Shown here one piece after another: positions 1 through 64,000 of a stretch of DNA of 64,000 bases (within the stretch, counting starts at the first letter, position 1; each line of letters opens with the position of its first letter). The DNA comes from a virus. The stretch covers positions 74,530 to 138,529 of the IMG/VR virus record IMGVR_UViG_3300035703_000022. One strand, given 5' to 3'. A program made the translations under genes and the position numbers. Under the pieces are notes generated by a model. It was not told where the DNA came from and did not search any database. It saw only the letters and a list, made by a program, of their open reading frames with translations.

Positions 1-1
1 T

Positions 2-697
2 GAGACAAAGATCGATGTAGGGGACGGCAGCACCGTCTCCGAAAGTCTCATAAGAAGAGTCTGAGAAATGGAAACGATCTCCTTGCAACCAATCTTGGCG
101 CTTACACCAATCAATAAGATCGGAAACAACAATAATATTCTTATCTTCTGGAAACTCTTTTAGAGCTTCAATATAATATTCCTTCTTACAGAGGGGATGA
201 TACTCCTGAACCATTTGATAAGACCACTTCTCTCCTCTGCGACCAGTTAAATTTGGTGATCCACGACGAACATGAAGGAAGATACAATTCTCTCTACCAC
301 CAAGAGAATCAATATATTCTTGGCAAGGTTCCATATAATAACTCTTGAAAGTAAAATCTTCTCGGATACTATCTGAAATGGATTCAAAATATCTTTCTGT
401 CTGGAAGTTACCAGAGAAATTAGTGTTGTCTTCACACTTATTGAAGATTTCTTCATTAAAGTGCATATCACGATACTCTACAGTTTTGTAGAAAGGTTCC
501 CCAGTGTTCTTCTCTATATTACAATTGGTTAGTTCAAATGCATCAAACAACCCATAGTTGTCTAAACGATCTGCATCTGGGCCAGGAACTACCCAATCAA
601 ATCCGCGATTTGCAGAAAGACCACGAATAAATGCATATTGAAACATTTGGTTTCCAAGGCGACCCTCGTTACCAAGTCCTTTAAATGATACGGCCAT
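2..697 (-). CDS. alpha-1,2-fucosyltransferase-like glycosyltransferase (GT11), partial, runs off the window start
   Basis: Not in ORF track. Manual translation from ATG at 697 gives MAVSFKGLGNEGRLGNQMFQYAFIRG..., with the GT11 GRLGNQMFQY motif; TAATG overlap with the upstream paralogue. Confidence 0.85.
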   Translation of the reverse strand, partial: MAVSFKGLGNEGRLGNQMFQYAFIRGLSANRGFDWVVPGPDADRLDNYGLFDAFELTNCNIEKNTGEPFYKTVEYRDMHFNEEIFNKCEDNTNFSGNFQTERYFESISDSIREDFTFKSYYMEPCQEYIDSLGGRENCIFLHVRRGSPNLTGRRGEKWSYQMVQEYHPLCKKEYYIEALKEFPEDKNIIVVSDLIDWCKRQDWLQGDRFHFSDSSYETFGDGAAVPYIDLCL

Positions 698-1557
698 TAC
701 TTACTCCACTCTTGAATAATCCAACGATCAGGAACAATATCCGAAGTATCTAGGTTAGACATTGCAGTGCCAAACCACTTCTTGGGATCTGGAGCAACTA
801 CTTTACCACGATCATTTTGTAACCATGCACCCCACCAAGAGAATGATGAGTTTGCAATAATAGCACCAGAACAAAGAGTCATCAGACACAGATCAACCTG
901 TGGTAGAAGAGTATTTTGCATTTTTCCAGTACCATCAATAGTACGATAAGTATATCTACCATTACTTTCATTAAACAAGAAACGATCCTGTTTGAAAAAC
1001 TCCTGAGACTTGCACCACTCAATGTCATCAGTAAATACGAAACATGGAGTATCTTCTGGAAATTGCTTTAACGCATCCTCAAAAAATTTAATCGGTAGGA
1101 TGGGATGGTATTGTTCTCTTCCAATGTTGTCACTCTGTCGAATATGCAAGAAAATAGGGCTAGAAGGTAGACTATCAATATACTCCTTACAAGGATTGAG
1201 ATAATCTTTTCTAAACGTGAAGTCTTCACGAATTTCCTGTGCGATGTGACTAAAATATTTTTCAGTCTGGAAATATCCATCAAGACTTACATTATCAGGA
1301 CATTCATCAAAAAACTCCGGAATAAAACAATGATCATTCTCTTGTATGTATTCTCCATTGACAAATCCAATGTTTGATTCATTAACATTTGTCAACTCAA
1401 ATGTCTCAAATAAACCATAATTATCTTTATGATCATATGTATCTGGAGGAATGCACCAATCATAACCTCGTTTTGCAGCAATACCTCTAAGTGCTGCATA
1501 CTGAAACATTTGATTACCTAGACGACCATTACTTCCTAGTCTGTTATATCCGATCAT
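697..1557 (-). CDS. alpha-1,2-fucosyltransferase-like glycosyltransferase (GT11)
   Basis: GRLGNQMFQYA, GYFQTEKYF, HIRQSD and IIANSSFSWWGAWL motifs of GT11. Confidence 0.9.
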   Translation of the reverse strand: MIGYNRLGSNGRLGNQMFQYAALRGIAAKRGYDWCIPPDTYDHKDNYGLFETFELTNVNESNIGFVNGEYIQENDHCFIPEFFDECPDNVSLDGYFQTEKYFSHIAQEIREDFTFRKDYLNPCKEYIDSLPSSPIFLHIRQSDNIGREQYHPILPIKFFEDALKQFPEDTPCFVFTDDIEWCKSQEFFKQDRFLFNESNGRYTYRTIDGTGKMQNTLLPQVDLCLMTLCSGAIIANSSFSWWGAWLQNDRGKVVAPDPKKWFGTAMSNLDTSDIVPDRWIIQEWSK

Positions 1558-2699
1558 AATTTAATTACAAATGTATTAATTTTTTCTGGCGGTTTCCCAA
1601 AATGTATTCTATCACCATATTGACTCGTTAACAAGACTTCCACTTGTTTAATAATATGGGGATTATCGGAAACATAGACTTCATGACCAGCATCTAAAAG
1701 ATCTAGACAAAGTTTATATTGTTGACTTTCGGTTAGAATATCAGTACCCCTCTTATATGAAATATATTCAAAATGAAAAGGGAGATTTTTAGTGTTCTTA
1801 TTAATGAAATAATTTTTTAAAAAAATAGAATGTTCATTATTAAAATCATCAGTGGTTGTGCCAAGATTATACTTCAATCCAAGTTTCTCTGCATACCTAC
1901 CAAAAGATCTATTATCTCTAGGCAGACATGGGCCACCAAATCCAAATCCAAATTTTAGATACTTACTTCCAATTCTAGAATCACTTGCAATAGAAGAAAG
2001 GACGGATTCGATTTCACTCTCAAGTCCGGAAAGAATAAGAACCTCTCCGATCATATTTGCAAAACTAATTTTAGTTGTCATGAAACAATTGACTGCGATC
2101 TTAACTATTTCTGCAGCCGTAGATGACATAATAGAAATGACTGGTTTTGTAACCTGAATTTTCTTGTAAATTTCAGAAAGAGTTTCTAGAACTTCTGCAT
2201 TATCCCCACCAAGTAAAACCATGTCAGCATGGGTTAAGTCCTTAATAATAGATCCTTGTGCAATAAATTCTGGATTATATACAACACTTACTCCATAAGA
2301 CTTAAGTTGTTCCTGGAATCTTACACAATCTCCTGGATTTGTAGTGCAACCAACAACCAATGTTTTACCTTCAACATTAGGGGATTCTTGGAAGTCACGA
2401 ACAACATTCCATACAGAACTTACATCATAAGAACCATCATCTAAAGATGGAGTTGCAACCAAAGTAAAGATAATATCACATTCTGCAATCACTTTTTTAT
2501 TATCAGTGGTTGCTTCAAGATACTTAGCTTGTCTTAGATGTTCTTGCACAAACGGTTCTGTACTAGAAATAATTTTTTTATTGAGGTTCTCTACATAATC
2601 CTCACGAATATCGGAAACCAGAACATCATATCCTGCATTTTCCATGAGAAGTGCAAGACAAATACCTAGTCTTCCTGCGCCTATTAATCCAATTTTCAT
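1554..2699 (-). CDS. UDP-glucose/GDP-mannose dehydrogenase family protein
   Basis: GAGRLG Rossmann motif, YNPEFIAQG, AEIVKIAVN and catalytic GFGGPCLPRD. Confidence 0.9.
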   Translation of the reverse strand: MKIGLIGAGRLGICLALLMENAGYDVLVSDIREDYVENLNKKIISSTEPFVQEHLRQAKYLEATTDNKKVIAECDIIFTLVATPSLDDGSYDVSSVWNVVRDFQESPNVEGKTLVVGCTTNPGDCVRFQEQLKSYGVSVVYNPEFIAQGSIIKDLTHADMVLLGGDNAEVLETLSEIYKKIQVTKPVISIMSSTAAEIVKIAVNCFMTTKISFANMIGEVLILSGLESEIESVLSSIASDSRIGSKYLKFGFGFGGPCLPRDNRSFGRYAEKLGLKYNLGTTTDDFNNEHSIFLKNYFINKNTKNLPFHFEYISYKRGTDILTESQQYKLCLDLLDAGHEVYVSDNPHIIKQVEVLLTSQYGDRIHFGKPPEKINTFVIKL

Positions 2700-3487
2700 A
2701 GCTTAAATGTGGGAATTTCTGTCATCTTATGTTTGTTTTGCATGTGGAACTTCTGGTACACATTGATTGCATTAGTTTGTTCTTCATTCAAGAACAATGG
2801 ATCTTCAGAAAGTCCTTTTTCCATAACCCATTCTAACATTGCATAGGAAGTTCCAATCTGATCTTCATCAGTTCTACCATCATCCCAAAGTCCATCAGTA
2901 GGTGGTGCAGAAACAATTCTATCATCTACACCTAGATGTTCACCAAGCATCCATACTTCGGTCTTATAGAGGTCTGCAATAGGAGCAATATCAATACCAC
3001 CATCACCATACTTGGTATAGAATCCTACACCATAATCCTCAACCTTATTACCAGTTCCAACAACAATACCATTTACTGAAGTTGCAATCTGGTAAAGGGT
3101 TACCATGCGAAGTCTTGATCGAGTATTTGCTTGTGCCAGTTTATTCGTTGCAAAGTTCTCCCCAATATCATTAGAAATAGTTTGAAGGAAATCATCATAG
3201 ACTGAGCTCATATCAGTCTTAACAAAAGTTACATTATTAAATTTTGACTCCAACCACTTACCATGAGCATCAGAAAGAGACTCCTGATTCTCAAGTTGAT
3301 TGATAGGCATTCCAACCACATAAGTTGGCATACCAGTCAAAGCACAAAGGGTAGAAACCACAGAGGAATCAATTCCCCCAGAAATTCCTACTACAAGACT
3401 TTTAAGTTTAGGATGAGTAATGCAATAATTAGAAATCCATTTTACGATCCTATCTTCCAACTCATCATAATCTTTAATTCGATTCAT
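2696..3487 (-). CDS. nadE: NH3-dependent NAD+ synthetase
   Basis: GISGGIDS PP-loop, NTRSRLRM, GTGNKVE, GFYTKYGDGG, PIADLYKTEV and PTDGLW. Confidence 0.92.
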   Translation of the reverse strand: MNRIKDYDELEDRIVKWISNYCITHPKLKSLVVGISGGIDSSVVSTLCALTGMPTYVVGMPINQLENQESLSDAHGKWLESKFNNVTFVKTDMSSVYDDFLQTISNDIGENFATNKLAQANTRSRLRMVTLYQIATSVNGIVVGTGNKVEDYGVGFYTKYGDGGIDIAPIADLYKTEVWMLGEHLGVDDRIVSAPPTDGLWDDGRTDEDQIGTSYAMLEWVMEKGLSEDPLFLNEEQTNAINVYQKFHMQNKHKMTEIPTFKL

Positions 3488-4263
3488 GATTCTTTTACCT
3501 TAGCTAAAATTACAGTGTTTTCGTAATCTTTGTTCGTGGTGAATTCAAAACGTTCACTCATCCTTTCAGTAAACTTATTATAGTAGAAATCATTAAAGTT
3601 GACAAGGTTATAAATGATGTAAGCATACTTAGCATCTGATACTAGATTATCATAGTATTTTGCTTGAGTATCATAATCACATTCAGAAAGGGCGTAATTA
3701 CTAATGAACAGGTCTACATCTTTAATTTCTTCTACGTTATCACAACTTACAAACTTACACTTTGCATAAAGTTCTGGGAAGTTCTTAAGATACTTTTCTT
3801 GAACCGCAACAGCCTCAGGAAGATCCACTAAAACATATTCATCAAAATCACAGACAACACTCAAGGTCTTACATAATCCACCATACCCGCCACCAACTTC
3901 TACTACACGACTGATAGGTGCATCTCCTAAGAGAGTCGCCATCTCAAATACATTCTTAATATATCGGATTGTAGTGGGAGAGATTTTACCCGTTTCTGGA
4001 TAAGAGAATTTATCGGGTTTACCGATAACATCATTCTCTTTAAACGCCTCAAGATTTTCAAGTAGAGCATCTCCAGCCATTTCCATGGCAATTTGAAGAT
4101 ACTCCGTACCTTGACGAGGAGTTACATGTTCAAGAATATTTTTATATCCTTGAATTGATTTAAATTTTGCAAATACTTCATCATCTGCAACTGCACTACG
4201 ACAAGTTTCAAGATAATCAACTGCAATCTGTTCTTCTGCTTCCCAGCCTTTATAAGTACTCAT
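3484..4263 (-). CDS. putative sugar O-methyltransferase
   Basis: SPTTIRY, VEVGGGYGG SAM motif, VDLPE and ISNYALSE; glycan-operon context. Confidence 0.75.
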   Translation of the reverse strand: MSTYKGWEAEEQIAVDYLETCRSAVADDEVFAKFKSIQGYKNILEHVTPRQGTEYLQIAMEMAGDALLENLEAFKENDVIGKPDKFSYPETGKISPTTIRYIKNVFEMATLLGDAPISRVVEVGGGYGGLCKTLSVVCDFDEYVLVDLPEAVAVQEKYLKNFPELYAKCKFVSCDNVEEIKDVDLFISNYALSECDYDTQAKYYDNLVSDAKYAYIIYNLVNFNDFYYNKFTERMSERFEFTTNKDYENTVILAKVKES

Positions 4264-5060
4264 TTCCAGTAAGTTTCGTAGAGGTAATCTTCTGCCACTG
4301 GCAGATTGTTAGCACGTTCAAAGTTATCCTTGATCGCATCCATTTTAGAATAATAAAGTTCTTCTGTCAAAATAGAAACATCAAAGTCATCATCCAAGAA
4401 TATAATACCATCCTCGTTGAAATACTCTGTGACTCCTTTACATCCGTAGAAGATGGGAATCGTTCCTGTGGCGAAACAATCTGTAAGTTTCTCCGTAAAG
4501 TATGTATCATAGACGGCATTCTCTACGGCCACAGAGAACATATAATCTCGGATACCTTCTTCCTTTCTAGGAAGATCACGAAACCCACGACCATAAAGAT
4601 CAAGTTGATCTTTAAACTTATTCACGAATTCAAGTCTCTTGCGATGTCCAGGAACCATAGACTTGTTTGAAGAGATCATAGAAACAAGTTTAGTCTTGTC
4701 ATAAATCTGGCGTTCTTCAATCCATGGAGCTGCATTGCTTAATGCATATTGAAACTTTGGATACTTCTCACATAGTTCTTTATCTGGAGACAAAATACCA
4801 TCCACTCTAGAAGCAACAAAATCATAGTTTGCAAGAATCCAATCATAAACATTTTGAATGACTTGTTTTGATTCAAGTAACCAGATATACTTTGGTGTAG
4901 AAGAAACATCCTGAAGTACATCTAGGGATCTTTGATTTACATAAAGACTTACTGCACCGGAACCATCATAAACCCACTCAGTAAAACTAGAAGTATTTTT
5001 ATCTGAGGTTGACGGGAGAAGAGAGTCGTTACAATAAAGATTAATTTGAAACTTGTTCAT
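4260..5060 (-). CDS. GT10 (alpha-1,3-fucosyltransferase-like) glycosyltransferase
   Basis: YMFSVAVEN...YFTEKLTDCFATGTIPIFYG matches the GT10 C-terminal motif. Confidence 0.8.
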   Translation of the reverse strand: MNKFQINLYCNDSLLPSTSDKNTSSFTEWVYDGSGAVSLYVNQRSLDVLQDVSSTPKYIWLLESKQVIQNVYDWILANYDFVASRVDGILSPDKELCEKYPKFQYALSNAAPWIEERQIYDKTKLVSMISSNKSMVPGHRKRLEFVNKFKDQLDLYGRGFRDLPRKEEGIRDYMFSVAVENAVYDTYFTEKLTDCFATGTIPIFYGCKGVTEYFNEDGIIFLDDDFDVSILTEELYYSKMDAIKDNFERANNLPVAEDYLYETYWK

Positions 5061-5898
5061 TCTTCATAGCCTCAAATACCTTAGCAATACCCTGTTCAAT
5101 TGTTGTTTTGGGAGTCCACCACTTCATCAAATAAGTATCTGGTCGATTTCTTTTGTCAAGTTGAACACTATCCTTTTCAGTTGACGGTTGTACTTTAACA
5201 TCGTACTTGCCCATCAAATTGAATTGGCCACAAATTATACTCGCAATATCAATGACCTTTGTAGAGTGGAAGCTGGTAATGTGAAGATTATCTTCAGAAG
5301 TAAAGTCATCGTAGTTTTCCATAATTGACTCAAGTGCTTCACAACAATCTTCAGCATATAGAAACTCACGTTCTTCCTGACCATCAGTAAGCATGTCAAT
5401 CACACCAGTTTCAAAACCTTTACGAATAAAGTCTGTGATTACGTGTGCTTTATCGTGATCTTTTTCCACTCCATAAACATTCCAGAACTTAACAATAAGT
5501 CCATTCAAAGATTTAGTATAAAGTTCTCCAACATTCTTAAGAACACCATATGGAGAATAACTCATATTACTCATCTGAGATGAAGCAAATACAAATCTCT
5601 TATTGTATTTTTTAAGAAGTCCAAATGCATTTGCCATCAAACGGGCATTGTTGTCAATGAATTGGAATGTGTGTTGATATTTTTTGAGATAACGAGAACC
5701 ACCTACATCAAATGCAAGGAAGAACACAAAGTCACTATCCATAATTACCCGATGGAGTTCGGGATTGGGGATAATTGTCATGTCTTGATGTTCACCATTA
5801 ACAACATCAAACTCATAAACGGTGTGGCCTTTACCACGCAGATATTCTGTTAAGTAGGCACCGATTTGCCCACTAGATCCTAGTACTGTAATTTTCAT
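5041..5898 (-). CDS. NAD-dependent epimerase/dehydratase (extended SDR)
   Basis: GSSGQIG, YGVLK (YxxxK), NVYG and REFLYAED. Confidence 0.85.
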   Translation of the reverse strand: MKITVLGSSGQIGAYLTEYLRGKGHTVYEFDVVNGEHQDMTIIPNPELHRVIMDSDFVFFLAFDVGGSRYLKKYQHTFQFIDNNARLMANAFGLLKKYNKRFVFASSQMSNMSYSPYGVLKNVGELYTKSLNGLIVKFWNVYGVEKDHDKAHVITDFIRKGFETGVIDMLTDGQEEREFLYAEDCCEALESIMENYDDFTSEDNLHITSFHSTKVIDIASIICGQFNLMGKYDVKVQPSTEKDSVQLDKRNRPDTYLMKWWTPKTTIEQGIAKVFEAMKNEQVSN

Positions 5899-6467
5899 CA
5901 GACAATAGTAATTTCGTGTGCATTTCCAAAGTTGACAATACCAGTACCACTCATATGAGCAATCTCAGTTACATCAAACTTCTCTTCGGGAATCTCATCC
6001 CACATTAGTTGAATATCAGGCCAACCAGGGCCAATATCATCATGAATCAAAATACCTTTCCAACCTTTGTCACGCAACCAATCCATCATGACACGTTCTT
6101 GAGCTCCATCATGTGGATCAACATCAATCATAACGATGGGAATATTATCCCAATCAAGAGTTTCATCTTCCATGAAATTCATGATCTTCCAAGTGATGTT
6201 TTCTTTTTGAATAGAGCTGGCGCCCTGTTCCACAAGATCATAACTAATCACTTTATTAGTCGGATTATAAGAAAGAGCGAGAGCGGATCCACCAGTGCGA
6301 GTACCAACATCCAGAATAGTGGATTTGTTAAAGAAAGTGGAGAGATATGCATAAAGCCTATACTCGCTTTGACCTGCGGGAAGCCAGTCATTTTGATTGA
6401 GAGACATATCTCTTAGATGACTAACATCTAAATCTTTTACATGTTTTTTAATAATCTCAATTTTCAT
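5898..6467 (-). CDS. class I SAM-dependent methyltransferase
   Basis: LDVGTRTGGS, IDVDPH and GILIHDD motifs; likely start is ATG at 6467 (MKIEII). Confidence 0.75.
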   Translation of the reverse strand: MKIEIIKKHVKDLDVSHLRDMSLNQNDWLPAGQSEYRLYAYLSTFFNKSTILDVGTRTGGSALALSYNPTNKVISYDLVEQGASSIQKENITWKIMNFMEDETLDWDNIPIVMIDVDPHDGAQERVMMDWLRDKGWKGILIHDDIGPGWPDIQLMWDEIPEEKFDVTEIAHMSGTGIVNFGNAHEITIV

Positions 6468-7518
6468 TATTCTTCTTATCAATTTGTGCAACAATCCATG
6501 CGTATGTCTTACGAATACCTTCTTCTAGAGTTTGAGAATAATCCCAACCGAGTTCTCTGCGGACTACATCATTGTTGGAATTACGACCACGAACACCGAG
6601 AGGTGCATCTAATTTATGTTTTCTATTCACAACCTTACCAGAAACCCTAGCAGCAGTCTCTACGAGTTGATTGATCGTAACCATTTCCTCAGATCCAATA
6701 TTCACTGGACCTTGGAAATCAGACTCCATTAAACGACGGGTTGCTTCAAGACACTCATCAATGTAAAGGAATGAACGAGTTTGTAAACCATCGCCCCAAA
6801 CTTCAATAGTTCCACCTACTTCTGGAAGTTCTGCAACTTTGCGGCAGATTGCTGCGGGGGCTTTTTCTCTGCCGCCCGTCCAAGTTCCTTCTGGCCCGAA
6901 TATATTGTGGTATCTAGCAACACGTACAGGAATACCATAGTTGCGATGATAAGCAAAATATAGACGTTCTGAAAACAGTTTTTCCCATCCGTATTCTGAG
7001 TCTGGATTTGCTGGATATGCGGATTCTTCACGACAATCAGGATTATCAGGATCGAGTTGGTTATGTTCTGGGTACATGCAAGCAGAACCAGAATAGAAAA
7101 TCTTAGTTGTATTTTTACCAGTGCGTTCGTTCATTTGACGCTGCATCTCAAGTACATTCAGATTAATTGATACTGAATTATGCATAATATCTGCATCGTT
7201 CTCACCAGTAAACACAAATCCAGCTCCACCCATATCGGCAGCGAACTGATAGATTTCATCAAACGATTGGATATAACGATAGGGAACTGACTGATAAAAG
7301 TTACCGCGATCACCCTTATATTCAAGTACACGACGAACAAAATCTACATCACGAAGATCCCCAAGAACAAATTCGTTTGCTTCGTGTTTGGAGAACTCTG
7401 GATACTTAAGGTCTACACCACGAACCCAGTATCCTTCAGATCGCAATCTACGAACCATATGACTTCCAATAAAGCCACCGGCACCAAGCACAAGTGCCTT
7501 CTTAATGTATTGACTCAT
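6457..7518 (-). CDS. GDP-mannose 3,5-epimerase-like NAD-dependent epimerase (WcaG family)
   Basis: GAGGFIGSH, AADMGG, SACMYP, YGWEK and GGREKAPAAICRK, typical of GME-like SDRs. Confidence 0.9.
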   Translation of the reverse strand: MSQYIKKALVLGAGGFIGSHMVRRLRSEGYWVRGVDLKYPEFSKHEANEFVLGDLRDVDFVRRVLEYKGDRGNFYQSVPYRYIQSFDEIYQFAADMGGAGFVFTGENDADIMHNSVSINLNVLEMQRQMNERTGKNTTKIFYSGSACMYPEHNQLDPDNPDCREESAYPANPDSEYGWEKLFSERLYFAYHRNYGIPVRVARYHNIFGPEGTWTGGREKAPAAICRKVAELPEVGGTIEVWGDGLQTRSFLYIDECLEATRRLMESDFQGPVNIGSEEMVTINQLVETAARVSGKVVNRKHKLDAPLGVRGRNSNNDVVRRELGWDYSQTLEEGIRKTYAWIVAQIDKKNNEN

Positions 7519-7551
7519 TTTTTGATCAAAAATAATAATCTCATACTATAT

Positions 7552-7580
7552 ATTATACCAATTAGAGTAGATATTTGCAA
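7552..7580 (-). promoter_or_regulatory. sigma70-like promoter for the glycan operon
   Basis: Minus strand TTGCAA-N17-TATAAT upstream of the epimerase. Confidence 0.6.
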
Positions 7581-8189
7581 GGAACTTTGAACAAACTATT
7601 TTATTTTGATGAAAAATATTTTTATAAATCTTATAATACTATTTCAAAAGAAGATAGAATAAATCTCATAAAAGAATCTGAACAGTACTTGAAAACTCAC
7701 AGAAAGTTTGAAGAGTTACATCCTCCAATAATGGCAGAAAATTTCTTTGATAAACAAATTCTAGAGAAAAAGTGTTGGAAAAATCTTACAGATAAAGTAA
7801 CTGATGAAGTAAACAATTATAGTAAGACTTATTTAAATACTAATGTAACATTTGAATCTTGTTGGATAAACAAAGTAGATTACTACGAAGATAAAGATAT
7901 AGAAAACACGTTATACTTTGATGAGGACGTACAATCCTACACAGATAATCACTATCATGCTCACCATGAAGGTCAACTCATAGGTTGTATTTTTTACTTG
8001 CAGAATCCAAATAAAAAATATGGCACTCTTGTCAGAACTAACAACGGATCCATAGTTCTCGATGGGACAGAAAATTCGTTAACTATTTTTGATCCAAGAT
8101 TATATCACACTGCACTCGTACCAAATCCAGAAGTGTGTTCGATATATCCAAGATATGTAATTTTAATGTCCTTCATAAGTTCCAACTAA
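7575..8189 (+). CDS. putative 2OG-Fe(II) oxygenase-like protein
   Basis: CWIN...HYHAHH...IFYLQ...LTIFDPRLYH...R pattern typical of cyanophage 2OG-Fe(II) oxygenases; start uncertain (TTG). Confidence 0.6.
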   Translation: MQGTLNKLFYFDEKYFYKSYNTISKEDRINLIKESEQYLKTHRKFEELHPPIMAENFFDKQILEKKCWKNLTDKVTDEVNNYSKTYLNTNVTFESCWINKVDYYEDKDIENTLYFDEDVQSYTDNHYHAHHEGQLIGCIFYLQNPNKKYGTLVRTNNGSIVLDGTENSLTIFDPRLYHTALVPNPEVCSIYPRYVILMSFISSN

Positions 8190-8212
8190 AAAAGGTGGGA
8201 TTTCTCCCACCT
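8188..8212 (-). terminator. intrinsic terminator
   Basis: Minus strand AGGTGGGA-GAAA-TCCCACCT followed by a T-run. Confidence 0.75.
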
Positions 8213-8217
8213 CTAAA

Positions 8218-8362
8218 GCTCAGGCTCGCCACTTGTTTTGAGTACGAGAAAACAAGAAACTCGGCGGGGTTAACCCCATCCGCACCAGGGCACGATTAAC
8301 GTCTGTCCGAGACGGGCATATTGGGGATGACTCCACCACTTAGTTTTGAGAAACTAAGAAAA
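8218..8362 (-). ncRNA. wcaG-like RNA motif
   Basis: Minus strand TGGTGCGGATGGGGTTAACCCCGCC...TTTCTTGTTTT...AAAACAAGTGGCGAGCC has two UGGYG elements and hairpins and lies near a WcaG-family gene; family recalled from the literature, not searched. Confidence 0.6.
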
Positions 8363-8573
8363 GTTGGATGAGTTTAGGTATCTCAATAGCAGCATAGAAA
8401 GCACACAAGAAGAGAATATCCCAAAACTTATATTTGATTGCAAAGGGAACAACAAAGATGTTCCCAATACATTTTACAAATAATCCAAGTTTCATATCTC
8501 CCCAAAGCAGAAAAAAGTATCCTGATAAGAGAAGTGCATTACCAATGTATCTGAATACATTAGATTTTATCAT
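8340..8573 (-). CDS. small membrane protein
   Basis: 77-aa ORF with about three hydrophobic segments. Confidence 0.6.
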   Translation of the reverse strand: MIKSNVFRYIGNALLLSGYFFLLWGDMKLGLFVKCIGNIFVVPFAIKYKFWDILFLCAFYAAIEIPKLIQLFLVSQN

Positions 8574-8599
8574 AAGGGGTTTGCTCCCGACCAGTTCTG

Positions 8600-8863
8600 T
8601 TATAGACCATCCGTGTCTTCATCATCTTCCCGTATATAACAGGGAACACGATCCGGATCTAACCATTTCGCATATTCAATGTCTTCCATTGCAGTAGTGC
8701 ATTGTAGACCATTATCAAAAAGATAAATGTCATTCCAACGTTTAGTGTAGTGATCTTTCTTTTGCATTCTATAGTCAGGCATACCATTTAATTCAATGAT
8801 ACCCTTTTGAACAAACCTATATCCCTCTCGTTCGAAAAGGACTTTAGGAAGTGTTTCAATCAC
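8600..8863 (-). CDS. hypothetical cyanophage protein
   Basis: 87-aa ORF with 4-nt overlap to the upstream ORF and an acidic tail. Confidence 0.7.
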   Translation of the reverse strand: MIETLPKVLFEREGYRFVQKGIIELNGMPDYRMQKKDHYTKRWNDIYLFDNGLQCTTAMEDIEYAKWLDPDRVPCYIREDDEDTDGL

Positions 8864-9081
8864 GATACAAGAGCTCCTTCAGCTTCAAGATCAGCATAGA
8901 TATAATCAATCAACATCTCATAGTCATCCAGAGGATCTCCGGAGAAAATTACACCATTAGATTCATAAAACTTACGAACTTTTTTAAAGAGTTTTGGATT
9001 TTTTACATCCAGATAAGATTCTCCGTTCGCAGCAGACTTCAGAGTTTGAATGTCTTTTTTGAATTTATCAGTGAGTGACAT
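8860..9081 (-). CDS. hypothetical cyanophage protein
   Basis: 73-aa ORF downstream of a TTGACT-N17-TATAAT promoter. Confidence 0.7.
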   Translation of the reverse strand: MSLTDKFKKDIQTLKSAANGESYLDVKNPKLFKKVRKFYESNGVIFSGDPLDDYEMLIDYIYADLEAEGALVS

Positions 9082-9105
9082 TTGTTTGAATTTGTTTACC
9101 TTGTT

Positions 9106-9134
9106 ATTATAGGGGATTGACTTGGAGAAGTCAA
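9106..9134 (-). promoter_or_regulatory. sigma70-like promoter
   Basis: Minus strand TTGACT-N17-TATAAT. Confidence 0.7.
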
Positions 9135-9159
9135 GACGGACAGTTCGGTTTCTGTCCTA

Positions 9160-9232
9160 TGCTCCTTGCGTGGATCGAACACGCCTCAGGCGAATTATGA
9201 GTTCGCTGCATTCACCAGATTGCTAAAGGAGC
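9160..9232 (-). tRNA. tRNA with CAT anticodon (probably tRNA-Ile2, otherwise Met)
   Basis: Cloverleaf; acceptor GCTCCTT/AAGGAGC; anticodon arm GCGAA-CTCATAA-TTCGC. Confidence 0.85.
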
Positions 9233-9236
9233 AAAG

Positions 9237-9308
9237 TAGGACTGGAGGGAATTGAACCCTCTTCACACCGTTATAAGCAGTGGGCCTTAACCAATAGGCG
9301 ACAGTCCC
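9237..9308 (-). tRNA. tRNA-Ile(TAT)
   Basis: Cloverleaf; anticodon arm CACTG-CTTATAA-CGGTG. Confidence 0.9.
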
Positions 9309-9323
9309 GCAAAATACAAGTCA

Positions 9324-9352
9324 ATTATAGAGGACTTGGAACTCTTTGTCAA
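9324..9352 (-). promoter_or_regulatory. consensus sigma70 promoter
   Basis: Minus strand TTGACA-N17-TATAAT directly upstream of tRNA-Ile(TAT). Confidence 0.8.
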
Positions 9353-9522
9353 GAGGCTTCGTTATTTAACTCTGTGTATATGCGTATAAGTTCGTCATCT
9401 GCAGGGATCATAACTGCCGTTTGTCCTTTTTCGTTAATTATACCTATACTCTCTCCATTTTCAACTCTATCAATCATTTCTTCCCAGCGTTTTTGGAACT
9501 CTTGCACTGTGTAGATTTTCAT
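9349..9522 (-). CDS. Phd/YefM-like antitoxin-fold small protein
   Basis: MKIYTVQEFQKRWEEMIDRVENGESIGIINEKGQTAVMIP resembles the Phd N-terminal pattern; late promoter TATAAATA at 9531-9538. Confidence 0.6.
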   Translation of the reverse strand: MKIYTVQEFQKRWEEMIDRVENGESIGIINEKGQTAVMIPADDELIRIYTELNNEAS

Positions 9523-9540
9523 AGTTTTTATATTTATAAA

Positions 9541-9614
9541 TCGGGCATGAGGGATTTGAACCCCCGACATCCTGCTCCCAAAGCAGGCGCGCTACCAAAC
9601 TGCGCTAATGCCCG
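9541..9614 (-). tRNA. tRNA-Pro(TGG)
   Basis: Cloverleaf; anticodon arm CCTGC-TTTGGGA-GCAGG. Confidence 0.92.
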
Positions 9615-9634
9615 ATTACTAGTATATAGTAACA

Positions 9635-9793
9635 CTAATGATCCTTTTTGTCAAATGGCTGCCAATGTTGCCAGTTATACTTGTGAATTGCCCAGATACC
9701 CATGATAGGCAAAACAACTAAGAGATATCCAATAATACCTAATGTATAAGGATTTTCAAGTACCCATCGTGCAAAATGTGTCATCAGTTTCAT
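9635..9793 (-). CDS. small single-TM protein (52 aa)
   Basis: Manual translation MKLMTHFARWVLENPYTLGIIGYLLVVLPIMGIWAIHKYNWQHWQPFDKKDH; ATGA overlap with the previous ORF. Confidence 0.6.
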   Translation of the reverse strand: MKLMTHFARWVLENPYTLGIIGYLLVVLPIMGIWAIHKYNWQHWQPFDKKDH

Positions 9794-9876
9794 TGTGGAT
9801 ATGCGTTATGAAGACCCCAGTAAATAAAGGTCGCAATAGAACTAAAAAGTAAAAGTGAAGATATAAGTGTGTGCAT
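9790..9876 (-). CDS. micro single-TM protein (28 aa)
   Basis: MHTLISSLLLFSSIATFIYWGLHNAYPQ; coupled by TAATG and ATGA overlaps. Confidence 0.5.
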   Translation of the reverse strand: MHTLISSLLLFSSIATFIYWGLHNAYPQ

Positions 9877-9998
9877 TACATTCCTCCGTTTCTAAATCCG
9901 ACTATGTAACCGATAATGAGCCCACACATAAAGGAAACAAACATATACAAAATGTGAGAAACAAATTCAATAAAAATTAACCAATCAGTCGTCGTCAT
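9876..9998 (-). CDS. micro single-TM protein (40 aa)
   Basis: MTTTDWLIFIEFVSHILYMFVSFMCGLIIGYIVGFRNGGM; overlaps both neighbours. Confidence 0.5.
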   Translation of the reverse strand: MTTTDWLIFIEFVSHILYMFVSFMCGLIIGYIVGFRNGGM

Positions 9999-10092
9999 CG
10001 TCTTCATAAGTAGATGGTTCTTCAAAGAGTTCTTCCATTTTTTGATGCAAAACTCTTTCTTGCAGTTCTTTTAAATCGTCCTCTGTGATCAT
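9985..10092 (-). CDS. micro acidic protein (35 aa)
   Basis: MITEDDLKELQERVLHQKMEELFEEPSTYEDDDDD; ATGA overlap. Confidence 0.5.
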   Translation of the reverse strand: MITEDDLKELQERVLHQKMEELFEEPSTYEDDDDD

Positions 10093-10268
10093 TTGTCCTT
10101 TAAAAGTTCTTCGATTCTTTTACGCATATTTGTACTATCTTGTTTCATATAGTCACGAATAGAATAACCACGTTGATTTCTCAGAATGCATGTTCCTTGA
10201 TAAAACATTGTGGCAGCAAATACTAACAACAACACAATACCAATTATTTCAGGGTAATGTTGAGCCAT
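10089..10268 (-). CDS. small single-TM protein (59 aa)
   Basis: MAQHYPEIIGIVLLLVFAATMFYQG...KRIEELLKDK. Confidence 0.55.
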   Translation of the reverse strand: MAQHYPEIIGIVLLLVFAATMFYQGTCILRNQRGYSIRDYMKQDSTNMRKRIEELLKDK

Positions 10269-10447
10269 GGTAGTACAGGTGGAATAACGCCTATAAGTCT
10301 CAACAATCCTTCAGCAAATAAAGCAAGGACAACCCAACCAACGCACATACTAATAATGGAAGCATTCCGATTGTGCCTTCGTATAGCAGCATCAATCATC
10401 TCCTGAACTTCAGAACGTGTAATAAATTCTTCCTGTTCGTGCATCAT
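10244..10447 (-). CDS. small membrane protein
   Basis: 67-aa ORF with a C-terminal hydrophobic segment; ATGA coupling. Confidence 0.65.
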   Translation of the reverse strand: MMHEQEEFITRSEVQEMIDAAIRRHNRNASIISMCVGWVVLALFAEGLLRLIGVIPPVLPWLNITLK

Positions 10448-10593
10448 TTCTCATCTCCAAGAAATTTTGCTAAAGGATCTCTCCTTGTTTTTACAATTTC
10501 AACTGCTCTTTTATAGAACATATTATCAGTGTTACCAGAGGTTTCAAAAGTTGCCTTGATCTTCACCCAATTATCATAGGTACGATCGTCCAT
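10444..10593 (-). CDS. hypothetical cyanophage protein (49 aa)
   Basis: Manual translation MDDRTYDNWVKIKATFETSGNTDNMFYKRAVEIVKTRRDPLAKFLGDEK; first ORF of the coupled string. Confidence 0.6.
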   Translation of the reverse strand: MDDRTYDNWVKIKATFETSGNTDNMFYKRAVEIVKTRRDPLAKFLGDEK

Positions 10594-10707
10594 ACTGCCA
10601 TTGAATTGTACATAATTATATACTAATCACGGAAGCTCTAAAGGCAACCTTATGTGTTCAACTCGTAACACTCATTAAGTAATAATTAAATTTGTAGTAA
10701 TTTTAAA

Positions 10708-10792
10708 CGGAAAGGAGAGGATTCGAACCTCCGGATGCTTTCACATCGACTGTTTTCAAGACAGTTGCCTTAAACCACTCGGCCACCTTTCC
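10708..10792 (-). tRNA. tRNA-Ser(TGA)
   Basis: Cloverleaf with long variable arm; loop CTTGAAA. Confidence 0.92.
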
Positions 10793-10795
10793 ATA

Positions 10796-10884
10796 CGGAG
10801 AATGTTGGATTCGAACCAACGGAGAAGTGTAAACTCCTCAAGAACTTAGCAGGTTCCCGCCTTAAACCACTCGGCCAATTCTCC
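10796..10884 (-). tRNA. tRNA-Ser(GCT)
   Basis: Cloverleaf with long variable arm; loop CTGCTAA. Confidence 0.92.
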
Positions 10885-11135
10885 TATCGGATTTCAAAAT
10901 CCAGTTTACGAACTTTACGGGCTCGTCTGGACTCTTGGAAAGCAAGTTCAGATGGACTGAATAGACTATCTTTCTTATTTTCCTTTATTGAGTTTAACAT
11001 AACAACTTGATTTAGGTCAACAGCAGTGATAGTGTCTCCCTTTACAAGTGTCATATTATCACATCCACAACATACTGATTTTGTTGGATGCGACTCCAAC
11101 TCGGTGTTACACACCTTACATCTTACTTTTAACAT
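10884..11135 (-). CDS. zinc-ribbon-like hypothetical protein
   Basis: CKVC...CCGC cysteine pattern. Confidence 0.65.
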   Translation of the reverse strand: MLKVRCKVCNTELESHPTKSVCCGCDNMTLVKGDTITAVDLNQVVMLNSIKENKKDSLFSPSELAFQESRRARKVRKLDFEIR

Positions 11136-11151
11136 TGTTCAATACCGTAAA

Positions 11152-11673
11152 TTAATCTTCAGTTGTTTCTTCTATTTGAATTTCAGGTTCTTCTTGTTCT
11201 AGAGTTTCTTCAACTTCTTCTTTTGCGAGTCCTGGAGAGGATTCAAGATAAGATCTTAACATCCAAACAAATTTTCCGTGAGACTCATTTAGATCATCTG
11301 CAAGATTTGAAGTTGCTCTGGACTTCTGAGCATCTGCTTCCTCAGCAACTTCAGTAAATAAATTACACAGATCTTGATTTGATTTTAACAGATCTCTAGC
11401 CATTTTATGACAATCTGTTGTACTTTGTCCAGTTTTTACTTTGGAAACTTCTACAATTCTCTCTAAACTATTAAGTGGTTTTACATTTAAAAATCTCATG
11501 TGTTCGGAGATACGATCAATCTCTTCAAACATGGTTTCATACTGATCACCAAAGAGAGTATGAAGTTGTGGAAAATCTTCCCCTACTACATTCCAATGAT
11601 AAGCCCAAGTCTTATGAAATAAGACAAAGAGAGACGCTTGTGCATCACTTAGTAGTTTAAAAAGTTTTTCCAT
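11152..11673 (-). CDS. dps: Dps family ferritin-like DNA-protection protein
   Basis: HWNVVGEDFPQLHTLF...DRISEH ferroxidase motif and a K..WML motif; acidic C-terminal extension. Confidence 0.88.
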   Translation of the reverse strand: MEKLFKLLSDAQASLFVLFHKTWAYHWNVVGEDFPQLHTLFGDQYETMFEEIDRISEHMRFLNVKPLNSLERIVEVSKVKTGQSTTDCHKMARDLLKSNQDLCNLFTEVAEEADAQKSRATSNLADDLNESHGKFVWMLRSYLESSPGLAKEEVEETLEQEEPEIQIEETTED

Positions 11674-11704
11674 TATACCAAAATACTTTAGAAGTATTTA
11701 TTAA

Positions 11705-11776
11705 TGGGAAATATCGGATTCGAACCAATGACTTACTGCTTGTAAGGCAGTCACTCTACCGCTGAGTTAATCTCCC
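11705..11776 (-). tRNA. tRNA-Val(TAC)
   Basis: Cloverleaf; ACTGC-CTTACAA-GCAGT. Confidence 0.92.
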
Positions 11777-11779
11777 GAG

Positions 11780-11850
11780 AGCGGGTAACCGGATTTGAAC
11801 CGGTGAGAACAACTTGGAAGGATGTCATGTTACCGCTACATCATACCCGC
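11780..11850 (-). tRNA. tRNA-Gly(TCC)
   Basis: Cloverleaf; acceptor GCGGGTA/TACCCGC; loop CTTCCAA. Confidence 0.9.
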
Positions 11851-11890
11851 TTATATACCAATCATAAACTATTTAAGTTTGATTGGCAAG

Positions 11891-11973
11891 TGCTCCAGAG
11901 AAGATTTGAACTTCCACGCTTTTTAAGGCGGCGGATTCTAAGTCCGCTGTGTCTACCGTTCCACCACTGAAGC
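11891..11973 (-). tRNA. tRNA-Leu(TAG)
   Basis: Cloverleaf with variable arm; GCGGA-CTTAGAA-TCCGC. Confidence 0.92.
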
Positions 11974-11977
11974 TAAT

Positions 11978-12125
11978 GAGTAGTGAGTGCCCACCACTCG
12001 CGGAAGACACTCTCCGCAACTAACGGGGGTGATCAAATCCCCGACCTAAGAAAACTTAGGATTTAGTGAGTCGGATATGATGATCCCGACTCGTATGAAA
12101 GACCCGAACATTTCCAGACCTTTCA
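11978..12125 (-). ncRNA. multi-hairpin structured RNA between tRNA-Asn and tRNA-Leu (possibly manA-like motif)
   Basis: Six hairpins and two possible loop-loop pairings in about 150 nt (see findings). Confidence 0.7.
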
Positions 12126-12126
12126 A

Positions 12127-12199
12127 CTCCCCCACCTGGACTCGAACCAGGAACCCCAGAGTTAACAGCTCCGTGCTCTGCCAATTGAGCTATAAGGGA
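12127..12199 (-). tRNA. tRNA-Asn(GTT)
   Basis: Cloverleaf; CGGAG-CTGTTAA-CTCTG. Confidence 0.9.
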
Positions 12200-12202
12200 A
12201 TG

Positions 12203-12277
12203 TGGTGGCGGGGGGAGGAATTGAACCTCCTTCCTGAAGCTTATGAGACTTCTGTGCAACCGTTACACTTCCCCACG
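12203..12277 (-). tRNA. tRNA-Met(CAT), initiator-like 1:72 mismatch, CCA encoded
   Basis: GAAGT-CTCATAA-GCTTC; acceptor CGTGGGG/CCCCGCC followed by ACCA. Confidence 0.85.
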
Positions 12278-12280
12278 ATG

Positions 12281-12334
12281 ATGGATTAAGTGTGATACAC
12301 CTCATAAGGATGTAACAGGGACTTAACCTCTATC
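12281..12334 (-). ncRNA. leader hairpin with AUG-containing loop
   Basis: GGTTAAGT/ACTTAATC, TG/CA and TACATC/GGTGTA stems with loop CTTATGA, between a promoter and tRNA-Met. Confidence 0.6.
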
Positions 12335-12341
12335 AATGTAT

Positions 12342-12370
12342 ATAGTAACAAACTTTTGTAAGTTTGTCAA
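12342..12370 (-). promoter_or_regulatory. sigma70-like promoter inside the tRNA array
   Basis: Minus strand TTGACA-N17-TACTAT. Confidence 0.75.
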
Positions 12371-12371
12371 G

Positions 12372-12445
12372 CGTCCTCTGCAAGATTCGAACTTGCGACT
12401 TCTTGGTTCGTAGCCAAGCACTCTGGTCCACTGAGTTAAGAGGAC
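12372..12445 (-). tRNA. tRNA-Arg(ACG)
   Basis: Cloverleaf; CTTGG-CTACGAA-CCAAG. Confidence 0.92.
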
Positions 12446-12449
12446 AAGG

Positions 12450-12520
12450 CGAAGGATGAGGGACTTGAACCCCCACTAACGGTTTTGGAGACCGTCGTGC
12501 TACCATTACACCAATCCAAC
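12450..12520 (-). tRNA. tRNA-Trp(CCA) with two acceptor-stem mismatches
   Basis: ACGGT-CTCCAAA-ACCGT; acceptor GTTGGAT/ATCCTTC. Confidence 0.8.
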
Positions 12521-12524
12521 AAGG

Positions 12525-12597
12525 TGTCCGTGAGAGGATTCGAACCTCTAACACCTACCCCCTCAAGATAGTGCCTCTTCCATTGGGCTACACGGAC
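12525..12597 (-). tRNA. tRNA-Leu(GAG) with short variable loop
   Basis: CTATC-TTGAGGG-GGTAG; 5-nt variable loop. Confidence 0.8.
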
Positions 12598-12671
12598 TGG
12601 CTGAGAAACTAGGACTCGAACCTAGATAAACTCCTTCAAAGGGAGGTGTCCTACCATTAGACGATTTCTCA
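12598..12671 (-). tRNA. tRNA-Gln(TTG), CCA encoded
   Basis: Cloverleaf; loop CTTTGAA; U1-A72. Confidence 0.9.
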
Positions 12672-12676
12672 ATAGG

Positions 12677-12752
12677 AGTTCAGGGTGGGATTCGAACCCA
12701 CGGTGATAGAAGTTTTGCAGACTTCTGCATTCGACCACTCTGCCACCTGAAC
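12677..12752 (-). tRNA. tRNA-Cys(GCA)
   Basis: GAAGT-CTGCAAA-ACTTC; U73. Confidence 0.92.
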
Positions 12753-12756
12753 TAAG

Positions 12757-12828
12757 AGCCCTCAGTCGGATTTGAACCAACGACCTACTCATTACTAGTG
12801 AGTTGCTCTACCTCTGAGCTATAAGGGC
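12757..12828 (-). tRNA. tRNA-Thr(AGT)
   Basis: ACTCA-CTAGTAA-TGAGT. Confidence 0.9.
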
Positions 12829-12830
12829 GG

Positions 12831-12901
12831 GGTGTCGTGAGGGAATCGAACCCTCATATAGAGAACCACAATCTCCTGTCTTACCATTAGACTAACGACA
12901 C
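12831..12901 (-). tRNA. tRNA-His(GTG)
   Basis: GGAGA-TTGTGGT-TCTCT; C73. Confidence 0.9.
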
Positions 12902-12902
12902 A

Positions 12903-12974
12903 AGGCAGTGGGTAGAATTGAACTACCGACATAGAGGGTATGAATCTCTTGTTCTACCACTGAACTACACTGCC
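12903..12974 (-). tRNA. tRNA-Met(CAT), elongator-type
   Basis: Acceptor GGCAGTG/CACTGCC; loop TTCATAC. Confidence 0.85.
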
Positions 12975-12978
12975 AAAG

Positions 12979-13050
12979 TGGAACCGACAAGATTTGAACT
13001 TGTGACCGCTCGGTTATCAGCCGAGTGCTCTACCGCTGAGCTACGATTCC
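12979..13050 (-). tRNA. tRNA-Ile(GAT)
   Basis: CTCGG-CTGATAA-CCGAG. Confidence 0.92.
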
Positions 13051-13054
13051 AGAG

Positions 13055-13128
13055 AGGGAACAATCGGATTTGAACCGATAACACCATGATCTTCAATCAT
13101 GTGCTCTACCAATTGGAGCTATGTTCCC
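13055..13128 (-). tRNA. tRNA-Phe(GAA)
   Basis: CATGA-TTGAAGA-TCATG. Confidence 0.9.
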
Positions 13129-13131
13129 AAG

Positions 13132-13205
13132 TCCAGATGAAAGGATTTGAACCTCCGACAACTCCGCCCCAAACGGAGGGCTCTACCAAACTGAGCTACA
13201 TCTGG
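13132..13205 (-). tRNA. tRNA-Pro(TGG), second copy
   Basis: CTCCG-TTTGGGG-CGGAG; C1-G72, A73. Confidence 0.9.
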
Positions 13206-13206
13206 T

Positions 13207-13281
13207 TGGTATTCCTAACGGGATTCGAACCCGTGCTGCCACCTTGAAAGGGTGGTGACCTAACCGCTAGTCGATAGGAAC
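13207..13281 (-). tRNA. tRNA-Glu(TTC), CCA encoded
   Basis: CCACC-CTTTCAA-GGTGG. Confidence 0.92.
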
Positions 13282-13478
13282 TTGATGGGAGGGGTATCCC
13301 ACACGAAGTCACTTATGGATTACGCTTCGTAGCCTTATGAATCCTGCCATCATCCGATGGTGGTTAGAAATCCCTCCCCAATTCCAGTTCTTGCTACGTC
13401 ATTCCTTACCTAACTGGCAACATTCAGGATGACGTGCTACAACCGCCAAGGAGGGACACTCCATCAGCAGCGTAGCAA
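13282..13478 (-). ncRNA. unknown two-domain structured RNA between tRNA-Asp and tRNA-Glu
   Basis: Long-range stems TTGCTACG/CGTAGCAA and GGGAGGG/CCCTCCC, internal hairpins and a possible pseudoknot. Confidence 0.65.
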
Positions 13479-13552
13479 CGACCCATACGGGATTCGAACC
13501 CGTGATCTCCACCGTGACAGGGTGGCGTGATAATCCTCTACACTAATGGGTC
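13479..13552 (-). tRNA. tRNA-Asp(GTC)
   Basis: CCACC-CTGTCAC-GGTGG. Confidence 0.92.
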
Positions 13553-13556
13553 AAGG

Positions 13557-13638
13557 TGGGAGGAACAGGATTTGAACCTGTGAAGGCAGAGCCGTCTGAT
13601 TTACAGTCAGATTCCTTTAACCACTCGGAAATCCTCCC
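13557..13638 (-). tRNA. tRNA-Tyr(GTA)
   Basis: TCTGA-CTGTAAA-TCAGA; variable arm present. Confidence 0.92.
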
Positions 13639-13642
13639 ACGA

Positions 13643-13714
13643 TGGGACATCTCGGATTCGAACCGAGGACTAACCGGTTAAAAGCCGGATACTCTACCGC
13701 TGAGTTAATGTCCC
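13643..13714 (-). tRNA. tRNA-Lys(TTT)
   Basis: CCGG-CTTTTAA-CCGG. Confidence 0.92.
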
Positions 13715-13830
13715 AAAGAATTAAATTTTCAAGGTTCGGAGTGTGGTCTCTCTCGACCACTTGGCTAGAATACCACCGTTTGATCTCTGGAGGGAGGTTG
13801 GTGGACACTTAGAAAACTGTCACAGACAAC

Positions 13831-13867
13831 AAAAAAGGGGAGGAAACTTTTTGGTTTCTCTCCCCTT
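13831..13867 (-). terminator. intrinsic terminator
   Basis: Minus strand AAGGGGAGAGAAAC...GTTTCCTCCCCTTTTTT. Confidence 0.7.
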
Positions 13868-13892
13868 CTTTTGCTTTTATGAATTAAACATC

Positions 13893-13991
13893 TTACATAT
13901 GTCTATCCATATCCGCAAACAGGGGAGTACCCTCAATATGCCAATAGCGGCAATCGAGAATAGTAAACTGTTTGGGCATTGGATAAGACAT
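13893..13991 (-). CDS. 32-aa peptide in its own late transcription unit (or an sRNA)
   Basis: MSYPMPKQFTILDCRYWHIEGTPLFADMDRHM; TATAAATA promoter upstream, terminator downstream. Confidence 0.45.
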   Translation of the reverse strand: MSYPMPKQFTILDCRYWHIEGTPLFADMDRHM

Positions 13992-14012
13992 TGTTTTCGA
14001 CCTAAGTGTTTT

Positions 14013-14020
14013 TATTTATA
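14013..14020 (-). promoter_or_regulatory. T4-type late promoter
   Basis: TATAAATA on the minus strand. Confidence 0.65.
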
Positions 14021-14043
14021 AGACTTTTTTGTTTAAAAGTCAA

Positions 14044-14116
14044 CAGGCACGGCTGGACTCGAACCAGCAATCGGCAGCTTAGAAGGCTGATGCATTATCC
14101 ATTATGCTACGTGCCC
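14044..14116 (-). tRNA. tRNA-Arg(TCT)
   Basis: CAGC-CTTCTAA-GCTG; own TTGACA-N17-TATGAT promoter at 14125-14153. Confidence 0.9.
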
Positions 14117-14153
14117 ACAAGACAATCATACCATTAAAAGGTCGGATTGTCAA

Positions 14154-14240
14154 CGGAGAAAGAGGGATTCGAACCCTCGGTGAAGTTACCCCCACACAGA
14201 CTTTCCAGGTCTGCTCCTTAAACCACTCGGACACCTCTCC
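14154..14240 (-). tRNA. tRNA-Ser(GGA)
   Basis: CAGAC-CTGGAAA-GTCTG; long variable arm; TTGACA-N17-TATAGT upstream. Confidence 0.92.
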
Positions 14241-14300
14241 ATATTTAGACTATAGAATGGGGGAGGAATATTGTCAACCCCTCCCTCCTATTCTATTGTA

Positions 14301-14966
14301 TCAAACTTCTACCGTGATCAGTCGGTTAGCATATTCATGAGCATATGATGTACGGGCACCATGAATGCCCCAACCAATCCAACTATACGCATAGTTCATG
14401 TAACGGTCGATAGACTTACCAGGAGTTTTCATCCTATCTTCGATACGTTTCCATTGAACTTCAGTTGTTAGATAACGAAGTTGCGTTGGAAGTGTTGATG
14501 GAGAACCACCAAACTTCTTAGCAAATTCACCCAATCCATAATAACGATCGGCAGATGTCCATTGGATCAGACCATAACCACGTCCGCAGTGATGGTACTG
14601 AGTCCTACTACCACCTTCACAAATATTAGGCACGAACATAGATTCCTGCTTAATATTGCCCAGGATAGTAGCAAGGGCGTTTCTGTCTTTAATACCACGA
14701 TCCTGGAAATAATCCAAGGTAGCATTCTCATATTCATTACACCCTTTACAAATAAGCCTTTTCTCTTTTGGCTTTGGTAGTGCAACCTCGCGGATTGCTG
14801 TCTTCTGATCATTAACAAGATCAAATTCCTTAATAACGGAAAAGGGCGCTTGTCCTGAAACAGGAGGTGGCGGCCCTTGCATCTTGTAATTCTGGAATGG
14901 CAGTGATGCCGTATTGGTTGTAACCATCGCTACAAGAGGAACGGCTACAGTAAAGAAGTTTAGCAT
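14301..14966 (-). CDS. phage tail-lysozyme-like (Phage_lysozyme2) protein with N-terminal signal
   Basis: ILGNIKQES...GYGLIQWT...QLRY motifs; likely start MLNFFTVAVP. Confidence 0.75.
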   Translation of the reverse strand: MLNFFTVAVPLVAMVTTNTASLPFQNYKMQGPPPPVSGQAPFSVIKEFDLVNDQKTAIREVALPKPKEKRLICKGCNEYENATLDYFQDRGIKDRNALATILGNIKQESMFVPNICEGGSRTQYHHCGRGYGLIQWTSADRYYGLGEFAKKFGGSPSTLPTQLRYLTTEVQWKRIEDRMKTPGKSIDRYMNYAYSWIGWGIHGARTSYAHEYANRLITVEV

Positions 14967-15094
14967 TAAATTTAATTGAACTCTACATCCGTATAGAAAG
15001 GGGGTACACCCTTTTCTCAAAGGGCACTTTCCACGGCTCTAAATGTCACCTCAAAATCTCATTATAAGAAAACCCACATAAGTGGGCTTTTTTC

Positions 15095-15123
15095 ATTATA
15101 AGTTTTTATTTAGGTTTTGTCAA
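15095..15123 (-). promoter_or_regulatory. consensus sigma70 promoter with embedded late-like CTAAATA
   Basis: TTGACA-AAACCTAAATAAAAACT-TATAAT. Confidence 0.75.
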
Positions 15124-15264
15124 TTATTCGGTCAACATGGCTTCACGAAACTCCTCATAAACCGCACAGGCATTAAGATAATCACCCATCTCTGCGAGAT
15201 AATGAAGGCGATCAATAATACTATCTTTGAGGTTTTCAGCTTGATCAATCATTTGATGTTCCAT
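15124..15264 (-). CDS. small hypothetical protein (46 aa)
   Basis: Manual translation MEHQMIDQAENLKDSIIDRLHYLAEMGDYLNACAVYEEFREAMLTE; GGAAGGA SD-like site upstream. Confidence 0.55.
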   Translation of the reverse strand: MEHQMIDQAENLKDSIIDRLHYLAEMGDYLNACAVYEEFREAMLTE

Positions 15265-15393
15265 GAAAGTAATCCTTCCTGTAGTGACGACCGAGTACTT
15301 TTTTATTCTAGTATCTGGGTTTCAAAATGTCAAGTGTTACATTTTAAAACCAACATTCATAAATAACTGTGGTCATTAAATACCAAAAGAACA

Positions 15394-15855
15394 ATGAAAA
15401 GATTACTTCTAATCTCTTCGTTATTCTTTATCACTCCTGTAAGTGCTGCTGAAATTACATCAAGAATTACTGATTCTGTTCAATTGGGTGTACAGGGCGC
15501 AGCGGTCCAATCAACAAGAATTGGGGCATCATATTCTGCCTCAGGAACAAATATTCAAGCAACATCATTTGGCGGTGTAAATGGTGCTGGAACTTATGAT
15601 ATCAATACAGCAGGTCAAGCATTTACTTTCTCAGAAAGTTTCAATGCTGCTGATACACCAGTCACCACTCAGTCGGTCAGTGGTGGAGTTATTGCTTCTC
15701 CCAACCTTTATGGGGATAGTGTTACTCAGTTAGCAGGAGACAAAGGTTCTCTCGCTGGTACATTATCACCTACTGGTGTTCCTACCGTAACTGCTGGTGG
15801 TCCTGGTACTACAGCAACTGCACAACGTAGCATTGAGTTGAGCGTATTCAAATGA
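15394..15855 (+). CDS. exported hypothetical protein
   Basis: Signal peptide MKRLLLISSLFFITPVSA; Ser/Thr/Gly-rich; ends in F-K. Confidence 0.8.
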   Translation: MKRLLLISSLFFITPVSAAEITSRITDSVQLGVQGAAVQSTRIGASYSASGTNIQATSFGGVNGAGTYDINTAGQAFTFSESFNAADTPVTTQSVSGGVIASPNLYGDSVTQLAGDKGSLAGTLSPTGVPTVTAGGPGTTATAQRSIELSVFK

Positions 15856-16211
15856 GACATATCCTAGCAGGGTTATTCCTGCTAGGGTTTTCTTGTCCTG
15901 CCCTAGCAGAAAGTGTTGTACCCAATTTTACAAGGGGTACAATCAATGCGACTACAGAATCTGTCACAAAAGTGATAGAAACAATTCGCCAAGTTGAATA
16001 CACAACTGGCACATCTTATACTGTATCTGGAACTAATATCAACATTCCTGGAAGACCAACTCAGGATTCAAATTATAGTATCATGACTCAGGGTGCTCCA
16101 TTCCAGTTCAGTGAAACCTATCTTGGCCCTGGAGTGGCAAAAGAAACATGGATAGATCGCACTACAGAAACTCAATCAACCACTACATCAATCTCTGTCT
16201 TTACGCAGTGA
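15852..16211 (+). CDS. exported hypothetical protein
   Basis: Signal peptide ending ALA; ATGA coupling. Confidence 0.8.
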   Translation: MRHILAGLFLLGFSCPALAESVVPNFTRGTINATTESVTKVIETIRQVEYTTGTSYTVSGTNINIPGRPTQDSNYSIMTQGAPFQFSETYLGPGVAKETWIDRTTETQSTTTSISVFTQ

Positions 16212-16738
16212 TTAGTTGTGGAACATTACCAGTTCTCGCGCAAAGTACTCCCGCTCCTTCTAATACTAACATTGCTGGTCCTAGCGCCTCTGCCACTGGC
16301 AATGTTACTAATCAAGCAGTACAAGTACTACAAGGACCATATGCAGTCAACACATATGGTGGAGGAGTTAGTTGTCAAGGAGCAACATTCAGTGTCTCCC
16401 CATTTTTAATGAACAGTGGAAATAACAGTGATGACCCAGAAACATTCGCTTCACGAAATGGCAGTTGGGGCATCTCTGCTGGTTTGAATATTCCGTTAGA
16501 TGGAAGTTTAATGAACTTGTGTAGAAAAAGAGCAGAAACTGAAATTGCTAGACAGCAAGCAGAAACTGATAAGGCAAGATTAGATTTTGAACTCGTAAGA
16601 TTATTAAAATGTGGTGAAGCATATAAGAATGGAGTAATGTTCCATCCAGAAAGTCCTTACTATAAGATCTGTGCAGATATTGTTGTGAAATACCCAAAGG
16701 TTGAGGACGTGGTAAATGGAACCAATAAAACCAATTGA
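16148..16738 (+). CDS. exported Cys-containing hypothetical protein
   Basis: Long ORF in the operon; start uncertain (ATG 16148 or GTG 16208). Confidence 0.75.
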   Translation: MDRSHYRNSINHYINLCLYAVISCGTLPVLAQSTPAPSNTNIAGPSASATGNVTNQAVQVLQGPYAVNTYGGGVSCQGATFSVSPFLMNSGNNSDDPETFASRNGSWGISAGLNIPLDGSLMNLCRKRAETEIARQQAETDKARLDFELVRLLKCGEAYKNGVMFHPESPYYKICADIVVKYPKVEDVVNGTNKTN

Positions 16739-17582
16739 TACTTCTAGTTTAAGACCTATAATCGGAAATAATCCGATTAACGTTCCAAATTCAAACATCA
16801 ATAAAATTGCTGGTCCTTCTGTAATTTCCACCATAGAGAAACCAGCAATTCGTGATGTTGATGCACCAGTAGTTCGTGGATTAGAAGTTCCTATTGTCGA
16901 TGTACCAAATACAGGAATACCATATCCAGTCATTAATGTTCCAACTCAAGCAGAGTTTGATGCTGCAGTAAAAGCAGAAAGAGAAAAGCAAGCAGCAGAA
17001 CAGCAAGAAAAAACAAGAGGATTACCAGATACTACCCCTCCACCTCAACTGCCTCAGGTTGCTCAAACCCCTCCCATTCCTGAGGTAAAAACAGAGATCC
17101 CTGCAGACAAACCCAGCATAACGATAGCAGGATTAAATATAGATCTACCAGATCCATCTCTGGTAGCGACAGCAGGTTCTGTGGCAGTTGTTACTACTGC
17201 TGCGACAATGGTGGCTACAACGGCATTCAATACTCTCAAGAACGCTGCCGAACCACTCATCAAAGAAGCAACCAAAAAGAAATTTAAACTCAAGATCAAA
17301 CAAGTCAAACCCGTGTTACACTATGTACTAGCGGAAGGAGGGCATATCGATGTATTTGAATACTCAGCTGAAGGCACAAGACTAGTAGAACAAGTCGATA
17401 ACGTAGAACAATATATTCGAGATCAAGTTGAAATAAACTCTCTCTATGAGATTGATAATAAAATAATTATTGATGATGTTATTGCGGACAAATTTACAAA
17501 AGAGGGGCAAAAGAGATTCAAACCTCTATTTGCCCCTGCTAAAAAGATTGCGAAGAAATTATCTGCTAAGTTCTCAATCTGA
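16716..17582 (+). CDS. Pro-rich membrane-anchored hypothetical protein
   Basis: Pro-rich N-terminal half followed by a hydrophobic Ala/Thr/Val segment. Confidence 0.75.
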   Translation: MEPIKPIDTSSLRPIIGNNPINVPNSNINKIAGPSVISTIEKPAIRDVDAPVVRGLEVPIVDVPNTGIPYPVINVPTQAEFDAAVKAEREKQAAEQQEKTRGLPDTTPPPQLPQVAQTPPIPEVKTEIPADKPSITIAGLNIDLPDPSLVATAGSVAVVTTAATMVATTAFNTLKNAAEPLIKEATKKKFKLKIKQVKPVLHYVLAEGGHIDVFEYSAEGTRLVEQVDNVEQYIRDQVEINSLYEIDNKIIIDDVIADKFTKEGQKRFKPLFAPAKKIAKKLSAKFSI

Positions 17583-17705
17583 AAATTTATCTACAATCCA
17601 AGAGATTACCAAAACTGGAATATAAACCACAATATTATAGAGAATGTCTACAAAGATGTTATCTTTCTCTTCTTTACGTTTGTCCTTTGATGGTACTGTT
17701 GTCAT
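17574..17705 (-). CDS. micro single-TM protein (43 aa)
   Basis: MTTVPSKDKRKEEKDNIFVDILYNIVVYIPVLVISWIVDKFSD; AAGGTG SD-like site. Confidence 0.45.
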   Translation of the reverse strand: MTTVPSKDKRKEEKDNIFVDILYNIVVYIPVLVISWIVDKFSD

Positions 17706-17805
17706 TTTGTAACACCTTAAACAAATTTTTACTATTTAACAAAATAAAATAATATTGTAAATATTTTTTAAGTTTTTGTATCGATCTCCTGATATAATCA
17801 ATCCA

Positions 17806-18552
17806 TCAATACTTACCTTCGGTGCAGTACTGAAGTTTCTTATTTGGATAATAAGGGTACAAACCATCTTGTGGTTTCATCCATCCACAACCAATCAACC
17901 ACTCTTTAGTCATTGGCGTTGGTATAACTTGTTCCCACAATGGACCTTGTGCTGCCATTTCAAGATACCTAGCAGTCTGGTTAAGTTGCTCTTCTGCCCA
18001 GTTGGCATCTGCTTCCCAAGGAATAGCACGACTCTGCATCATTGACTCATAGGTTAATCTTGTATTTTTCATTAACCAATCTGGAATTTCACTGTCCTGA
18101 TGAACTTGTGCCATAAATGCAGTATTTAATCCACCACCCATAGCATCTTGAACAACATGCCAACCTTCGTGTCTTAGAGTGCCAAGAAACTCTCTTTCAT
18201 CTTTTAATAGAGTTTCATTGATAAAGAAACGATTATAATTTGGTTTATAAAGTCCTACTGTTCTTGGAGTAAAATATCTTTCTGGAGCAACATAAACAGG
18301 GACTTCAAGTTTATTAAGAACAGTTATAATTCTAACTATTTCTTCTCGGAAAGGATCAAAGTCTGGATCTTTTAAGAATTCTGTTTCTGCTGATAATTTT
18401 TCTACACCTTCAGTACATTCTAAAAGTATCATGCAACCCATTGCCTCTGCACTATAAGGTCTTACTGTAGGTTGTTTTGGTTCAAGTGAATTTGCTAATA
18501 CCGGAAATGTTAAAGTTAAAGATAATCCGATTGTTGCAATGAATTTTTTCAT
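17806..18552 (-). CDS. exported zincin-like protein (HExxH)
   Basis: Signal peptide; LRHEGWHVVQ with a downstream EADA glutamate. Confidence 0.7.
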   Translation of the reverse strand: MKKFIATIGLSLTLTFPVLANSLEPKQPTVRPYSAEAMGCMILLECTEGVEKLSAETEFLKDPDFDPFREEIVRIITVLNKLEVPVYVAPERYFTPRTVGLYKPNYNRFFINETLLKDEREFLGTLRHEGWHVVQDAMGGGLNTAFMAQVHQDSEIPDWLMKNTRLTYESMMQSRAIPWEADANWAEEQLNQTARYLEMAAQGPLWEQVIPTPMTKEWLIGCGWMKPQDGLYPYYPNKKLQYCTEGKY

Positions 18553-18749
18553 TCATCCCACCATCCTTCTTGTTTATGAATCCAGACTTTCAAATCTTTT
18601 ACATATTTTCTCAAGATCTGGGCCTGTTCTTCATGCCAAAAATCACCCGTCTCCATAAAAAGACGGGTGTGATTGTCTATTGCTTGTAGTATTTTATGGA
18701 TCGGTCCATTCCAACACTCCCTCTTTGGAGTGTTCCATTCTCTTGGCAT
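18549..18749 (-). CDS. hypothetical protein
   Basis: 66-aa ORF with ATGA coupling. Confidence 0.65.
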   Translation of the reverse strand: MPREWNTPKRECWNGPIHKILQAIDNHTRLFMETGDFWHEEQAQILRKYVKDLKVWIHKQEGWWDE

Positions 18750-18850
18750 TTGTATTCAACTGTATAAAGTTGTCCGTTGTGGATATAATCAACTTGACAT
18801 AAATTAGGTCCAATCATAACATTACCAGCTATTAAAATTTCTAGTAACAT
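18677..18850 (-). CDS. small hypothetical protein (57 aa)
   Basis: MLLEILIAGNVMIGPNLCQVDY...; GGAGG SD and TAATG coupling. Confidence 0.45.
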   Translation of the reverse strand: MLLEILIAGNVMIGPNLCQVDYIHNGQLYTVEYKCQENGTLQRGSVGMDRSIKYYKQ

Positions 18851-18957
18851 TATTTCTTTTTACCTCCATTCTTTGCCTTTTTGGCAGTAGCGTTACCTTG
18901 ATTTTGTTTTTTATTTCCAGAAGAACCTTTTTTACCTTTGTTAGCAGACTTTGACAT
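18850..18957 (-). CDS. Lys-rich basic peptide (35 aa)
   Basis: MSKSANKGKKGSSGNKKQNQGNATAKKAKNGGKKK; TGATG coupling with AGGAG SD. Confidence 0.55.
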   Translation of the reverse strand: MSKSANKGKKGSSGNKKQNQGNATAKKAKNGGKKK

Positions 18958-19379
18958 CAGAGGTCTCCTCTTTGGAATGGTTTTTCTTCATCAACTTTCG
19001 CTTCAAGAGCTTCCACTCTTTCCTCAAGTGAGGTATCACCATATCCAGTATCAACTAAAGGCAATTCTTCAGTTGCTTCCTGAGCTGGTTCTTCCCAAAG
19101 TGGCATTCTTTCTGTAGTTGGAGGTTCTGGAGGTGATTCTACAAACTCTTCTCTCTTTGGTTCTGATTTTTTATCATCATCATCATCACCTTTCTTCATG
19201 GTATTAATACCAAAAGTGGCAGCAGACGCGGTAAAAACCGTCGCAATGAATGTTGGGTCCATCTTAGATAACATACCAGCATAACTTGCAGTAAGTAGTG
19301 CAGCAGCCCAACCAAGAATAGCAACACGGATCACAGTGTTCATACATGCCTCTCTTTTTTTAGTCTTGTTGTTGTCCAT
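18957..19379 (-). CDS. two-TM membrane protein with acidic tail (holin candidate)
   Basis: Two hydrophobic helices; directly downstream of the lysozyme. Confidence 0.55.
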   Translation of the reverse strand: MDNNKTKKREACMNTVIRVAILGWAAALLTASYAGMLSKMDPTFIATVFTASAATFGINTMKKGDDDDDKKSEPKREEFVESPPEPPTTERMPLWEEPAQEATEELPLVDTGYGDTSLEERVEALEAKVDEEKPFQRGDL

Positions 19380-19400
19380 TGTAGGTTTTAGTGAGTAAGG

Positions 19401-19946
19401 TTAACCTTTTTTCCAAGCTTCACCTTCTGCTTTTCTCCTACGTGCAAGTCCTGCTTCTACATTTGAACCAGGATTTCTATAGAGATAAAGCGCATCGGGA
19501 ACTAGATCCCACTCTTTATTCTTCAGGCGTTTAGTAATAGTATTAAAGTTATCGCCACCGTAAAAACCGGCACCAAGATTATAAGCAAAGCTGAGCAAAG
19601 CGCCTCTTTTTCCATCTGACATTTCATTCCAGTGTGGGATCTTACGAAGTGCAGGAAGGAATTGATTCTTGCACTGACTGATTAACAGTTCATCCGCTTC
19701 TTGCTGGGTGATATTATCACCCATTTGAAATGGTTGGCCATTCTTATTTCTAGTAGAACCCCAACCAATTGTGATTGGCAGACCACCAGTTAAAGGATCA
19801 GGATATGCCGATAAATGACATCCTTCAAATTCCTTGATTAACTTAATGCCCATCATTGGGACATCATCACTACCACTTGCGACAGCAGGAGCAGAAGCAC
19901 CACTGCCGCTATTTACTTTCCCAAAGATTTGCCACAGTGAGGGCAT
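19401..19946 (-). CDS. GH24 lysozyme (endolysin) domain, probably expressed by -1 frameshift from 19913-20143
   Basis: IKEFEGCHLSAYPDPLTG...TIGWGST...SFAYNLG...GLARRRKAE. Confidence 0.9.
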   Translation of the reverse strand: MPSLWQIFGKVNSGSGASAPAVASGSDDVPMMGIKLIKEFEGCHLSAYPDPLTGGLPITIGWGSTRNKNGQPFQMGDNITQQEADELLISQCKNQFLPALRKIPHWNEMSDGKRGALLSFAYNLGAGFYGGDNFNTITKRLKNKEWDLVPDALYLYRNPGSNVEAGLARRRKAEGEAWKKG

Positions 19947-20143
19947 ACATCACCGGAAGGTGCCGCAGAAGGACTAGATGAACCAGAAGAAGACTTCTTA
20001 CCTCTGTAAATTTCAGCCCATTCAGCACTATCATTAAGTACATCATTTGGAAAATTATCTTCCATCCATTGTACTGCTTTCACATGATTTGGATTTCTAT
20101 CGTCGTAGAACTTAAAAAAGTTGTGTAGATCTACTCTTGCCAT
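19913..20143 (-). CDS. 76-aa DLHNFFK-domain protein, N-terminal partner of the lysozyme
   Basis: GGAG SD before ATG 20143; homologous to the N-terminus of the neighbouring C39 protein; ends G GGA AAG TAA. Confidence 0.75.
   Translation of the reverse strand: MARVDLHNFFKFYDDRNPNHVKAVQWMEDNFPNDVLNDSAEWAEIYRGKKSSSGSSSPSAAPSGDVCPHCGKSLGK
19916..19922 (-). promoter_or_regulatory. putative -1 ribosomal frameshift slippery site GGGAAAG
   Basis: X XXY YYZ heptamer in frame before the stop; stem-loop 6 nt downstream; the -1 frame is the lysozyme. Confidence 0.7.
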
Positions 20144-20157
20144 TTGTTGTTCTCCTA

Positions 20158-20829
20158 TCAATCGAAAATACGACCCCAACCATCGTTACCGCCTGGGTTC
20201 CAACGATGCTTAAGAACTGCTTTGGTGTAAATGGTCTTCTTACCATTCGTAACTGGACCACTATAGTTATCGTTTAGAGAACCATATGGGTCATTAACAT
20301 AGTATCCTTTGCCATCTGGTGTCTTACCAATCACTACACACATGTGACCACCAGTAGGATTAGATAAAGAGCCGCGATGTAGGATGCCGATAACGACAGG
20401 TTTCCCAGCATCAAGACTCTTATCAATGTCAGCAAAAGAAAGATTGTAACTAAAGTGTGACTTAACACCATAACCTGCCAGAACTTTCGTCTGTACGGCA
20501 TGATCAGTTGTATCACCGATTGCAAATACTTTCTTAACATACTCATCATCGCCTTTAATGCTTCCTGGTTTAAGGAATGCAAGACACATAGCACATGAAG
20601 AACTGTTACAAGTTCTATGTGCATCTCTGTAATTATCTACTTGATTGAAGTATGGAACATCTAAAACTGCTGGTACAGGAGGAGCAGTTCTAAAAATACT
20701 TACCCAATCAGATTGAGAATCATCTAAAAATTTTTCTGGAAGATTATCTTCTAGCCACTGTACTGCCGCTACATGATTGGCATTTTTATCATCATAATAC
20801 TTAAAAAAGTTATGAAGATCTAGTGTCAT
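20158..20829 (-). CDS. peptidase C39-like protein with N-terminal DLHNFFK domain
   Basis: LDVPYFNQ...CNSSSCAM...GGHMCVVIG...VNDPYG (Q, C, H, D residues). Confidence 0.85.
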   Translation of the reverse strand: MTLDLHNFFKYYDDKNANHVAAVQWLEDNLPEKFLDDSQSDWVSIFRTAPPVPAVLDVPYFNQVDNYRDAHRTCNSSSCAMCLAFLKPGSIKGDDEYVKKVFAIGDTTDHAVQTKVLAGYGVKSHFSYNLSFADIDKSLDAGKPVVIGILHRGSLSNPTGGHMCVVIGKTPDGKGYYVNDPYGSLNDNYSGPVTNGKKTIYTKAVLKHRWNPGGNDGWGRIFD

Positions 20830-20878
20830 CTTCTTCTCCTATAAAGTTTGAAAAAATATAATATTTTCAATCACTATT

Positions 20879-21307
20879 TTAATTAAAATTGCCATAATCT
20901 GCTCTCATATATCGTCCTAAAATATTACTATTGTAGTATAATGGGATTCCATCTCCAAGAGATTCTTTCAATACATTATTTAGAAAAAGTTGTCTAGTTT
21001 CTTCATAATTACAGCTCATTTTTGTATCATGAAGACTCAAAATAACTCTATTAAAAATTTCTTTTCCAAATTTCTTTACATCATCTTTCAATTCAAAACA
21101 GGAACCGTAATATTTTTTCCAATCAGATTCTTGCTTTACTTTTCTTTTCTTACCCGGTGGTTTTCTATAAGACCAAAAATACTTTCTACCAATATACTTT
21201 CTACCGTTGGACTGATTGGTAATAAGATAAACAAACCCAAAGTTGTTTTCTATATTATCAGAATCAAAAATTTGGCCATTAAATGTCCAAGGGTTCTCAT
21301 AACTCAT
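20879..21307 (-). CDS. GIY-YIG family endonuclease
   Basis: GFVYLITN...YIGRK, YYGS and YYNSNI motifs. Confidence 0.8.
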   Translation of the reverse strand: MSYENPWTFNGQIFDSDNIENNFGFVYLITNQSNGRKYIGRKYFWSYRKPPGKKRKVKQESDWKKYYGSCFELKDDVKKFGKEIFNRVILSLHDTKMSCNYEETRQLFLNNVLKESLGDGIPLYYNSNILGRYMRADYGNFN

Positions 21308-21372
21308 AAAGCCTTTAGAATCACTAAGCCTTATTTATCCTTTGAACCCGGACAGAGTTATTTTATTATAAG

Positions 21373-22134
21373 TCAAGAGGCTATGTCAAGTATTTTTTGT
21401 TCATCTATAAAATTAATTAAAGTTTCTGCCCAAAATTTATGAAAAGGTTCTGGTAGATGCTTTGACCATCTAGGATCTTTTATGATATTTCTCCAATCTT
21501 CATGATGACTGGCAACCCCCCAATAAGAATATGAAGAATATACATCATTTGATTTTGATTGATCATATAGATTAGTTTTAGTACTATGATGACCAAAAAA
21601 GTTTTTCTTATGAATTAGATTCCAATTTCCAAGATACCAATAACTACTTGCGTGAAATACGTATGGTATGTTATACTGATCACATATAGTTTGTATAATA
21701 AAAATTTGAGATAAGGCTTTATAATTCAAAAAATCATCGGTATTCGATTTTATATAATCTTCATATGGTCTAATGAAATCAGTATCAACCAATAATTGTT
21801 TTTCAGTATGTTCATTTTGAAATAATATGGAAGGACAACAGTGATAAATTTTTTCCGGTAACTTAATATAAGTTCTAGCAGGATCACAAAAATTACAAAG
21901 AACAAATACATTCTGATTTTTTATTATTGCATGTTGAATTCTTATCATAAACTGACGAATTATCCAATCATTACTGCCACCAGAGACAGCAAAATTTTCA
22001 TAATCAAATCCATAATGTTTGGCAATATATGCGGGATAAGCTTTATCAAAAGATTTTGGTGAATATTGCTCCTCTATTTCTGCACCTGCAGTATGACTAT
22101 CTCCAAAAGCAAGTAATATCCTTTTCATGTCCAT
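21373..22134 (-). CDS. SGNH/GDSL-like protein
   Basis: AFGDSHTAG block I, NFAVSGGSN block II and C-terminal HLPEPFH. Confidence 0.65.
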   Translation of the reverse strand: MDMKRILLAFGDSHTAGAEIEEQYSPKSFDKAYPAYIAKHYGFDYENFAVSGGSNDWIIRQFMIRIQHAIIKNQNVFVLCNFCDPARTYIKLPEKIYHCCPSILFQNEHTEKQLLVDTDFIRPYEDYIKSNTDDFLNYKALSQIFIIQTICDQYNIPYVFHASSYWYLGNWNLIHKKNFFGHHSTKTNLYDQSKSNDVYSSYSYWGVASHHEDWRNIIKDPRWSKHLPEPFHKFWAETLINFIDEQKILDIAS

Positions 22135-23594
22135 ATCTTAATTTGATGAATTTCTTCCCATGTATATACCTGATTTATATCATTAATAATGGGTTCTCCC
22201 TTTATATTTAAACTAGTATTCAGAATCATAGGACATCCAGTTTTTTCATACCATATTTCCAAAAGTTCTCTAAACTGTGGATTATTTTTCTTTGATAATG
22301 TTTGAACTCGACTTGTATTGTCAAGGTGAACTATCGCTGGATATAAATCTGGCCTTTTACATTTAGCAGTAAATTGCATATATGGAGTTTTGTTAGTAGG
22401 CATTTCAAAATATTGATTAGCCATCTCCTCCAAAATTACAGGAGCAAATGGTCTAAATGATTCTCTTTTTTTAATTGAATTTACCAAATTCTTAATATCA
22501 TCTCCTCTCGGATCTGCTATTAAACTTCTATTACCTAAAGATCTTGGACCAAACTCTGCACGACCTCTAGCTATTCCACATATTTTGTTTTCTATGAGAT
22601 GATTAACTATTTCATGGTTAGATGATTTGTAACCCAAATCAAATCCCAAATAGGGTCCAGACCACTCTATATGTTTTTTACTATGTGATAACACCGATCC
22701 AATAGAACTACCATCATCTCCTGGTGCAGGCATAATCCATACGTTATCAAAATATTTGTAACAAATAGAATTAGCCACACAATTTAAAGCGCATCCCCCC
22801 ATCAACACTAAATTTTTATTTCTAGATATTGATAGTGATTTGATTAGAACTCTTTCAAATAAAAATTCATATACGCTTTGAGTAGCTGCAGCAATATCAA
22901 AAATATCTCTTTGAGAATTAAGATCCGGTCTCCACCATCGACATCCTCTGTGGAGATTATATTTAATTTTAAAAGGGTCTTCTTCTGAGAGATCTATAAA
23001 GTCTTCGAGGATGTCTGAAAATAGTCTAGAAGGGTCTCCAAAGGCGGACATGCCCATAAGGATGTATTCCTCTTCATTAGGCTTTAATCCACATCTCTGG
23101 GTCATTGCGGAGTACCATAGACCCAAACTGGAGGGATATAAGTGCGAATATAGTTTTTTAAGTTCTTTTCCCTTTCCCTCCCATATGGTAAAAGTATCAA
23201 ACTCACCGATAGCATCCAATACAATTACCGTAGCGTCAGTAAATGGACTGGTATAATATCCAGCAGCAGCATGACTGCGATGATGATTTGAGTATTTAAT
23301 AGGAACTTTCAGTGAAGTTTTATCAAAAATATATTTTGGTATATTATTTTCATTTAAACAATATCCTTGTCCAGAAAATATTTGTCTTAATGTTTTTAAT
23401 CTAGGACTTTCATACCAATAAATCTGATTTGGTTCACCAAAACTTAATGCATAATCAACCAAACACCTGTTGATATGTGGATCATTTTTTATTTTACTAA
23501 ATCTCTCACTAGAACTAGCAAAGACCAAACAGTCATCTTGAAAGATACTTAAAGCAGCGTTATGACTATTTGATGATATTCCCCATTTAATCAC
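22125..23594 (-). CDS. carbamoyltransferase (NodU/CmcH/TobZ family)
   Basis: HHRSHAA, LDAIGE, GGCALNC, AEFGPRSLGNRS, KKRESFRPFAP and LNTSLN. Confidence 0.93.
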   Translation of the reverse strand: MIKWGISSNSHNAALSIFQDDCLVFASSSERFSKIKNDPHINRCLVDYALSFGEPNQIYWYESPRLKTLRQIFSGQGYCLNENNIPKYIFDKTSLKVPIKYSNHHRSHAAAGYYTSPFTDATVIVLDAIGEFDTFTIWEGKGKELKKLYSHLYPSSLGLWYSAMTQRCGLKPNEEEYILMGMSAFGDPSRLFSDILEDFIDLSEEDPFKIKYNLHRGCRWWRPDLNSQRDIFDIAAATQSVYEFLFERVLIKSLSISRNKNLVLMGGCALNCVANSICYKYFDNVWIMPAPGDDGSSIGSVLSHSKKHIEWSGPYLGFDLGYKSSNHEIVNHLIENKICGIARGRAEFGPRSLGNRSLIADPRGDDIKNLVNSIKKRESFRPFAPVILEEMANQYFEMPTNKTPYMQFTAKCKRPDLYPAIVHLDNTSRVQTLSKKNNPQFRELLEIWYEKTGCPMILNTSLNIKGEPIINDINQVYTWEEIHQIKIWT

Positions 23595-23695
23595 TTGTAT
23601 ATAAAAGGATCACGTTTTTGTAAATTTTTTAATCTCTTTTTAAAATTTATTTCTTTTTTCCAATTAGAAATAAGATTCCAAAGTTTCTTAATCAT
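23591..23695 (-). CDS. 34-aa DPFIYK peptide 1
   Basis: MIKKLWNLISNWKKEINFKKRLKNLQKRDPFIYK; its TGA overlaps the GTG start of the carbamoyltransferase; paralogue at 31830-31934. Confidence 0.75.
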   Translation of the reverse strand: MIKKLWNLISNWKKEINFKKRLKNLQKRDPFIYK

Positions 23696-23729
23696 TGAAA
23701 ATTTATATCACTAAAATTTATTTAGATAC

Positions 23730-23753
23730 AAAAAAGGAGGTCGGTTGACCTCC
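23730..23753 (-). terminator. intrinsic terminator
   Basis: Minus strand GGAGGTC-AACC-GACCTCC-TTTTTT. Confidence 0.8.
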
Positions 23754-23775
23754 AGGAGTCATATTTTAATTGTTC

Positions 23776-24690
23776 TCAACGAACATTCTTTGCGTACCAC
23801 TTTTCAAAATCTTCTCTACGCTTGTCACCTCTTGGTGGCATAGGAGTCTTTTCACCACGGACTTTGCCGTACTTCTTTTCGTTTTCCTTCTCTTCATCTT
23901 CTTCATGTTTCTCTGGATTTTCACGAGCTTCTTGAGCCTCATCCAGAATTTCAACTCCATAAGATTCTAGAATGGAAGATCTCCAATCTTCACTCATGTT
24001 TGCCATCATTACGAGCGCATTCTCTTCAGTCTCTGCATAACCCTCACCAAGTAAATGTCCTTTGATAAGATCAAAGATATCTACACCTGCTTTTACAACA
24101 GTAGGAGTTTTTTCTGCGGCTGCAGTCCCCTTGTTATAGAGAACTTTATTAACTTCAGCTCTAGAACCACCTTCTTTTCTGATTTTTTGAGCTTGAGCAA
24201 GTTTTGGATTTGCTTTTGCCCATGCATCCATTGCAGATCCTGCTGGTTTCGCTGGTGCTGATGGAGCGGTTGGTTTTGGTGCAGCAGATGCAGCAGGTTT
24301 TGCAACAGGGGCAGCGGCAGGTTTAGGAGATGTAGCAGGAGCTGGAGCAGGTTTTGCAGCAGGGGCAGCGGCAGGTTTAGGAGATGCAGCAGGTTTTGTA
24401 GCAGGAGTAGTTGGTTTGATTACTCCACCACCTCTAACATTTCTGTTTCTTGTTATTGGCGCCTCTGGTTTTTTTCCTGCTGCATTTCCATAAAGAAGAG
24501 TATTACCTAAAGCAACTCTATTTTTAGAGACAGTGGCATCATAAGCCGCTCTAGCTTTTGGATCTGTGGGAGCACCACGTTCCATAAGTTGTTCTACACC
24601 CTCTTCTACAATTTCTTCATTAAGAACCTCAGTGGTCTCATAAACTTTCGAATAGGCCTCAAAGAGACCTCTGATGTCTTGTCCTTCCAT
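23776..24690 (-). CDS. Pro/Ala/Lys-rich hypothetical (probably virion-associated) protein
   Basis: PAKPAA repeats and an EGYAETEENALVMMANMSEDW module of a type common in cyanomyoviruses. Confidence 0.75.
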   Translation of the reverse strand: MEGQDIRGLFEAYSKVYETTEVLNEEIVEEGVEQLMERGAPTDPKARAAYDATVSKNRVALGNTLLYGNAAGKKPEAPITRNRNVRGGGVIKPTTPATKPAASPKPAAAPAAKPAPAPATSPKPAAAPVAKPAASAAPKPTAPSAPAKPAGSAMDAWAKANPKLAQAQKIRKEGGSRAEVNKVLYNKGTAAAEKTPTVVKAGVDIFDLIKGHLLGEGYAETEENALVMMANMSEDWRSSILESYGVEILDEAQEARENPEKHEEDEEKENEKKYGKVRGEKTPMPPRGDKRREDFEKWYAKNVR

Positions 24691-24787
24691 TTTTATGCAA
24701 TAAAAAGTACTTTTATAATGTTATTTATTATTCTTACCAATTTATCAATCAATAAATATAAAAATAGGGAAAGACTGAGGAAAATTA

Positions 24788-25738
24788 ATGTCTAGACTCG
24801 GGATCAACACTGGTAGTAATCCTAATGATGGTCAAGGTGATCCATTAAGAGTTGCAATGGGCAAAATTAATAGTAATTTTGCAGAAATTTATAATTCTTT
24901 TGGTGATGGATTTAGTCTAATTAGCTATGCAAGTACTGCTGGAATTTCATCAGTTGCAAGAAATTTAACTGGAAGTCCAAGAATAAACGTTAGTGGTATT
25001 TTAAATACCGGCATCACAACAACAGAACATATAGAAGTAACAAATATAACCTCCACAGGAATAATTACTGCAACTCAATTTGTGGGAGATGGATCTCAAC
25101 TTACAAATGTTACTGCTCTTGTTGGTGGATTGGAAGTATTAGATGATAATGTAAGAAAGGGAGTTGCAAGAGAACTTAATTTTGGCGATAATATAATTTC
25201 TTCCGGACCAAATAATGTAGGAAGAGTTACTATTTCTGTAACATCAACACCATTTTCAGAAGCTTCTGGATTTGCTGACTCTGCAAATTATGCAGAAAAT
25301 TCTGGACTTGCTGATGTTGCAAATTATGCAGAAGTGTCAGGCATATCCACAAACTCTCTTTTTGCGACAACTTCTGGTTCACTCACAGGAAGTCCAGATA
25401 TTACGGTAGGAGTTGTTACCGCAAATCTATTTGTTGGTGATGGTTCTGGTATATTCAATCTTAATACTACCAATGTATCATATTGGATTCTCAACAACTC
25501 TGGAATTCATACATTTTCAAACGTCGGAATAGGCACGACAAATCCAACAATAAAATTAGATGTTGTTGGAGACGGCAAGTTTAGTGGTATAGTTACCGCC
25601 ACAAATTTTGATAGTCTACAAGATATTAGAGTTGGATTTAATACTTCTTATGGATTAATTTTAACTTCTCCAAATGGCACCAAGTATCGTCTGGTTGTTG
25701 ATGACATTGGAGTTTTAAGTACAGTTCTTGTTGAATAA
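24788..25738 (+). CDS. baseplate/tail-associated structural protein (gp9/gp10-like N-terminus)
   Basis: INTGSNPNDGQGDPLRVAMGKINSNFAEIY; VGIGTTNP fibre motifs. Confidence 0.7.
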   Translation: MSRLGINTGSNPNDGQGDPLRVAMGKINSNFAEIYNSFGDGFSLISYASTAGISSVARNLTGSPRINVSGILNTGITTTEHIEVTNITSTGIITATQFVGDGSQLTNVTALVGGLEVLDDNVRKGVARELNFGDNIISSGPNNVGRVTISVTSTPFSEASGFADSANYAENSGLADVANYAEVSGISTNSLFATTSGSLTGSPDITVGVVTANLFVGDGSGIFNLNTTNVSYWILNNSGIHTFSNVGIGTTNPTIKLDVVGDGKFSGIVTATNFDSLQDIRVGFNTSYGLILTSPNGTKYRLVVDDIGVLSTVLVE

Positions 25739-25756
25739 TTAATTATAAATTAATCT

Positions 25757-27013
25757 TCATTCAGGTTTTGGTTTAGTTTTAATGACACTCCAAATCCTTT
25801 GAAGCTCTGGGAATGTTTCAATAACATTTTCATTTCTAATTTTATCAAACTTTCTCATAGAATCTAAAAATTGAGGAATCAATCGTTGTTCTTGATATAA
25901 GTCAATATACGTTATTAAACTCTCATAAAAAACTACAGATCTTTTTGATTTATTTGGAATTAAAAAATTATCAATGTGATTTCTTATATTTTGTTTTGCA
26001 GCTTCTTTTGTTTTTTTATCCAAAATCCAAACAGACATTTCTCTTGGAGTTTGCATAAAATTTAAAAAGAAAAAATCTATATCTTTCATAAGACCACTAT
26101 TATACAAATATTGGTGTAAATCAACTATTTCAAAAATATTCAATGCCTGAACTGTACAATCAAAATGTAATCTATGTGTAATTGATTTATTTTTAAATGT
26201 TTCAATAAATTGTTCGGCATGAGACACAAATTTATCCCATTTGAATCCCTTTCGAATTAATTCACCTTTAGCTCCCATTCCATCAACACTAATGTGAACC
26301 TCTACACTTCTATTAAATTTATCCCAGACATCAAAAATGTGTCTACCCTTGTAAACAAGATTACTGAAGTTGCTATTATAGGCTAGAGTTACTTCATTAT
26401 TTCTACGTAGTTCAATTAGTTTATCCAATATTTTCCAGTGTTCATCTATAATTAGAGATTCACCTCCAGAAAAATATAAATGTTTTACCATTTTTAAATA
26501 TGGTTCGGATTCTTCGTAAGTTTTTTCCGAAGCATTCCATCTACCAGAAATTACGCCATTTTGTTCTAATTCAAAACTGGAACTAGAAGTCCAACTACAC
26601 ATTCTACATTTGAAATTACACTTATTACTTAGTTTTAAATCCCACCAAATAAATCCCGGTCTATTGACAGTATAATCAGCATTCGTATCGTATATAATTC
26701 TTTTATTATCCGAAAACAAATTATTAATAAAGTCTTGTCTTAACGAACTTTTTCCAGCGGCTTGGTTATTATAACACACTTTACAGTGTTCACTCGGAAT
26801 GTCATTCAACATATTTTCCCGAAGTTTTTTTATTGGATCATCATTCCAGATCTCCCATAAAGATTTTTTTTTAATATCTCCATAAGTATATTCAGAAACG
26901 CAACATGGTTTGACTTCACCATCTTGTCTAATATCCAAAGCCATCCAAGGAGCAACGCAGAAAACTTTTCCGTTTATATTGACTTTATTTTTATCAATCT
27001 TCTTATTAAACAT
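25757..27013 (-). CDS. radical SAM protein with N-terminal SPASM/twitch domain
   Basis: FCVAPW...PCC...CKVC, then CNFKCRMC, SGGE and SVDG. Confidence 0.9.
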   Translation of the reverse strand: MFNKKIDKNKVNINGKVFCVAPWMALDIRQDGEVKPCCVSEYTYGDIKKKSLWEIWNDDPIKKLRENMLNDIPSEHCKVCYNNQAAGKSSLRQDFINNLFSDNKRIIYDTNADYTVNRPGFIWWDLKLSNKCNFKCRMCSWTSSSSFELEQNGVISGRWNASEKTYEESEPYLKMVKHLYFSGGESLIIDEHWKILDKLIELRRNNEVTLAYNSNFSNLVYKGRHIFDVWDKFNRSVEVHISVDGMGAKGELIRKGFKWDKFVSHAEQFIETFKNKSITHRLHFDCTVQALNIFEIVDLHQYLYNSGLMKDIDFFFLNFMQTPREMSVWILDKKTKEAAKQNIRNHIDNFLIPNKSKRSVVFYESLITYIDLYQEQRLIPQFLDSMRKFDKIRNENVIETFPELQRIWSVIKTKPKPE

Positions 27014-28343
27014 TATCCCAAATCCCCTTTAGTTCAGGAAATACTTCCAAATAATTTTCATTTCTTATACAATCCAAAGCAGACATATAAGACTTGTAAT
27101 GTGGAACCAGGTGGTTCGCCTCTTCACCAGATAGAAGTTTTAGAACAGATATGTATTGTTTAATAGATTCCTTGGCTTTTGCTGGTATGAGATAATTTTC
27201 AATATGATATTTAATCTTCTGAGCTAATAATCTTCTCGACTCGGTATTAAGAATCAAGACTGACATATAATCAGGATTATGTAAAATACATAAAGAGAAA
27301 TCATCCCAACTATTGATTATACCTCTTAGATAAAGTTCTTTATGTGCATCCATAGTATGGAAACAATTTGTTACCTGGAAAACATAATTAATTTTTACAC
27401 TTGTATGAGGAAATTTGCTTCTAAACATTTTAAAATTATCTAGAAACTTCTGCCAATCGAATCCTTTACGAATCAATTCTCCACGTTTACCAGTTCCATC
27501 AAAACTTACAGACAAGTATAGGTTTGGAAACTTTTTCCACAAATCCAAAACATTTTCATCTTTATACTTTAAAGTACTAAAATTTGTATTATAGGACAAC
27601 CTGACCTTAGTATTTCTATTTTTTTCTATTAATTTTTTAAGAATTCTATAATGATGATCAGAAATTAAAGGTTCTCCGCCAGCAAAGTATACTTCTTCAA
27701 CTATATCATATAGGGGTTCAATATCTTGATGTACCATATCTACATCAATTTTTGGATATTCACCTTCAATATTAAACTCTTTCCTCATCTCTTGTTCCCA
27801 GGAACTACTATACCCAGGACTACACATTCTACATTTAAAATTACAGATATTATTTAATCTAAAATCCCAATAAACAAGATTAAATCTATCGAAAGTTCCG
27901 TCTTCTTTAGTTTCTTGTACATGTTCAAAATGTTTTGCATAAGTCTCATTCATACTGAGTCTTAAAGAACCATGTCCTATTTCTTCTTCTTTATAACATG
28001 ATGTGCAGTAACTAGATTTTTTTCCATTCATCATGTTTCTGCGGAGTTCTTTCATTTTATCATTATTCCAAATCTCCTTAAGAGACTCATTCATCAAAGA
28101 ACCCATTTTAAAATCCCTTGGATCGCCAGAACATTCCGTAGCAACGATCTCTAATGGATTTTTTACTTCATTATTATTTTCATTTGTTTCATCAGATTCT
28201 TCGTTTGAATCTTGTAAATCATCATCAAGACCTTCTGTGCCGCATATAGGCATCATGCAACAAGGATAAACATCTCCATTTGGTCCAATGTTCATATGAA
28301 CCCAAGGAGCCATACAAAAAGTTTTAGTTGATTTTATACTCAT
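27006..28343 (-). CDS. radical SAM protein with N-terminal SPASM/twitch domain
   Basis: FCMAPW...PCC...CTSC, then CNFKCRMC, AGGEP and SFDG; acidic insertion. Confidence 0.9.
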   Translation of the reverse strand: MSIKSTKTFCMAPWVHMNIGPNGDVYPCCMMPICGTEGLDDDLQDSNEESDETNENNNEVKNPLEIVATECSGDPRDFKMGSLMNESLKEIWNNDKMKELRRNMMNGKKSSYCTSCYKEEEIGHGSLRLSMNETYAKHFEHVQETKEDGTFDRFNLVYWDFRLNNICNFKCRMCSPGYSSSWEQEMRKEFNIEGEYPKIDVDMVHQDIEPLYDIVEEVYFAGGEPLISDHHYRILKKLIEKNRNTKVRLSYNTNFSTLKYKDENVLDLWKKFPNLYLSVSFDGTGKRGELIRKGFDWQKFLDNFKMFRSKFPHTSVKINYVFQVTNCFHTMDAHKELYLRGIINSWDDFSLCILHNPDYMSVLILNTESRRLLAQKIKYHIENYLIPAKAKESIKQYISVLKLLSGEEANHLVPHYKSYMSALDCIRNENYLEVFPELKGIWDNV

Positions 28344-28387
28344 AACTAATTTATTAATAACAGGTGGATAACGACGATCAATACTAA

Positions 28388-28645
28388 CTATATATGCGAT
28401 TGTTTAGAAATGTAATCTGCATATTCTTTATTTGGATGATTAATTAATCTTTTATGATAAAAATATATAATCATTTTTGCAGCAGTTCCTGTAAAAAATC
28501 CAGGAACAATACCATGTATTATACTAGAAATACCAACTAAAATCATCTTAACTCCAGCATAAGAAGCCCATAACAAATGACTTATATAAGTTTCTCTACT
28601 AGATTCCAAGTGACTTGAACTTTTCTTTAATATGTTCATTATCAT
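28388..28645 (-). CDS. small His-containing membrane protein (DUF6356-like)
   Basis: HL...ETY..HL...IIHGIVP pattern. Confidence 0.6.
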   Translation of the reverse strand: MIMNILKKSSSHLESSRETYISHLLWASYAGVKMILVGISSIIHGIVPGFFTGTAAKMIIYFYHKRLINHPNKEYADYISKQSHI

Positions 28646-28669
28646 AAATGCGATTTTATAAGTTAAATT

Positions 28670-30211
28670 TTATATTTCTAAACCTTCAAATTTTCGTAAG
28701 TACTCATCCCTACGTTTCAAAATGAATGTTGAAGGATTGGATTTTATTTCAACATGAGATCTGAAATAATCACGTAATAATTGATTATCTATTTTGACTC
28801 CCGTAAAAAATAATTTCGGATCTAAAATTTCATATTTACTTATATGATGAGCCCAACATATGTTGCCAATATTTGTATTAATTCCTCTTATTAGAATGTC
28901 TAAGTTAGATAGATCCAATTCATCGGAAACTCCTATTATAGATGTTTTCCATATAGCCAAGTATATTTCATTTACTGCCGGATCATAGACAAACTTTGCA
29001 TCTATGATTGGTTTAAATAATTCTAATATTTTATTATGACCGGCCACATCTACTACATGTTCATTTATTCTTATTAGATCTGTTCTGCCATTATGATAAA
29101 AATTATCACAATCTATTAAAAACTCATCATTTGTACAAACTTTTTGATTATAAGTTGGAATATTTACTTCCAAAAGATTTTTTTCAGTAAAAGAAATTTG
29201 ATAGTAATCGTCTATTAAGGTGAATTTATTTTGAACAAAATTATCATCACTTGCTTGGTTTATGAATATTGGTCCACTAGTTTCTGATGTTCCAAATAAA
29301 CTTATGATATTTTTTATTTTATTTTCTTTTACATATGATACCCATTCTTTTTTTATTGTAGATAGTGTATAAATTATTGTCTTCGATGGTGGGTTATTAT
29401 GATCAATACCATTTAAATAACCATCAATATCATAAGTATATGGAATCATAATGTGGTCAAAAATATTTTTATTTCTCATAAAATATTTTTCGTCATTAAA
29501 ATCTGAACAATCTCCCCAATAATTAAATATATTTTTTACATCTTTGGACATCAATGTTGGAATAAAATAAGTAGCTGGACCACTACCGTGACCTAAACAC
29601 TTTTCATTAACAACGTTCCCATAAAACATTTTAGAATTTCTCTGACATAAATCGAATAAAAATTCATGACTATGTTCTATTATTTTTGGTGTTCCAGTAG
29701 TTCCACTTGAAGTGCATCTCATTGCAATAGATTTTGGATCTACTTTTATATTCTGAGTAATATTTTCATTATATTCGTGACTTTCAATATCAGTGGAATA
29801 AATTGTATTTAAACAATGTTTAGTAAGAATAGCGTATTTACTTCTAGGGTGTTCTTTTGCAGCGGTATCATCTTCACAAATGAAGTAGTGTATTGGTGAT
29901 AGTAATTGTGTTTTAGTAGCAGAGTCTGGAGAAATTACTGTAATATTATAATCAATTATTGAAATAGAAAGTCCTAATTCCAAACAAGCAAAAACACTTG
30001 CCATTTTTCTTAAACAAGTTCCATAGTACCCAATAAGAACTGTTTCTCCTGGGTGTATTTCATAATTTGATAGAAAATAATTTTTAGTCTGATCTACTAT
30101 TTTTTCAAAATCATCGAAAGTATATTTTACAAGTTTACCTTCATCAGTAATATCATAAAATGTTATACTCTTATTGATAATATTTCTGTCTATTACATGT
30201 AAACAATTCAT
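28670..30211 (-). CDS. AMP-binding (ANL superfamily) adenylating enzyme
   Basis: TSSGTTGTPK P-loop, FGTSETSG, TND and GRTD motifs; TATAAATA at 30234-30241. Confidence 0.8.
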   Translation of the reverse strand: MNCLHVIDRNIINKSITFYDITDEGKLVKYTFDDFEKIVDQTKNYFLSNYEIHPGETVLIGYYGTCLRKMASVFACLELGLSISIIDYNITVISPDSATKTQLLSPIHYFICEDDTAAKEHPRSKYAILTKHCLNTIYSTDIESHEYNENITQNIKVDPKSIAMRCTSSGTTGTPKIIEHSHEFLFDLCQRNSKMFYGNVVNEKCLGHGSGPATYFIPTLMSKDVKNIFNYWGDCSDFNDEKYFMRNKNIFDHIMIPYTYDIDGYLNGIDHNNPPSKTIIYTLSTIKKEWVSYVKENKIKNIISLFGTSETSGPIFINQASDDNFVQNKFTLIDDYYQISFTEKNLLEVNIPTYNQKVCTNDEFLIDCDNFYHNGRTDLIRINEHVVDVAGHNKILELFKPIIDAKFVYDPAVNEIYLAIWKTSIIGVSDELDLSNLDILIRGINTNIGNICWAHHISKYEILDPKLFFTGVKIDNQLLRDYFRSHVEIKSNPSTFILKRRDEYLRKFEGLEI

Positions 30212-30247
30212 AATAAATTGATTTATATAGAAGTATTTATAGCTTGA

Positions 30248-30964
30248 TCAAATGGATAAATTATAAAGATAATAATCCATTTCATATAGATCCAAGAAGT
30301 TTTTATTATTTGCACAATACTTATTAAAAATATCATTACAAAATTCATAGTTTTTTAATTTAAATTCAAATTGCTGCATAGAATTACTATGCATTATTTG
30401 GACAGGTCTGTTCAAAATATTTGAAATTTTTTCATTGATATTTTTATCAAGTTTCAAAAAAGATATATCAATATCATATTTAAAACAAAATTTTATAGTT
30501 GATAATTGAGGTTCAGTATGTCCATCGAATATAAATTTATTATTTTTTAATTCAGACAGGAATTTATTACGAGATCCTTTTTCATCGCCATCAAAATCAA
30601 TTCCTTGATAATCATAGATATTTAAAAATTCATTTATTCCAGATATCCACCTTTCATTTGGGTCTCTAGTAACAATAAAAAATTTATATTGACTTCTATA
30701 TTTTTTTGGAATATCTAAGTCAAAATAACAGTTTGGTTGTAGAACAACCTTTACTGGAGTAAATTCTAAAGAATTTTCTATTGATGTGGAAGCATTCTTT
30801 GCGATTGGTACATATATTATTTTTTCTTTTTCTAATTCGAGAAAAGCTTGTATTTCTCTCCCACATGAAAAATCCAGTTCTTGTTTTGGAAAATACTCAT
30901 ATGAAACTGAATTAAAAACAAGATCATTATATTTTTGCCAATCTAAACTATAAATTTTTTGCAT
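30248..30964 (-). CDS. sulfotransferase family 2-like protein
   Basis: PIAKNASTS (5'-PSB), RDPNERWISG (3'-PB), HTEPQ and YEMDY. Confidence 0.75.
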   Translation of the reverse strand: MQKIYSLDWQKYNDLVFNSVSYEYFPKQELDFSCGREIQAFLELEKEKIIYVPIAKNASTSIENSLEFTPVKVVLQPNCYFDLDIPKKYRSQYKFFIVTRDPNERWISGINEFLNIYDYQGIDFDGDEKGSRNKFLSELKNNKFIFDGHTEPQLSTIKFCFKYDIDISFLKLDKNINEKISNILNRPVQIMHSNSMQQFEFKLKNYEFCNDIFNKYCANNKNFLDLYEMDYYLYNLSI

Positions 30965-31811
30965 TTTTTAAATTACTATAAATTTTTTCAGCAAATAATT
31001 TATTTGAATGTCTTCCATAATGAGCCAAATCTCTTGCATAGTCATTTGGAATTGGTTGATATAATTCACACCCCAATAACTTTGATGTTGTTGGGAATGT
31101 GGAGAATTCATATAGTGGACACTTATCTTTCCATAAATTTTTAATTAACTCCACATTTACCATATTAAATGGAATTAGGTGATCCAAAACTTTCGGAGCA
31201 TGAACGGATTTTAAAACCGATCCCGTTGATTCTTCAACTGCTGCAATTGCTTCTGGAGGATGTTCGTAAATATCTTCAAATTTTGTATTCATCAAAACAA
31301 AGTCTTTTTGATAGATAAGATGTCTGGTAATACCCGTCCAACAATAAATGACTAATTTTGGTGGCCCATATTTTTTATACAACATCAGAGAATTATGGAG
31401 ACAAAATTGTATTGAAGATCCACCTGCTCCAAGATTTATCACTGGAATTCCACTTTTTTGTTCTAAAAAATATGGAATAGTATGATTATCATCATTACCA
31501 GTTCCAAATATATGAGAACAACCAAACATTACTATCGAATTTTTCCAATCTATATCTTCAAATTCTTTTGTTCTGTATCCATAACTATTTAAAGTATACT
31601 TGATCTTATTATTTCTATAATACCAGTCTTTGGGTTGTCTCTTTAAGTTTTTTTTATAAAACTCATATGTGTCTATACCAAAAAAATCCCAAGACCCAAC
31701 AACGGAATCTCTTTGAATCACTTCAGATTCTCCGTAATTATGTACAAATACGCCTGGAAAGGGGAGAAAATTATTATTTTTTATAGAATCGACCGTATTT
31801 AAATTGATCAT
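30948..31811 (-). CDS. SGNH-like protein
   Basis: NSYGYR, FGCSHIFG, NLGAGGSS and ARDLAHYG. Confidence 0.65.
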   Translation of the reverse strand: MINLNTVDSIKNNNFLPFPGVFVHNYGESEVIQRDSVVGSWDFFGIDTYEFYKKNLKRQPKDWYYRNNKIKYTLNSYGYRTKEFEDIDWKNSIVMFGCSHIFGTGNDDNHTIPYFLEQKSGIPVINLGAGGSSIQFCLHNSLMLYKKYGPPKLVIYCWTGITRHLIYQKDFVLMNTKFEDIYEHPPEAIAAVEESTGSVLKSVHAPKVLDHLIPFNMVNVELIKNLWKDKCPLYEFSTFPTTSKLLGCELYQPIPNDYARDLAHYGRHSNKLFAEKIYSNLKNAKNL

Positions 31812-31829
31812 ATAGTAATTAAATTCAAT

Positions 31830-31934
31830 TTATTTGTATATAAAAGGGTCTTCTCGTTGCAGGTCTTTGATAAGTTTTTTGGTTTTAAAGTATTGGATAA
31901 TCTTATTATAAATCTTCTTAAAATTAATTATCAT
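31830..31934 (-). CDS. 34-aa DPFIYK peptide 2
   Basis: MIINFKKIYNKIIQYFKTKKLIKDLQREDPFIYK; late promoter TATAAATA at 31964-31971. Confidence 0.75.
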   Translation of the reverse strand: MIINFKKIYNKIIQYFKTKKLIKDLQREDPFIYK

Positions 31935-31963
31935 TTTAAAATATTATCAATATTGTATCAAAA

Positions 31964-31971
31964 TATTTATA
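31964..31971 (-). promoter_or_regulatory. T4-type late promoter
   Basis: TATAAATA 30 nt upstream of the peptide 2 ATG. Confidence 0.7.
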
Positions 31972-31987
31972 GGTTATATCATCATAG

Positions 31988-34900
31988 TTATTTTAATATA
32001 GTATTATAAACTTTTACTTCATCTTGATTTTGATCGAGAACATACAAATAATTTCCATTCAAACTCAAATGAATATCCTTTGGAGTAACTGCACCACCAG
32101 CAGATGAACCAACATAAAGAGATTTTTGGCTATAAGTAGTATTATTTATCGATAAATTGGAAATCTCATATTGAAGTATGACATTAACATCATTGACAAA
32201 AAGTTTTGTGGAATCTTGAGACTTTGTAATGGAAATCGGAGCAGTCGTCTCAGAACTTATATCTAAAAGATGTCTATCGTATCCTACTAAAGTATTGCTA
32301 GTAGTTAAATCAAATCTTAGTATAGAGTCGTACTGTTGTCCAGTTAAGTATAAGTAATTACCATTACTAGATAAAAATACATCATTAGGAACATTATCAA
32401 TTCTACTTATATCTATATTCGTAGTTTGAGTAAATGATCCCAGTGATCCGGAAGAACCAGAATTTGAAATTTGATATATTCTATCATTACCTGGACCAGT
32501 TATCCAAAAAGTAGATCCAGTTGAGTCACATGTAAATCCAGTAGCAGCACTATCTGTTGAATGCGATACGGCATTCACATAAGTAGCAGTATTTATTTTA
32601 TTTGCTGGGGATAAAGTATATCTACTAATATCATTTCCAGTATCTCCTAACATGTATAAATTTAATCCATCAGAAGTTTTGCATAATGATACTGGAGCAG
32701 AATCTTCACCAGAAAGCGAAATTACTCCAGTGTATGCAGTTTCTGGAGACCATGCGGTTTCTAGAGGAACTTCAACAACTTGAGTACCTGATAAAATATA
32801 CATAGTTAATCCATCAGAGCTAAACGCTAGCCCATCAGAATCTATTCTGTGTATTAAATTATATGATTTACCAGAATTAGTCCAACTAGAAAAATTCCAA
32901 GGTGAAGAAGTGGTATACTTATAAATTTTTTCTCCAGATTGACCTAACATCAATATAGTTTGTCCGTCGTCAGAAACCCAAACTCCAACAATATTGATAT
33001 CTGGTACACTAGTTTGGAAATTAAATGAAGTATAATTATTGGCATTATATGGTGTCGCCAATGAATAAACTCTTATATCATCACCAGTATTTCCAAAATA
33101 TGTTAATTTTGATCCATTGTCTCCAATATGAAGTCCTTGTGGAGAAGTGTCTTCTGCTATTGACATACTAGCTACATAGATACTCCCCACATCATATGCA
33201 GTATCCAGTATCATTTCATAAACTATTCCACCTGCCAAGGCATACATTTTAGTTCCATCAGTACTAATATCAATACCAGTTGGATCTACAAATATAGGAC
33301 TAACGACAGTTTTAGCAGTTATTGTTGGACTATCTGATGCGTAATCTGTAGCATTATGTTGAGTTATTTGATCAGAATCTCCAGTCAGATAGATCCTTGA
33401 TCCATTTGCATTAAATGCCAATCCTCTAGTAGCAGAATCCATTGCAACTCCCGTTGCAGTAGAGGAAACTGAGCTAACATTCCATGCATAAGCACAAGTA
33501 TAAGTTCTAACTGTATTGTTGGTAGAACCAAATACTGCAAATTTAGTTCCATTTCCAGTTCCACCAATAGTATTATCAGATTTAAATTTGATACATTCAG
33601 GAGCAGTATCTGGAGATGCAAAATATTGAGTATTGATAGCAACAGTATCGTATGGATTATCAACTTCAAATTCCCAAATTGAGGTACTGTTAATTACAAA
33701 TAATTTAGTTCCATCATTATTAAATTTCAGTGATCTTGGATCTGGCACAAAATAAGCTATGTCTTTTGTATTGCCTGTTGTTAATGTAGTATTGTAATTT
33801 ACTGAAGGTGTATATTCACGAATAATATCTGTTGAGCCCACAATCCAATATCTTGATCCATCCTCTTTTACCTCAAGACCATATGGTATAGTGTCTGCAA
33901 GTGATCCTGAATTACTAATAAATGTTCCGCTTGAAACTAGCCATGGAATTGATAAAGTATAACGATTTATATCATCTCCGGATTGTCCATATACATACAA
34001 TTCAGTTCCATTATTTGCAAATCTAGATACCATAGGAGTAGTTTCTTGAGTGGCTACATATAAAGATCCTTTATTTGCAGATAATAAGTTATGCGAGACT
34101 TCCATTGGAAATCCATAGACTTCATCTCCATCTAATACATAAATCCAGCCTCCATTTTTAGAAACTGCTAAATCTGTTGCTGCTGTAATATTAACAAGAT
34201 CGTTTGCGCCGATGGTTAATGATCTTTCTAGTGTCCATGTAATTGTTCCAGAAGCCCATGGAGTAAGAACTCCACTTTGTTTCAGACTGTATTCACGAAT
34301 AGTATCTGAAGTGTCTCCCACAACATAGAATACTGTACCTTCTGTTACACCAGAACCATATGCAACTGCAACCCCAGTTGGAGTTCCTTCAGCAGAAACA
34401 TCTTTAGTTCCAGTCATTAAAGTAGCAGTTGATAAATCATATGCAGTACCCATAGTGTAGAAAAATACGTCATCAGCTGTCTGTCCAACTAATGTAATAT
34501 ATTTTCCTGCATTAGCTCCATCTCTACTTACTTTTATACTATGTTGAACTCCGTCTGAGCCAGATACTAATAAACTAGTAGCTTCTACAGTACCAAATTG
34601 AGTAATATCCCAAAACTTTGCATCTGTTGATGTAGTCGCTGTAATTGTATAACGATAAATTCTATCATTACCAGTTCCAACTGCATATAAATGTTGTTTC
34701 CAGTTTCCTCCACCCGCATCATAAACATCTGTAATATCAAATCCAGTGTGTATTGTTTCTGTTTGAAGAGTGAATGATTTAGATTCATAAGTTGCTGTAC
34801 TAACATCCCATGCAGTACTCAATGAATATTGATATACGATATCAGATGTTGTGCTGGACATTACATACATTTTAGTGCCATCTGACTTAAATGTAAGAGC

Positions 34901-37900
34901 TGCGGCAGTCGATAATTGAGCAGAAACTGATTTTACTTTATATGGAAGTCTTGCGCTAGTTATATCCCAAGGAGTGTCGAGAATTAATTCTACAACTCTA
35001 TCTGAACTAGATCCAGTAATATAAAGTTTAGTTCCATCACTTTTTATCTCTACTCCCTGAGCAGTTCCATCATAAGATAAAGTAGAAAAAGTTTTATATC
35101 CGGGAACTCCATTAACAGTAGAAATTGATGTGTTTATTGTAGTAACAGAATATGCAGTTTCTAAATCATATTGATAAATTAAATCATCTAATTCATCACA
35201 AATATATAATCTCTTCCCTAAAGTGCCAGATGATCCATCTTTACCCCATGTCATTCCCGATGCATTAGCATTAGCAGCAGGAAACGTTTTAGTAGGTATT
35301 CCACGTAAAGTAGTAATATCCCATGGAGTGTCTAAATTAAATTGTAGAATTCTATTGTTGGCGTCCTCAGTTAAATATACTCTTGTTCCAGTATCATTAA
35401 AATCTAATCCAGTCCAAGTTGCTCCACCAGAAGCCCCAGAGTTGCTTAATCCGTTAAGTACAGGAGATTGTGTACGACCAGGAACTGAAATGCCATTTAT
35501 AGTAGTGGGAGTACTAGAATTATTCATAGTACTTATATCATATGCAGCACCAAGATAAAATTGATATATTCTATCATTATTATCACCAACAATGTACAAC
35601 AATTTTCCAGCATTTGTTCCATATTTACAGAATGCCAAATCATAGGGTAAAGAATCCGATCCGCTGACACTCACATTCCTATATCTATATGCGGTAGATA
35701 TATCCCATGGAGTTGAAAGAGTGAATTGTCTGAATGAATTATCATCATCAGCAACGCAGATCATTCTTGTTCCTTCTGGATTAAAAAATAATCCTGTTAT
35801 TGCTCCAGCAAGTGTATTAAATGATTGAACATATGTTGCACTATTTAAAGTCCATGGAGTAGATAAAGTGTATTCATATACACGGTCTTCAGTACTATTA
35901 GTTCCACCAATATACATTTTTGATCCTGCAGTAACTCCAGAAACAGTTTCTGGAGGACCAATATAAACTGAAGCAGGTGCAGCATCTTGCCCAGATACAC
36001 TAACTGTTCTTTCAAACCATGCAGTACTAATATCCCAGGGAGTTTGTAAGTAAAATTGATATATTCTAGTTGTTCCAACATTACCATCAAGAACTGCCAT
36101 GGATTTTCCATCATCCCCAAGAATTACAATACTTCTTGGATCTGTTGCAAAACTACTTACACTGAAAGATTTACTTTCATAAGTTGCAGTAACAAGGTCA
36201 AAAGCAGTAGAAAGAGAATACTGATATATTGTAGTTCCTATAAGAACATATATTTTTGTTCCATCTGGTCTCAAAACACTACTTTTTGGATTAACTCCTT
36301 GAGTTGATACATTAAGATTATTAAAATAATATGCAGTTGTTATGTCTCCCGGTGTCTTAACCGTATATTCAAAAATACTATTTAATTCATCGCCCAGAAT
36401 ATAAAATTTAGATTCATCGGTAGATACTTCAAATGATACGGGAGTAGTATCTAATGCAAATGGAACGGATTTATTATTATTAACTGCCGTTCTTAAATCA
36501 AATGGAGTACTCAGATCAAGTTGATGAATGTTGGTTAATGTCATTACATATAATCTAGTTCCATCTTGATTGAATCTAATAGTGTGTTGATTTGTTCCAA
36601 GAAGTCCCGTGAGAGAATAGTCACCATACCATAATGTATTGAAATCATATGGTGTACTTAAATCATATTTAAATATATCATGAGATGGAGAGGTTGGTAA
36701 TGTCCATAAATTAGATCCATCTGAACTCAAGTAAATTTGATTCCACAATCTTCCGATAGATCTATCATATTGATCAACTGTATTAACAAATGTTGATGTT
36801 GAAAAAGTATTAAAATTGTAATTAGTTGATAATGGATATTTGTATATTCTTGGAGTACCACTAGCATTAATTGTTAAATACAATTCACTACCATCATCTT
36901 TCATTAATATTGAAGATCCATTACCAAGAGCACTCATATTGTAAGTATCGTTTGAAATACTGGTTATATCATATGGAGTAGACATATTAAAAGTATATAA
37001 CCAAGAATCCGAAACCATTGCAATGTAAGAGCCAACACTAGAAATTCCTAATGAATTTATACTATTATCATATGGCCTAAAGTTTTTTGACGTATTCGTT
37101 CCGCCACTTGTAATAATACCAGCAGTTGTTAAATCTCTTTGATACAAAGTATTAAGTGTATTCGTAAACCAATATAACTTATTGTCACCATCTCCAATAG
37201 CAATACCAGAAGAAACCGTTGGAGTTGAAAGTGAATACCCATCATATTGCCATGAACTAATATCCCAAGGAGTTTTTAATCTATATGCTACTATTAGATC
37301 TCTGAAATTTCCACAAACATAAACCAGTGTTCCATCACTACTAAAATCAATACCTGTTACATCACCATCATAACTTGTGGGTATACTGGATGTTTGTAAT
37401 GTTACTGTACTATTAATATCATACGCTACAGACAAATTGAATTGTCGAATAGTATCAGAATTATTTCCCACAATATACATTTTATTTCCACTATCACCAA
37501 ATACAATCCCAGTAGGATTTGAATCTGGAGCAGTTACTGTATATCCAGCAGTTGGAGCAAGTAGAACTACTGTTCCCAAATCCCATGCAGTGCCTAATTG
37601 ATATTGGTAAACAGCATTTGTCGCTTCGTCACCAAGAATAAACATTTTGGTGCCAGTATCATTGAATGCCAACCCCGAAGGTACGTCTGCCAAAGCTATT
37701 TCGGTAGTTCCAATAGTAAATTCTTTGGAATATGTTGATGTACTTACATCCCAAGCAGTGCTTAATGAATATTGATATACTTTGTTGTTTTGATTTCCTA
37801 AAACAAACATTCTTGTCCCATCACTTGAGAAACGTACTGATCTAGGATCAGTATCTCTAGAAACCCCTGTGTTTATATTGAATGTTTTATCTGCCGTGGC

Positions 37901-39358
37901 GGTAACTGCACTAGAAGTAATATCCCATGCCGTAGTTAAATTATATTGATAAACTTGTTTTGTTGCACCAGCACTACCGATTGTATAAAACTTTGTTCCG
38001 CTGTCCCCAAAAGTGACCTCTTGCATTGCAGTGTCAGCTGAAATAACAAATTGCGATATGGTAATACTAAAAGGTTTATAACTAGTTATATCCCATGCAG
38101 TAGACAACTCCAATTCGTAAATAAGATCGCCAGTATTTCCTAAAATATAAAGTTTTGTCCCTGAACTATTAAAACAGAATCCACCAACATCATTTTCTGG
38201 GGAAAGATTCGATAGACCAACAGTTGGTATAATTTTTTTAATATTAATAGATTTATTATTATAAACTGCATATGAAATGTCCCAAGCTTCTGGAGCACTA
38301 TCCAAAGTATACTCATATAAATCATCCGTAAGTACATTATAGGCCCAATATCTTCTACCTACATTGCTACCACTAGTTTGAAATGTAATTCCTTTAAATC
38401 CCGTTGTTGGTCCACCAGAAATTGTTGGTGAAGTTTTGTTAACATAACTTAATATATTATTAGCTCTATATGATGATCCAAGATTTAGTTGCGTAACATC
38501 TCCATTATCTCTTAAAATATATGCCTTATTTCCATTATCCCCATAAAAAACACCTTCAGCACTAGAAGTATTTGAAACACTAAGGTCATATACATCAACA
38601 TTATCTAAAGTCCCTGTAGATGGGTTCCACGGAGTTGATAAGTTATACTTGAAAAATCCACCACCACTACAATTAAGTACTAACTTCGTTCCAGTAGAAT
38701 CTATCCAAAAACAATTAATACTATTAAAGTGTTTTAGTCCGGATCCAGAATCATAAGTTACTGTTCCACCAATATCCCACGGTGAATCTAAATTATAAAC
38801 ACTTATAAAGTTACTACTGACTCCAGAAGTAATCATCCTCCGACCATTACTGGAAAACGCTATTCCAACACTAGATGTACCAGGTAGAGTAAAGTAAGTT
38901 GAATCTAGTGTAATATTTTTAGCATCATATGGAGATTGACAAGAATATTGATAAATGGTGCTTCCTACTGATGCAGTTGTAGTACTAGAAGTATATAATT
39001 TATTTCCAGAATCTGCGAAAGTAAAAGTTCGACTAATATTACCACTACTAATCCCAACCCTTGGAGTTATTATTGGACCATCTAGTGACAAAGTACCTGG
39101 ATCATATGGATCCTCTGCAGAAAATTGAGTGATCTTATCTGCAGTTTGTCCCATGATAAAAGCTTTTGTTCCATCAGTATTAAAGACAAAAGAAGATTCG
39201 AGAACTTCACCAGATGGCCAAAATTTTGAAACGTCTTTTAACGATCTGTAATTTTGAATTTGATTAGTAGTTTTTTTCCATTCTATTTGATCTTCCAGAG
39301 AATATATCCCAGAAGTTTTTGTGTATGTTAAATCACCACCTATTTGTCTTAAAGTCAT
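31988..39358 (-). CDS. giant multi-beta-propeller repeat protein (probable virion adhesin)
   Basis: 2456 aa with dozens of ~50-aa repeats F..DGTKxY...IYQY.LSTPWDIST. Confidence 0.8.
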   Translation of the reverse strand: MTLRQIGGDLTYTKTSGIYSLEDQIEWKKTTNQIQNYRSLKDVSKFWPSGEVLESSFVFNTDGTKAFIMGQTADKITQFSAEDPYDPGTLSLDGPIITPRVGISSGNISRTFTFADSGNKLYTSSTTTASVGSTIYQYSCQSPYDAKNITLDSTYFTLPGTSSVGIAFSSNGRRMITSGVSSNFISVYNLDSPWDIGGTVTYDSGSGLKHFNSINCFWIDSTGTKLVLNCSGGGFFKYNLSTPWNPSTGTLDNVDVYDLSVSNTSSAEGVFYGDNGNKAYILRDNGDVTQLNLGSSYRANNILSYVNKTSPTISGGPTTGFKGITFQTSGSNVGRRYWAYNVLTDDLYEYTLDSAPEAWDISYAVYNNKSINIKKIIPTVGLSNLSPENDVGGFCFNSSGTKLYILGNTGDLIYELELSTAWDITSYKPFSITISQFVISADTAMQEVTFGDSGTKFYTIGSAGATKQVYQYNLTTAWDITSSAVTATADKTFNINTGVSRDTDPRSVRFSSDGTRMFVLGNQNNKVYQYSLSTAWDVSTSTYSKEFTIGTTEIALADVPSGLAFNDTGTKMFILGDEATNAVYQYQLGTAWDLGTVVLLAPTAGYTVTAPDSNPTGIVFGDSGNKMYIVGNNSDTIRQFNLSVAYDINSTVTLQTSSIPTSYDGDVTGIDFSSDGTLVYVCGNFRDLIVAYRLKTPWDISSWQYDGYSLSTPTVSSGIAIGDGDNKLYWFTNTLNTLYQRDLTTAGIITSGGTNTSKNFRPYDNSINSLGISSVGSYIAMVSDSWLYTFNMSTPYDITSISNDTYNMSALGNGSSILMKDDGSELYLTINASGTPRIYKYPLSTNYNFNTFSTSTFVNTVDQYDRSIGRLWNQIYLSSDGSNLWTLPTSPSHDIFKYDLSTPYDFNTLWYGDYSLTGLLGTNQHTIRFNQDGTRLYVMTLTNIHQLDLSTPFDLRTAVNNNKSVPFALDTTPVSFEVSTDESKFYILGDELNSIFEYTVKTPGDITTAYYFNNLNVSTQGVNPKSSVLRPDGTKIYVLIGTTIYQYSLSTAFDLVTATYESKSFSVSSFATDPRSIVILGDDGKSMAVLDGNVGTTRIYQFYLQTPWDISTAWFERTVSVSGQDAAPASVYIGPPETVSGVTAGSKMYIGGTNSTEDRVYEYTLSTPWTLNSATYVQSFNTLAGAITGLFFNPEGTRMICVADDDNSFRQFTLSTPWDISTAYRYRNVSVSGSDSLPYDLAFCKYGTNAGKLLYIVGDNNDRIYQFYLGAAYDISTMNNSSTPTTINGISVPGRTQSPVLNGLSNSGASGGATWTGLDFNDTGTRVYLTEDANNRILQFNLDTPWDITTLRGIPTKTFPAANANASGMTWGKDGSSGTLGKRLYICDELDDLIYQYDLETAYSVTTINTSISTVNGVPGYKTFSTLSYDGTAQGVEIKSDGTKLYITGSSSDRVVELILDTPWDITSARLPYKVKSVSAQLSTAAALTFKSDGTKMYVMSSTTSDIVYQYSLSTAWDVSTATYESKSFTLQTETIHTGFDITDVYDAGGGNWKQHLYAVGTGNDRIYRYTITATTSTDAKFWDITQFGTVEATSLLVSGSDGVQHSIKVSRDGANAGKYITLVGQTADDVFFYTMGTAYDLSTATLMTGTKDVSAEGTPTGVAVAYGSGVTEGTVFYVVGDTSDTIREYSLKQSGVLTPWASGTITWTLERSLTIGANDLVNITAATDLAVSKNGGWIYVLDGDEVYGFPMEVSHNLLSANKGSLYVATQETTPMVSRFANNGTELYVYGQSGDDINRYTLSIPWLVSSGTFISNSGSLADTIPYGLEVKEDGSRYWIVGSTDIIREYTPSVNYNTTLTTGNTKDIAYFVPDPRSLKFNNDGTKLFVINSTSIWEFEVDNPYDTVAINTQYFASPDTAPECIKFKSDNTIGGTGNGTKFAVFGSTNNTVRTYTCAYAWNVSSVSSTATGVAMDSATRGLAFNANGSRIYLTGDSDQITQHNATDYASDSPTITAKTVVSPIFVDPTGIDISTDGTKMYALAGGIVYEMILDTAYDVGSIYVASMSIAEDTSPQGLHIGDNGSKLTYFGNTGDDIRVYSLATPYNANNYTSFNFQTSVPDINIVGVWVSDDGQTILMLGQSGEKIYKYTTSSPWNFSSWTNSGKSYNLIHRIDSDGLAFSSDGLTMYILSGTQVVEVPLETAWSPETAYTGVISLSGEDSAPVSLCKTSDGLNLYMLGDTGNDISRYTLSPANKINTATYVNAVSHSTDSAATGFTCDSTGSTFWITGPGNDRIYQISNSGSSGSLGSFTQTTNIDISRIDNVPNDVFLSSNGNYLYLTGQQYDSILRFDLTTSNTLVGYDRHLLDISSETTAPISITKSQDSTKLFVNDVNVILQYEISNLSINNTTYSQKSLYVGSSAGGAVTPKDIHLSLNGNYLYVLDQNQDEVKVYNTILK

Positions 39359-39717
39359 GAGATCTCCTCATATCCGATTAAAATATGAATACGATTAGCG
39401 GAACTAGCTTGCGCTCTAATTGATACGTTTTCTTCCAAATATAAGTAATTTTCTTTTGACAACACAATTTGTGTAGCATCTGCCGGAACAGTAACTGTTT
39501 TTACGATATAGTAATCATTAGATCCATCATAAAAACTAACAGAAATATCTGATGCTGAAGTTCCGTCTACATTTGCAGCAAGAATTGAATTTATTTTTAA
39601 AACTTTATTACTACCACTTGAATTTTGTATACAAGTTGTTATACCAGTACTCGACAATATAGTACCGTTTGTTTTTCCAACAAGTGATGTAGCTACCGCA
39701 AGATTAGGAGCAGTCAT
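39355..39717 (-). CDS. small virion-associated protein
   Basis: 120 aa; ATGA-coupled to the propeller gene; TATAAATA at 39743-39750. Confidence 0.7.
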   Translation of the reverse strand: MTAPNLAVATSLVGKTNGTILSSTGITTCIQNSSGSNKVLKINSILAANVDGTSASDISVSFYDGSNDYYIVKTVTVPADATQIVLSKENYLYLEENVSIRAQASSANRIHILIGYEEIS

Positions 39718-39758
39718 GTATAAATTATCTTATTCTTAATTGTATTTATATTTAATAA

Positions 39759-41183
39759 TCAAAATATTAAACTCATTATAATAGATCTTGAATTAGTCGT
39801 GTTAACTGTGGCAATTCCTGATGGAGAAAGGTTCACGGAAAGATCCGATCCAAAATTAATTGTTCTTGCAGCCCCAACATTAACATTATTACTTTGAAGA
39901 TAAACTCCAGTTCCAACTCCAACAATTCCTGTTAATCCAGATCCACTACCAACAAAATTTGAAGCAGTTATGACACCAGAAACATTAACTTGTTTAGCAA
40001 ATAATGTAGTTCCTGTTACTGTAGTGATACCAGCAAATGTAGAAACACCAGAAACACTAAGTTGTTTAGTAAATAAAGATACTCCTGTTACTGTAGTGAT
40101 ACCAGCAAATGTAGAAACACCAGAAACACTAAGTTGTTTAGTAAATAAAGATACTCCTGTTACTGTAGTAATACCAGCAAACGTAGAGATTCCAGTAAAT
40201 GAAGAATTACCAGAAACATTTAGTTGTCCTAATGTTCCAACAGAAGTTAGTGAAGAATTAACAACACCACTTCCAAGTGAATTGGAAGATACAAGAATAT
40301 TACTTGAACTGTCTCTATAAGAAGTTGCATTTATTGTTCCGGTAACAAGAGCACTTCCATTTACAGTAAACTCATAAGATGAGTTTGCATTACCCTTTAT
40401 GCCAACAAGCCCAGTTTGTGTGATAGTAATAGCAGTAACATCTATTATTCCATCACTGCCATCAGCACATTGAATTTTGAATAAATTATTTGGAGAAGCA
40501 CCTGCAGAACCTTCATGATAAATACGAAAATAATCCTGACCTGTGGATCCACCTTCTCTAAATACAATACTATTATTGAGTCCAGTACCCCCAGTCAATC
40601 TTATTACGGCACCATTTGTATCAAAAACTGTAAGCTTAGCTTCTGAGTTTGTAGTGCCTATTCCAACAGAGCCATTAAGAGTACTAATACCAGAAATAGA
40701 TAATGATGTACCTACGATATTAGTACCACTTATAGAACCACCCGTAAATTCACCATAGATAGAACTAAAAATTCTATTAGCCGTTAATATTCCTGTAAAG
40801 TATCCATCACCATCAACCCAAAGTTTTGATGTTGGATTTGTAGTGCCTATTCCAACAGAGCCATTAAGAGTACTAATACCAGAAATAGATAATGATGTAC
40901 CTACGATATTAGTACCACTTATAGAACCACCCGTAAATTCACCATAAAGACCACTGATAATTCTATTAGCCGTTAATATTCCGGTAATATAAGTATCACC
41001 TACAATATGAAGCTTTGATGTTGGATTTGTGGTTCCTATTCCAGTATTACCAGAAACATAAGCACCACCAGTTACTTGGAGACTTTGTGAACTAGTACCG
41101 GTGGAAGACGATGACCCAACTGTTAAAGTACTATCAATTGTAGAAGTACCATATATCCTTGTACCAGATTTGAGTTTTGCCAT
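39759..41183 (-). CDS. tail-fibre-like protein
   Basis: VGIGTTNP and GISTFAGITT repeats. Confidence 0.75.
   Translation of the reverse strand: MAKLKSGTRIYGTSTIDSTLTVGSSSSTGTSSQSLQVTGGAYVSGNTGIGTTNPTSKLHIVGDTYITGILTANRIISGLYGEFTGGSISGTNIVGTSLSISGISTLNGSVGIGTTNPTSKLWVDGDGYFTGILTANRIFSSIYGEFTGGSISGTNIVGTSLSISGISTLNGSVGIGTTNSEAKLTVFDTNGAVIRLTGGTGLNNSIVFREGGSTGQDYFRIYHEGSAGASPNNLFKIQCADGSDGIIDVTAITITQTGLVGIKGNANSSYEFTVNGSALVTGTINATSYRDSSSNILVSSNSLGSGVVNSSLTSVGTLGQLNVSGNSSFTGISTFAGITTVTGVSLFTKQLSVSGVSTFAGITTVTGVSLFTKQLSVSGVSTFAGITTVTGTTLFAKQVNVSGVITASNFVGSGSGLTGIVGVGTGVYLQSNNVNVGAARTINFGSDLSVNLSPSGIATVNTTNSRSIIMSLIF
40011..40185. repeat. 72-nt tandem coding repeat (about 2.4 copies)
   Basis: tcctgttactgtagt recurs at 40011, 40083 and 40155. 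Confidence 0.85.
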
Positions 41184-41186
41184 TTC

Positions 41187-44100
41187 TTATGCTTGTGCCT
41201 CCGTCCAAGAAATGCGACATGCCAAATTTTTGCTTCCAGTTGATTCTAAAAGTGTTGCAGTAATTAAAAGAATGTCAGGACCAACTGGATATCCTGGGTT
41301 AATTGCTCCAGTATCACCGTTTCCACTAATAATAGAAGTTCCAAGGTCACGAACTTTTCCTAAATCAAATGATGTTGCCGAAAAGTTATTACCACCAGAG
41401 TTTTCAGTATAGAAGCCAAAGATTCTATCTCCACCAGTAAATGTGCCAGTTGCAGTTGCTGCTGTTCCACTATAAGTTTGGGTTCCGTCCCAATAAACCA
41501 CCTGTGCAAGAGAACCAGAACCTACAGGAACAGTTTCCCAATTTGTTGGGAATGTTAGTCCAGTACCTGTTAGTGTTTGAGGATTCAAAATACCTTGAAT
41601 AAGAAACTGTCCTTGTGAATAGACACCCATACTGGTAAGTGTCAACTGCATTCGGTTGACAATTTCACGAATGCCAAAGTTTTTACCGATACCAGAATCG
41701 ACAGATGGGGCAATACGAATAGCAATAAGTGGTCTTGTAGCACCAGCAGCAACACTAAGGTATCTGTTCATACCTGCAGTAAAAATGATAGATTTATCAT
41801 CATCATATCTACCATCCATAATCGCAGAAACACCCCAGTGACTTACAACTGGAGCACAATCATTATAAACATATTGAACAGATACCTGAGGGGTTCCACT
41901 ACCACCAACAGAAGAATCTGGACTAAATGTTACCGAGGAAGAAGTTCCTGATAGTGTATACGCCGTAGAACTAAATGAACCTGCAGCATTAATACCAGCA
42001 ATACTGTAATTTGTCCTTCTAGTGAGGCCAGTCAAAGGATAACCACGCACTGTTGAATTATATGCGCCGATTCCAGTGTAACGAATCATCTCACTGTTTG
42101 TACCATCAGATATCACTACATAACCATCAGTAGGCCAACCAACTGTATTTTCTACATATAATGTTGTATCCGTGCTTGCTAAGTTGGATCCTCTTGTTGC
42201 CGTTGCCCCTGCAAGAAGTCTTGAATATGGTCCGAAGTTGATTGCCTCAAATCTACCTGGTAGGTTACCAGAACGCATATATGCAGCAGTATTTACGTTA
42301 TTGTTTGGCATCTTGTGGCAGTAAACAATATCACCATTGACTGCACGGAAACCAAAACGAATGAAACCAGCACCATACCAAGTATAATCAATGTATGCCA
42401 TCTGCATCTTAGAAATATCTAAGTTATATCCAGATGGTCCAGTGCCGTCCATTTTATCCATGTTCCACTGGTTCTGTGGAATACGGTGGGTTTGGGTTTT
42501 GAGGTATTTAACGTTAGATCTTGTTGGTCCTCGATATGAGGGGTTAATTCTCAATGAAGTGTCCGACAAAATCTGGGCAATCTCATATGACTGTCCTTTA
42601 ATTACAATTTTATCTCCAACTACCAACTGTTCTCTAAATCTTGTATTTGTACCAGTTATTGCACCACTATCTGCAGTCACAGCAAGTGTACCAAATAATT
42701 CTTTTACAGAGTCTCTACGACAAGAATATAATTGTTGTCCATCATATTCGAAGAAAAATCCATTTTGTTCATCAAATAATCCAGTTCTAACAGAAGCACC
42801 TTTCCATTGAATAGCAGTAATAAAAGCATTAGTACCACCAGGAGCAGTATCAGAAACTGCAGATGTTGTGGAATAAGTAAATGACTTTGTTCCTGTGACC
42901 GAAACCACAGTTGTTGATGATCTATTGTACAATGCACTATCAGCATCACCAGAAGCAGATACAACCCCCTCAATTTTAATAACAGCACCGACCTGAAGAT
43001 TATGATCTTGTGCAGTATTTACAGTGACTGTAGTGCCAGATGCAGTAATCGTTGTAACATCAAATGTTGGTGTTAGTTTTGCACCAGTTGAGAACTGCAT
43101 TCCTTTACCAGACTGATAACGGAAATATCTACGGGTTTGACGAATTTGTTGAGAACCCGTAAAGTTTCCACCACTTGTTAGTAATACACCACCATCAGTT
43201 GATCTATGCTGTTGATATCCTTCTGGTCTTGTGTATAGAAGTGCGTTTGCAAAATTAGTTCCTGAGGCAAGTGTTCCTGTTGGAGTCGCAGCAGCAGTAA
43301 AGGTAAATGTAGTTGGTGTCGCTACAGTAACAATAACCCAGTTACCATTTGGTGGGTTTGTTGTTGCAGTTATACCACGAACCATAATAGGAGTTCCTGG
43401 ATATAATCCATGATCATTCGCTGTTGTAACAGTGATTGTAGTACCACTATAAGTCATTGCAGATGCAGAAACTGCAAGAGGAATTCTTGCTCCTGGATAA
43501 ATTCCCCCTCCAGAAACAGTTGTATATCCGGTATCAAGGATTGAACCATTTACTTGACCTTTTGCAGTATACGTAAATGAAGTTGTACCAGTTACACCAT
43601 CAACAATAAATGTTCCATCTGCCAATTGGTTTGTAGTATCTTGAACCGTTACCACATCACCGACTGCTAATGCGTGTGTTGCAGTAACTGTTATCGTAGA
43701 TCTTGGTGTTTGATTTCCTCCAGAAATTGCAGTGGCATCAAGAGCAACTCCAGAAGTTCCTTTTGCATAAAAAGAAGGATAATTTTGAACTAAAGCTAGT
43801 GATTCCCACTTAGATGGTTGCACCGAATATTCGAAATCAGTATCAATGAGTGACTGAGGTGTAGAAACCCTCATTTTTGATACTGGATCCTGAAAAGTTT
43901 CTGAGGGAGTAAACTTTTCATCATACTCATCAATAATAATTTGAAGTTTATCAGTACTGTTCATTGAAGCAGTATTGTAATTTAATACAACAGTAGTTGT
44001 ATCTTTTGCTCCCGTAACAACTCCTGTCCCAGATGCTACTGTTGCGCCTTGTTGATAATTGGTAGCATTTGTAGTATAAGTAATAATACCAAGATTGGGA

Positions 44101-44243
44101 TCCGAAAAATTATAAATTACGGTATTTGTGGTTACATTTGTAATTAATATTAATCGTTCTCTAGGTATTGCTTTGTTAAAAACAATAGTTTTAGTAGATG
44201 GTGTAAATGTATATCCGGTTTCTAATAATGTTTTTCTTGCCAT
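41187..44243 (-). CDS. virion structural protein
   Basis: 1018 aa, Thr/Gly-rich; repeated TVTT...H.L..G beta modules; located in the tail region. Confidence 0.7.
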   Translation of the reverse strand: MARKTLLETGYTFTPSTKTIVFNKAIPRERLILITNVTTNTVIYNFSDPNLGIITYTTNATNYQQGATVASGTGVVTGAKDTTTVVLNYNTASMNSTDKLQIIIDEYDEKFTPSETFQDPVSKMRVSTPQSLIDTDFEYSVQPSKWESLALVQNYPSFYAKGTSGVALDATAISGGNQTPRSTITVTATHALAVGDVVTVQDTTNQLADGTFIVDGVTGTTSFTYTAKGQVNGSILDTGYTTVSGGGIYPGARIPLAVSASAMTYSGTTITVTTANDHGLYPGTPIMVRGITATTNPPNGNWVIVTVATPTTFTFTAAATPTGTLASGTNFANALLYTRPEGYQQHRSTDGGVLLTSGGNFTGSQQIRQTRRYFRYQSGKGMQFSTGAKLTPTFDVTTITASGTTVTVNTAQDHNLQVGAVIKIEGVVSASGDADSALYNRSSTTVVSVTGTKSFTYSTTSAVSDTAPGGTNAFITAIQWKGASVRTGLFDEQNGFFFEYDGQQLYSCRRDSVKELFGTLAVTADSGAITGTNTRFREQLVVGDKIVIKGQSYEIAQILSDTSLRINPSYRGPTRSNVKYLKTQTHRIPQNQWNMDKMDGTGPSGYNLDISKMQMAYIDYTWYGAGFIRFGFRAVNGDIVYCHKMPNNNVNTAAYMRSGNLPGRFEAINFGPYSRLLAGATATRGSNLASTDTTLYVENTVGWPTDGYVVISDGTNSEMIRYTGIGAYNSTVRGYPLTGLTRRTNYSIAGINAAGSFSSTAYTLSGTSSSVTFSPDSSVGGSGTPQVSVQYVYNDCAPVVSHWGVSAIMDGRYDDDKSIIFTAGMNRYLSVAAGATRPLIAIRIAPSVDSGIGKNFGIREIVNRMQLTLTSMGVYSQGQFLIQGILNPQTLTGTGLTFPTNWETVPVGSGSLAQVVYWDGTQTYSGTAATATGTFTGGDRIFGFYTENSGGNNFSATSFDLGKVRDLGTSIISGNGDTGAINPGYPVGPDILLITATLLESTGSKNLACRISWTEAQA

Positions 44244-44270
44244 GAAAGTTCTCCTTTGTTTTTTTATTTA

Positions 44271-44663
44271 TTAGTTAATAGTAGAAACTTCATCTATTTC
44301 ATTATAGATGATACAGTCATTGTTCACAGTATACCTCATATAGGTTCCTGTTCCTGCTCCATATGAAGGCATTGCAAATTCTGATGTTATTGGATCATAT
44401 GCGGGATAAGTATTTGCAACTAATTGACCAGATATGTAAGTATTTTGATTTGTAATGGAAGGTTCTGCATATAAATCATTTACTATATCATATGCATCAT
44501 ATGAATAATCTAAATTTATATTTTCTATAAACTCTGAAGCATAAAAACTTCCAGTAGATACTTGACTAATACTTACATTATTTGATGTAGTTTCATCAAA
44601 CTCTCCAACAAAAAGTATCGAACCATATTGATCCAATCTTCCAAGTACTCCAGCTACTGGCAT
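44271..44663 (-). CDS. hypothetical protein
   Basis: 130-aa ORF in the structural operon. Confidence 0.65.
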   Translation of the reverse strand: MPVAGVLGRLDQYGSILFVGEFDETTSNNVSISQVSTGSFYASEFIENINLDYSYDAYDIVNDLYAEPSITNQNTYISGQLVANTYPAYDPITSEFAMPSYGAGTGTYMRYTVNNDCIIYNEIDEVSTIN

Positions 44664-44667
44664 AATC

Positions 44668-46179
44668 CTATCCTGCTACAAAATCTAAACTACTAGTAGT
44701 TGAGTTATACTGTATATAGAAGTTTGTGGTTCCTGCAGTTCCACCGAATCTCATTTTGTTTGCGGAAGTTATTCTTACATCACCTGCAATGTCTGTTTTG
44801 AATGAAGGATTTGTGACACCAACTCCAAGATTACCAGAAACATTTGCACCACCAACTACATCAAGTGCTGCTGTTGGTATTGCAGAACCAATACCAAGTT
44901 TAGTTCCAGTATTAATGAGAACTGTACTAACACCAGAAGTGGATCCTACATTGATTTGAGTAAAAGAACCAGAAAGACCACCAGTACCAAAGTTAATTGT
45001 CTTGGTTGTTCCAATACCCGATATACCTGTAGCAATACCTATTGTTTGTGAAGCGGTTGATAATCCTAATGTAATCGTACCTGTTTGTGTCGATCTTCCA
45101 ATTATTATTGTTTGTGATGGAACTCCACTATCAGATTGTATAACTGTATTCGCATTAATAGTGACATTATTATTAAATGTATTTGCATTTCCCCAGGTAT
45201 TTCCAGTATTTAAAAATGCAAATGTATCATTAGCTCCAAGAGTTGGAATAGCAAGTGTTCTACTCGATCCATTGTTAGTAACAATAGTAAGATCGCCGGC
45301 ATTATTAAGAGTTCTGATTTTTAATCCAGAAGATAAGAAAGTTCCAACACCAGTTACATTCAGGTTTTGTGTTGTTAAGTCAGTGGTACTAGTAATACCC
45401 AAAGTACTAATACCAGAAATAGATAATGATGTACCTACGATATTAGTACCACTTATAGAACCACCAACAAATTCTCCATAAAGACTGCTAATAATTCTAT
45501 TAGCCGTCAGTATTCCTGTAATATAAGTATCACCAACTACATGGAGTTTTGATGTCGGTAGTGTAGTTCCTAAGCCAACATTTCTTGTTAATCCATCAAT
45601 TCTTAATGCTTCTGCAGCAAATGTACCTAAAATTAATGGTGTTTGTCCATTGGTATAAATTAGTGCATTTTCAGTATTTTGAAATAATAATGATCCAAGG
45701 TTTGCTGATGAAATACCAACAAATCCAGTAGTACCTGTATAATTTGGACCATATTTTCTTAATAAAACACCTTTATATGAGGGTCCTAAATCATAATCAT
45801 AATCTACTGCACCAACTTCAACAGAAGATGTGTTATTAGCATTTCTTGCATGAATACCAGATCCATCTGGAGAAAGAACATCCAAAACTTTCTGCGGATT
45901 AGTAGTTCCAATTCCAGTATATCCATCACTCCTAATAACAAAAGGAGTTGAATCTGGATTTGTGGAATCTTCTACAACAAATGCATTTCCAGTTCCAGCT
46001 TGAGTAATTCTTAAAGCATTAGTAGAGTTATTAACTGATATTGTTGATGCACCAGAAATATTAACACCTGAAGAGGTTATGATGCCACTAAAATTTCCGT
46101 TCGTTGCTGTAACAATACCGGCGTTTATAATATTTCTACTATCATCAATAATAGTAGAATTTTGAATCTTAATTGCCAT
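44668..46179 (-). CDS. tail-fibre-like protein
   Basis: MAIKIQNSTIIDDSRNI N-terminus and GIGTTNP repeats. Confidence 0.75.
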   Translation of the reverse strand: MAIKIQNSTIIDDSRNIINAGIVTATNGNFSGIITSSGVNISGASTISVNNSTNALRITQAGTGNAFVVEDSTNPDSTPFVIRSDGYTGIGTTNPQKVLDVLSPDGSGIHARNANNTSSVEVGAVDYDYDLGPSYKGVLLRKYGPNYTGTTGFVGISSANLGSLLFQNTENALIYTNGQTPLILGTFAAEALRIDGLTRNVGLGTTLPTSKLHVVGDTYITGILTANRIISSLYGEFVGGSISGTNIVGTSLSISGISTLGITSTTDLTTQNLNVTGVGTFLSSGLKIRTLNNAGDLTIVTNNGSSRTLAIPTLGANDTFAFLNTGNTWGNANTFNNNVTINANTVIQSDSGVPSQTIIIGRSTQTGTITLGLSTASQTIGIATGISGIGTTKTINFGTGGLSGSFTQINVGSTSGVSTVLINTGTKLGIGSAIPTAALDVVGGANVSGNLGVGVTNPSFKTDIAGDVRITSANKMRFGGTAGTTNFYIQYNSTTSSLDFVAG

Positions 46180-46212
46180 CTACCGTCCTCGTATTACACT
46201 AGGTAGTCTTTA

Positions 46213-49200
46213 TTATTTATTTAAAAATTCTTTAAGTAATTCAATTTCTTTCTGTTGTTCCTTAACACATTCAATTAATAATCCAATCAAACCATTATAA
46301 TTAACAGTTTTTGTATCCTCACCATTAACAAGTTCAGGAAGAACTTTTTCAACTTCTTGTGCGATTACACCCATTGACTTTTTGCCGTTTCCTTTCCAGG
46401 TAAAATTAACACCACTAATTTGAATAACTTTATCTAATGGATTTTTAATTTTTTCTATATTAGTTTTGAGATTGATGTCGGAAGCGGAGTTATAGTCTGT
46501 AGATGTTATAACACCAGTAAACTTAGCATCACCAATTACATCTAATGATACTGTTGGAATTGCGGAACCAATACCCAAATTGGTTCCAGTATTAACTAAA
46601 ACAGTACCAACACCAGCAGTTGGTCCAATGTTGATTCTGGTAAATGAACCGGATAAACCACCAGTACCAAAGTTAATTGTTTTGGATGTTCCTATACCTG
46701 ATGCACCTGCTTGAATATCAGTTTGTTGAGATACAAGAGAACGACCTAATGAAATTGTGCCAGTACCACCAGTTCCACCAATTAGTATAACTGCTGTTGT
46801 TTGAGTTGTTCCAAAGAAAAGACTTCCTGTTGCAGAACCAGTTAATGAAATTGAACCAATAGCAGATAATGTCCCTGAAAATGTTTGTATTCCACTAAAA
46901 GTTTGATTTGTTCCAAGAGTTGCAACAGTATCATCACTAGTAATTAAAGGTAATGTAAGGTTTCTGTTTGCAGCAATTGCAGAACCAACGATTGAATATT
47001 CAAAAGTGTTTGCTGGATTTCTAATTTTTAAGTTACTTGATTGGAACGTGGAAATTCCAGAAACATTAAATTGCTGTGTTGTTAAGTTGGTTGTTGAAGT
47101 AACCCCTAATGTACTAATACCAGAAGAATTAATATTCGTTAGAGTGGCATTAGTGCTTGTTAGGGTAGTTACAACACCAGTTACTATGTTTCCTGTGGTA
47201 AAGTTTCCTGTAGTATAAGTTGCTGTAGTACCACTTAGAGTTGTTATAGTACCAACACCAGCATTTATTTGACCATTAAATGTTACAGCAGTAACTACTC
47301 CAGAGACATTCAGTTGTCCTAATGTTCCAACAGAAGTTAGTGAAGAATTTACAACACCAGAACCAAGAGTGGTCGCATTTAATACTGAAGTACCATTAAT
47401 CTTATAATCATTTCCTGTAGTGGCATTAAATCCATTTGTAGTAACGACACCCGAAATAACAGCACCAGAAGAAGTTATAATCCCACTAAAGTTACCAGAA
47501 GTTGCTGTTAAGACTCCAACAGAAATGCCATTAGTTGTAGTATTACCTCTATTAGTAACAGTATCGAGTGTATCAGTTTCAGTATAAGAAGTTAAATAAG
47601 TACTTGAGTCTACAGAACCGTCTGCCTTTAAGAACTGACTTGAGGTTCCTCCAGACTTAACAAATGATGATGCTGTTATAATTCCAGTAGTATTAACAGA
47701 TGCTGACTCAGTTAATGCGGATGCTATGCCAGCAGTGGTGGCATATCCAGAAGTAGTAGAATTACCATTAATATCAATAGTATAAGTTCCACTTAATCTT
47801 GCGGAATTGATAGTACCTGTCGTAATATTTGCAGCATTTGCAAGATTAGTTGCAGTAGTGGCAGTTCCACTTAAGGTTGCAGTAATTATTCCTGCATTGA
47901 AATTTCCAGATACATCACGAGCAACAATAGTTGATACAGTATTAGCACTAGTTGCATTAGAAGTGACAGTAAATGTTGAGTTTCCAGATTGGTTTGCAGT
48001 AAATGAAGCAGAACCAGATAAACCAGTTCCGGAAACAGCAAGAGTTAAAGTTCCATTGTTTGGTGCAACTGTTGAAACACCAGTTACAAGACCTTTAGCA
48101 TTTACAGTAACAACAGGAATTGCACCAGTTCCTCCATAAGTTCCAACATTACTATTAACCGTTGCTAATGTTGTTACAGTGTTATTAGATGATACATCAC
48201 CGGAAAGATTTGGTATGTTTGTAGTTGATGTTGCAGTACCAGTAAGAGCACCTATGAATGTAGTTGCTGTAACTACTCCAGAAGAATTAATATTTCTTAC
48301 GACTGATAAATCTCTTTCGGTAAATTGAACACTACCAGCAGCAAGTCTTACTCCATTGGGTACTTGAGTGCTTCCAATACCAATTGCATAGTTACTTAAC
48401 CAAGCATCTGTTCCTAGTCCGGAGAAAGTTCCAGACTTAAACCACATAAACTTTTTATATGTTGCTGGATTAGTTTCTCCAACACCAACATCGTAAAGTG
48501 AAATTAATGGTGTTCCTTCAGTTGATGCAATAGCAATACCACCATGATTTGCAGTATTGTCATTGGAAACGTCATTACCACTTCCATCAGTTCTTACACC
48601 TAAAACAATATCTGGGTCATAAATGTTTAGTGTTGATGAGAAAATTGTAGAAGTTGTTCCACCAATTGTAATGTTTCCAGTTACATTTAAATTGCGATTG
48701 ACTTGCAGATCTCTTGTAACTGTTACATCTTGTGGTGCAGTAAATTGTGATGGAATACTTAATGTGGGTGTAGAACCCTCACCAGTTCCACTTGTTACAG
48801 TAATCTGGTTTGACGTTCCAGAAATTGACTGAACATAATCACCCGTGGTATCAGTACCAAGAGCAACACTATTAGGTTGAATAGTTGCTGCAAGAGATAC
48901 ATTGCCAGTGCCGTCAAAACTAATTGCAGATGCAACAACGTCACCAGTGATTTCGAAGGTTCTTGAATTTTGAAGTGCTGTTGATACTCCTGCAGTTGAT
49001 GCATAAGTGGCACTAGAAGCATTACCCGTCAAAGAACCCTCAAATGTTGTTGCTTTGACTGTTAAAAATGTACTTACACCCGAAGTAATATTAATATTAG
49101 ATGTAATTAAATCTGGTAATCTATTGTCACTTATGGTTCCAGTAGTGATATTTGCAGCATCAGAAAGGTTGGTAGCAGTGGTTGCAGTACCAGTAAGATC

Positions 49201-50892
49201 ACCTATGAATGTAGTTGCTGTAACTACACCAGTAAACTTAGCATCACCAATTACATCTAATGATACTGTTGGATTTGTAACACCAACTCCAAGATTACCA
49301 GAAACATAAGCACCACCAGAAACTTGAAGTGGTTGTGATGCTGTTCCTGTAGTTGTAGCAGTACCAATAAGAAGATTAGTTGGTGAAGGAATAGTAACAG
49401 TGCTAATCGCACCAGCAGTCGCAGAACCAACTGTAATAAGTGTTCTGGAACCAGAAGCACCACCAGTTCCAAGGTTGATTGTCTTTTGGTTTCCTGAACC
49501 ACTAACAGCAGAAGCAATATCTAATGTATGAGTTTGTGTAGAACGATCAATAGTCATCGTTCCAGTTTGATTCGTTCCACCTACAACTAATCCTCCGGAT
49601 GTTAATTGAGTACCAAATGAAATAGTTGTTGACGTATTGCCAGTAAGAAGTGATGCAGTAACGTTTCCTGCGGTGATGGTTCCACCGGAAACTGTAAGGT
49701 TACTGTTTGTCGTAACAGAACCATCAACTTGTAGTGTTTGTTTTAAGGTTACTGGACTACTAAAGTGTGCGTCATTAGTTACATAAAGACGATTATTCAG
49801 TCTTGCTTCATTGTTAAGAATGATTGAAGACCTTGTGGAAATACCAGAAGAAGCAAGTTCAAGTGAAGGAACATCAGTATTATATTGAAAAACTGTATCT
49901 GCACTAGAACCAACAATATATGCCTTTGATTGGTCTTCTTGATAAAATATTCCATTCGGCGTAAGTTCTTGGAAACCAACATAAACATTATCAAAGAATG
50001 TTGCGGTACTTAAGTCCCAAGGAGTTGTTAAATCAAATCTGGATACTACATCACGGGTTGAATCCGTAATATACATCTTGGTTCCCGTGGTATTAAAATT
50101 GATACCAACTGGTACAACAAGAGTCAGTGGAAGATTTTGAGTGTTTGTGGCACCAATTAAAAGTGTGTAATTAAGAGTTACGGTTGAATCAATTTCCCAA
50201 GCAGTAGAAACCGTATATTCATAAACAGCATCACCTGTGGCACCAACCACATACATCTTGGTTCCATCATCCTTAAAATAAACTCCTCCTGGTATTGTAT
50301 CATTTGCACCAGAGTTAAAGTTTTTAAATGTAGTTCCAGCACCAGCAACAGTATCAGTAGTAACTCCAACAAGAGACCAAGGAGTGCTTAATGTATAAGA
50401 ATAAACTCTATCACCAGTTAATGGAGAAACACCAGTTGTACCACAGATATACATTCTGGTTCCATCTGGTTTAAAATATAGACCAGCAGGGTTAGTATCT
50501 TGTGCGGCAACACTAAAATTAGTTGTAAATCCAGCACTACTAACTTCCCAAGGTGTAGATAGTTCATACTCATTTACATCATTACCAGTATCACCAAGAA
50601 TATACATCTTGGTTCCATCATCTTTGAAGAATATATCTTGTGGAGAAGTTTCTTCTCCCGATACTAATTTGAATGCCCCACCATACTCCCAAGAGTTTAT
50701 GTCAACAACAGAACGAATGGAATTTATACCAGCAGCATCTGATCTACCGATTGATATGCTTCCACGAACATCAAGTGCTGATTGTGGATCTGTAGTTTTT
50801 ATACCTATTCTACCTGCATTAGTTGCAACTAATACTGTTGCACCAAGACCTACTTCTAGCCCGTTTTTTACTCTGAAATTTTGATCAGCCAA
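46213..50892 (-). CDS. long tail fibre with beta-propeller insert and C-terminal S74-type intramolecular chaperone
   Basis: LSTPW propeller blades near the N-terminus; C-terminal SDINLKTNI...GVIAQEVEKVLPELV...NYNGLIGLLIE. Confidence 0.85.
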   Translation of the reverse strand: MADQNFRVKNGLEVGLGATVLVATNAGRIGIKTTDPQSALDVRGSISIGRSDAAGINSIRSVVDINSWEYGGAFKLVSGEETSPQDIFFKDDGTKMYILGDTGNDVNEYELSTPWEVSSAGFTTNFSVAAQDTNPAGLYFKPDGTRMYICGTTGVSPLTGDRVYSYTLSTPWSLVGVTTDTVAGAGTTFKNFNSGANDTIPGGVYFKDDGTKMYVVGATGDAVYEYTVSTAWEIDSTVTLNYTLLIGATNTQNLPLTLVVPVGINFNTTGTKMYITDSTRDVVSRFDLTTPWDLSTATFFDNVYVGFQELTPNGIFYQEDQSKAYIVGSSADTVFQYNTDVPSLELASSGISTRSSIILNNEARLNNRLYVTNDAHFSSPVTLKQTLQVDGSVTTNSNLTVSGGTITAGNVTASLLTGNTSTTISFGTQLTSGGLVVGGTNQTGTMTIDRSTQTHTLDIASAVSGSGNQKTINLGTGGASGSRTLITVGSATAGAISTVTIPSPTNLLIGTATTTGTASQPLQVSGGAYVSGNLGVGVTNPTVSLDVIGDAKFTGVVTATTFIGDLTGTATTATNLSDAANITTGTISDNRLPDLITSNINITSGVSTFLTVKATTFEGSLTGNASSATYASTAGVSTALQNSRTFEITGDVVASAISFDGTGNVSLAATIQPNSVALGTDTTGDYVQSISGTSNQITVTSGTGEGSTPTLSIPSQFTAPQDVTVTRDLQVNRNLNVTGNITIGGTTSTIFSSTLNIYDPDIVLGVRTDGSGNDVSNDNTANHGGIAIASTEGTPLISLYDVGVGETNPATYKKFMWFKSGTFSGLGTDAWLSNYAIGIGSTQVPNGVRLAAGSVQFTERDLSVVRNINSSGVVTATTFIGALTGTATSTTNIPNLSGDVSSNNTVTTLATVNSNVGTYGGTGAIPVVTVNAKGLVTGVSTVAPNNGTLTLAVSGTGLSGSASFTANQSGNSTFTVTSNATSANTVSTIVARDVSGNFNAGIITATLSGTATTATNLANAANITTGTINSARLSGTYTIDINGNSTTSGYATTAGIASALTESASVNTTGIITASSFVKSGGTSSQFLKADGSVDSSTYLTSYTETDTLDTVTNRGNTTTNGISVGVLTATSGNFSGIITSSGAVISGVVTTNGFNATTGNDYKINGTSVLNATTLGSGVVNSSLTSVGTLGQLNVSGVVTAVTFNGQINAGVGTITTLSGTTATYTTGNFTTGNIVTGVVTTLTSTNATLTNINSSGISTLGVTSTTNLTTQQFNVSGISTFQSSNLKIRNPANTFEYSIVGSAIAANRNLTLPLITSDDTVATLGTNQTFSGIQTFSGTLSAIGSISLTGSATGSLFFGTTQTTAVILIGGTGGTGTISLGRSLVSQQTDIQAGASGIGTSKTINFGTGGLSGSFTRINIGPTAGVGTVLVNTGTNLGIGSAIPTVSLDVIGDAKFTGVITSTDYNSASDINLKTNIEKIKNPLDKVIQISGVNFTWKGNGKKSMGVIAQEVEKVLPELVNGEDTKTVNYNGLIGLLIECVKEQQKEIELLKEFLNK

Positions 50893-53800
50893 GGTTCACT
50901 ATCCCCTATGGTTTCTTTTATATTATTTAGGCCTTAGTTGCAGTAAAACTAATCATGTAAGTGGTTATACCAGAACTTGCGGGTGTTGAAAGTAATCTAA
51001 TATTTCCCCCAGAAATATCAACATCATAAGTTGACAATATTGAATCGTTATAAATCGTTCCATATTCAGTCAGATATGATGTAGTTCCATCATGAATAAC
51101 AAGAATTTTTGTAGTATGGAACTTGGATCCCTCAGTTGCCTGAATCATATATTCAACAGATCTATATGTAGTTGAAGAAATTGCAGAATGAATCCCTACT
51201 TGTGACGTTGAAGAAGTACTCGAAGTACTTGAACCTTGCAAAGTATATGGAGTACTATAAGAAGTAAATGTAGGAGTATCCGTTAATCTAATTGATGCAA
51301 TTCCGGAAATTGGTTGGGTGCCGGTTATATTACTACTATAAAAGTCAATAGTAGTATTAGTTGCACCAAATCCAACATCACTGCCATTGACTTTTACATT
51401 AATAGCATCAAGTATACCAGCACCAGTCTCTGTAACTATTTTCCAAGACCAAGGAGATCCTGGACCATTTGATGATAAAACGTAATTAGAAGATCCAGGA
51501 TTATTGTTAGAATCATAGATTATATTACCAAGTTTTACCGATTCGAAAGTAGAAATACCAGAAACATTAACTTGTTTAGCAAATAATGTCGTTCCTGTTA
51601 CTGTAGTGATACCAGCAAATGTGGATACCCCAGAGACATTAAGTTGTTGTGATGTTAAGTTGGTTGTTGAAGTAACACCTAAGGTTGAAATTCCACTAGA
51701 ATTAATATTCGTTAAAGTGACATTAGTACTCGTTAAGGTAGTTACAACACCAGTTACTATGTTGCCTGTAGTGACATTTAAAGTTGTTAGATTAGCATTA
51801 GTATAAGTTGCTGTAGTACCGCTTAGAGTTGTTATAGTACCAACACCAGCATTCACTTGACCATTAAATGTTACAGCAGTAACTACTCCAGAAACATTAA
51901 CACCAGAAGAAGTTATAATCCCACTAAAGTTACCAGAAGTTGCTGTTAAGACTCCAACAGAAATGCCATTAGTTGTAGTATTACCTCTTGTAGTTACGGT
52001 ATTAAGTGTATCAGTTTCTGAAAAAGCAGTTAAATAAGTGTTTGAATCAACAGAACCATCAGCCTTTAAGAATTGACTTGAGGTTCCTCCAATCTTAACA
52101 AATGCTGATGATGTAGTTACACCCGAATTCCATATACCTGTTGCTGTTAAGAAACCGACTGTTGAGATACCGGAGACATTCAGTTGTCCTAATGTTCCAA
52201 CAGAAGTTAGTGAAGAGTTAACAACACCAGAACCAAGAGTGGTCGCATTTAATACTGAAGTACCATTAATCTCATATTGCTTACCAGAAACAAGATTCCA
52301 ATCTTCACTTGAAGTTAATGCGGATGCAGCATTATTCCAAGTGATGGTTTTTCTTATACCAGTAGATCCAATACCAATTCCAGCACCATCAAGAAGTGCA
52401 TTAGTTCCTACTGTGGTGGCAATACCAACATTAAAATCAGCTAATTCAATCGTGGAAGAATTAATAATAGTTTGAGTGCCATCTACATAAAGATCACCTC
52501 TAATTCTTACAAGTCCAGTATTATTTCCAACTGCTGCTGGATCAATGATAAGTTCTGCAGGGCCTGAAATAGTATTGGTTGTAATACCAATAAATCCAGA
52601 ACCAGTTGTGAATTGAGATGCTGTTATAATTCCAGTAGTATTAACAGATGCTGACGCAGTTAATGCGGATGCTATGCCAGCAGTGGTGGCATAAGTAGCA
52701 ATACCACTTGAAGTTGCATAAGTAGCAATACCACTTGAAGTTGCATAAGTTGCGGATGATGCATTTCCACTTAGGGTTGCAGTAATTATTCCTGCATTAA
52801 AATTCCCAGATGCATCACGAGCAACAATAGTTGATACAGTATTAACACTAGTTGCGTTAGAAGTAACAGTAAATGTTGAGTTTCCAGATTGGTTTGCTGT
52901 AAATGTAGCAGAGCCAGAAAGTCCAGTTCCGGAAACAGCAAGAGAGAGTTGTCCGTTATTTGGTGCAACTGTAGATACTCCAGTTACAAGACCTTTAGCA
53001 TTTACAGTTACTCTAGGAATTGCTCCTGCATCACCATAAGTTCCTACATTACCATTAACTGTTGCTAGTGTTGTAACTGTGTTATTTGAAGAAACATCTC
53101 CAGATAGATTTGGTATGTTTGTAGTTGATGTAGCAGTACCAGTAAGAGCACCTATGAATGTAGTTGCTGTAACTACTCCAGAAACATTAACTTGTTTAGC
53201 AAATAATGTAGTTCCTGTTACTGTAGTAATTCCAGAAAATGTAGAAACACCAGAGACATTAAGTTGCTGTGTTGTTAGATTAGTGGTCGATGTAACCCCT
53301 AAAGTACTGATACCACTAGAATTAATATTCGTTAAAGTGGCATTAGTACTCGTTAAGGTAGTAACAACACCAGTTACTATGTTACCTGTAGTGAAGTTTC
53401 CTGTATCAGAAATTATTGTAGTGCCTAATAAGGTTGTTATAGTGGCAAGACCGGAAACAACTTGTCCATCAAATGTAGTTGCGTCAACAACTCCATAAAT
53501 GCTAGCACCAGAAGAAGTTATAATCCCACTAAAGTTACCAGAAGTTGCTGTTAAGACTCCAACAGAAATGCCATTAGTTGTAGTATTACCTCTATTAGTA
53601 ACAGTATTGAGTGTATCAGTTTCAGCAGCTATATAATTATTAGTGTCAACAGAACCATCAGCCTTTAAGAATTGACTTGAGGTTCCTCCAATCTTAATAA
53701 ATGCTGATGCTGTAGTTATACCAGAATTCCATATACCTGTTGCTGTTAAGAAACCAACTGTTGAGACACCAGTATTAACTTGAAGTCCTTGTGATTGAAG

Positions 53801-55987
53801 AATACCAAAGACCGTTGCACCATATCCAGTGGTTTCAAATTCTTTAGAGTTATCGTAATAGAGTTCTACTGAACCATCGGTATTAAATGATGCGATGTTT
53901 TCAAAAGGTGCTTTTACTATATCAACTCCAGCACCATTAGATGCAAAAACTAATCTTCCAACGCCATAATCAGCAACATAACTATTAGTTCCATCATGAA
54001 GTATTTGTAAATCATTACCATCACCAAAATAAGCAATATCACTATCACCAAAGTAAGCAGAAGTTCCAAAACTTACTAAACCAGTAAATGTAGTAACTCC
54101 AAGTGTAGATACTCCAGAAACATTCAGTTGTCCCAATGTCCCAACAGAAGTCAACGAAGAATTAACAACAGAAGTTCCAAGTGTAGTAGAAGTTAATACA
54201 TCTGTTCCACCAATCTTATAATTTTTACCTGAGGCAAGATTCCAGTTTTCGCTTGATGATAGAGCGCTGAGAGTATTATTCCAATTAATCGTCTTACGAA
54301 TATTTGTAGATCCAATACCAATTCCTGCTCCATCAAGAAGTGCATTAGTTCCTATTGTGGTCGCAATACCAACATTAAAATCGGCAAGTTCAATTGTTGT
54401 CGAATTTATAACAGTTTGAGTGCCATCTACATAAAGATCGCCCTTAATTCTAACGGCACCCGTATTGTCACCAACTGATGATGGATCGATAATCAGTTCT
54501 GCAGGACCTGAAAGTGTATTTGTGGTGATGTTAATACCGGTTCCAGAAGCACCTGTAGAGAATTGAGTTGCTGTAATGATTCCAGCACTGAATCCACCAG
54601 AAGCATTTCTAGATACTATTGTGTTATTGGTGTTATCACTAGTTGCGTTAGAAGTAACAGTAAAAGTTGAATTTCCGGATTGATTTGCTGTAAATGTTGA
54701 GGAACCAGAAAGACCAGTACCAGAAACGGAAAGAGTTAAAGTTCCATTGTTTGGTGCAACTGTAGATACTCCAGTTACAAGACCTTTAGCATTTACAGTT
54801 ACTCTAGGAATTGCTCCTGCATCACCATAAGTTCCTACATTACCATTAACTGTTGTTAATGTAGTGACAGTATTAACAGATGTTATATCACCAGATAGAT
54901 TTGGTATGTTTGTAGTTGATGTAGCAGTTCCTGTGAGAGATCCTATAAATGTTGTTGCTGTAACTACACCAGAAACATTAACTTGTTTAGCAAATAATGT
55001 AGTTCCTGTTACTGTAGTAATACCAGCAAATGTTGTTAATCCACTAACACTAAGTTGCTGTGTTGTTAGATTAGTGGTCGATGTAACCCCTAAAGTACTG
55101 ATACCACTGGAGTTAATATTCGTTAGAGTGGCATTAGTACTCGTTAAGGTAGTAACAACACCAGTTACTATATTTCCAGTCGTAAAGTTACCAGTGGTAT
55201 AAGTTGCTGTAGTACCTGATAAGGTAGTTACAACACCAGTTACTATATTTCCAGTCGTAAAGTTACCAGTGGTATAAGTTGCTGTAGTACCTGATAAGGT
55301 AGTTACAACACCAGTTACTATGTTGCCTGTAGTGACATTTAAAGTTGTTAGATTACCATTAGTATAAGTTGCTGTAGTACCACTTAGAGTTGTTATAGTA
55401 CCAACACCAGCATTCACTTGACCATTAAATGTTACAGCAGTAACTACTCCAGAAATATTTAAATTTCCAGTTCCACTTAAGGACGCAATTTCAGATGTTC
55501 CTGCATACCAAGCAAAACGAGCAACAGGAGAAGATACAGAGGACCAAAGAGTATCTGGTCCAGAAGAAATACCAAATGCATAATCAGCATTAGATCCATC
55601 AACACGATTCCAAAGAACTAACTTTGTACCAGCACTTCTAGTTGTAAATGCAGGAACCCCAACACCAATCTGACCAAAATCTATCCAGGCACTTGTAGAT
55701 CCTGTAAATTGAAGTTGTGGGGTAGTCGGAGCACCATTTGCTGTTAAAATTAATCTTGAAAGTGTTCCAATACCACTATAATTAAGATTTGTTCCACTTA
55801 AATTGGTAATTATCGCACTTGTGCTATTTAAACTAGTAATTGTTCCTACACCAGCATTCACTTGACCATTAAATGTTACAGCAGTAACTACTCCAGAAAC
55901 ATTAACACCAGAAGAAGTTATAATCCCACTAAAGTTACCAGAAGTTGCTGTTAAGACTCCAACAGAAATGCCATTAGTTGTAGTATT
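47463..55987. repeat. dispersed 82-nt identical repeat, 4 copies in two tail-fibre genes
   Basis: caccagaagaagttataatcccac...gttgtagtatt at 47463, 51901, 53506 and 55906. Confidence 0.9.
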
Positions 55988-58027
55988 GCCTCTTGTAGTT
56001 ACGGTATTGAGTGTATCAGTTTCAGCAGCTATATAATTATTAGTGTCAACAGAACCATCAGCCTTTAAGAATTGACTTGAGGTTCCTCCAATCTTAATAA
56101 ATGCTGATGATGTAACTACTCCAGAAACATTAACTTGTTTAGCAAATAATGTAGTTCCTGTTACTGTAGTGATGCCAGCAAATGTTGATAATCCACTAAC
56201 ATTAAGTTGCTGTGCTGTTAGATTAGTTGATGTAGTAACTCCAAGAGTTGAGACTCCAGAATTTATTTGACCACTAAATGTTACCGCAGTAACAATACCA
56301 GAAGAATTAATATTTCTTACAACTGATAAGTCATGTTGAGTAAATTGAACATTACCAGCAGCAAGTCTTGTACCAGTAGGAAACTGAGTGCTTCCAATAC
56401 CAATGGCATAATTACTTAACCAAGCATCAGTTCCGAGTCCAGAGAAAGTTCCGGACTTGAACCACATAATTTTCTTATATGTGGCAGGTGCAGTTTCAAT
56501 TCCGGCAATAAACAAATTAACTAATGGCGATCCTTCAGTAGAAGCAAGAGCAACGCCACCGTGATTGGCAGTAGTATCATTTGAAACATCATTACCAAAT
56601 GTATCAGTCCTATATCCAAGAACAATATCTGGATCAGTAACAACTAATTCTTGAACATTAACAAATGCTGTTGTTCCCCCAATAGTGATATTTCCAGTTA
56701 CATTCAAATTACGATTAACTTGAAGGTCTCTTGTAACTGTTACGTCTTGTGGTGCAGTAAATTGACTTGGGATACTTAATGTTGGAGTTGATCCTTCACC
56801 AGTTCCAGAAGTAACTGTTATTTGATTTGAAGTTCCAGTGATGTTTGTTACATAATCACCAGTCGTATCTGTACCAAGTCCAACTGAATTTGGTTGGATA
56901 GTTGCTGCTAATGATACATTACCAGTGCCATCAAAACTGATTGGTGAAGCAACTATATCTCCAGTAATTTCAAAGGTTCTTGCTGTTGCAAGTTTTGTTG
57001 CGGTTGTGGCAGTTCCTGTTAATGCCCCTATGAATGTGGTTGCTGTAACGACACCAGAAACCTTTGCGTCTCCTACAACATCGAGTTTTGATGTTGGTGT
57101 TGCGGAACCAATACCCAAATTAGTTCCAGTATTGATAAGAACAGTTCCAACTCCAGCAGTTGGTCCAATGTTAATATTAGTAAATGAACCAGCACCACCG
57201 CCAGTACCAAAGTTAATTGTTTTGGTTGTTCCAATACCCGATATGCCTGCTTGAATATTGGTTGTTTGTGATGCAATTGATCTTCCTAGTGTAATCGTAC
57301 CTGTTTGAGATGTACCACCTAACGTTAATGCGCCAGATGTCTGAGAACCTACTGTAAATGCTTGTGTCGTTTGGGAAAATGTCGCAGCAGAATTTCCCTG
57401 AGATAGGGTACTATTAAGTTGTACAGCTCCATCAAAAGTAGAACCACTGGAAACTCTTATTGTTCCAAGAATATCTAAGTTTGCTCTTGGTTGTGTTGAT
57501 CCAATTCCAAGATTGTTGGGTCCAGGATTGAAAACAATAGAACTACTAGAAACACTGATGCTAGATATAGTTCCAGAAGTAGACGGAGATAATAATGGAT
57601 AATATGTTTGATTGTCATCAATGTTTTGAATTGTATTTGCTATCAATCCATTTAATTGTGATCCATCCCCATAGTAAGTAACAATTCCTGCAGTACCGAC
57701 AATTGCTCCAGAACCAACGGGAGTAATTATAAAATTACCAATTGTAGAAACGCCAGAAACATTAAGTTGTTTAGCAAATAATGTGCTTCCCGTAACTGTA
57801 GTAATGCCAGTAAAAGTAGAAACACCGGCATTAATTTGTCCATTAAAAGTAGTTGCCGTAACTACACCAGAAACTAATAAACTACCCTCGATGTCGAGAG
57901 ATGATCTGGCATTTGTAGTTCCAATTCCAACCTTCCCAGTAACGTCTAATACGGTACTGTTTTCTGTATAAGAATTAATACCAACTTTTAAATTTCTTTG
58001 ACGATTACTGAGATAACCTTTTGCCAT
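50927..58027 (-). CDS. giant repetitive tail-fibre protein
   Basis: 2366 aa; repeated GGTSSQFLKADGSVD, TGNIVTGVVTT and GISTLGVTST modules. Confidence 0.85.
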   Translation of the reverse strand: MAKGYLSNRQRNLKVGINSYTENSTVLDVTGKVGIGTTNARSSLDIEGSLLVSGVVTATTFNGQINAGVSTFTGITTVTGSTLFAKQLNVSGVSTIGNFIITPVGSGAIVGTAGIVTYYGDGSQLNGLIANTIQNIDDNQTYYPLLSPSTSGTISSISVSSSSIVFNPGPNNLGIGSTQPRANLDILGTIRVSSGSTFDGAVQLNSTLSQGNSAATFSQTTQAFTVGSQTSGALTLGGTSQTGTITLGRSIASQTTNIQAGISGIGTTKTINFGTGGGAGSFTNINIGPTAGVGTVLINTGTNLGIGSATPTSKLDVVGDAKVSGVVTATTFIGALTGTATTATKLATARTFEITGDIVASPISFDGTGNVSLAATIQPNSVGLGTDTTGDYVTNITGTSNQITVTSGTGEGSTPTLSIPSQFTAPQDVTVTRDLQVNRNLNVTGNITIGGTTAFVNVQELVVTDPDIVLGYRTDTFGNDVSNDTTANHGGVALASTEGSPLVNLFIAGIETAPATYKKIMWFKSGTFSGLGTDAWLSNYAIGIGSTQFPTGTRLAAGNVQFTQHDLSVVRNINSSGIVTAVTFSGQINSGVSTLGVTTSTNLTAQQLNVSGLSTFAGITTVTGTTLFAKQVNVSGVVTSSAFIKIGGTSSQFLKADGSVDTNNYIAAETDTLNTVTTRGNTTTNGISVGVLTATSGNFSGIITSSGVNVSGVVTAVTFNGQVNAGVGTITSLNSTSAIITNLSGTNLNYSGIGTLSRLILTANGAPTTPQLQFTGSTSAWIDFGQIGVGVPAFTTRSAGTKLVLWNRVDGSNADYAFGISSGPDTLWSSVSSPVARFAWYAGTSEIASLSGTGNLNISGVVTAVTFNGQVNAGVGTITTLSGTTATYTNGNLTTLNVTTGNIVTGVVTTLSGTTATYTTGNFTTGNIVTGVVTTLSGTTATYTTGNFTTGNIVTGVVTTLTSTNATLTNINSSGISTLGVTSTTNLTTQQLSVSGLTTFAGITTVTGTTLFAKQVNVSGVVTATTFIGSLTGTATSTTNIPNLSGDITSVNTVTTLTTVNGNVGTYGDAGAIPRVTVNAKGLVTGVSTVAPNNGTLTLSVSGTGLSGSSTFTANQSGNSTFTVTSNATSDNTNNTIVSRNASGGFSAGIITATQFSTGASGTGINITTNTLSGPAELIIDPSSVGDNTGAVRIKGDLYVDGTQTVINSTTIELADFNVGIATTIGTNALLDGAGIGIGSTNIRKTINWNNTLSALSSSENWNLASGKNYKIGGTDVLTSTTLGTSVVNSSLTSVGTLGQLNVSGVSTLGVTTFTGLVSFGTSAYFGDSDIAYFGDGNDLQILHDGTNSYVADYGVGRLVFASNGAGVDIVKAPFENIASFNTDGSVELYYDNSKEFETTGYGATVFGILQSQGLQVNTGVSTVGFLTATGIWNSGITTASAFIKIGGTSSQFLKADGSVDTNNYIAAETDTLNTVTNRGNTTTNGISVGVLTATSGNFSGIITSSGASIYGVVDATTFDGQVVSGLATITTLLGTTIISDTGNFTTGNIVTGVVTTLTSTNATLTNINSSGISTLGVTSTTNLTTQQLNVSGVSTFSGITTVTGTTLFAKQVNVSGVVTATTFIGALTGTATSTTNIPNLSGDVSSNNTVTTLATVNGNVGTYGDAGAIPRVTVNAKGLVTGVSTVAPNNGQLSLAVSGTGLSGSATFTANQSGNSTFTVTSNATSVNTVSTIVARDASGNFNAGIITATLSGNASSATYATSSGIATYATSSGIATYATTAGIASALTASASVNTTGIITASQFTTGSGFIGITTNTISGPAELIIDPAAVGNNTGLVRIRGDLYVDGTQTIINSSTIELADFNVGIATTVGTNALLDGAGIGIGSTGIRKTITWNNAASALTSSEDWNLVSGKQYEINGTSVLNATTLGSGVVNSSLTSVGTLGQLNVSGISTVGFLTATGIWNSGVTTSSAFVKIGGTSSQFLKADGSVDSNTYLTAFSETDTLNTVTTRGNTTTNGISVGVLTATSGNFSGIITSSGVNVSGVVTAVTFNGQVNAGVGTITTLSGTTATYTNANLTTLNVTTGNIVTGVVTTLTSTNVTLTNINSSGISTLGVTSTTNLTSQQLNVSGVSTFAGITTVTGTTLFAKQVNVSGISTFESVKLGNIIYDSNNNPGSSNYVLSSNGPGSPWSWKIVTETGAGILDAINVKVNGSDVGFGATNTTIDFYSSNITGTQPISGIASIRLTDTPTFTSYSTPYTLQGSSTSSTSSTSQVGIHSAISSTTYRSVEYMIQATEGSKFHTTKILVIHDGTTSYLTEYGTIYNDSILSTYDVDISGGNIRLLSTPASSGITTYMISFTATKA
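55145..55322. repeat. 75-nt tandem coding repeat
   Basis: taaggtagt recurs at 55145, 55220 and 55295. Confidence 0.85.
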
Positions 58028-58036
58028 TGTTTTATA

Positions 58037-58366
58037 TTAATTGAGAGTTTCTAGGATGCTTACAATAAATTTCAAATTAGTTCCATTACTACCTGATAAT
58101 ACTAATTTATCTCCATTCTCAAGTACTAATTTTCCAGACAAAAGATTTGCGGTATCATTTCCATCAATTGGATAATTTTTTAACATTTCAGTATCAGTAG
58201 AACTTCTACGGTGTATTAAAGTTATATCCTCAGAAGTTTCACCAATATTTGCTACTTGTGCTAAGAGAACAACTCCCGTATATCCAACTGGTGCTGTATA
58301 AACTTCTGTTGGACTTGTAGATACAACCGCAGTTACTGTTTGAAATATATTAAGTGGTAATGCCAT
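58037..58366 (-). CDS. small virion-associated protein
   Basis: 109 aa; GGAG SD; similar in style to 39355-39717. Confidence 0.7.
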   Translation of the reverse strand: MALPLNIFQTVTAVVSTSPTEVYTAPVGYTGVVLLAQVANIGETSEDITLIHRRSSTDTEMLKNYPIDGNDTANLLSGKLVLENGDKLVLSGSNGTNLKFIVSILETLN

Positions 58367-58370
58367 TTTA

Positions 58371-60248
58371 TCAGTCTCCTCCTAATGCGAGTATAAATGG
58401 TGTCATTGTTGAAAATAAACTTTTAGTATAAGATGTGCCACTAATAGTTCCTGTTTGTTGATTAATTGCAACACCATCACCGATACGGAAATTACCAGAT
58501 TGGTCAGTGCTTGTATAAACAACAAGACCCCCATTTCTCATATCAGTCTCATTTTCTTGAATTGGGACTCCACCCTGAGCGGGGAGAGCAGTATCAATAT
58601 TTGTTCCAGATCCAATATATTCAAGTGAATGTCCAGATGCTAATATTCTACTTTGTTTAAAAAAGGGAACCGTACTACCAATTCCTACACTATAAGGGAC
58701 AATATCAGTAAGAGTAATAGTACAAATCCCAGCAGAAATTGGTGTCGATCGTTGGATAGCATAATAAGTTGGAATTAAGTTTACAGTCCCAGTTGCAGAA
58801 TTGACCCCGACACTAGGCATACCAAAAGATGCTGTGGGAGGAATAGATCCATACCCTCTCCCATTAGAAACTATTTCAACGTTAACAACAGATCCATTTA
58901 CAACCTCTGCAATTGCTGTTGCAGGAATTCCCCAATCAGTTGAAGGAGAATCAATCGTCACGGTAGTATTTCCAGTATATCCAGTTCCTCCAGAACTTAC
59001 TGTTATTCCACCCACAGTATAATAAAGATTTTCAAAGTAAACAACTTGACCATCAAAAGGTCTCACTACATTAATTTTTACTGCTCCGCCAGAATTGTAA
59101 ACATGGGGTAGAGTTGAAGTACCCACATATGCAGAAAAACTATTTGGAGAATTGACAGAAGACACGTTAAAAACATATCCATAATTTCCAGACGGATAAG
59201 TAACAATTCCTGGCCCTGATGGACAAGTAAATTCAAGTCCTGAAATCGTAACTCCCATTCCAACATTAAGATTATGATTAGAAGTAGTAGTAACTGTCAA
59301 AATACCAGTTACGTTATTATAAGATGCAGTTTGAACTCCAAGAGTTGGTACATTCAAATCCAAAACGAAAGTATCACTATTTGAACTGGTAGAAGTTGAA
59401 ATAATACCGGTATATTGAAGCGAACTTACTCCATCAGAAACAAGAGCATAATTTCCAAAAGAAGCATTTGAGTTCGTTAGATCGCAAGCACCACCAGATC
59501 CACAAAATACTGCAATGTCGTTACAGATAGTAAACAATGAAACTAACTGAGCATATCCACTATTAGTTATAGAAACGCCAATGCCCCCCTGATTATATTG
59601 TGTAAAGGAATCAGTGACCATTGACTTAGTTGGACCAATGACATTATTACCATCAATCTTCATTCCAATACTGTTAGAAATGAAGTTTGTGCAGTTACGA
59701 ATATAGGGTGACTGATCTGAATATCTGACTATATCCGGATCAAAAGCAAAACATGCCTTACCAGGATTTAGTGTTCCCGTATAAGACATTTCAGTTATGT
59801 AATTTCCTGGAGCTACATGAAACAAGTCTTGATTCGGGTTTTGTGGAACCACCGAAACTTCTCGTAAACTGTCCCCAACAACACTAATTTGAGGTCCAAG
59901 CTTAATTGGATTATCTTCTACATAAGTCCCAGAAGATATTTTAACAACTGCTCCAGGAATCGTAGATGCCACTGACACTGCTGCTTTAATAGTCAGTTTT
60001 GCATCGCCAAGTTTTTTTCCAGTATTATTATCATTCCCATCTTTTGTAACATAAAAAATATTGGTAACTGTTGTTCCAGCACCAAGTCTTACTATGTCAG
60101 TACCAATTCCGACTCTAGAACGTAAAGTATATAATTCTGCGTCAAATGTATTAAGACCGAGTTCCCCCGACAACAGTTGATCTACTGTTGGTTTCTTGCC
60201 AGGAACTGAGGATCTTCTAATCCTGAAAATAGGATTTGTGTCTATCAT
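58371..60248 (-). CDS. tail-fibre/tailspike-like protein
   Basis: IRRSSVPGKKPT...GELGLNTFD (T4 gp34-like N-terminus) then YVTKDGND...TIKAA beta-helix cap. Confidence 0.75.
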   Translation of the reverse strand: MIDTNPIFRIRRSSVPGKKPTVDQLLSGELGLNTFDAELYTLRSRVGIGTDIVRLGAGTTVTNIFYVTKDGNDNNTGKKLGDAKLTIKAAVSVASTIPGAVVKISSGTYVEDNPIKLGPQISVVGDSLREVSVVPQNPNQDLFHVAPGNYITEMSYTGTLNPGKACFAFDPDIVRYSDQSPYIRNCTNFISNSIGMKIDGNNVIGPTKSMVTDSFTQYNQGGIGVSITNSGYAQLVSLFTICNDIAVFCGSGGACDLTNSNASFGNYALVSDGVSSLQYTGIISTSTSSNSDTFVLDLNVPTLGVQTASYNNVTGILTVTTTSNHNLNVGMGVTISGLEFTCPSGPGIVTYPSGNYGYVFNVSSVNSPNSFSAYVGTSTLPHVYNSGGAVKINVVRPFDGQVVYFENLYYTVGGITVSSGGTGYTGNTTVTIDSPSTDWGIPATAIAEVVNGSVVNVEIVSNGRGYGSIPPTASFGMPSVGVNSATGTVNLIPTYYAIQRSTPISAGICTITLTDIVPYSVGIGSTVPFFKQSRILASGHSLEYIGSGTNIDTALPAQGGVPIQENETDMRNGGLVVYTSTDQSGNFRIGDGVAINQQTGTISGTSYTKSLFSTMTPFILALGGD

Positions 60249-60321
60249 TCAATTAATTTGTGGTATAAACCGTAATAAACTTCAATGAATATTGAAGTTT
60301 TAGTTATTTATATCTTTAAAA

Positions 60322-60681
60322 CTAATACTCCCCACAATCTATAATAGTATGTTGAAGAAATCTTTCACTACCAATAGCAACGATTACCGTTGAAATTCCG
60401 GCACTATCATTAAACACCAAACTTCCTCCAACACCAATACTACCAACGACTGTAAGTTTTTCTGTTGGAGAAGTAGTTCCTATTCCAACACTTTTAAAAG
60501 TGGTTACGCCAGTATTATTTTGATCCCATTTACCCACTGTTCCTGGAGCAGGCAAATTAATTCCATCGCCATATGTAGCATAGACTTCAGTAAAATTGGA
60601 ATTAACTTTTAATGCTCCATCATATAAAGTATCGGCACCTACTCCAAAAACATCTCCGGTTTCTATACCTACTTTAGCCAT
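60322..60681 (-). CDS. small baseplate/tail-associated protein
   Basis: gp9/gp10-like N-terminus (DTLYDGALKVNSNFTEVY) and VGIGTTSP. Confidence 0.6.
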   Translation of the reverse strand: MAKVGIETGDVFGVGADTLYDGALKVNSNFTEVYATYGDGINLPAPGTVGKWDQNNTGVTTFKSVGIGTTSPTEKLTVVGSIGVGGSLVFNDSAGISTVIVAIGSERFLQHTIIDCGEY

Positions 60682-60728
60682 TAAAAATTTTTAAATAGTT
60701 CTCTATTAATATTTAGAGTCCACAGAAC

Positions 60729-61295
60729 TCAGGACCTATTACCCCACTGAATATCAGGATAAGCATCAGAAACATTTTGTTTAGAAATTTTATACTTAGT
60801 TTGAAGTTTTTTGTCTTTAACAAGCATGAGAATTTCAGCCTCAAGAGGATGCAGGCCTTCTAGAATATTAATAAACATCGTTTCCCTCTTTCTACTTGAG
60901 AGACGATCATTGCCACCTTTTACAAAATTATAAAAGTAAGTATATTCTTGACGAATAGAAGTTTTGCCTTGATCTTGAGAACCAATTGAGTTGGAATTGA
61001 GTTCACTCATCATCTCAACAGCTCTATTAATATTATCACTCAGATTGCCGGAAACTACATTTTGTTGACCGACACTTGCGTATGGAACAAGTCCTTCTGG
61101 TAATTCTGAAATAACTGTTTCGTCAAAATTCCAAATTAGAATTGTTGTCAATGACGGATGAGAATATTTTTTAAGAATCTCTACTTTTTTTGTATTTGAT
61201 TTTTGTTCAGATACAAGAGAAAGTACTTCAAAAGCAAAGGGGTTTGAGGGTAGATCTTCCGAAACTACCCTCGGAATTTGAGTTTTAGTAGCCAT
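60729..61295 (-). CDS. conserved T4-like hypothetical protein
   Basis: LPEGLVPY and RETMFINILEGLHPLEAE motifs, usually found near nrdB in cyanomyoviruses. Confidence 0.75.
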   Translation of the reverse strand: MATKTQIPRVVSEDLPSNPFAFEVLSLVSEQKSNTKKVEILKKYSHPSLTTILIWNFDETVISELPEGLVPYASVGQQNVVSGNLSDNINRAVEMMSELNSNSIGSQDQGKTSIRQEYTYFYNFVKGGNDRLSSRKRETMFINILEGLHPLEAEILMLVKDKKLQTKYKISKQNVSDAYPDIQWGNRS

Positions 61296-61332
61296 AAGAC
61301 TTATTTCAATTCAGTTGTTATTAATATTTAGA

Positions 61333-62478
61333 TCAGAGTTTGAACCCAGCAAAAGTATCTTTCTTCACATCTTGTTTGATACCACCAACAACATAAGACT
61401 CAACTTCCGTTTCTTGTGGAGCAACTTGAAGACCCTTAGAAGAAATCCAATGTTCTGTCCATGGAAGTGGATTGTTCTTTGCAGGAACATCATAGATTGG
61501 TTTGAGACCAATAGACTTCATACGACGATTTGCGATCCACTCAACATAGTTATTGAGAAGTTTGTCATTAAGACCAATCATAGATCCATCCTTGAATAGG
61601 TATTTAGCCCATTCTTTTTCTTCATTTACGCACTTACGGAAACAATCAGTTACCCACTGCTCTTCTTCTTTAGCAATTTCTTGCATTTCCGCATCATCCC
61701 CTTCACGCCACTTATTGAGGATGTTTTGAGTAATGACAAGGTGTTGATTTTCGTCTCTTGCGATGAGAGAGATAATTTTAGCGGATCCTTCCATAAGCTT
61801 GAGTTCACCAAACGCAAACGAGCAAGCGAACGAGACATAGAACCGGATACCTTCGAGAATATTGACATTTGCAACAGCACGATAGAGTTTACGCTTAAGT
61901 TCCTTACGAGCTTCACGAAATGATCCTGCACCCTCTTGTGCATGAATCCATTCATTAGAAGTGCCATATTGTTGTGCAGCATTAATAAAGTCATTGTATG
62001 CTTCAGTAACAGAGGTTGCACGACTTACAATCTTTTCATCATCTAGGATATGATCAAAGACTTCCGCAGCATCAGGATAAACATTCTTAATAATGTAAGT
62101 ATATGAACGACTATGGATCATCTCCATAAATCCCCACACCTCCATACATGCCTCAAGTTCTGGAAGAGAACAATATGGAATAAATGCCATACCAGGTCCA
62201 CGACCCTGTACAGAATCTAACATAATCTGATACTTCAAGTTAGAAGTGAAAATATGTTTTTGTTCTGGACGAAGTAGTTGATAATCACTACGATCCTTCT
62301 GAAGGGAAACCTCTTCAGGTCTCCAGAAGTATCCGAGTTGTTGTTGGGTCAGTTTATCAAATACTGGATACTTATAGTGATCATAACGCTGCAAACCTAG
62401 TGGTTGACCAAAAAACATTGGTTGTTTGCGGGTATCAACATCAGTACTGGTGTTGAATACGGTCATTCCTTCTACCAT
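61333..62478 (-). CDS. nrdB: ribonucleotide reductase class Ia beta subunit
   Basis: FWRPEEV, EMIHSRSY, EGIRFY, DENQH and VAPQETE; AAGGAG SD before ATG 62478. Confidence 0.95.
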   Translation of the reverse strand: MVEGMTVFNTSTDVDTRKQPMFFGQPLGLQRYDHYKYPVFDKLTQQQLGYFWRPEEVSLQKDRSDYQLLRPEQKHIFTSNLKYQIMLDSVQGRGPGMAFIPYCSLPELEACMEVWGFMEMIHSRSYTYIIKNVYPDAAEVFDHILDDEKIVSRATSVTEAYNDFINAAQQYGTSNEWIHAQEGAGSFREARKELKRKLYRAVANVNILEGIRFYVSFACSFAFGELKLMEGSAKIISLIARDENQHLVITQNILNKWREGDDAEMQEIAKEEEQWVTDCFRKCVNEEKEWAKYLFKDGSMIGLNDKLLNNYVEWIANRRMKSIGLKPIYDVPAKNNPLPWTEHWISSKGLQVAPQETEVESYVVGGIKQDVKKDTFAGFKL

Positions 62479-62497
62479 TTGAAACTCCTTTTGTATA

Positions 62498-64000
62498 CTA
62501 GATTTTGCAGCTTTCACAATCTTCCTCACTAGACTCCATAATTTGTTCAAGTAATTTGTTTAGTTGATCCTTAGTAGTTTCCTCCTTAACTTCATCAGTC
62601 TTATGATCATATGTATTCTGATAATAACTTGTCTTCCAACCATACTTATAAGTCCTTAGAAGGTCTTGTGCCATGACTGAAGTAGGAACCTCATTATCAG
62701 GATAATTTTCTGGGTTATAAGACCAATTTCCACTGATAGCCTGATCAAAGAATTTCTGCATTACAGAGACAATATTAATATAACCAGTGTTATCAGGCAT
62801 ATCCCAGAGAAGAGTATAATTATTCTTGAGAGAACCATACTGTGGAACAATTTGTTTAAGAGGCCCTTTCTTTGATTTCTTAATGGACAAGTATCCCCTA
62901 GGAGGCTCAATGCCATTGGTGGCATTTGACACAACGGAACTGCTCTCTGAAGGCATCTGTGCTGACAGTGTTGAATGTCGTAGTCCATATGATTGAATAT
63001 CGGCACGTAAAGTTTCCCAATCATAGTTGAGGTGGTGTGGTACGATTTCGTCTACATCTTTTTTGTATGTATCAATAGGGAGAAGACCTTGATAATACTT
63101 TGTACGATTGAAATCCGTACATGCACCCTTCTCTTTTGATAATTGACTTGAAGCTTTCAACAAGTAATATTGAAATGCTTCTGTGAGACTATGAACTAAA
63201 TTCCAAGATTCTGGAGAATCATATTTTACTCCATGTTTTGCAAGGTAGTGTGCAAGTCCGATGTAACCAATACCAAGAGAACGACGAGCTTTTGTCGCAA
63301 GTTCTGCAGCATTTACTGGATAATCTTGATAATCAATTAATTCTTCAAGAGATCGAACGGAAAGATCACAAAGTTCTTCAAGATCATCTAACTCACGAAT
63401 CTTGCCCACATTAATTGCAGAAAGAATACATAAAGCAATTTCACCAGCAATGTCATCAATGTGTTGAAGTGGTTCTGTCGGAAGTGTAATTTCTTGACAG
63501 AGATTACTCATCCAAACTTTATCAATAAAAGAACTATGAGAATTGCAATGATCAATATTCATAATATAGATACGACCAGTTTCGGCACGTTCTTTCAAAA
63601 GATCAAGAATTAATTCCTGGGCTCTAACAGTCTTTCTTGGAATAGACTGATCTTGTTCTGCAGCCAAATAATAATCATCAAACTCTGGAAGTCCAAAAGA
63701 ATCAGATACTTCTGGGACATCATGGGGTGAAAAGAGAGACATCTCTTCATCATTGATGAACCTTTCATAAAAAAGTCTCGACAATTGAATAGAGTAGTCT
63801 AACTTACGAACACGATTATCTTCTGTTCCTTTGTTATTTTTTAATACTATAATATCTTCTATTTCTTTGTGCCAGATTGGGAAGTGGACTGTCGCGGATC
63901 CACCTCGTATGCCATTTTGCGTGCAACATCTGACAGTTGCTTCAAACTTCTTGAGAAATGGTACAACACCCGTGTGTTGAACTTCTCCACCTCTGATTTT
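62498..64000 (-). CDS. nrdA: ribonucleotide reductase class Ia alpha subunit, partial
   Basis: SNLCQEI, MPSESSS, TNGIEP and C-terminal CESCKI; the frame stays open to the window edge. Confidence 0.95.
   Translation of the reverse strand, partial: KIRGGEVQHTGVVPFLKKFEATVRCCTQNGIRGGSATVHFPIWHKEIEDIIVLKNNKGTEDNRVRKLDYSIQLSRLFYERFINDEEMSLFSPHDVPEVSDSFGLPEFDDYYLAAEQDQSIPRKTVRAQELILDLLKERAETGRIYIMNIDHCNSHSSFIDKVWMSNLCQEITLPTEPLQHIDDIAGEIALCILSAINVGKIRELDDLEELCDLSVRSLEELIDYQDYPVNAAELATKARRSLGIGYIGLAHYLAKHGVKYDSPESWNLVHSLTEAFQYYLLKASSQLSKEKGACTDFNRTKYYQGLLPIDTYKKDVDEIVPHHLNYDWETLRADIQSYGLRHSTLSAQMPSESSSVVSNATNGIEPPRGYLSIKKSKKGPLKQIVPQYGSLKNNYTLLWDMPDNTGYINIVSVMQKFFDQAISGNWSYNPENYPDNEVPTSVMAQDLLRTYKYGWKTSYYQNTYDHKTDEVKEETTKDQLNKLLEQIMESSEEDCESCKI

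Follow-up and report, generated by a model that had tools for sequence, protein, structure and literature searches.

How does a cyanophage make its lysozyme when the catalytic domain of that enzyme lies in a different reading frame from the short gene that precedes it? The question is raised by a 64,000-nucleotide stretch of viral DNA (hereafter the window), part of a single 138.5-kb contig whose closest named relatives are Synechococcus myoviruses of the Kyanoviridae. In the window, a 76-aa open reading frame (ORF) ends on a slippery heptamer and a GH24 lysozyme continues in the -1 frame. We observe this layout, its conservation in relatives and a co-varying stem downstream of the heptamer. 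Together they point, with high probability, to a real programmed -1 ribosomal frameshift inside a cyanophage endolysin gene.

Two reading frames and a probable slip site between them

The features of the locus are collected in Table 1. The 76-aa ORF is composed of an N-terminal module, a Ser/Gly linker and a CPHCGKSLGK tail. Its ATG (20143-20141) is preceded, 8 nt upstream, by AGGAG at 20156-20152, and its 3' end reads ...TCT TTG GGA AAG TAA on the minus strand. The heptamer at this end stands in the 0-frame register X_XXY_YYZ, which is that of a canonical bacterial -1 frameshift site, and reading on after a -1 slip gives GGG AAA GTA AAT AGC GGC..., or GKVNSGSG.... The -1 frame is free of stops from 19949 to 19401, overlaps the slip site and encodes the PF00959 domain; an ORF of 181 aa with its own ATG (19946-19401) occupies this same frame. 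The predicted fusion is 76 + 171 = 247 aa long. An earlier sequence-only reading had described a 76-aa ORF ending TTG GGA AAG TAA, a -1 slip at 19916-19922 into the GH24 frame, a Ser/Gly/Ala linker ahead of the catalytic domain and a domain-lysozyme fusion of about 247 aa, and the sequence, the register and the Pfam match bear out this layout.

Table 1. Features of the endolysin locus, in window coordinates
Feature	Position	Strand	Basis or remark
Upstream paralogue: N-terminal module in frame with Peptidase_C39_2 domain	20829..20158	minus	ORF list, Pfam
Short 0-frame ORF, 76 aa + TAA	20143..19913	minus	ORF list, sequence
N-terminal module, residues 1-50	20143..19994	minus	Alignments; also heads the adjoining C39 peptidase gene
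CPHCGK motif	19945..19928	minus	Only in cassette-bearing alleles
Slippery heptamer G_GGA_AAG, X_XXY_YYZ register	19922..19916	minus	First G is third codon base
-1 frame from slip site to stop: Ser/Gly/Ala linker + GH24 lysozyme	19922..19401	minus	171 residues after Lys76
0-frame stop TAA directly 3' of heptamer	19915..19913	minus	TAA or TAG in all relatives
Hairpin, 6-nt spacer after heptamer, likely frameshift stimulator	19909..19879	minus	-18.9 kcal/mol
GH24 catalytic domain, residues 38-174 of 181-aa ORF	19835..19425	minus	PF00959 match
VNSGSGASAPAVASGSDDVP			Lysozyme-frame peptide upstream of MM codons, joined to ...SLGK in the predicted fusion

The FEG...AYpD...TIGwG string of the lysozyme aligns with solved lysozymes, and we take its Glu, Asp and Thr to be the catalytic positions. 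Pfam Phage_lysozyme (PF00959) matches the 181-aa ORF at 78.8 bits against a cut-off of 22.3, over the full profile (1-125), and the closest solved relatives of the domain are the phage lysozymes 9kbq, 6et6 and 2anv (PDB).

Counting both strands, the 138.5-kb genome has 11 copies of GGGAAAG. By our own arithmetic, the chance of finding it in register within a frame overlap of about 12 codons is about 7e-4, and that of finding any X_XXY_YYZ heptamer there is about 5%. The sequence itself appears secure: contigs from three DNA runs of three studies, one of which may itself be the source of the window, span 19841-20186 with 0 differences and 0 gaps, and a fourth contig, a diverged one, shows nothing but substitutions where it runs across the heptamer. 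No insertion or deletion was found near the slip site among the DNA-run contigs that span the region. RNA contigs (run X15) span 19401-19709 only, ending short of the slip site.

Conservation of the site and of its hairpin

Relatives were collected first by lysozyme similarity, with 80 viral contigs examined of at least 598 that encode a lysozyme relative. These comprise 63 in-frame fusions, 16 loci with the split layout and 1 contig without upstream sequence. At all 16 split loci, which were chosen without reference to any motif, the lysozyme lies in the -1 frame, GGGAAAG stands in register with TAA or TAG directly 3', a hairpin begins 7 nt past the heptamer, and ahead of the heptamer stands the peptide (D/E/S)(V/A)CPHCGK(S/P)LGK, with the surrounding linkers diverging freely. 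A second scan searched for the CPHCGK-x-LG coding motif and left the last four bases of the heptamer free. Viral contigs yielded 38 loci. Of these, 37 belong to this gene, each of them reading GGGAAAGTA, and the remaining one is a zinc-ribbon gene with no relation to it. For metagenome contigs, 80 loci were examined among the matches listed, 25 of them this gene, and every one of the 25 carries GGGAAAG followed by TAA (14) or TAG (11); some of these contigs are the same as contigs of the viral collection, so that the two counts are not additive. The sequence-only reading had proposed its own check, the conservation of GGGAAAG, the stop and the -1 register in homologues, and this was borne out at 16/16 split loci, 37/37 viral loci and 25/25 metagenome loci among the matches listed. 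The CPHC tail is covered by no GenBank phage record among 50,697, a set from which the record of the window itself may be missing.

The codons of the heptamer are also held constant. In 40 unique cassette variants its Gly is GGA (40/40) and its Lys AAG (40/40), whereas at a comparison Gly and Lys four codons upstream all four Gly codons are used and Lys is AAA in 37 and AAG in 3. Site and register are conserved, and synonymous change is suppressed at the site, as would be expected where ribosomes shift. Leu ahead of the heptamer is encoded by CTG or TTG alone, a restriction that the scan pattern itself demanded.

A hairpin follows the heptamer, and here the sequence-only reading was right in part. 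It had placed a stem GCGGCAG/CTGCTGT 6 nt downstream; the start position holds, but the minimum-energy partner of the GCGGCAG 5' arm is CTGTCGC, so that the proposed pairing was 3 nt out of register. The first pair falls at +7 in 22/22 unique viral variants, within the 5-9 nt downstream at which a stimulatory structure is looked for, although stability alone discriminates only weakly. Across 33 unique variants the 7 outer stem pairs are canonical in 231/231 cells, a table in which each 3' arm was anchored on the minimum-energy fold of its own sequence. Pairs 2-7 each occur as two or three canonical pair types, with double changes, and the stem is found fully swapped (GCGGCAG/CTGCCGC, GGGCAGC/GCTGCCC, GGACAGC/GCTGTCC and GGGCAGT/ACTGCCC). 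The observed pairing was reached by 0/1000 column shuffles. Sliding the stem register by 3 still leaves pairs in 78% of cells, since the linker is triplet-repetitive.

In stability, the hairpin stands only modestly above background. Taken alone, that of the window has z = -1.8, and 13/200 shuffles fold equally well; 39/40 real sequences pass the hairpin criterion compared with 18.5% of mononucleotide shuffles, and the median best 40-nt window is -21.1 kcal/mol in the cassette against -16.5 kcal/mol in in-frame linkers. The argument from the hairpin therefore rests on its fixed position and compensatory changes, not on its stability. MAFFT with RNAalifold did not recover the stem and returned a meaningless 4-pair structure, because the loop lengths differ. 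A covariance model built on 13 equal-length hairpins was set aside, as it aligned the other stem classes poorly and gave 17 off-target matches, and no pairs were counted on it. There is no Rfam match in 19780-20020.

Starts for the lysozyme and explanations other than slippage

Might the lysozyme instead be translated by itself? In a split gene, the 76-aa ORF and the lysozyme would be translated separately, the latter from ATG 19946 or from the MM codons (ATG ATG, at the start of the catalytic domain), some 66 nt past the heptamer, and the heptamer would be idle. The MM codons are present in 21/23 unique variants, many cyanophage genes are said to have no strong ribosome-binding site, and the window does have ATG 19946, with only GGTGA upstream, which the sequence-only reading had considered a possible independent start. 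That caution is weakened by the comparison with relatives, where an equivalent of ATG 19946 is found in only 4/23 unique variants and two variants (L086 and L103) also have no MM codons; ahead of its catalytic Glu, L086 lacks any ATG, and L103 has the upstream one only. There is no conserved alternative start shared by all variants, and in 11/23 of them a stop two codons ahead of the heptamer closes the lysozyme frame, which thus opens just 6 nt before it. The MM codons are equally conserved in in-frame fusions, in which they are internal residues. Separate translation would also leave unexplained the invariant GGA and AAG codons, the fixed position and compensatory changes of the hairpin, and the -1 register, which is kept at every cassette locus, whichever search found it, over six lengths (72-90 nt) of the spacer between heptamer and catalytic domain.

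A second junction bears on the same point. In phage S-PM2 (AJ630128.1, about 116130-116780; L277:1150-1800), the ORF p153, an N-terminal module joined to a C39 peptidase, ends GCA AAA AAG TAA. The GH24 frame is -1 to p153 and open from just upstream of the junction, and up to the catalytic Glu it contains none of ATG, GTG and TTG. What the record calls 'putative lysin' is no more than a C-terminal fragment of 72 aa. A lysozyme frame without any start codon is not accounted for by a split gene. The same arrangement recurs in 17/17 S-PM2-like viral loci (S-PM2 and 16 others, L278-L294), with A_AAA_AAG in register and followed by a stop, either at once or after one further codon. Of 15 unique variants, 11 have a hairpin beginning 4-7 nt downstream, and in several of these hairpins the 5' arm covaries with a 3' arm made up of the codons for GVEL, GVDL or GVAL. 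The S-PM2-type junction thus resembles that of the window in its -1 register, in a heptamer at or one codon before the stop, in a downstream hairpin and in a GH24 domain without its own start, but it differs in the heptamer (A_AAA_AAG), in its upstream partner, which is the whole N-module-C39 peptidase, and in having no CPHCGK. Other than by frameshifting, it is difficult to see how two heptamers and two upstream partners should lead to one and the same lysozyme, and we consider a split gene improbable.

Termination followed by reinitiation appears less probable still, to the point of being very unlikely. Ribosomes would stop at TAA 19915-19913 and restart at the downstream MM codons, coupling the two products without fusing them, and it is true that the stop is always present and that MM lies 54-69 nt downstream in 21/23 variants. 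However, a restart distance of that length is long for bacterial coupling, a stable hairpin stands between the stop and MM, L086 and L103 have no ATG after the heptamer, and the invariance of the heptamer codons and the kept -1 register would go unexplained. Hardly credible at all is the view that the arrangement reflects an error of sequencing or assembly, or that it is an in-frame endolysin decaying as a pseudogene, which could appeal to the short homopolymer runs in the heptamer, to the existence of in-frame relatives and to L113 (IMGVR_UViG_3300047562_003796), the only one of the 37 cassette contigs with a frame-breaking deletion in the lysozyme domain (after ...IPHWNE, and perhaps an assembly error or a defective variant), but which is countered by the same arrangement in 37 viral contigs, by contigs of three runs and three studies with 0 gaps, by two frames that are both open and conserved, and by a difference from the in-frame alleles that consists of a cassette about 47-74 nt longer and not of a single-base indel. 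In-frame homologues combined with an indel at this site had been named by the sequence-only reading as grounds for abandoning the frameshift; such homologues do exist, but it is the whole cassette that they lack, and the three DNA runs contain no indel.

Modules, cassette history and comparison with known systems

If the lysozyme is reached by frameshifting, what would the two products share? The N-terminal module is modelled by AlphaFold as a small helical unit (pLDDT 80-95 over residues 1-50) with a disordered tail; an earlier run on a shallow alignment had been poor (pLDDT 57.8). Its fold has no solved counterpart in our searches, the best Foldseek match having E = 9.5 and VIA-align with the module model returning no chain at Z >= 2 among 48,161. 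No Pfam family matches the 76-aa ORF, and its PHROG matches are to endolysin families only. The module profile finds only 77 representatives among 1.84 billion proteins. Of 23 longer module proteins scanned, 18 carry GH24, Peptidase_C39_2, Peptidase_M15_3 or glucosaminidase domains, 4 have no Pfam match, and P0165 has only matches in which no stretch passes alone. The module therefore looks like an accessory of peptidoglycan hydrolases and, since it is seen only beside peptidoglycan hydrolase domains, may serve in wall binding or targeting. At the N terminus of more distant lysozymes (L301-L353), an in-frame stretch (…LDLFKYYKALPHQMAAL.ELE…) resembles a divergent version of the module.

The CPHCGK motif is invariant in 12 unique short ORFs that were found without it (that of the window and 11 from the loci), and the codons inside it vary synonymously. 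As the motif scans were ascertained on CPHCGK, its invariance counts only in the 16-locus set. Neither CxxC nor CPHCGK occurs in the first 120 residues of any of the 120 best in-frame homologues; CPHCGK, heptamer, stop and hairpin thus travel together. We take the CPxCG of the short ORF to resemble a zinc-knuckle half-site, and the off-target matches of the CPHCGK scan are zinc-ribbon genes. With one half-site per chain, the sequence suggests pairing between chains.

How the cassette came to be in some alleles can be approached through close relatives that do without it. In the Synechococcus phage isolates DSL-LC02 and DSL-LC03 both domains lie in one in-frame ORF of 222-223 aa, joined by an Ala/Pro linker. 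The N-terminal module is 76% identical to that of the window over 50 aa and the GH24 domain 91-93% identical, but CPHCGK, heptamer, stop and shift are all missing, and their linker is shorter than that of the window by 71-74 nt. In a tree built on the flanking domains (L003-L082), cassette alleles do not form one clade (AU p = 0.01 against a single clade) and require at least 3-4 changes, with the frameshift alleles L025 and L055 sister to the in-frame L079. The linker is a recombination or indel hotspot, and the cassette has either moved by recombination or undergone repeated loss; a second copy or source of it was found nowhere in the phage's own 138.5-kb genome. Directly upstream of both wall-hydrolase genes lies a SegE-type GIY-YIG homing endonuclease gene (PF19835, E = 4e-52; 20879-21307, minus strand), which may have driven the exchange of alleles that the tree shows. 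Most alleles are in frame and do without the cassette, so that a second product is not indispensable.

We propose the following course of events. Ribosomes would start at ATG 20143 and make the N-terminal module, followed by the Ser/Gly linker and the tail CPHCGKSLGK. Once GGA occupies the P site and AAG the A site, most would go on to the adjacent TAA and release the 76-aa protein, whereas a minority, stalled by the hairpin 6 nt downstream, would slip back by one base (GGA to GGG, AAG to AAA) and pass through the Ser/Gly/Ala linker into the GH24 lysozyme, giving the 247-aa fusion. Terminating and slipping ribosomes on one message would thus yield a non-catalytic short form and the full enzyme. 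Both the occurrence and the rate of slippage are inferred. The ratio of short to long form would presumably be fixed, limiting the dose of lysozyme and supplying free N-terminal module, and the free short form may work together with the long one.

Two features of the surrounding genome deserve mention in their own right. A cluster of 26 tRNA genes occupies 9159-14241 on the minus strand. It includes tRNA-Gly(UCC) (11779-11850) and tRNA-Lys(UUU) (13641-13715), which would decode and re-pair on G_GGA_AAG; in a near-complete tRNA set, their presence may be a coincidence. Directly downstream of the lysozyme (18957-19379, minus strand) is a gene for a DUF6450 protein of 140 aa. This protein has a single hydrophobic segment, at its N-terminal end, and its tail is acidic; it may be a holin- or spanin-like membrane partner in lysis.

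More tentatively, and with the balance of probability against it, one can imagine that the cassette of about 60 nt (CPxCG knuckle, G_GGA_AAG, stop and hairpin) is a portable recoding module that converts a one-product endolysin into a two-product one. The zinc half-site carried by both forms would pair short and long chains through a shared metal site and so determine how many wall-targeting modules there are for each catalytic domain. Taken with the S-PM2 junction at A_AAA_AAG, this would mean that T4-like cyanophages in general set the stoichiometry of their lysis enzymes by frameshifting, a trait so far unrecognised.

Among tailed phages, most known cases of programmed -1 frameshifting concern tail chaperones and capsid genes. 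Full-text searches, which took in few subscription journals, gave no account of frameshifting in the making of a lysis enzyme, and the words 'endolysin' and 'lysozyme' are absent from the first 300,000 characters of the 2016 recoding review (PMC5009743). The PRFect paper lists 'lysins' and cites Shearman et al. 1994 for the lysin of phage phi-vML3; according to PMC3111421, that case concerns a lysin and a holin-like protein from overlapping genes and not a fusion. If the frameshift is real, lysozymes are wrongly annotated in dozens of genomes of environmental cyanophages and in the model phage S-PM2, where they are entered as a short 'hypothetical protein' with a truncated lysin, or else as a fragment of 72 aa. 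Lysozyme dose and free N-terminal module would be tied to each other at translation, offering a new handle on lysis timing in abundant aquatic viruses, and close alleles with and without the cassette would amount to a natural experiment on selection for a fixed ratio.

Several known systems resemble the proposed one in part. Clostridial and enterococcal lysins add free binding domains by internal initiation. In mycobacteriophage Ms6, one lysin gene, LysA, gives a full-length enzyme and a shorter form, Lysin384 and Lysin241 (PMC3111421). The Ms6 form arises from an in-frame internal start and is the C-terminal part, whereas here the extra product would be N-terminal and made by termination, and it is the enzyme that would need recoding. 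The insertion sequence IS911 makes a short N-terminal product and a catalytic-domain fusion from one message. OrfA/OrfAB of the IS3 family (IS911) and dnaX of E. coli further share with the window an A_AAG-type bacterial heptamer and a 3' stem-loop stimulator, and stem-loops are described as stimulating dnaX-type shift sites (PMC5009743). These differ from the window in that their sites are A_AAA_AAG and their products a transposase or a polymerase subunit, and in that the shift product of dnaX is the shorter one.

A further parallel is the gpG/gpGT pair of phage lambda, which reportedly uses exactly G_GGA_AAG, a finding credited to Levin et al. in 1993. According to the recoding review, G_GGA_AAG is highly shift-prone in E. 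coli and serves as the g-t shift site of the archaeal virus HCTV-5, and the gpG:gpGT ratio in lambda is 30:1 (PMC5009743). The lambda and window arrangements agree in topology, with a short 0-frame product terminating immediately past the slip site and a shift product, predicted in the window, that is extended at its C terminus. The proteins themselves are unrelated, and lysis in a T4-like phage takes the place of tail assembly. With no Pfam family and PHROG matches to endolysins alone, the 76-aa ORF would work like G/GT without being a member of the lambda G/GT tail assembly chaperone family, and in contrast to lambda its slip site is accompanied by a conserved 3' hairpin and an adjacent stop.

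Follow-up and report, generated by a model that had tools for sequence, protein, structure and literature searches.

The micro-protein genes and their surroundings

The window, by which we mean the whole 64,000-nucleotide stretch analysed here (positions 74,530 to 138,529 of IMG/VR record IMGVR_UViG_3300035703_000022), carries two very small open reading frames on its minus strand, each encoding 34 amino acids. Micro-protein 1 (pep1, P0001; 23591..23695) has a net charge of +9 and ends in KRDPFIYK directly before the stop, while micro-protein 2 (pep2, P0002; 31830..31934) has a net charge of +6 and ends in REDPFIYK-stop. Both were predicted earlier from the DNA by itself, with the same coordinates and identical translations, and six-frame translation of the 138,529-base genome reveals these two copies only, pep2 being the more diverged second copy. 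The codons of the two DPFIYK ends show the silent changes GAT/GAC and AAG/AAA. The 17-base DNA word that the two genes have in common is not above chance (2 matches; two or more were seen in 27 of 100 shuffles) and would be insufficient by itself; it is the evidence from the family described below that is decisive in judging the pair to be more than a coincidence. The N-termini had been described as basic and amphipathic. The charges agree with the former; as to the latter, the maximum hydrophobic moments of pep1 and pep2 (0.52 and 0.53) are the same as the means of their shuffled versions (0.53 and 0.52), a result that also does not favour the membrane targeting once proposed for the peptides.

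Each peptide was also said to be the first ORF after a late-type promoter. That would fit pep2, with an exact T4-late-type TATAAATA at 31964..31971 (minus strand), 30 nt 5' of its ATG; pep1 is without an exact TATAAATA and has a near-consensus TATAAATT after a terminator-like hairpin and T-run (23736..23753, minus) located between the upstream 304-aa gene and pep1. Another exact TATAAATA is found at 30234-30241 on the minus strand, just 5' of an AMP-binding gene. All six exact matches in the window are on that strand, and their total is not above chance (8.4 expected).

The TGA stop of pep1 overlaps the GTG start (AAGTGA) of a gene for a NodU/TobZ-type O-carbamoyltransferase (CT) of 489 aa (22125..23594, minus), and this GTG aligns with the Met of homologous carbamoyltransferases (VIKWGISS vs. 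MITWGISS). The assignment is based on Pfam (Carbam_trans_C, 175.5 bits with a cut-off of 27; Carbam_trans_N, 134.5 with a cut-off of 24), phrog_1601, profile matches to NovN, GdmN and TobZ in the PDB (E 5e-77 to 1e-49) and a CT tree, which places it in the peptide-linked clade. A second CT paralogue of the same genome, encoded outside the window, is 27-29% identical, falls in a different group of the tree and is without a peptide. For the comparisons that follow we used 80 peptide loci and, in reverse, the 80 closest homologues of the window CT. Directly 3' of the CT is a GDSL/SGNH-like gene (21373..22134, minus) that scores 23.3 bits against Pfam Lipase_GDSL, under the cut-off of 23.6; its product has blastp homologues in 17 of the 80 peptide loci.

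Pep2 leads a distal operon that is without a CT, pep1, the only CT-partnered peptide, lying 8 kb away. The first gene after it, at a spacing of 18 nt, encodes an SGNH-like protein with DUF6071-type relatives (30948..31811, minus). The earlier SGNH label finds some support in five residues (G97, S99, N126, D261 and H264) that are invariant in an alignment with seven relatives, eight sequences in all, in line with the block-I Ser, the Gly, the Asn and the block-V D-x-x-H expected of that fold; the protein has no Pfam match of its own, and the atlas gives leads only. Relatives of it are encoded between peptide and CT in three loci (L039, L048 and L066), and DUF6071 is matched by 7 of 60 proteins encoded downstream of peptides, these relatives included. 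An SGNH-like gene follows each peptide block in the window; across the 80 loci, an ORF with a block-I SGNH motif occurs within three genes of the peptide in 31, and such ORFs are hardly less frequent in the background (14 of 226 ORFs).

Beyond the SGNH-like gene, all on the minus strand, are a 238-aa protein (30248..30964), an AMP-binding (adenylate-forming) enzyme (28670..30211; Pfam, 42.3 bits, cut-off 29.9), an 85-aa DUF6356 small protein (28388..28645; Pfam, 51.7 bits, cut-off 24.4) and two paralogous radical SAM proteins with an N-terminal twitch/SPASM-like domain (N_Twi_rSAM), at 27006..28343 and 25757..27013, which match NCBIfam NF033640 with 366.2 and 330.4 bits (cut-off 170) as well as Pfam. 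These matches confirm the adenylating enzyme, the small protein and the two twitch radical SAMs that had been named at the outset. For the 238-aa protein, the earlier label of sulfotransferase finds no support: it has no match in Pfam, NCBIfam or PDB sequences and no homologue in the 80 peptide loci. The surroundings of the island include giant fibre-type ORFs as well as a gp9/10-like gene.

A large family of DPFIY(K) micro-proteins

A profile search gave 534 clusters (at 50% identity) with E-values of 1e-3 or lower, 31 of them at 1e-10 or lower. Nearly all members are 29-97 aa long with a DPFIY(K) C-terminus, the typical length being narrow (33-34 aa), and the phages in which members occur include T4-like ones, podovirus-like ones and a Ralstonia jumbo phage. 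No model of the family is present in Pfam, PHROGs or NCBIfam, and no published description of it was found in the literature; judged by its sequence matches, the family is very large and uncatalogued. Given the 534 clusters, the idea of a novel system confined to this phage is not supported.

Among the 149 matches listed, 105 end in DPFIYK and 13 in DPFIY, and the D, P and Y of the motif are kept in almost all variants. More than 10 of the 149 carry extensions or fusions, some with one to three or many extra residues after the motif (NF, NV, KK, WTY), and in P0003 the copy of the motif is internal. Within the 80 loci the stop codon follows the motif directly in 79. The motif is preceded by a basic helix pattern, [YF][RK]K[RK]LxEL[RK][KR]R; across 57 family members the net charge is +8 to +12, and the longest run free of K, R, D, E, N and Q is six residues.

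The last 20 codons were available in 74 distinct DNA versions, in which positions -17 to -1 of the protein show little or no variation and the third codon positions are free, with four codons used for the Pro, six for the Arg at -7 and five for the Leu at -10. Selection therefore acts on the protein, as the silent differences between pep1 and pep2 had been taken to indicate. The N-terminal portion behaves quite differently: 29-aa forms are without it, the N-terminal half is acidic in L156, L157, L160 and L163, and in two cases the tail forms a C-terminal fusion on a larger protein (365 aa in L174, 138 aa in L164), each encoded immediately 5' of a CT. These forms point to the last ~17-20 residues as the functional unit, with an N-terminal part that is variable and dispensable.

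Linkage to one clade of carbamoyltransferases

A CT is encoded within four genes downstream of the peptide in 71 of the 80 loci, in each case on the peptide's own strand: it follows directly in 50 and takes second, third or fourth place in 13, 6 and 2 loci. The motif is indeed linked elsewhere to the enzyme families first seen beside it here. The gene immediately 3' of the peptide varies (CT, SGNH-like, MetK, Prs or radical SAM), and the peptide's stop shares a 4-nt overlap with the next start in 49 of the 80 loci. Looking in the other direction, among the 80 CT homologues closest to the window enzyme a peptide-type micro-ORF lies upstream in 64, at a distance of up to 10 nt in 50 of these, and downstream in 3. 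The available DNA shows none for the remaining 13, and the CT apparently can therefore manage without a neighbouring copy; one subclade of six in the CT tree has apparently lost or moved the peptide. Radical SAM homologues are missing from the available DNA of 31 of the 71 CT-linked loci, and on podovirus-like contigs the peptide and CT stand alone amid replication-type genes. It is a single clade of NodU/TobZ-type CT, rather than the radical SAMs, that consistently accompanies the peptide. The micro-gene is real, under protein-level selection, tightly linked to that clade and usually translationally coupled with it.

Observations that run counter to a CT partnership are the 9 peptide loci without a CT (5 of them with less than 3 kb of downstream sequence), the CT-free pep2 operon and the 13 CT homologues that are without a peptide.

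Comparison with known systems

The closest known parallel is bacterial. DUF5989 (PF19451) is, we take it, the SxtK type, a small protein beside SxtI-type O-carbamoyltransferases. It turned up in 83 of the 201 genomes sampled from one phylum, and a CT homologue that shares 30-34% identity with the window CT adjoins it in 19 of 20 loci. Like the phage peptide it has fewer than 60 residues (49 aa), is encoded beside a NodU/TobZ-type CT, and has a basic stretch near its N-terminus, with a similar K/D-L-W-x-F/L word, and an invariant P-F-I-Y within its last eight residues (A48, P49, F50, I51 and Y52 are all invariant). A GDSL/SGNH enzyme is often part of the set for both; in the sxt cluster this is SxtL (PMC2885083). 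The differences are also substantial. DUF5989 contains a hydrophobic run of ~20 residues where the phage peptides have a long basic helix; its C-terminus is APFIYTLF rather than DPFIYK; and it is encoded downstream of the CT, whereas the phage peptide lies upstream. The Pfam model (cut-off 27 bits) gave no match to four peptides in hmmscan even at E up to 10, and a profile comparison (hhalign) between the peptide alignment and 13 DUF5989 sequences aligned five columns, covering PFIY only, with a probability of 22.5%; the parallel may therefore be one of convergence. For SxtJ (PF19588), the window's genome, with an estimated completeness of 67%, gave no match at E up to 1. The positive-inside rule would place the PFIY tail of the bacterial protein beyond the cytoplasm and hence apart from a cytoplasmic CT, a poor fit to direct docking.

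Two phage systems share parts of the picture. The host recognition cluster described for pelagimyophages and cyanomyophages, with its tail-fibre genes, glycosyltransferases and radical SAM proteins, resembles the window's island: it is large and hypervariable, lies within the structural genes of marine T4-like phages and combines fibre genes with sugar-handling enzymes. It differs in that, in the portion of the text at hand, the word 'carbamoyl' has 0 occurrences and no micro-protein appears (Zaragoza-Solas et al. 2020, PMC7029224). The phage 5-hydroxymethylcytosine carbamoyltransferase belongs to the same Pfam families as the window CT and carbamoylates a hydroxyl; its subfamily accompanies thymidylate-synthase-type genes on modified contigs, while the CTs of unmodified contigs lie among other genes (Yang et al. 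2021, PMC8670742). In the accessible part of that account no small partner is mentioned and 'small ORF' has 0 occurrences.

Possible roles of the peptides

The original prediction saw the peptides chiefly as RiPP-like precursors, substrates of the twitch radical SAMs, the CT and other tailoring enzymes, whose DPFIYK end would be cross-linked or decorated and perhaps freed as a small product or cofactor. PqqA and MftA are such short precursors, serving radical SAM/SPASM maturases, and they depend on an RRE/PqqD partner together with a maturase of the canonical C-terminal SPASM type. The phage peptides resemble them in size, in a conserved Tyr near the C-terminus, which recalls the mycofactocin and PQQ precursors, and in clustering with radical SAMs that bear auxiliary Fe-S domains: N_Twi_rSAM homologues are present in 46 of the 80 peptide loci, the nearest being upstream in 45, with a recurring order of three radical SAMs, a ~350-368-aa protein, the peptide and the CT. 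That ~350-368-aa protein may have a cyclophilin-like barrel, which would suit the invariant proline of the peptide, although its VIA-align Z-scores (8.0-9.2 over 133-150 residues, rmsd 3.6-4.3) are in the tool's own middling range and Foldseek gave no match at E≤0.001. The window enzymes, however, are NF033640 proteins with an N-terminal twitch and reach 20-38 bits against peptide-maturase models with cut-offs of 300-650 (WgkB, 38 vs. 650). Up to three or more radical SAM paralogues can stand beside one near-invariant peptide, their adjacency to it is not constant, and the CT-linked loci in which they are missing leave the CT as the constant partner. Conservation spans all of the last 17 residues of the peptide, rather than a leader followed by a variable core. 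An RRE/PqqD, leader protease or exporter, none of which had been recognised in the cluster at first, likewise did not turn up when the genes of the window and neighbouring proteins from the loci (60 downstream, 45 upstream) were scanned with Pfam; many of the neighbours match no family and may conceal an RRE. The precursor reading is weakly supported, and we think it unlikely.

The peptides might instead act in cis, the nascent basic stretch and DPFIYK stalling the ribosome at the stop and gating translation of the downstream enzymes, as the nascent peptides TnaC and SpeFL do for the genes behind them. A conserved stretch of ~17 residues is about what the exit tunnel reads, and the tight typical length, the stop placed right after the motif and the frequent overlap with the next start are all in keeping with this, as is the changing identity of the downstream gene, which would suit an operon-level valve. 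What makes such arrest quite improbable is that the distance from the motif to the stop varies, given the DPFIY, extended and internal forms of the motif; that the peptide is 3' of the CT in three loci; that a PFIY tail also occurs, four residues from the end, in the membrane-type DUF5989 encoded downstream of its CT; and that the complex prediction described below leans weakly to protein-protein contact. We regard as equally improbable an independent host-directed peptide, binding nucleic acid, ribosome, membrane or another conserved target and hitch-hiking in a mobile cassette of the CT. The strong positive charge, a conservation across T4-like, podovirus-like and Ralstonia jumbo phages so extreme that it would suit a universal host target, and the position of pep2 away from any CT speak for it. 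The two-way linkage to a single CT clade, with translational coupling, and the paralogous CT of the same genome without a peptide speak against it, and hitch-hiking explains poorly why the motif should recur in a family of small bacterial proteins encoded beside CT homologues.

We lean, with some reserve, towards a reading in which pep1 and pep2 are translated and, like the other micro-proteins of their phage-wide family, act in trans, as proteins, with the CT clade. Complex modelling, which had been suggested as a check, was run for pep1 with the window CT and gave a score of 0.37 (runs of 0.30, 0.37 and 0.53) against 0.00 for the best of three controls, with contact agreement of at least 53% and a partner pLDDT of at least 58. 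At the mark used for such predictions, 58 of 80 solved complexes pass, as do 2 of 110 mismatched pairs; scores of 0.60 or less belong to only 7 of those 80 complexes and to both of the mismatches that passed. Binding of peptide and CT is thus predicted with weak support, and of the options first put forward, that of a docking subunit comes nearer to the reading favoured here.

HypF, a carbamoyltransferase of the same YrdC/Kae1-type superfamily, carbamoylates the C-terminal Cys of HypE and so provides a superfamily precedent for carbamoyl transfer onto a residue in a partner's flexible C-terminal tail. HypE is unlike the micro-protein in being a ~35-kDa enzyme with a Cys acceptor and a cyanide ligand as product, and a sequence relation between them is not expected. 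In the most likely mechanism, the basic helix of the phage peptide would dock on the CT and the flexible tail would bring its invariant tyrosine to the acceptor site, where chemistry such as carbamoyl acceptance may take place: the tyrosine would either complete the site or become transiently O-carbamoylated, which would parallel the way HypF loads HypE at its last residue. From there, the carbamoyl group could be handed to the SGNH-fold proteins that often adjoin the peptide, or to a final sugar-type acceptor, the product of the tailoring island next to the tail-fibre genes. The peptides are more likely to be helpers or carriers of the CT than the raw material for a peptide natural product, because the family travels with one branch of carbamoyl-adding enzymes.

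The two micro-genes and their surroundings

The window is T4-like, and both micro-genes lie on its minus strand, pep1 (P0001) at 23591-23695 and pep2 (P0002) at 31830-31934, each encoding 34 amino acids that end in DPFIYK directly before the stop. Their translations are identical to those quoted in the original prediction, and the synonymous codon differences that it described between the two DPFIYK ends are present in the DNA. A six-frame scan of the whole genome, a single 138,529-base virus record of 35% G+C, found these two copies only. The TGA stop of pep1 shares bases with a GTG standing where, by alignment, homologous carbamoyltransferases have their initiator methionine, the window's own NodU/TobZ-type carbamoyltransferase (CT) being encoded at 22125-23594 on the same strand; pep2 ends 18 nt ahead of the next gene. 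A late-type promoter had been proposed ahead of each peptide: pep2 starts 30 nt past an exact TATAAATA, and upstream of pep1 lie a terminator-like hairpin and a near-consensus TATAAATT only. All six exact TATAAATA words in the window (9531-9538, 14013-14020, 30234-30241, 31964-31971, 39743-39750 and 60305-60312) belong to the minus strand, which encodes most window genes; several stand 20-60 nt ahead of ORF starts, and their total number in the window is not above chance.

Next after the CT comes a GDSL-like gene, and next after pep2 an SGNH-like one. An ORF with a gp9/10-type N-terminus (24788-25738) is followed by giant fibre-type ORFs, and, taken together, the island corresponds to the 'host recognition cluster' that PMC7029224 describes in pelagi- and cyanomyophages. 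The 304-aa gene upstream of pep1 (23776-24690), which belongs to no family and resembles variable proteins of 6 loci in patches, is treated as lying outside the peptide module.

A widespread family of micro-proteins

The micro-protein family is not confined to this window. A degenerate-pattern scan of viral contigs gave at least 597 matching stretches, at least 313 of them confirmed by tblastn, and in all 80 loci kept from the matches listed the match is a stand-alone short ORF, with the stop directly after DPFIYK in 79. The six residues [RE]DPFIYK are ascertained, because they served as the scan pattern; two results are free of this bias. At positions -17 to -7, outside the pattern, the amino acids are nearly invariant across 74 distinct DNA versions while third codon positions are free, and among 1.84 billion cluster representatives searched with a profile, 534 clusters matched at E<=1e-3, nearly all of 29-97 aa and matching at the very end of the protein. 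Among 149 sequences retrieved from the profile matches, 105 end in DPFIYK, 13 in DPFIY and a few carry short extensions. The 17-base DNA word common to pep1 and pep2 is by itself not beyond chance; it is the comparative evidence that settles the question of whether there is a gene, the codon-position analysis ruling out a DNA or RNA motif in its place. This pattern indicates a translated micro-protein under strong purifying selection, spread over hundreds of sequence clusters from aquatic and soil phages. One metagenomic relative (P0003, 75 aa) is a tandem double micro-protein in a single ORF, and its first DPFIYK is hence internal.

The family has no model in Pfam, PHROGs or NCBIfam; its database entries are labelled 'hypothetical protein' or carry no label, and the ESM Atlas clusters are unnamed. 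Text searches found no paper on the DPFIYK or DPFIY motif, though supplementary tables (e.g., of PMC5332604, PMC7029224 and PMC8670742) might list such ORFs, and none joining carbamoyltransferase, radical SAM and cyanophage; judged by title or abstract, the literature on SPASM, phage and RiPP precursor peptides holds nothing on this family either. A tblastn search of the two peptides against 50,697 GenBank phage records returned no match even at E<=10, which reflects a limit of the method rather than absence, because the queries are short and of low complexity. A collection of species-representative genomes yielded 10 loci only, all in metagenome-assembled genomes, with the single pattern KRDPFIYK, which would miss divergent copies.

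A regular-expression scan of fetched loci did find the family in a cultivated phage, the Ralstonia jumbo phage RsoM2USA (MG752970.1), where an unannotated 36-aa ORF on the plus strand (about 2038-2148 of the fetched locus, L083) ends in RKQDPFIYK-stop and fills the gap between RsoM2USA_201 and RsoM2USA_200. The CT, RsoM2USA_199, lies two genes further on, and the intervening 285-aa protein has weak SGNH-type similarity (hhalign probability 54%). The same kind of scan found a variant micro-ORF in marine virus AG-345-D19 and none near the CTs of S-TIM4, HTVC008M and C48C1; the 33-aa annotated CDS after the C48C1 CT is unrelated.

Linkage to carbamoyltransferases

The constant neighbour of the micro-protein is a carbamoyltransferase. 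It lies downstream of the peptide, always on the same strand, as the next gene in 50 of the 80 loci and as the second, third or fourth in 13, 6 and 2; five of the nine loci with no CT have under 3 kb of downstream DNA. The peptide stop and the next start overlap by 4 nt in 49 of 80 loci. Among 60 distinct proteins encoded immediately downstream, Pfam assigned Carbam_trans_N to 37, DUF6071 to 7, GDSL to 4 and SPASM to 2, with SAM synthetase, PRPP synthetase, aminotransferase and others as single cases. The linkage also appears in reverse: for the 80 viral CTs closest to that of the window (53-84% identity), a micro-ORF is found upstream of 64, within 10 nt in 50 cases, and downstream of 3, with none at the remaining 13.

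A second CT of the same genome, at about 45675-50077 of the record and outside the window, is 27-29% identical to the window CT and has no peptide. It adjoins homologues of three genes (encoding 196, 324 and 586 aa) that flank the peptide-CT pair of another viral locus, L017. Starred branches set three groups well apart in a maximum-likelihood tree of 38 CTs, hand-picked out of many available: 27 rows are phage CTs linked to the peptide (100/99), 3 are of a peptide-less cyanophage and pelagiphage type that includes the same-genome paralogue (99/94), and 8 are bacterial CTs linked to DUF5989 (100/99). The tree lacks an outgroup, and a sister relationship of the DUF5989-linked and the phage peptide-linked CTs is beyond its reach. 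A phage CT subfamily other than the window's carbamoylates 5-hydroxymethylcytosine, according to part of PMC8670742.

The conserved part of the peptide

The N-terminal third is variable, acidic in four loci (L156, L157, L160 and L163) and missing altogether from the 29-aa forms. In two further loci the protein encoded directly before the CT carries a basic helix with a DPFIYR tail as an in-frame C-terminal fusion: a 365-aa GatZ/KbaZ-like protein in L174 (about 3898-4995) and a 138-aa protein in L164 (about 4588-5004). This variability, loss and fusion define the unit as a basic helix together with DPFIY close to a free C-terminus. Across 57 members the net charge runs from +8 to +12, and none has a hydrophobic segment. 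The N-termini had been called amphipathic, a description that finds no support, their hydrophobic moment being not above that of shuffled controls; an amphipathic membrane anchor is not supported on the same grounds.

Radical SAM proteins and other neighbours

Twitch radical SAM proteins are frequent, not constant, companions of the peptide: homologues occur in 46 of the 80 loci, upstream in nearly every case, and 31 CT-linked loci lack them. Both window radical SAMs (25757-27013 and 27006-28343, minus strand) are NF033640 (N_Twi_rSAM) proteins. They and their relatives carry the SPASM/twitch-type cysteine motif N-terminally, ahead of the radical SAM core, and stand in tandem sets of 2-4 paralogues; a phmmer search turned up no solved structure related to them. 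Podovirus-like contigs have peptide and CT alone, amid replication-type genes. A recurrent order is three radical SAM paralogues, a protein of about 350-368 aa that belongs to no family, the peptide and the CT. That protein (L052:4895-5992 and 17 relatives) is encoded just ahead of the peptide in many T4-like loci and is absent from the window; the peptide coupled to it has an invariant proline. An AF2 model of the approximately 366-aa form (pLDDT 85.3) has a helical insertion at about residues 65-182. Foldseek returned nothing from the PDB at E<=0.001, and the best VIA-align matches are cyclophilin-type barrels at Z 8-9.2, middling by the tool's own grade; a barrel of this type may be present, as a lead only.

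ORFs with an SGNH motif lie within three genes of the peptide in 31 of 80 loci, counted per locus; further away in the same loci the motif is found in 14 of 226 ORFs. Giant ORFs of 1,455-1,502 aa, without a Pfam family, follow the CT in six loci (L014, L017, L019, L023, L024 and L038). Their products have N-termini such as M-L-R-D-V-F-Y-Y-G-K-K-P-N and repeats of the form F-D-x-S-W-H-P-D ... [DE]-P-F-I-Y-x-F-G, in which the PFIY word of the micro-protein tail recurs. The window's genome yielded no protein of this kind.

Relation to DUF5989

Of 201 genomes sampled from one bacterial phylum, 83 encode DUF5989 (PF19451, 49 positions). The 20 proteins fetched have 49-55 aa, a basic N-terminal stretch, a hydrophobic segment of about 20 residues and an invariant APFIYTLF end, and 19 of them are encoded directly beside a CT homologue that shares 30-34% identity with the window CT. 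SxtK is presumably a DUF5989 protein itself; the SxtJ model has no match in the window's genome, which is 67% complete. Genomic context and the PFIY tail are thus shared with the phage micro-protein, which is soluble and basic, whereas the bacterial form has the hydrophobic segment. The Pfam DUF5989 model does not match the phage peptides and hhalign aligns five PFIY columns only (probability 22.5%), so homology is not demonstrable. We place the family among the uncharacterised small, PFIY-tailed partners of carbamoyltransferases, as a variant that is new, soluble and basic.

Possible roles of the micro-protein

The original prediction took the peptides mainly for RiPP-like precursors, a reading that is weakly supported. 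A classical RiPP precursor is argued against because the radical SAM linkage is not constant, Pfam scans of the window genes and of 60 downstream and 45 upstream neighbours of the peptides matched no RRE, protease or exporter, and the peptide has no variable core. The second option of the original prediction, a docking subunit, fits better, the partner being the CT rather than the radical SAMs. The varying distance between motif and stop codon, the versions fused to the C-termini of larger proteins and the copies downstream of the CT all speak against an arrest peptide that works purely in cis. Our preferred reading is a protein that partners the CT in trans. Complex prediction for pep1 and the window CT, both supplied as alignments, gave 0.37 (runs of 0.30, 0.37 and 0.53) against 0.00 for the best of three controls, with contact agreement of at least 53% and partner pLDDT of at least 58, graded 'weak support' by the tool. 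On the tool's calibration sets, 58 of 80 solved complexes and 2 of 110 mismatched pairs attained the mark, and scores of 0.60 or under comprised only 7 of those 80 complexes and both of the mismatches that passed.

The invariant tyrosine may simply belong to a docking tail, or it may accept a carbamoyl group transiently. A precedent for the latter is HypF, of the same enzyme superfamily as the CT, which carbamoylates the C-terminal residue of HypE. In a more elaborate scheme, which we consider rather unlikely, the PFIY-tailed micro-proteins would all be carbamoyl carrier peptides, with a soluble DPFIYK form in phages and a membrane-type DUF5989 form in bacteria. The CT would load carbamoyl from carbamoyl-AMP onto the tail tyrosine, and SGNH-fold proteins would then remove it from there and pass it on to different acceptors, a relay that is conceivable because SGNH-fold neighbours are frequent.

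Significance

Public resources do not catalogue this protein of 33-34 residues with its nearly invariant 17-residue tail, and at least one cultivated phage genome carries it unannotated, a practical warning that a conserved, coupled gene in these operons escapes gene callers; the RsoM2USA copy offers a cultivable system in which the family can be tested. The micro-protein marks one CT clade and lies in tail-fibre-adjacent islands that are presumed to influence host recognition. Should it be a partner or carrier of the CT, it would give a first handle on the products of these islands, on the function of bacterial DUF5989/SxtK-type proteins, a question since the saxitoxin cluster was described, and on a possible new route of carbamoyl via a peptide tyrosine. 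Were the carrier scheme true, phages and bacteria would have in common a carrier-peptide logic for group transfer.
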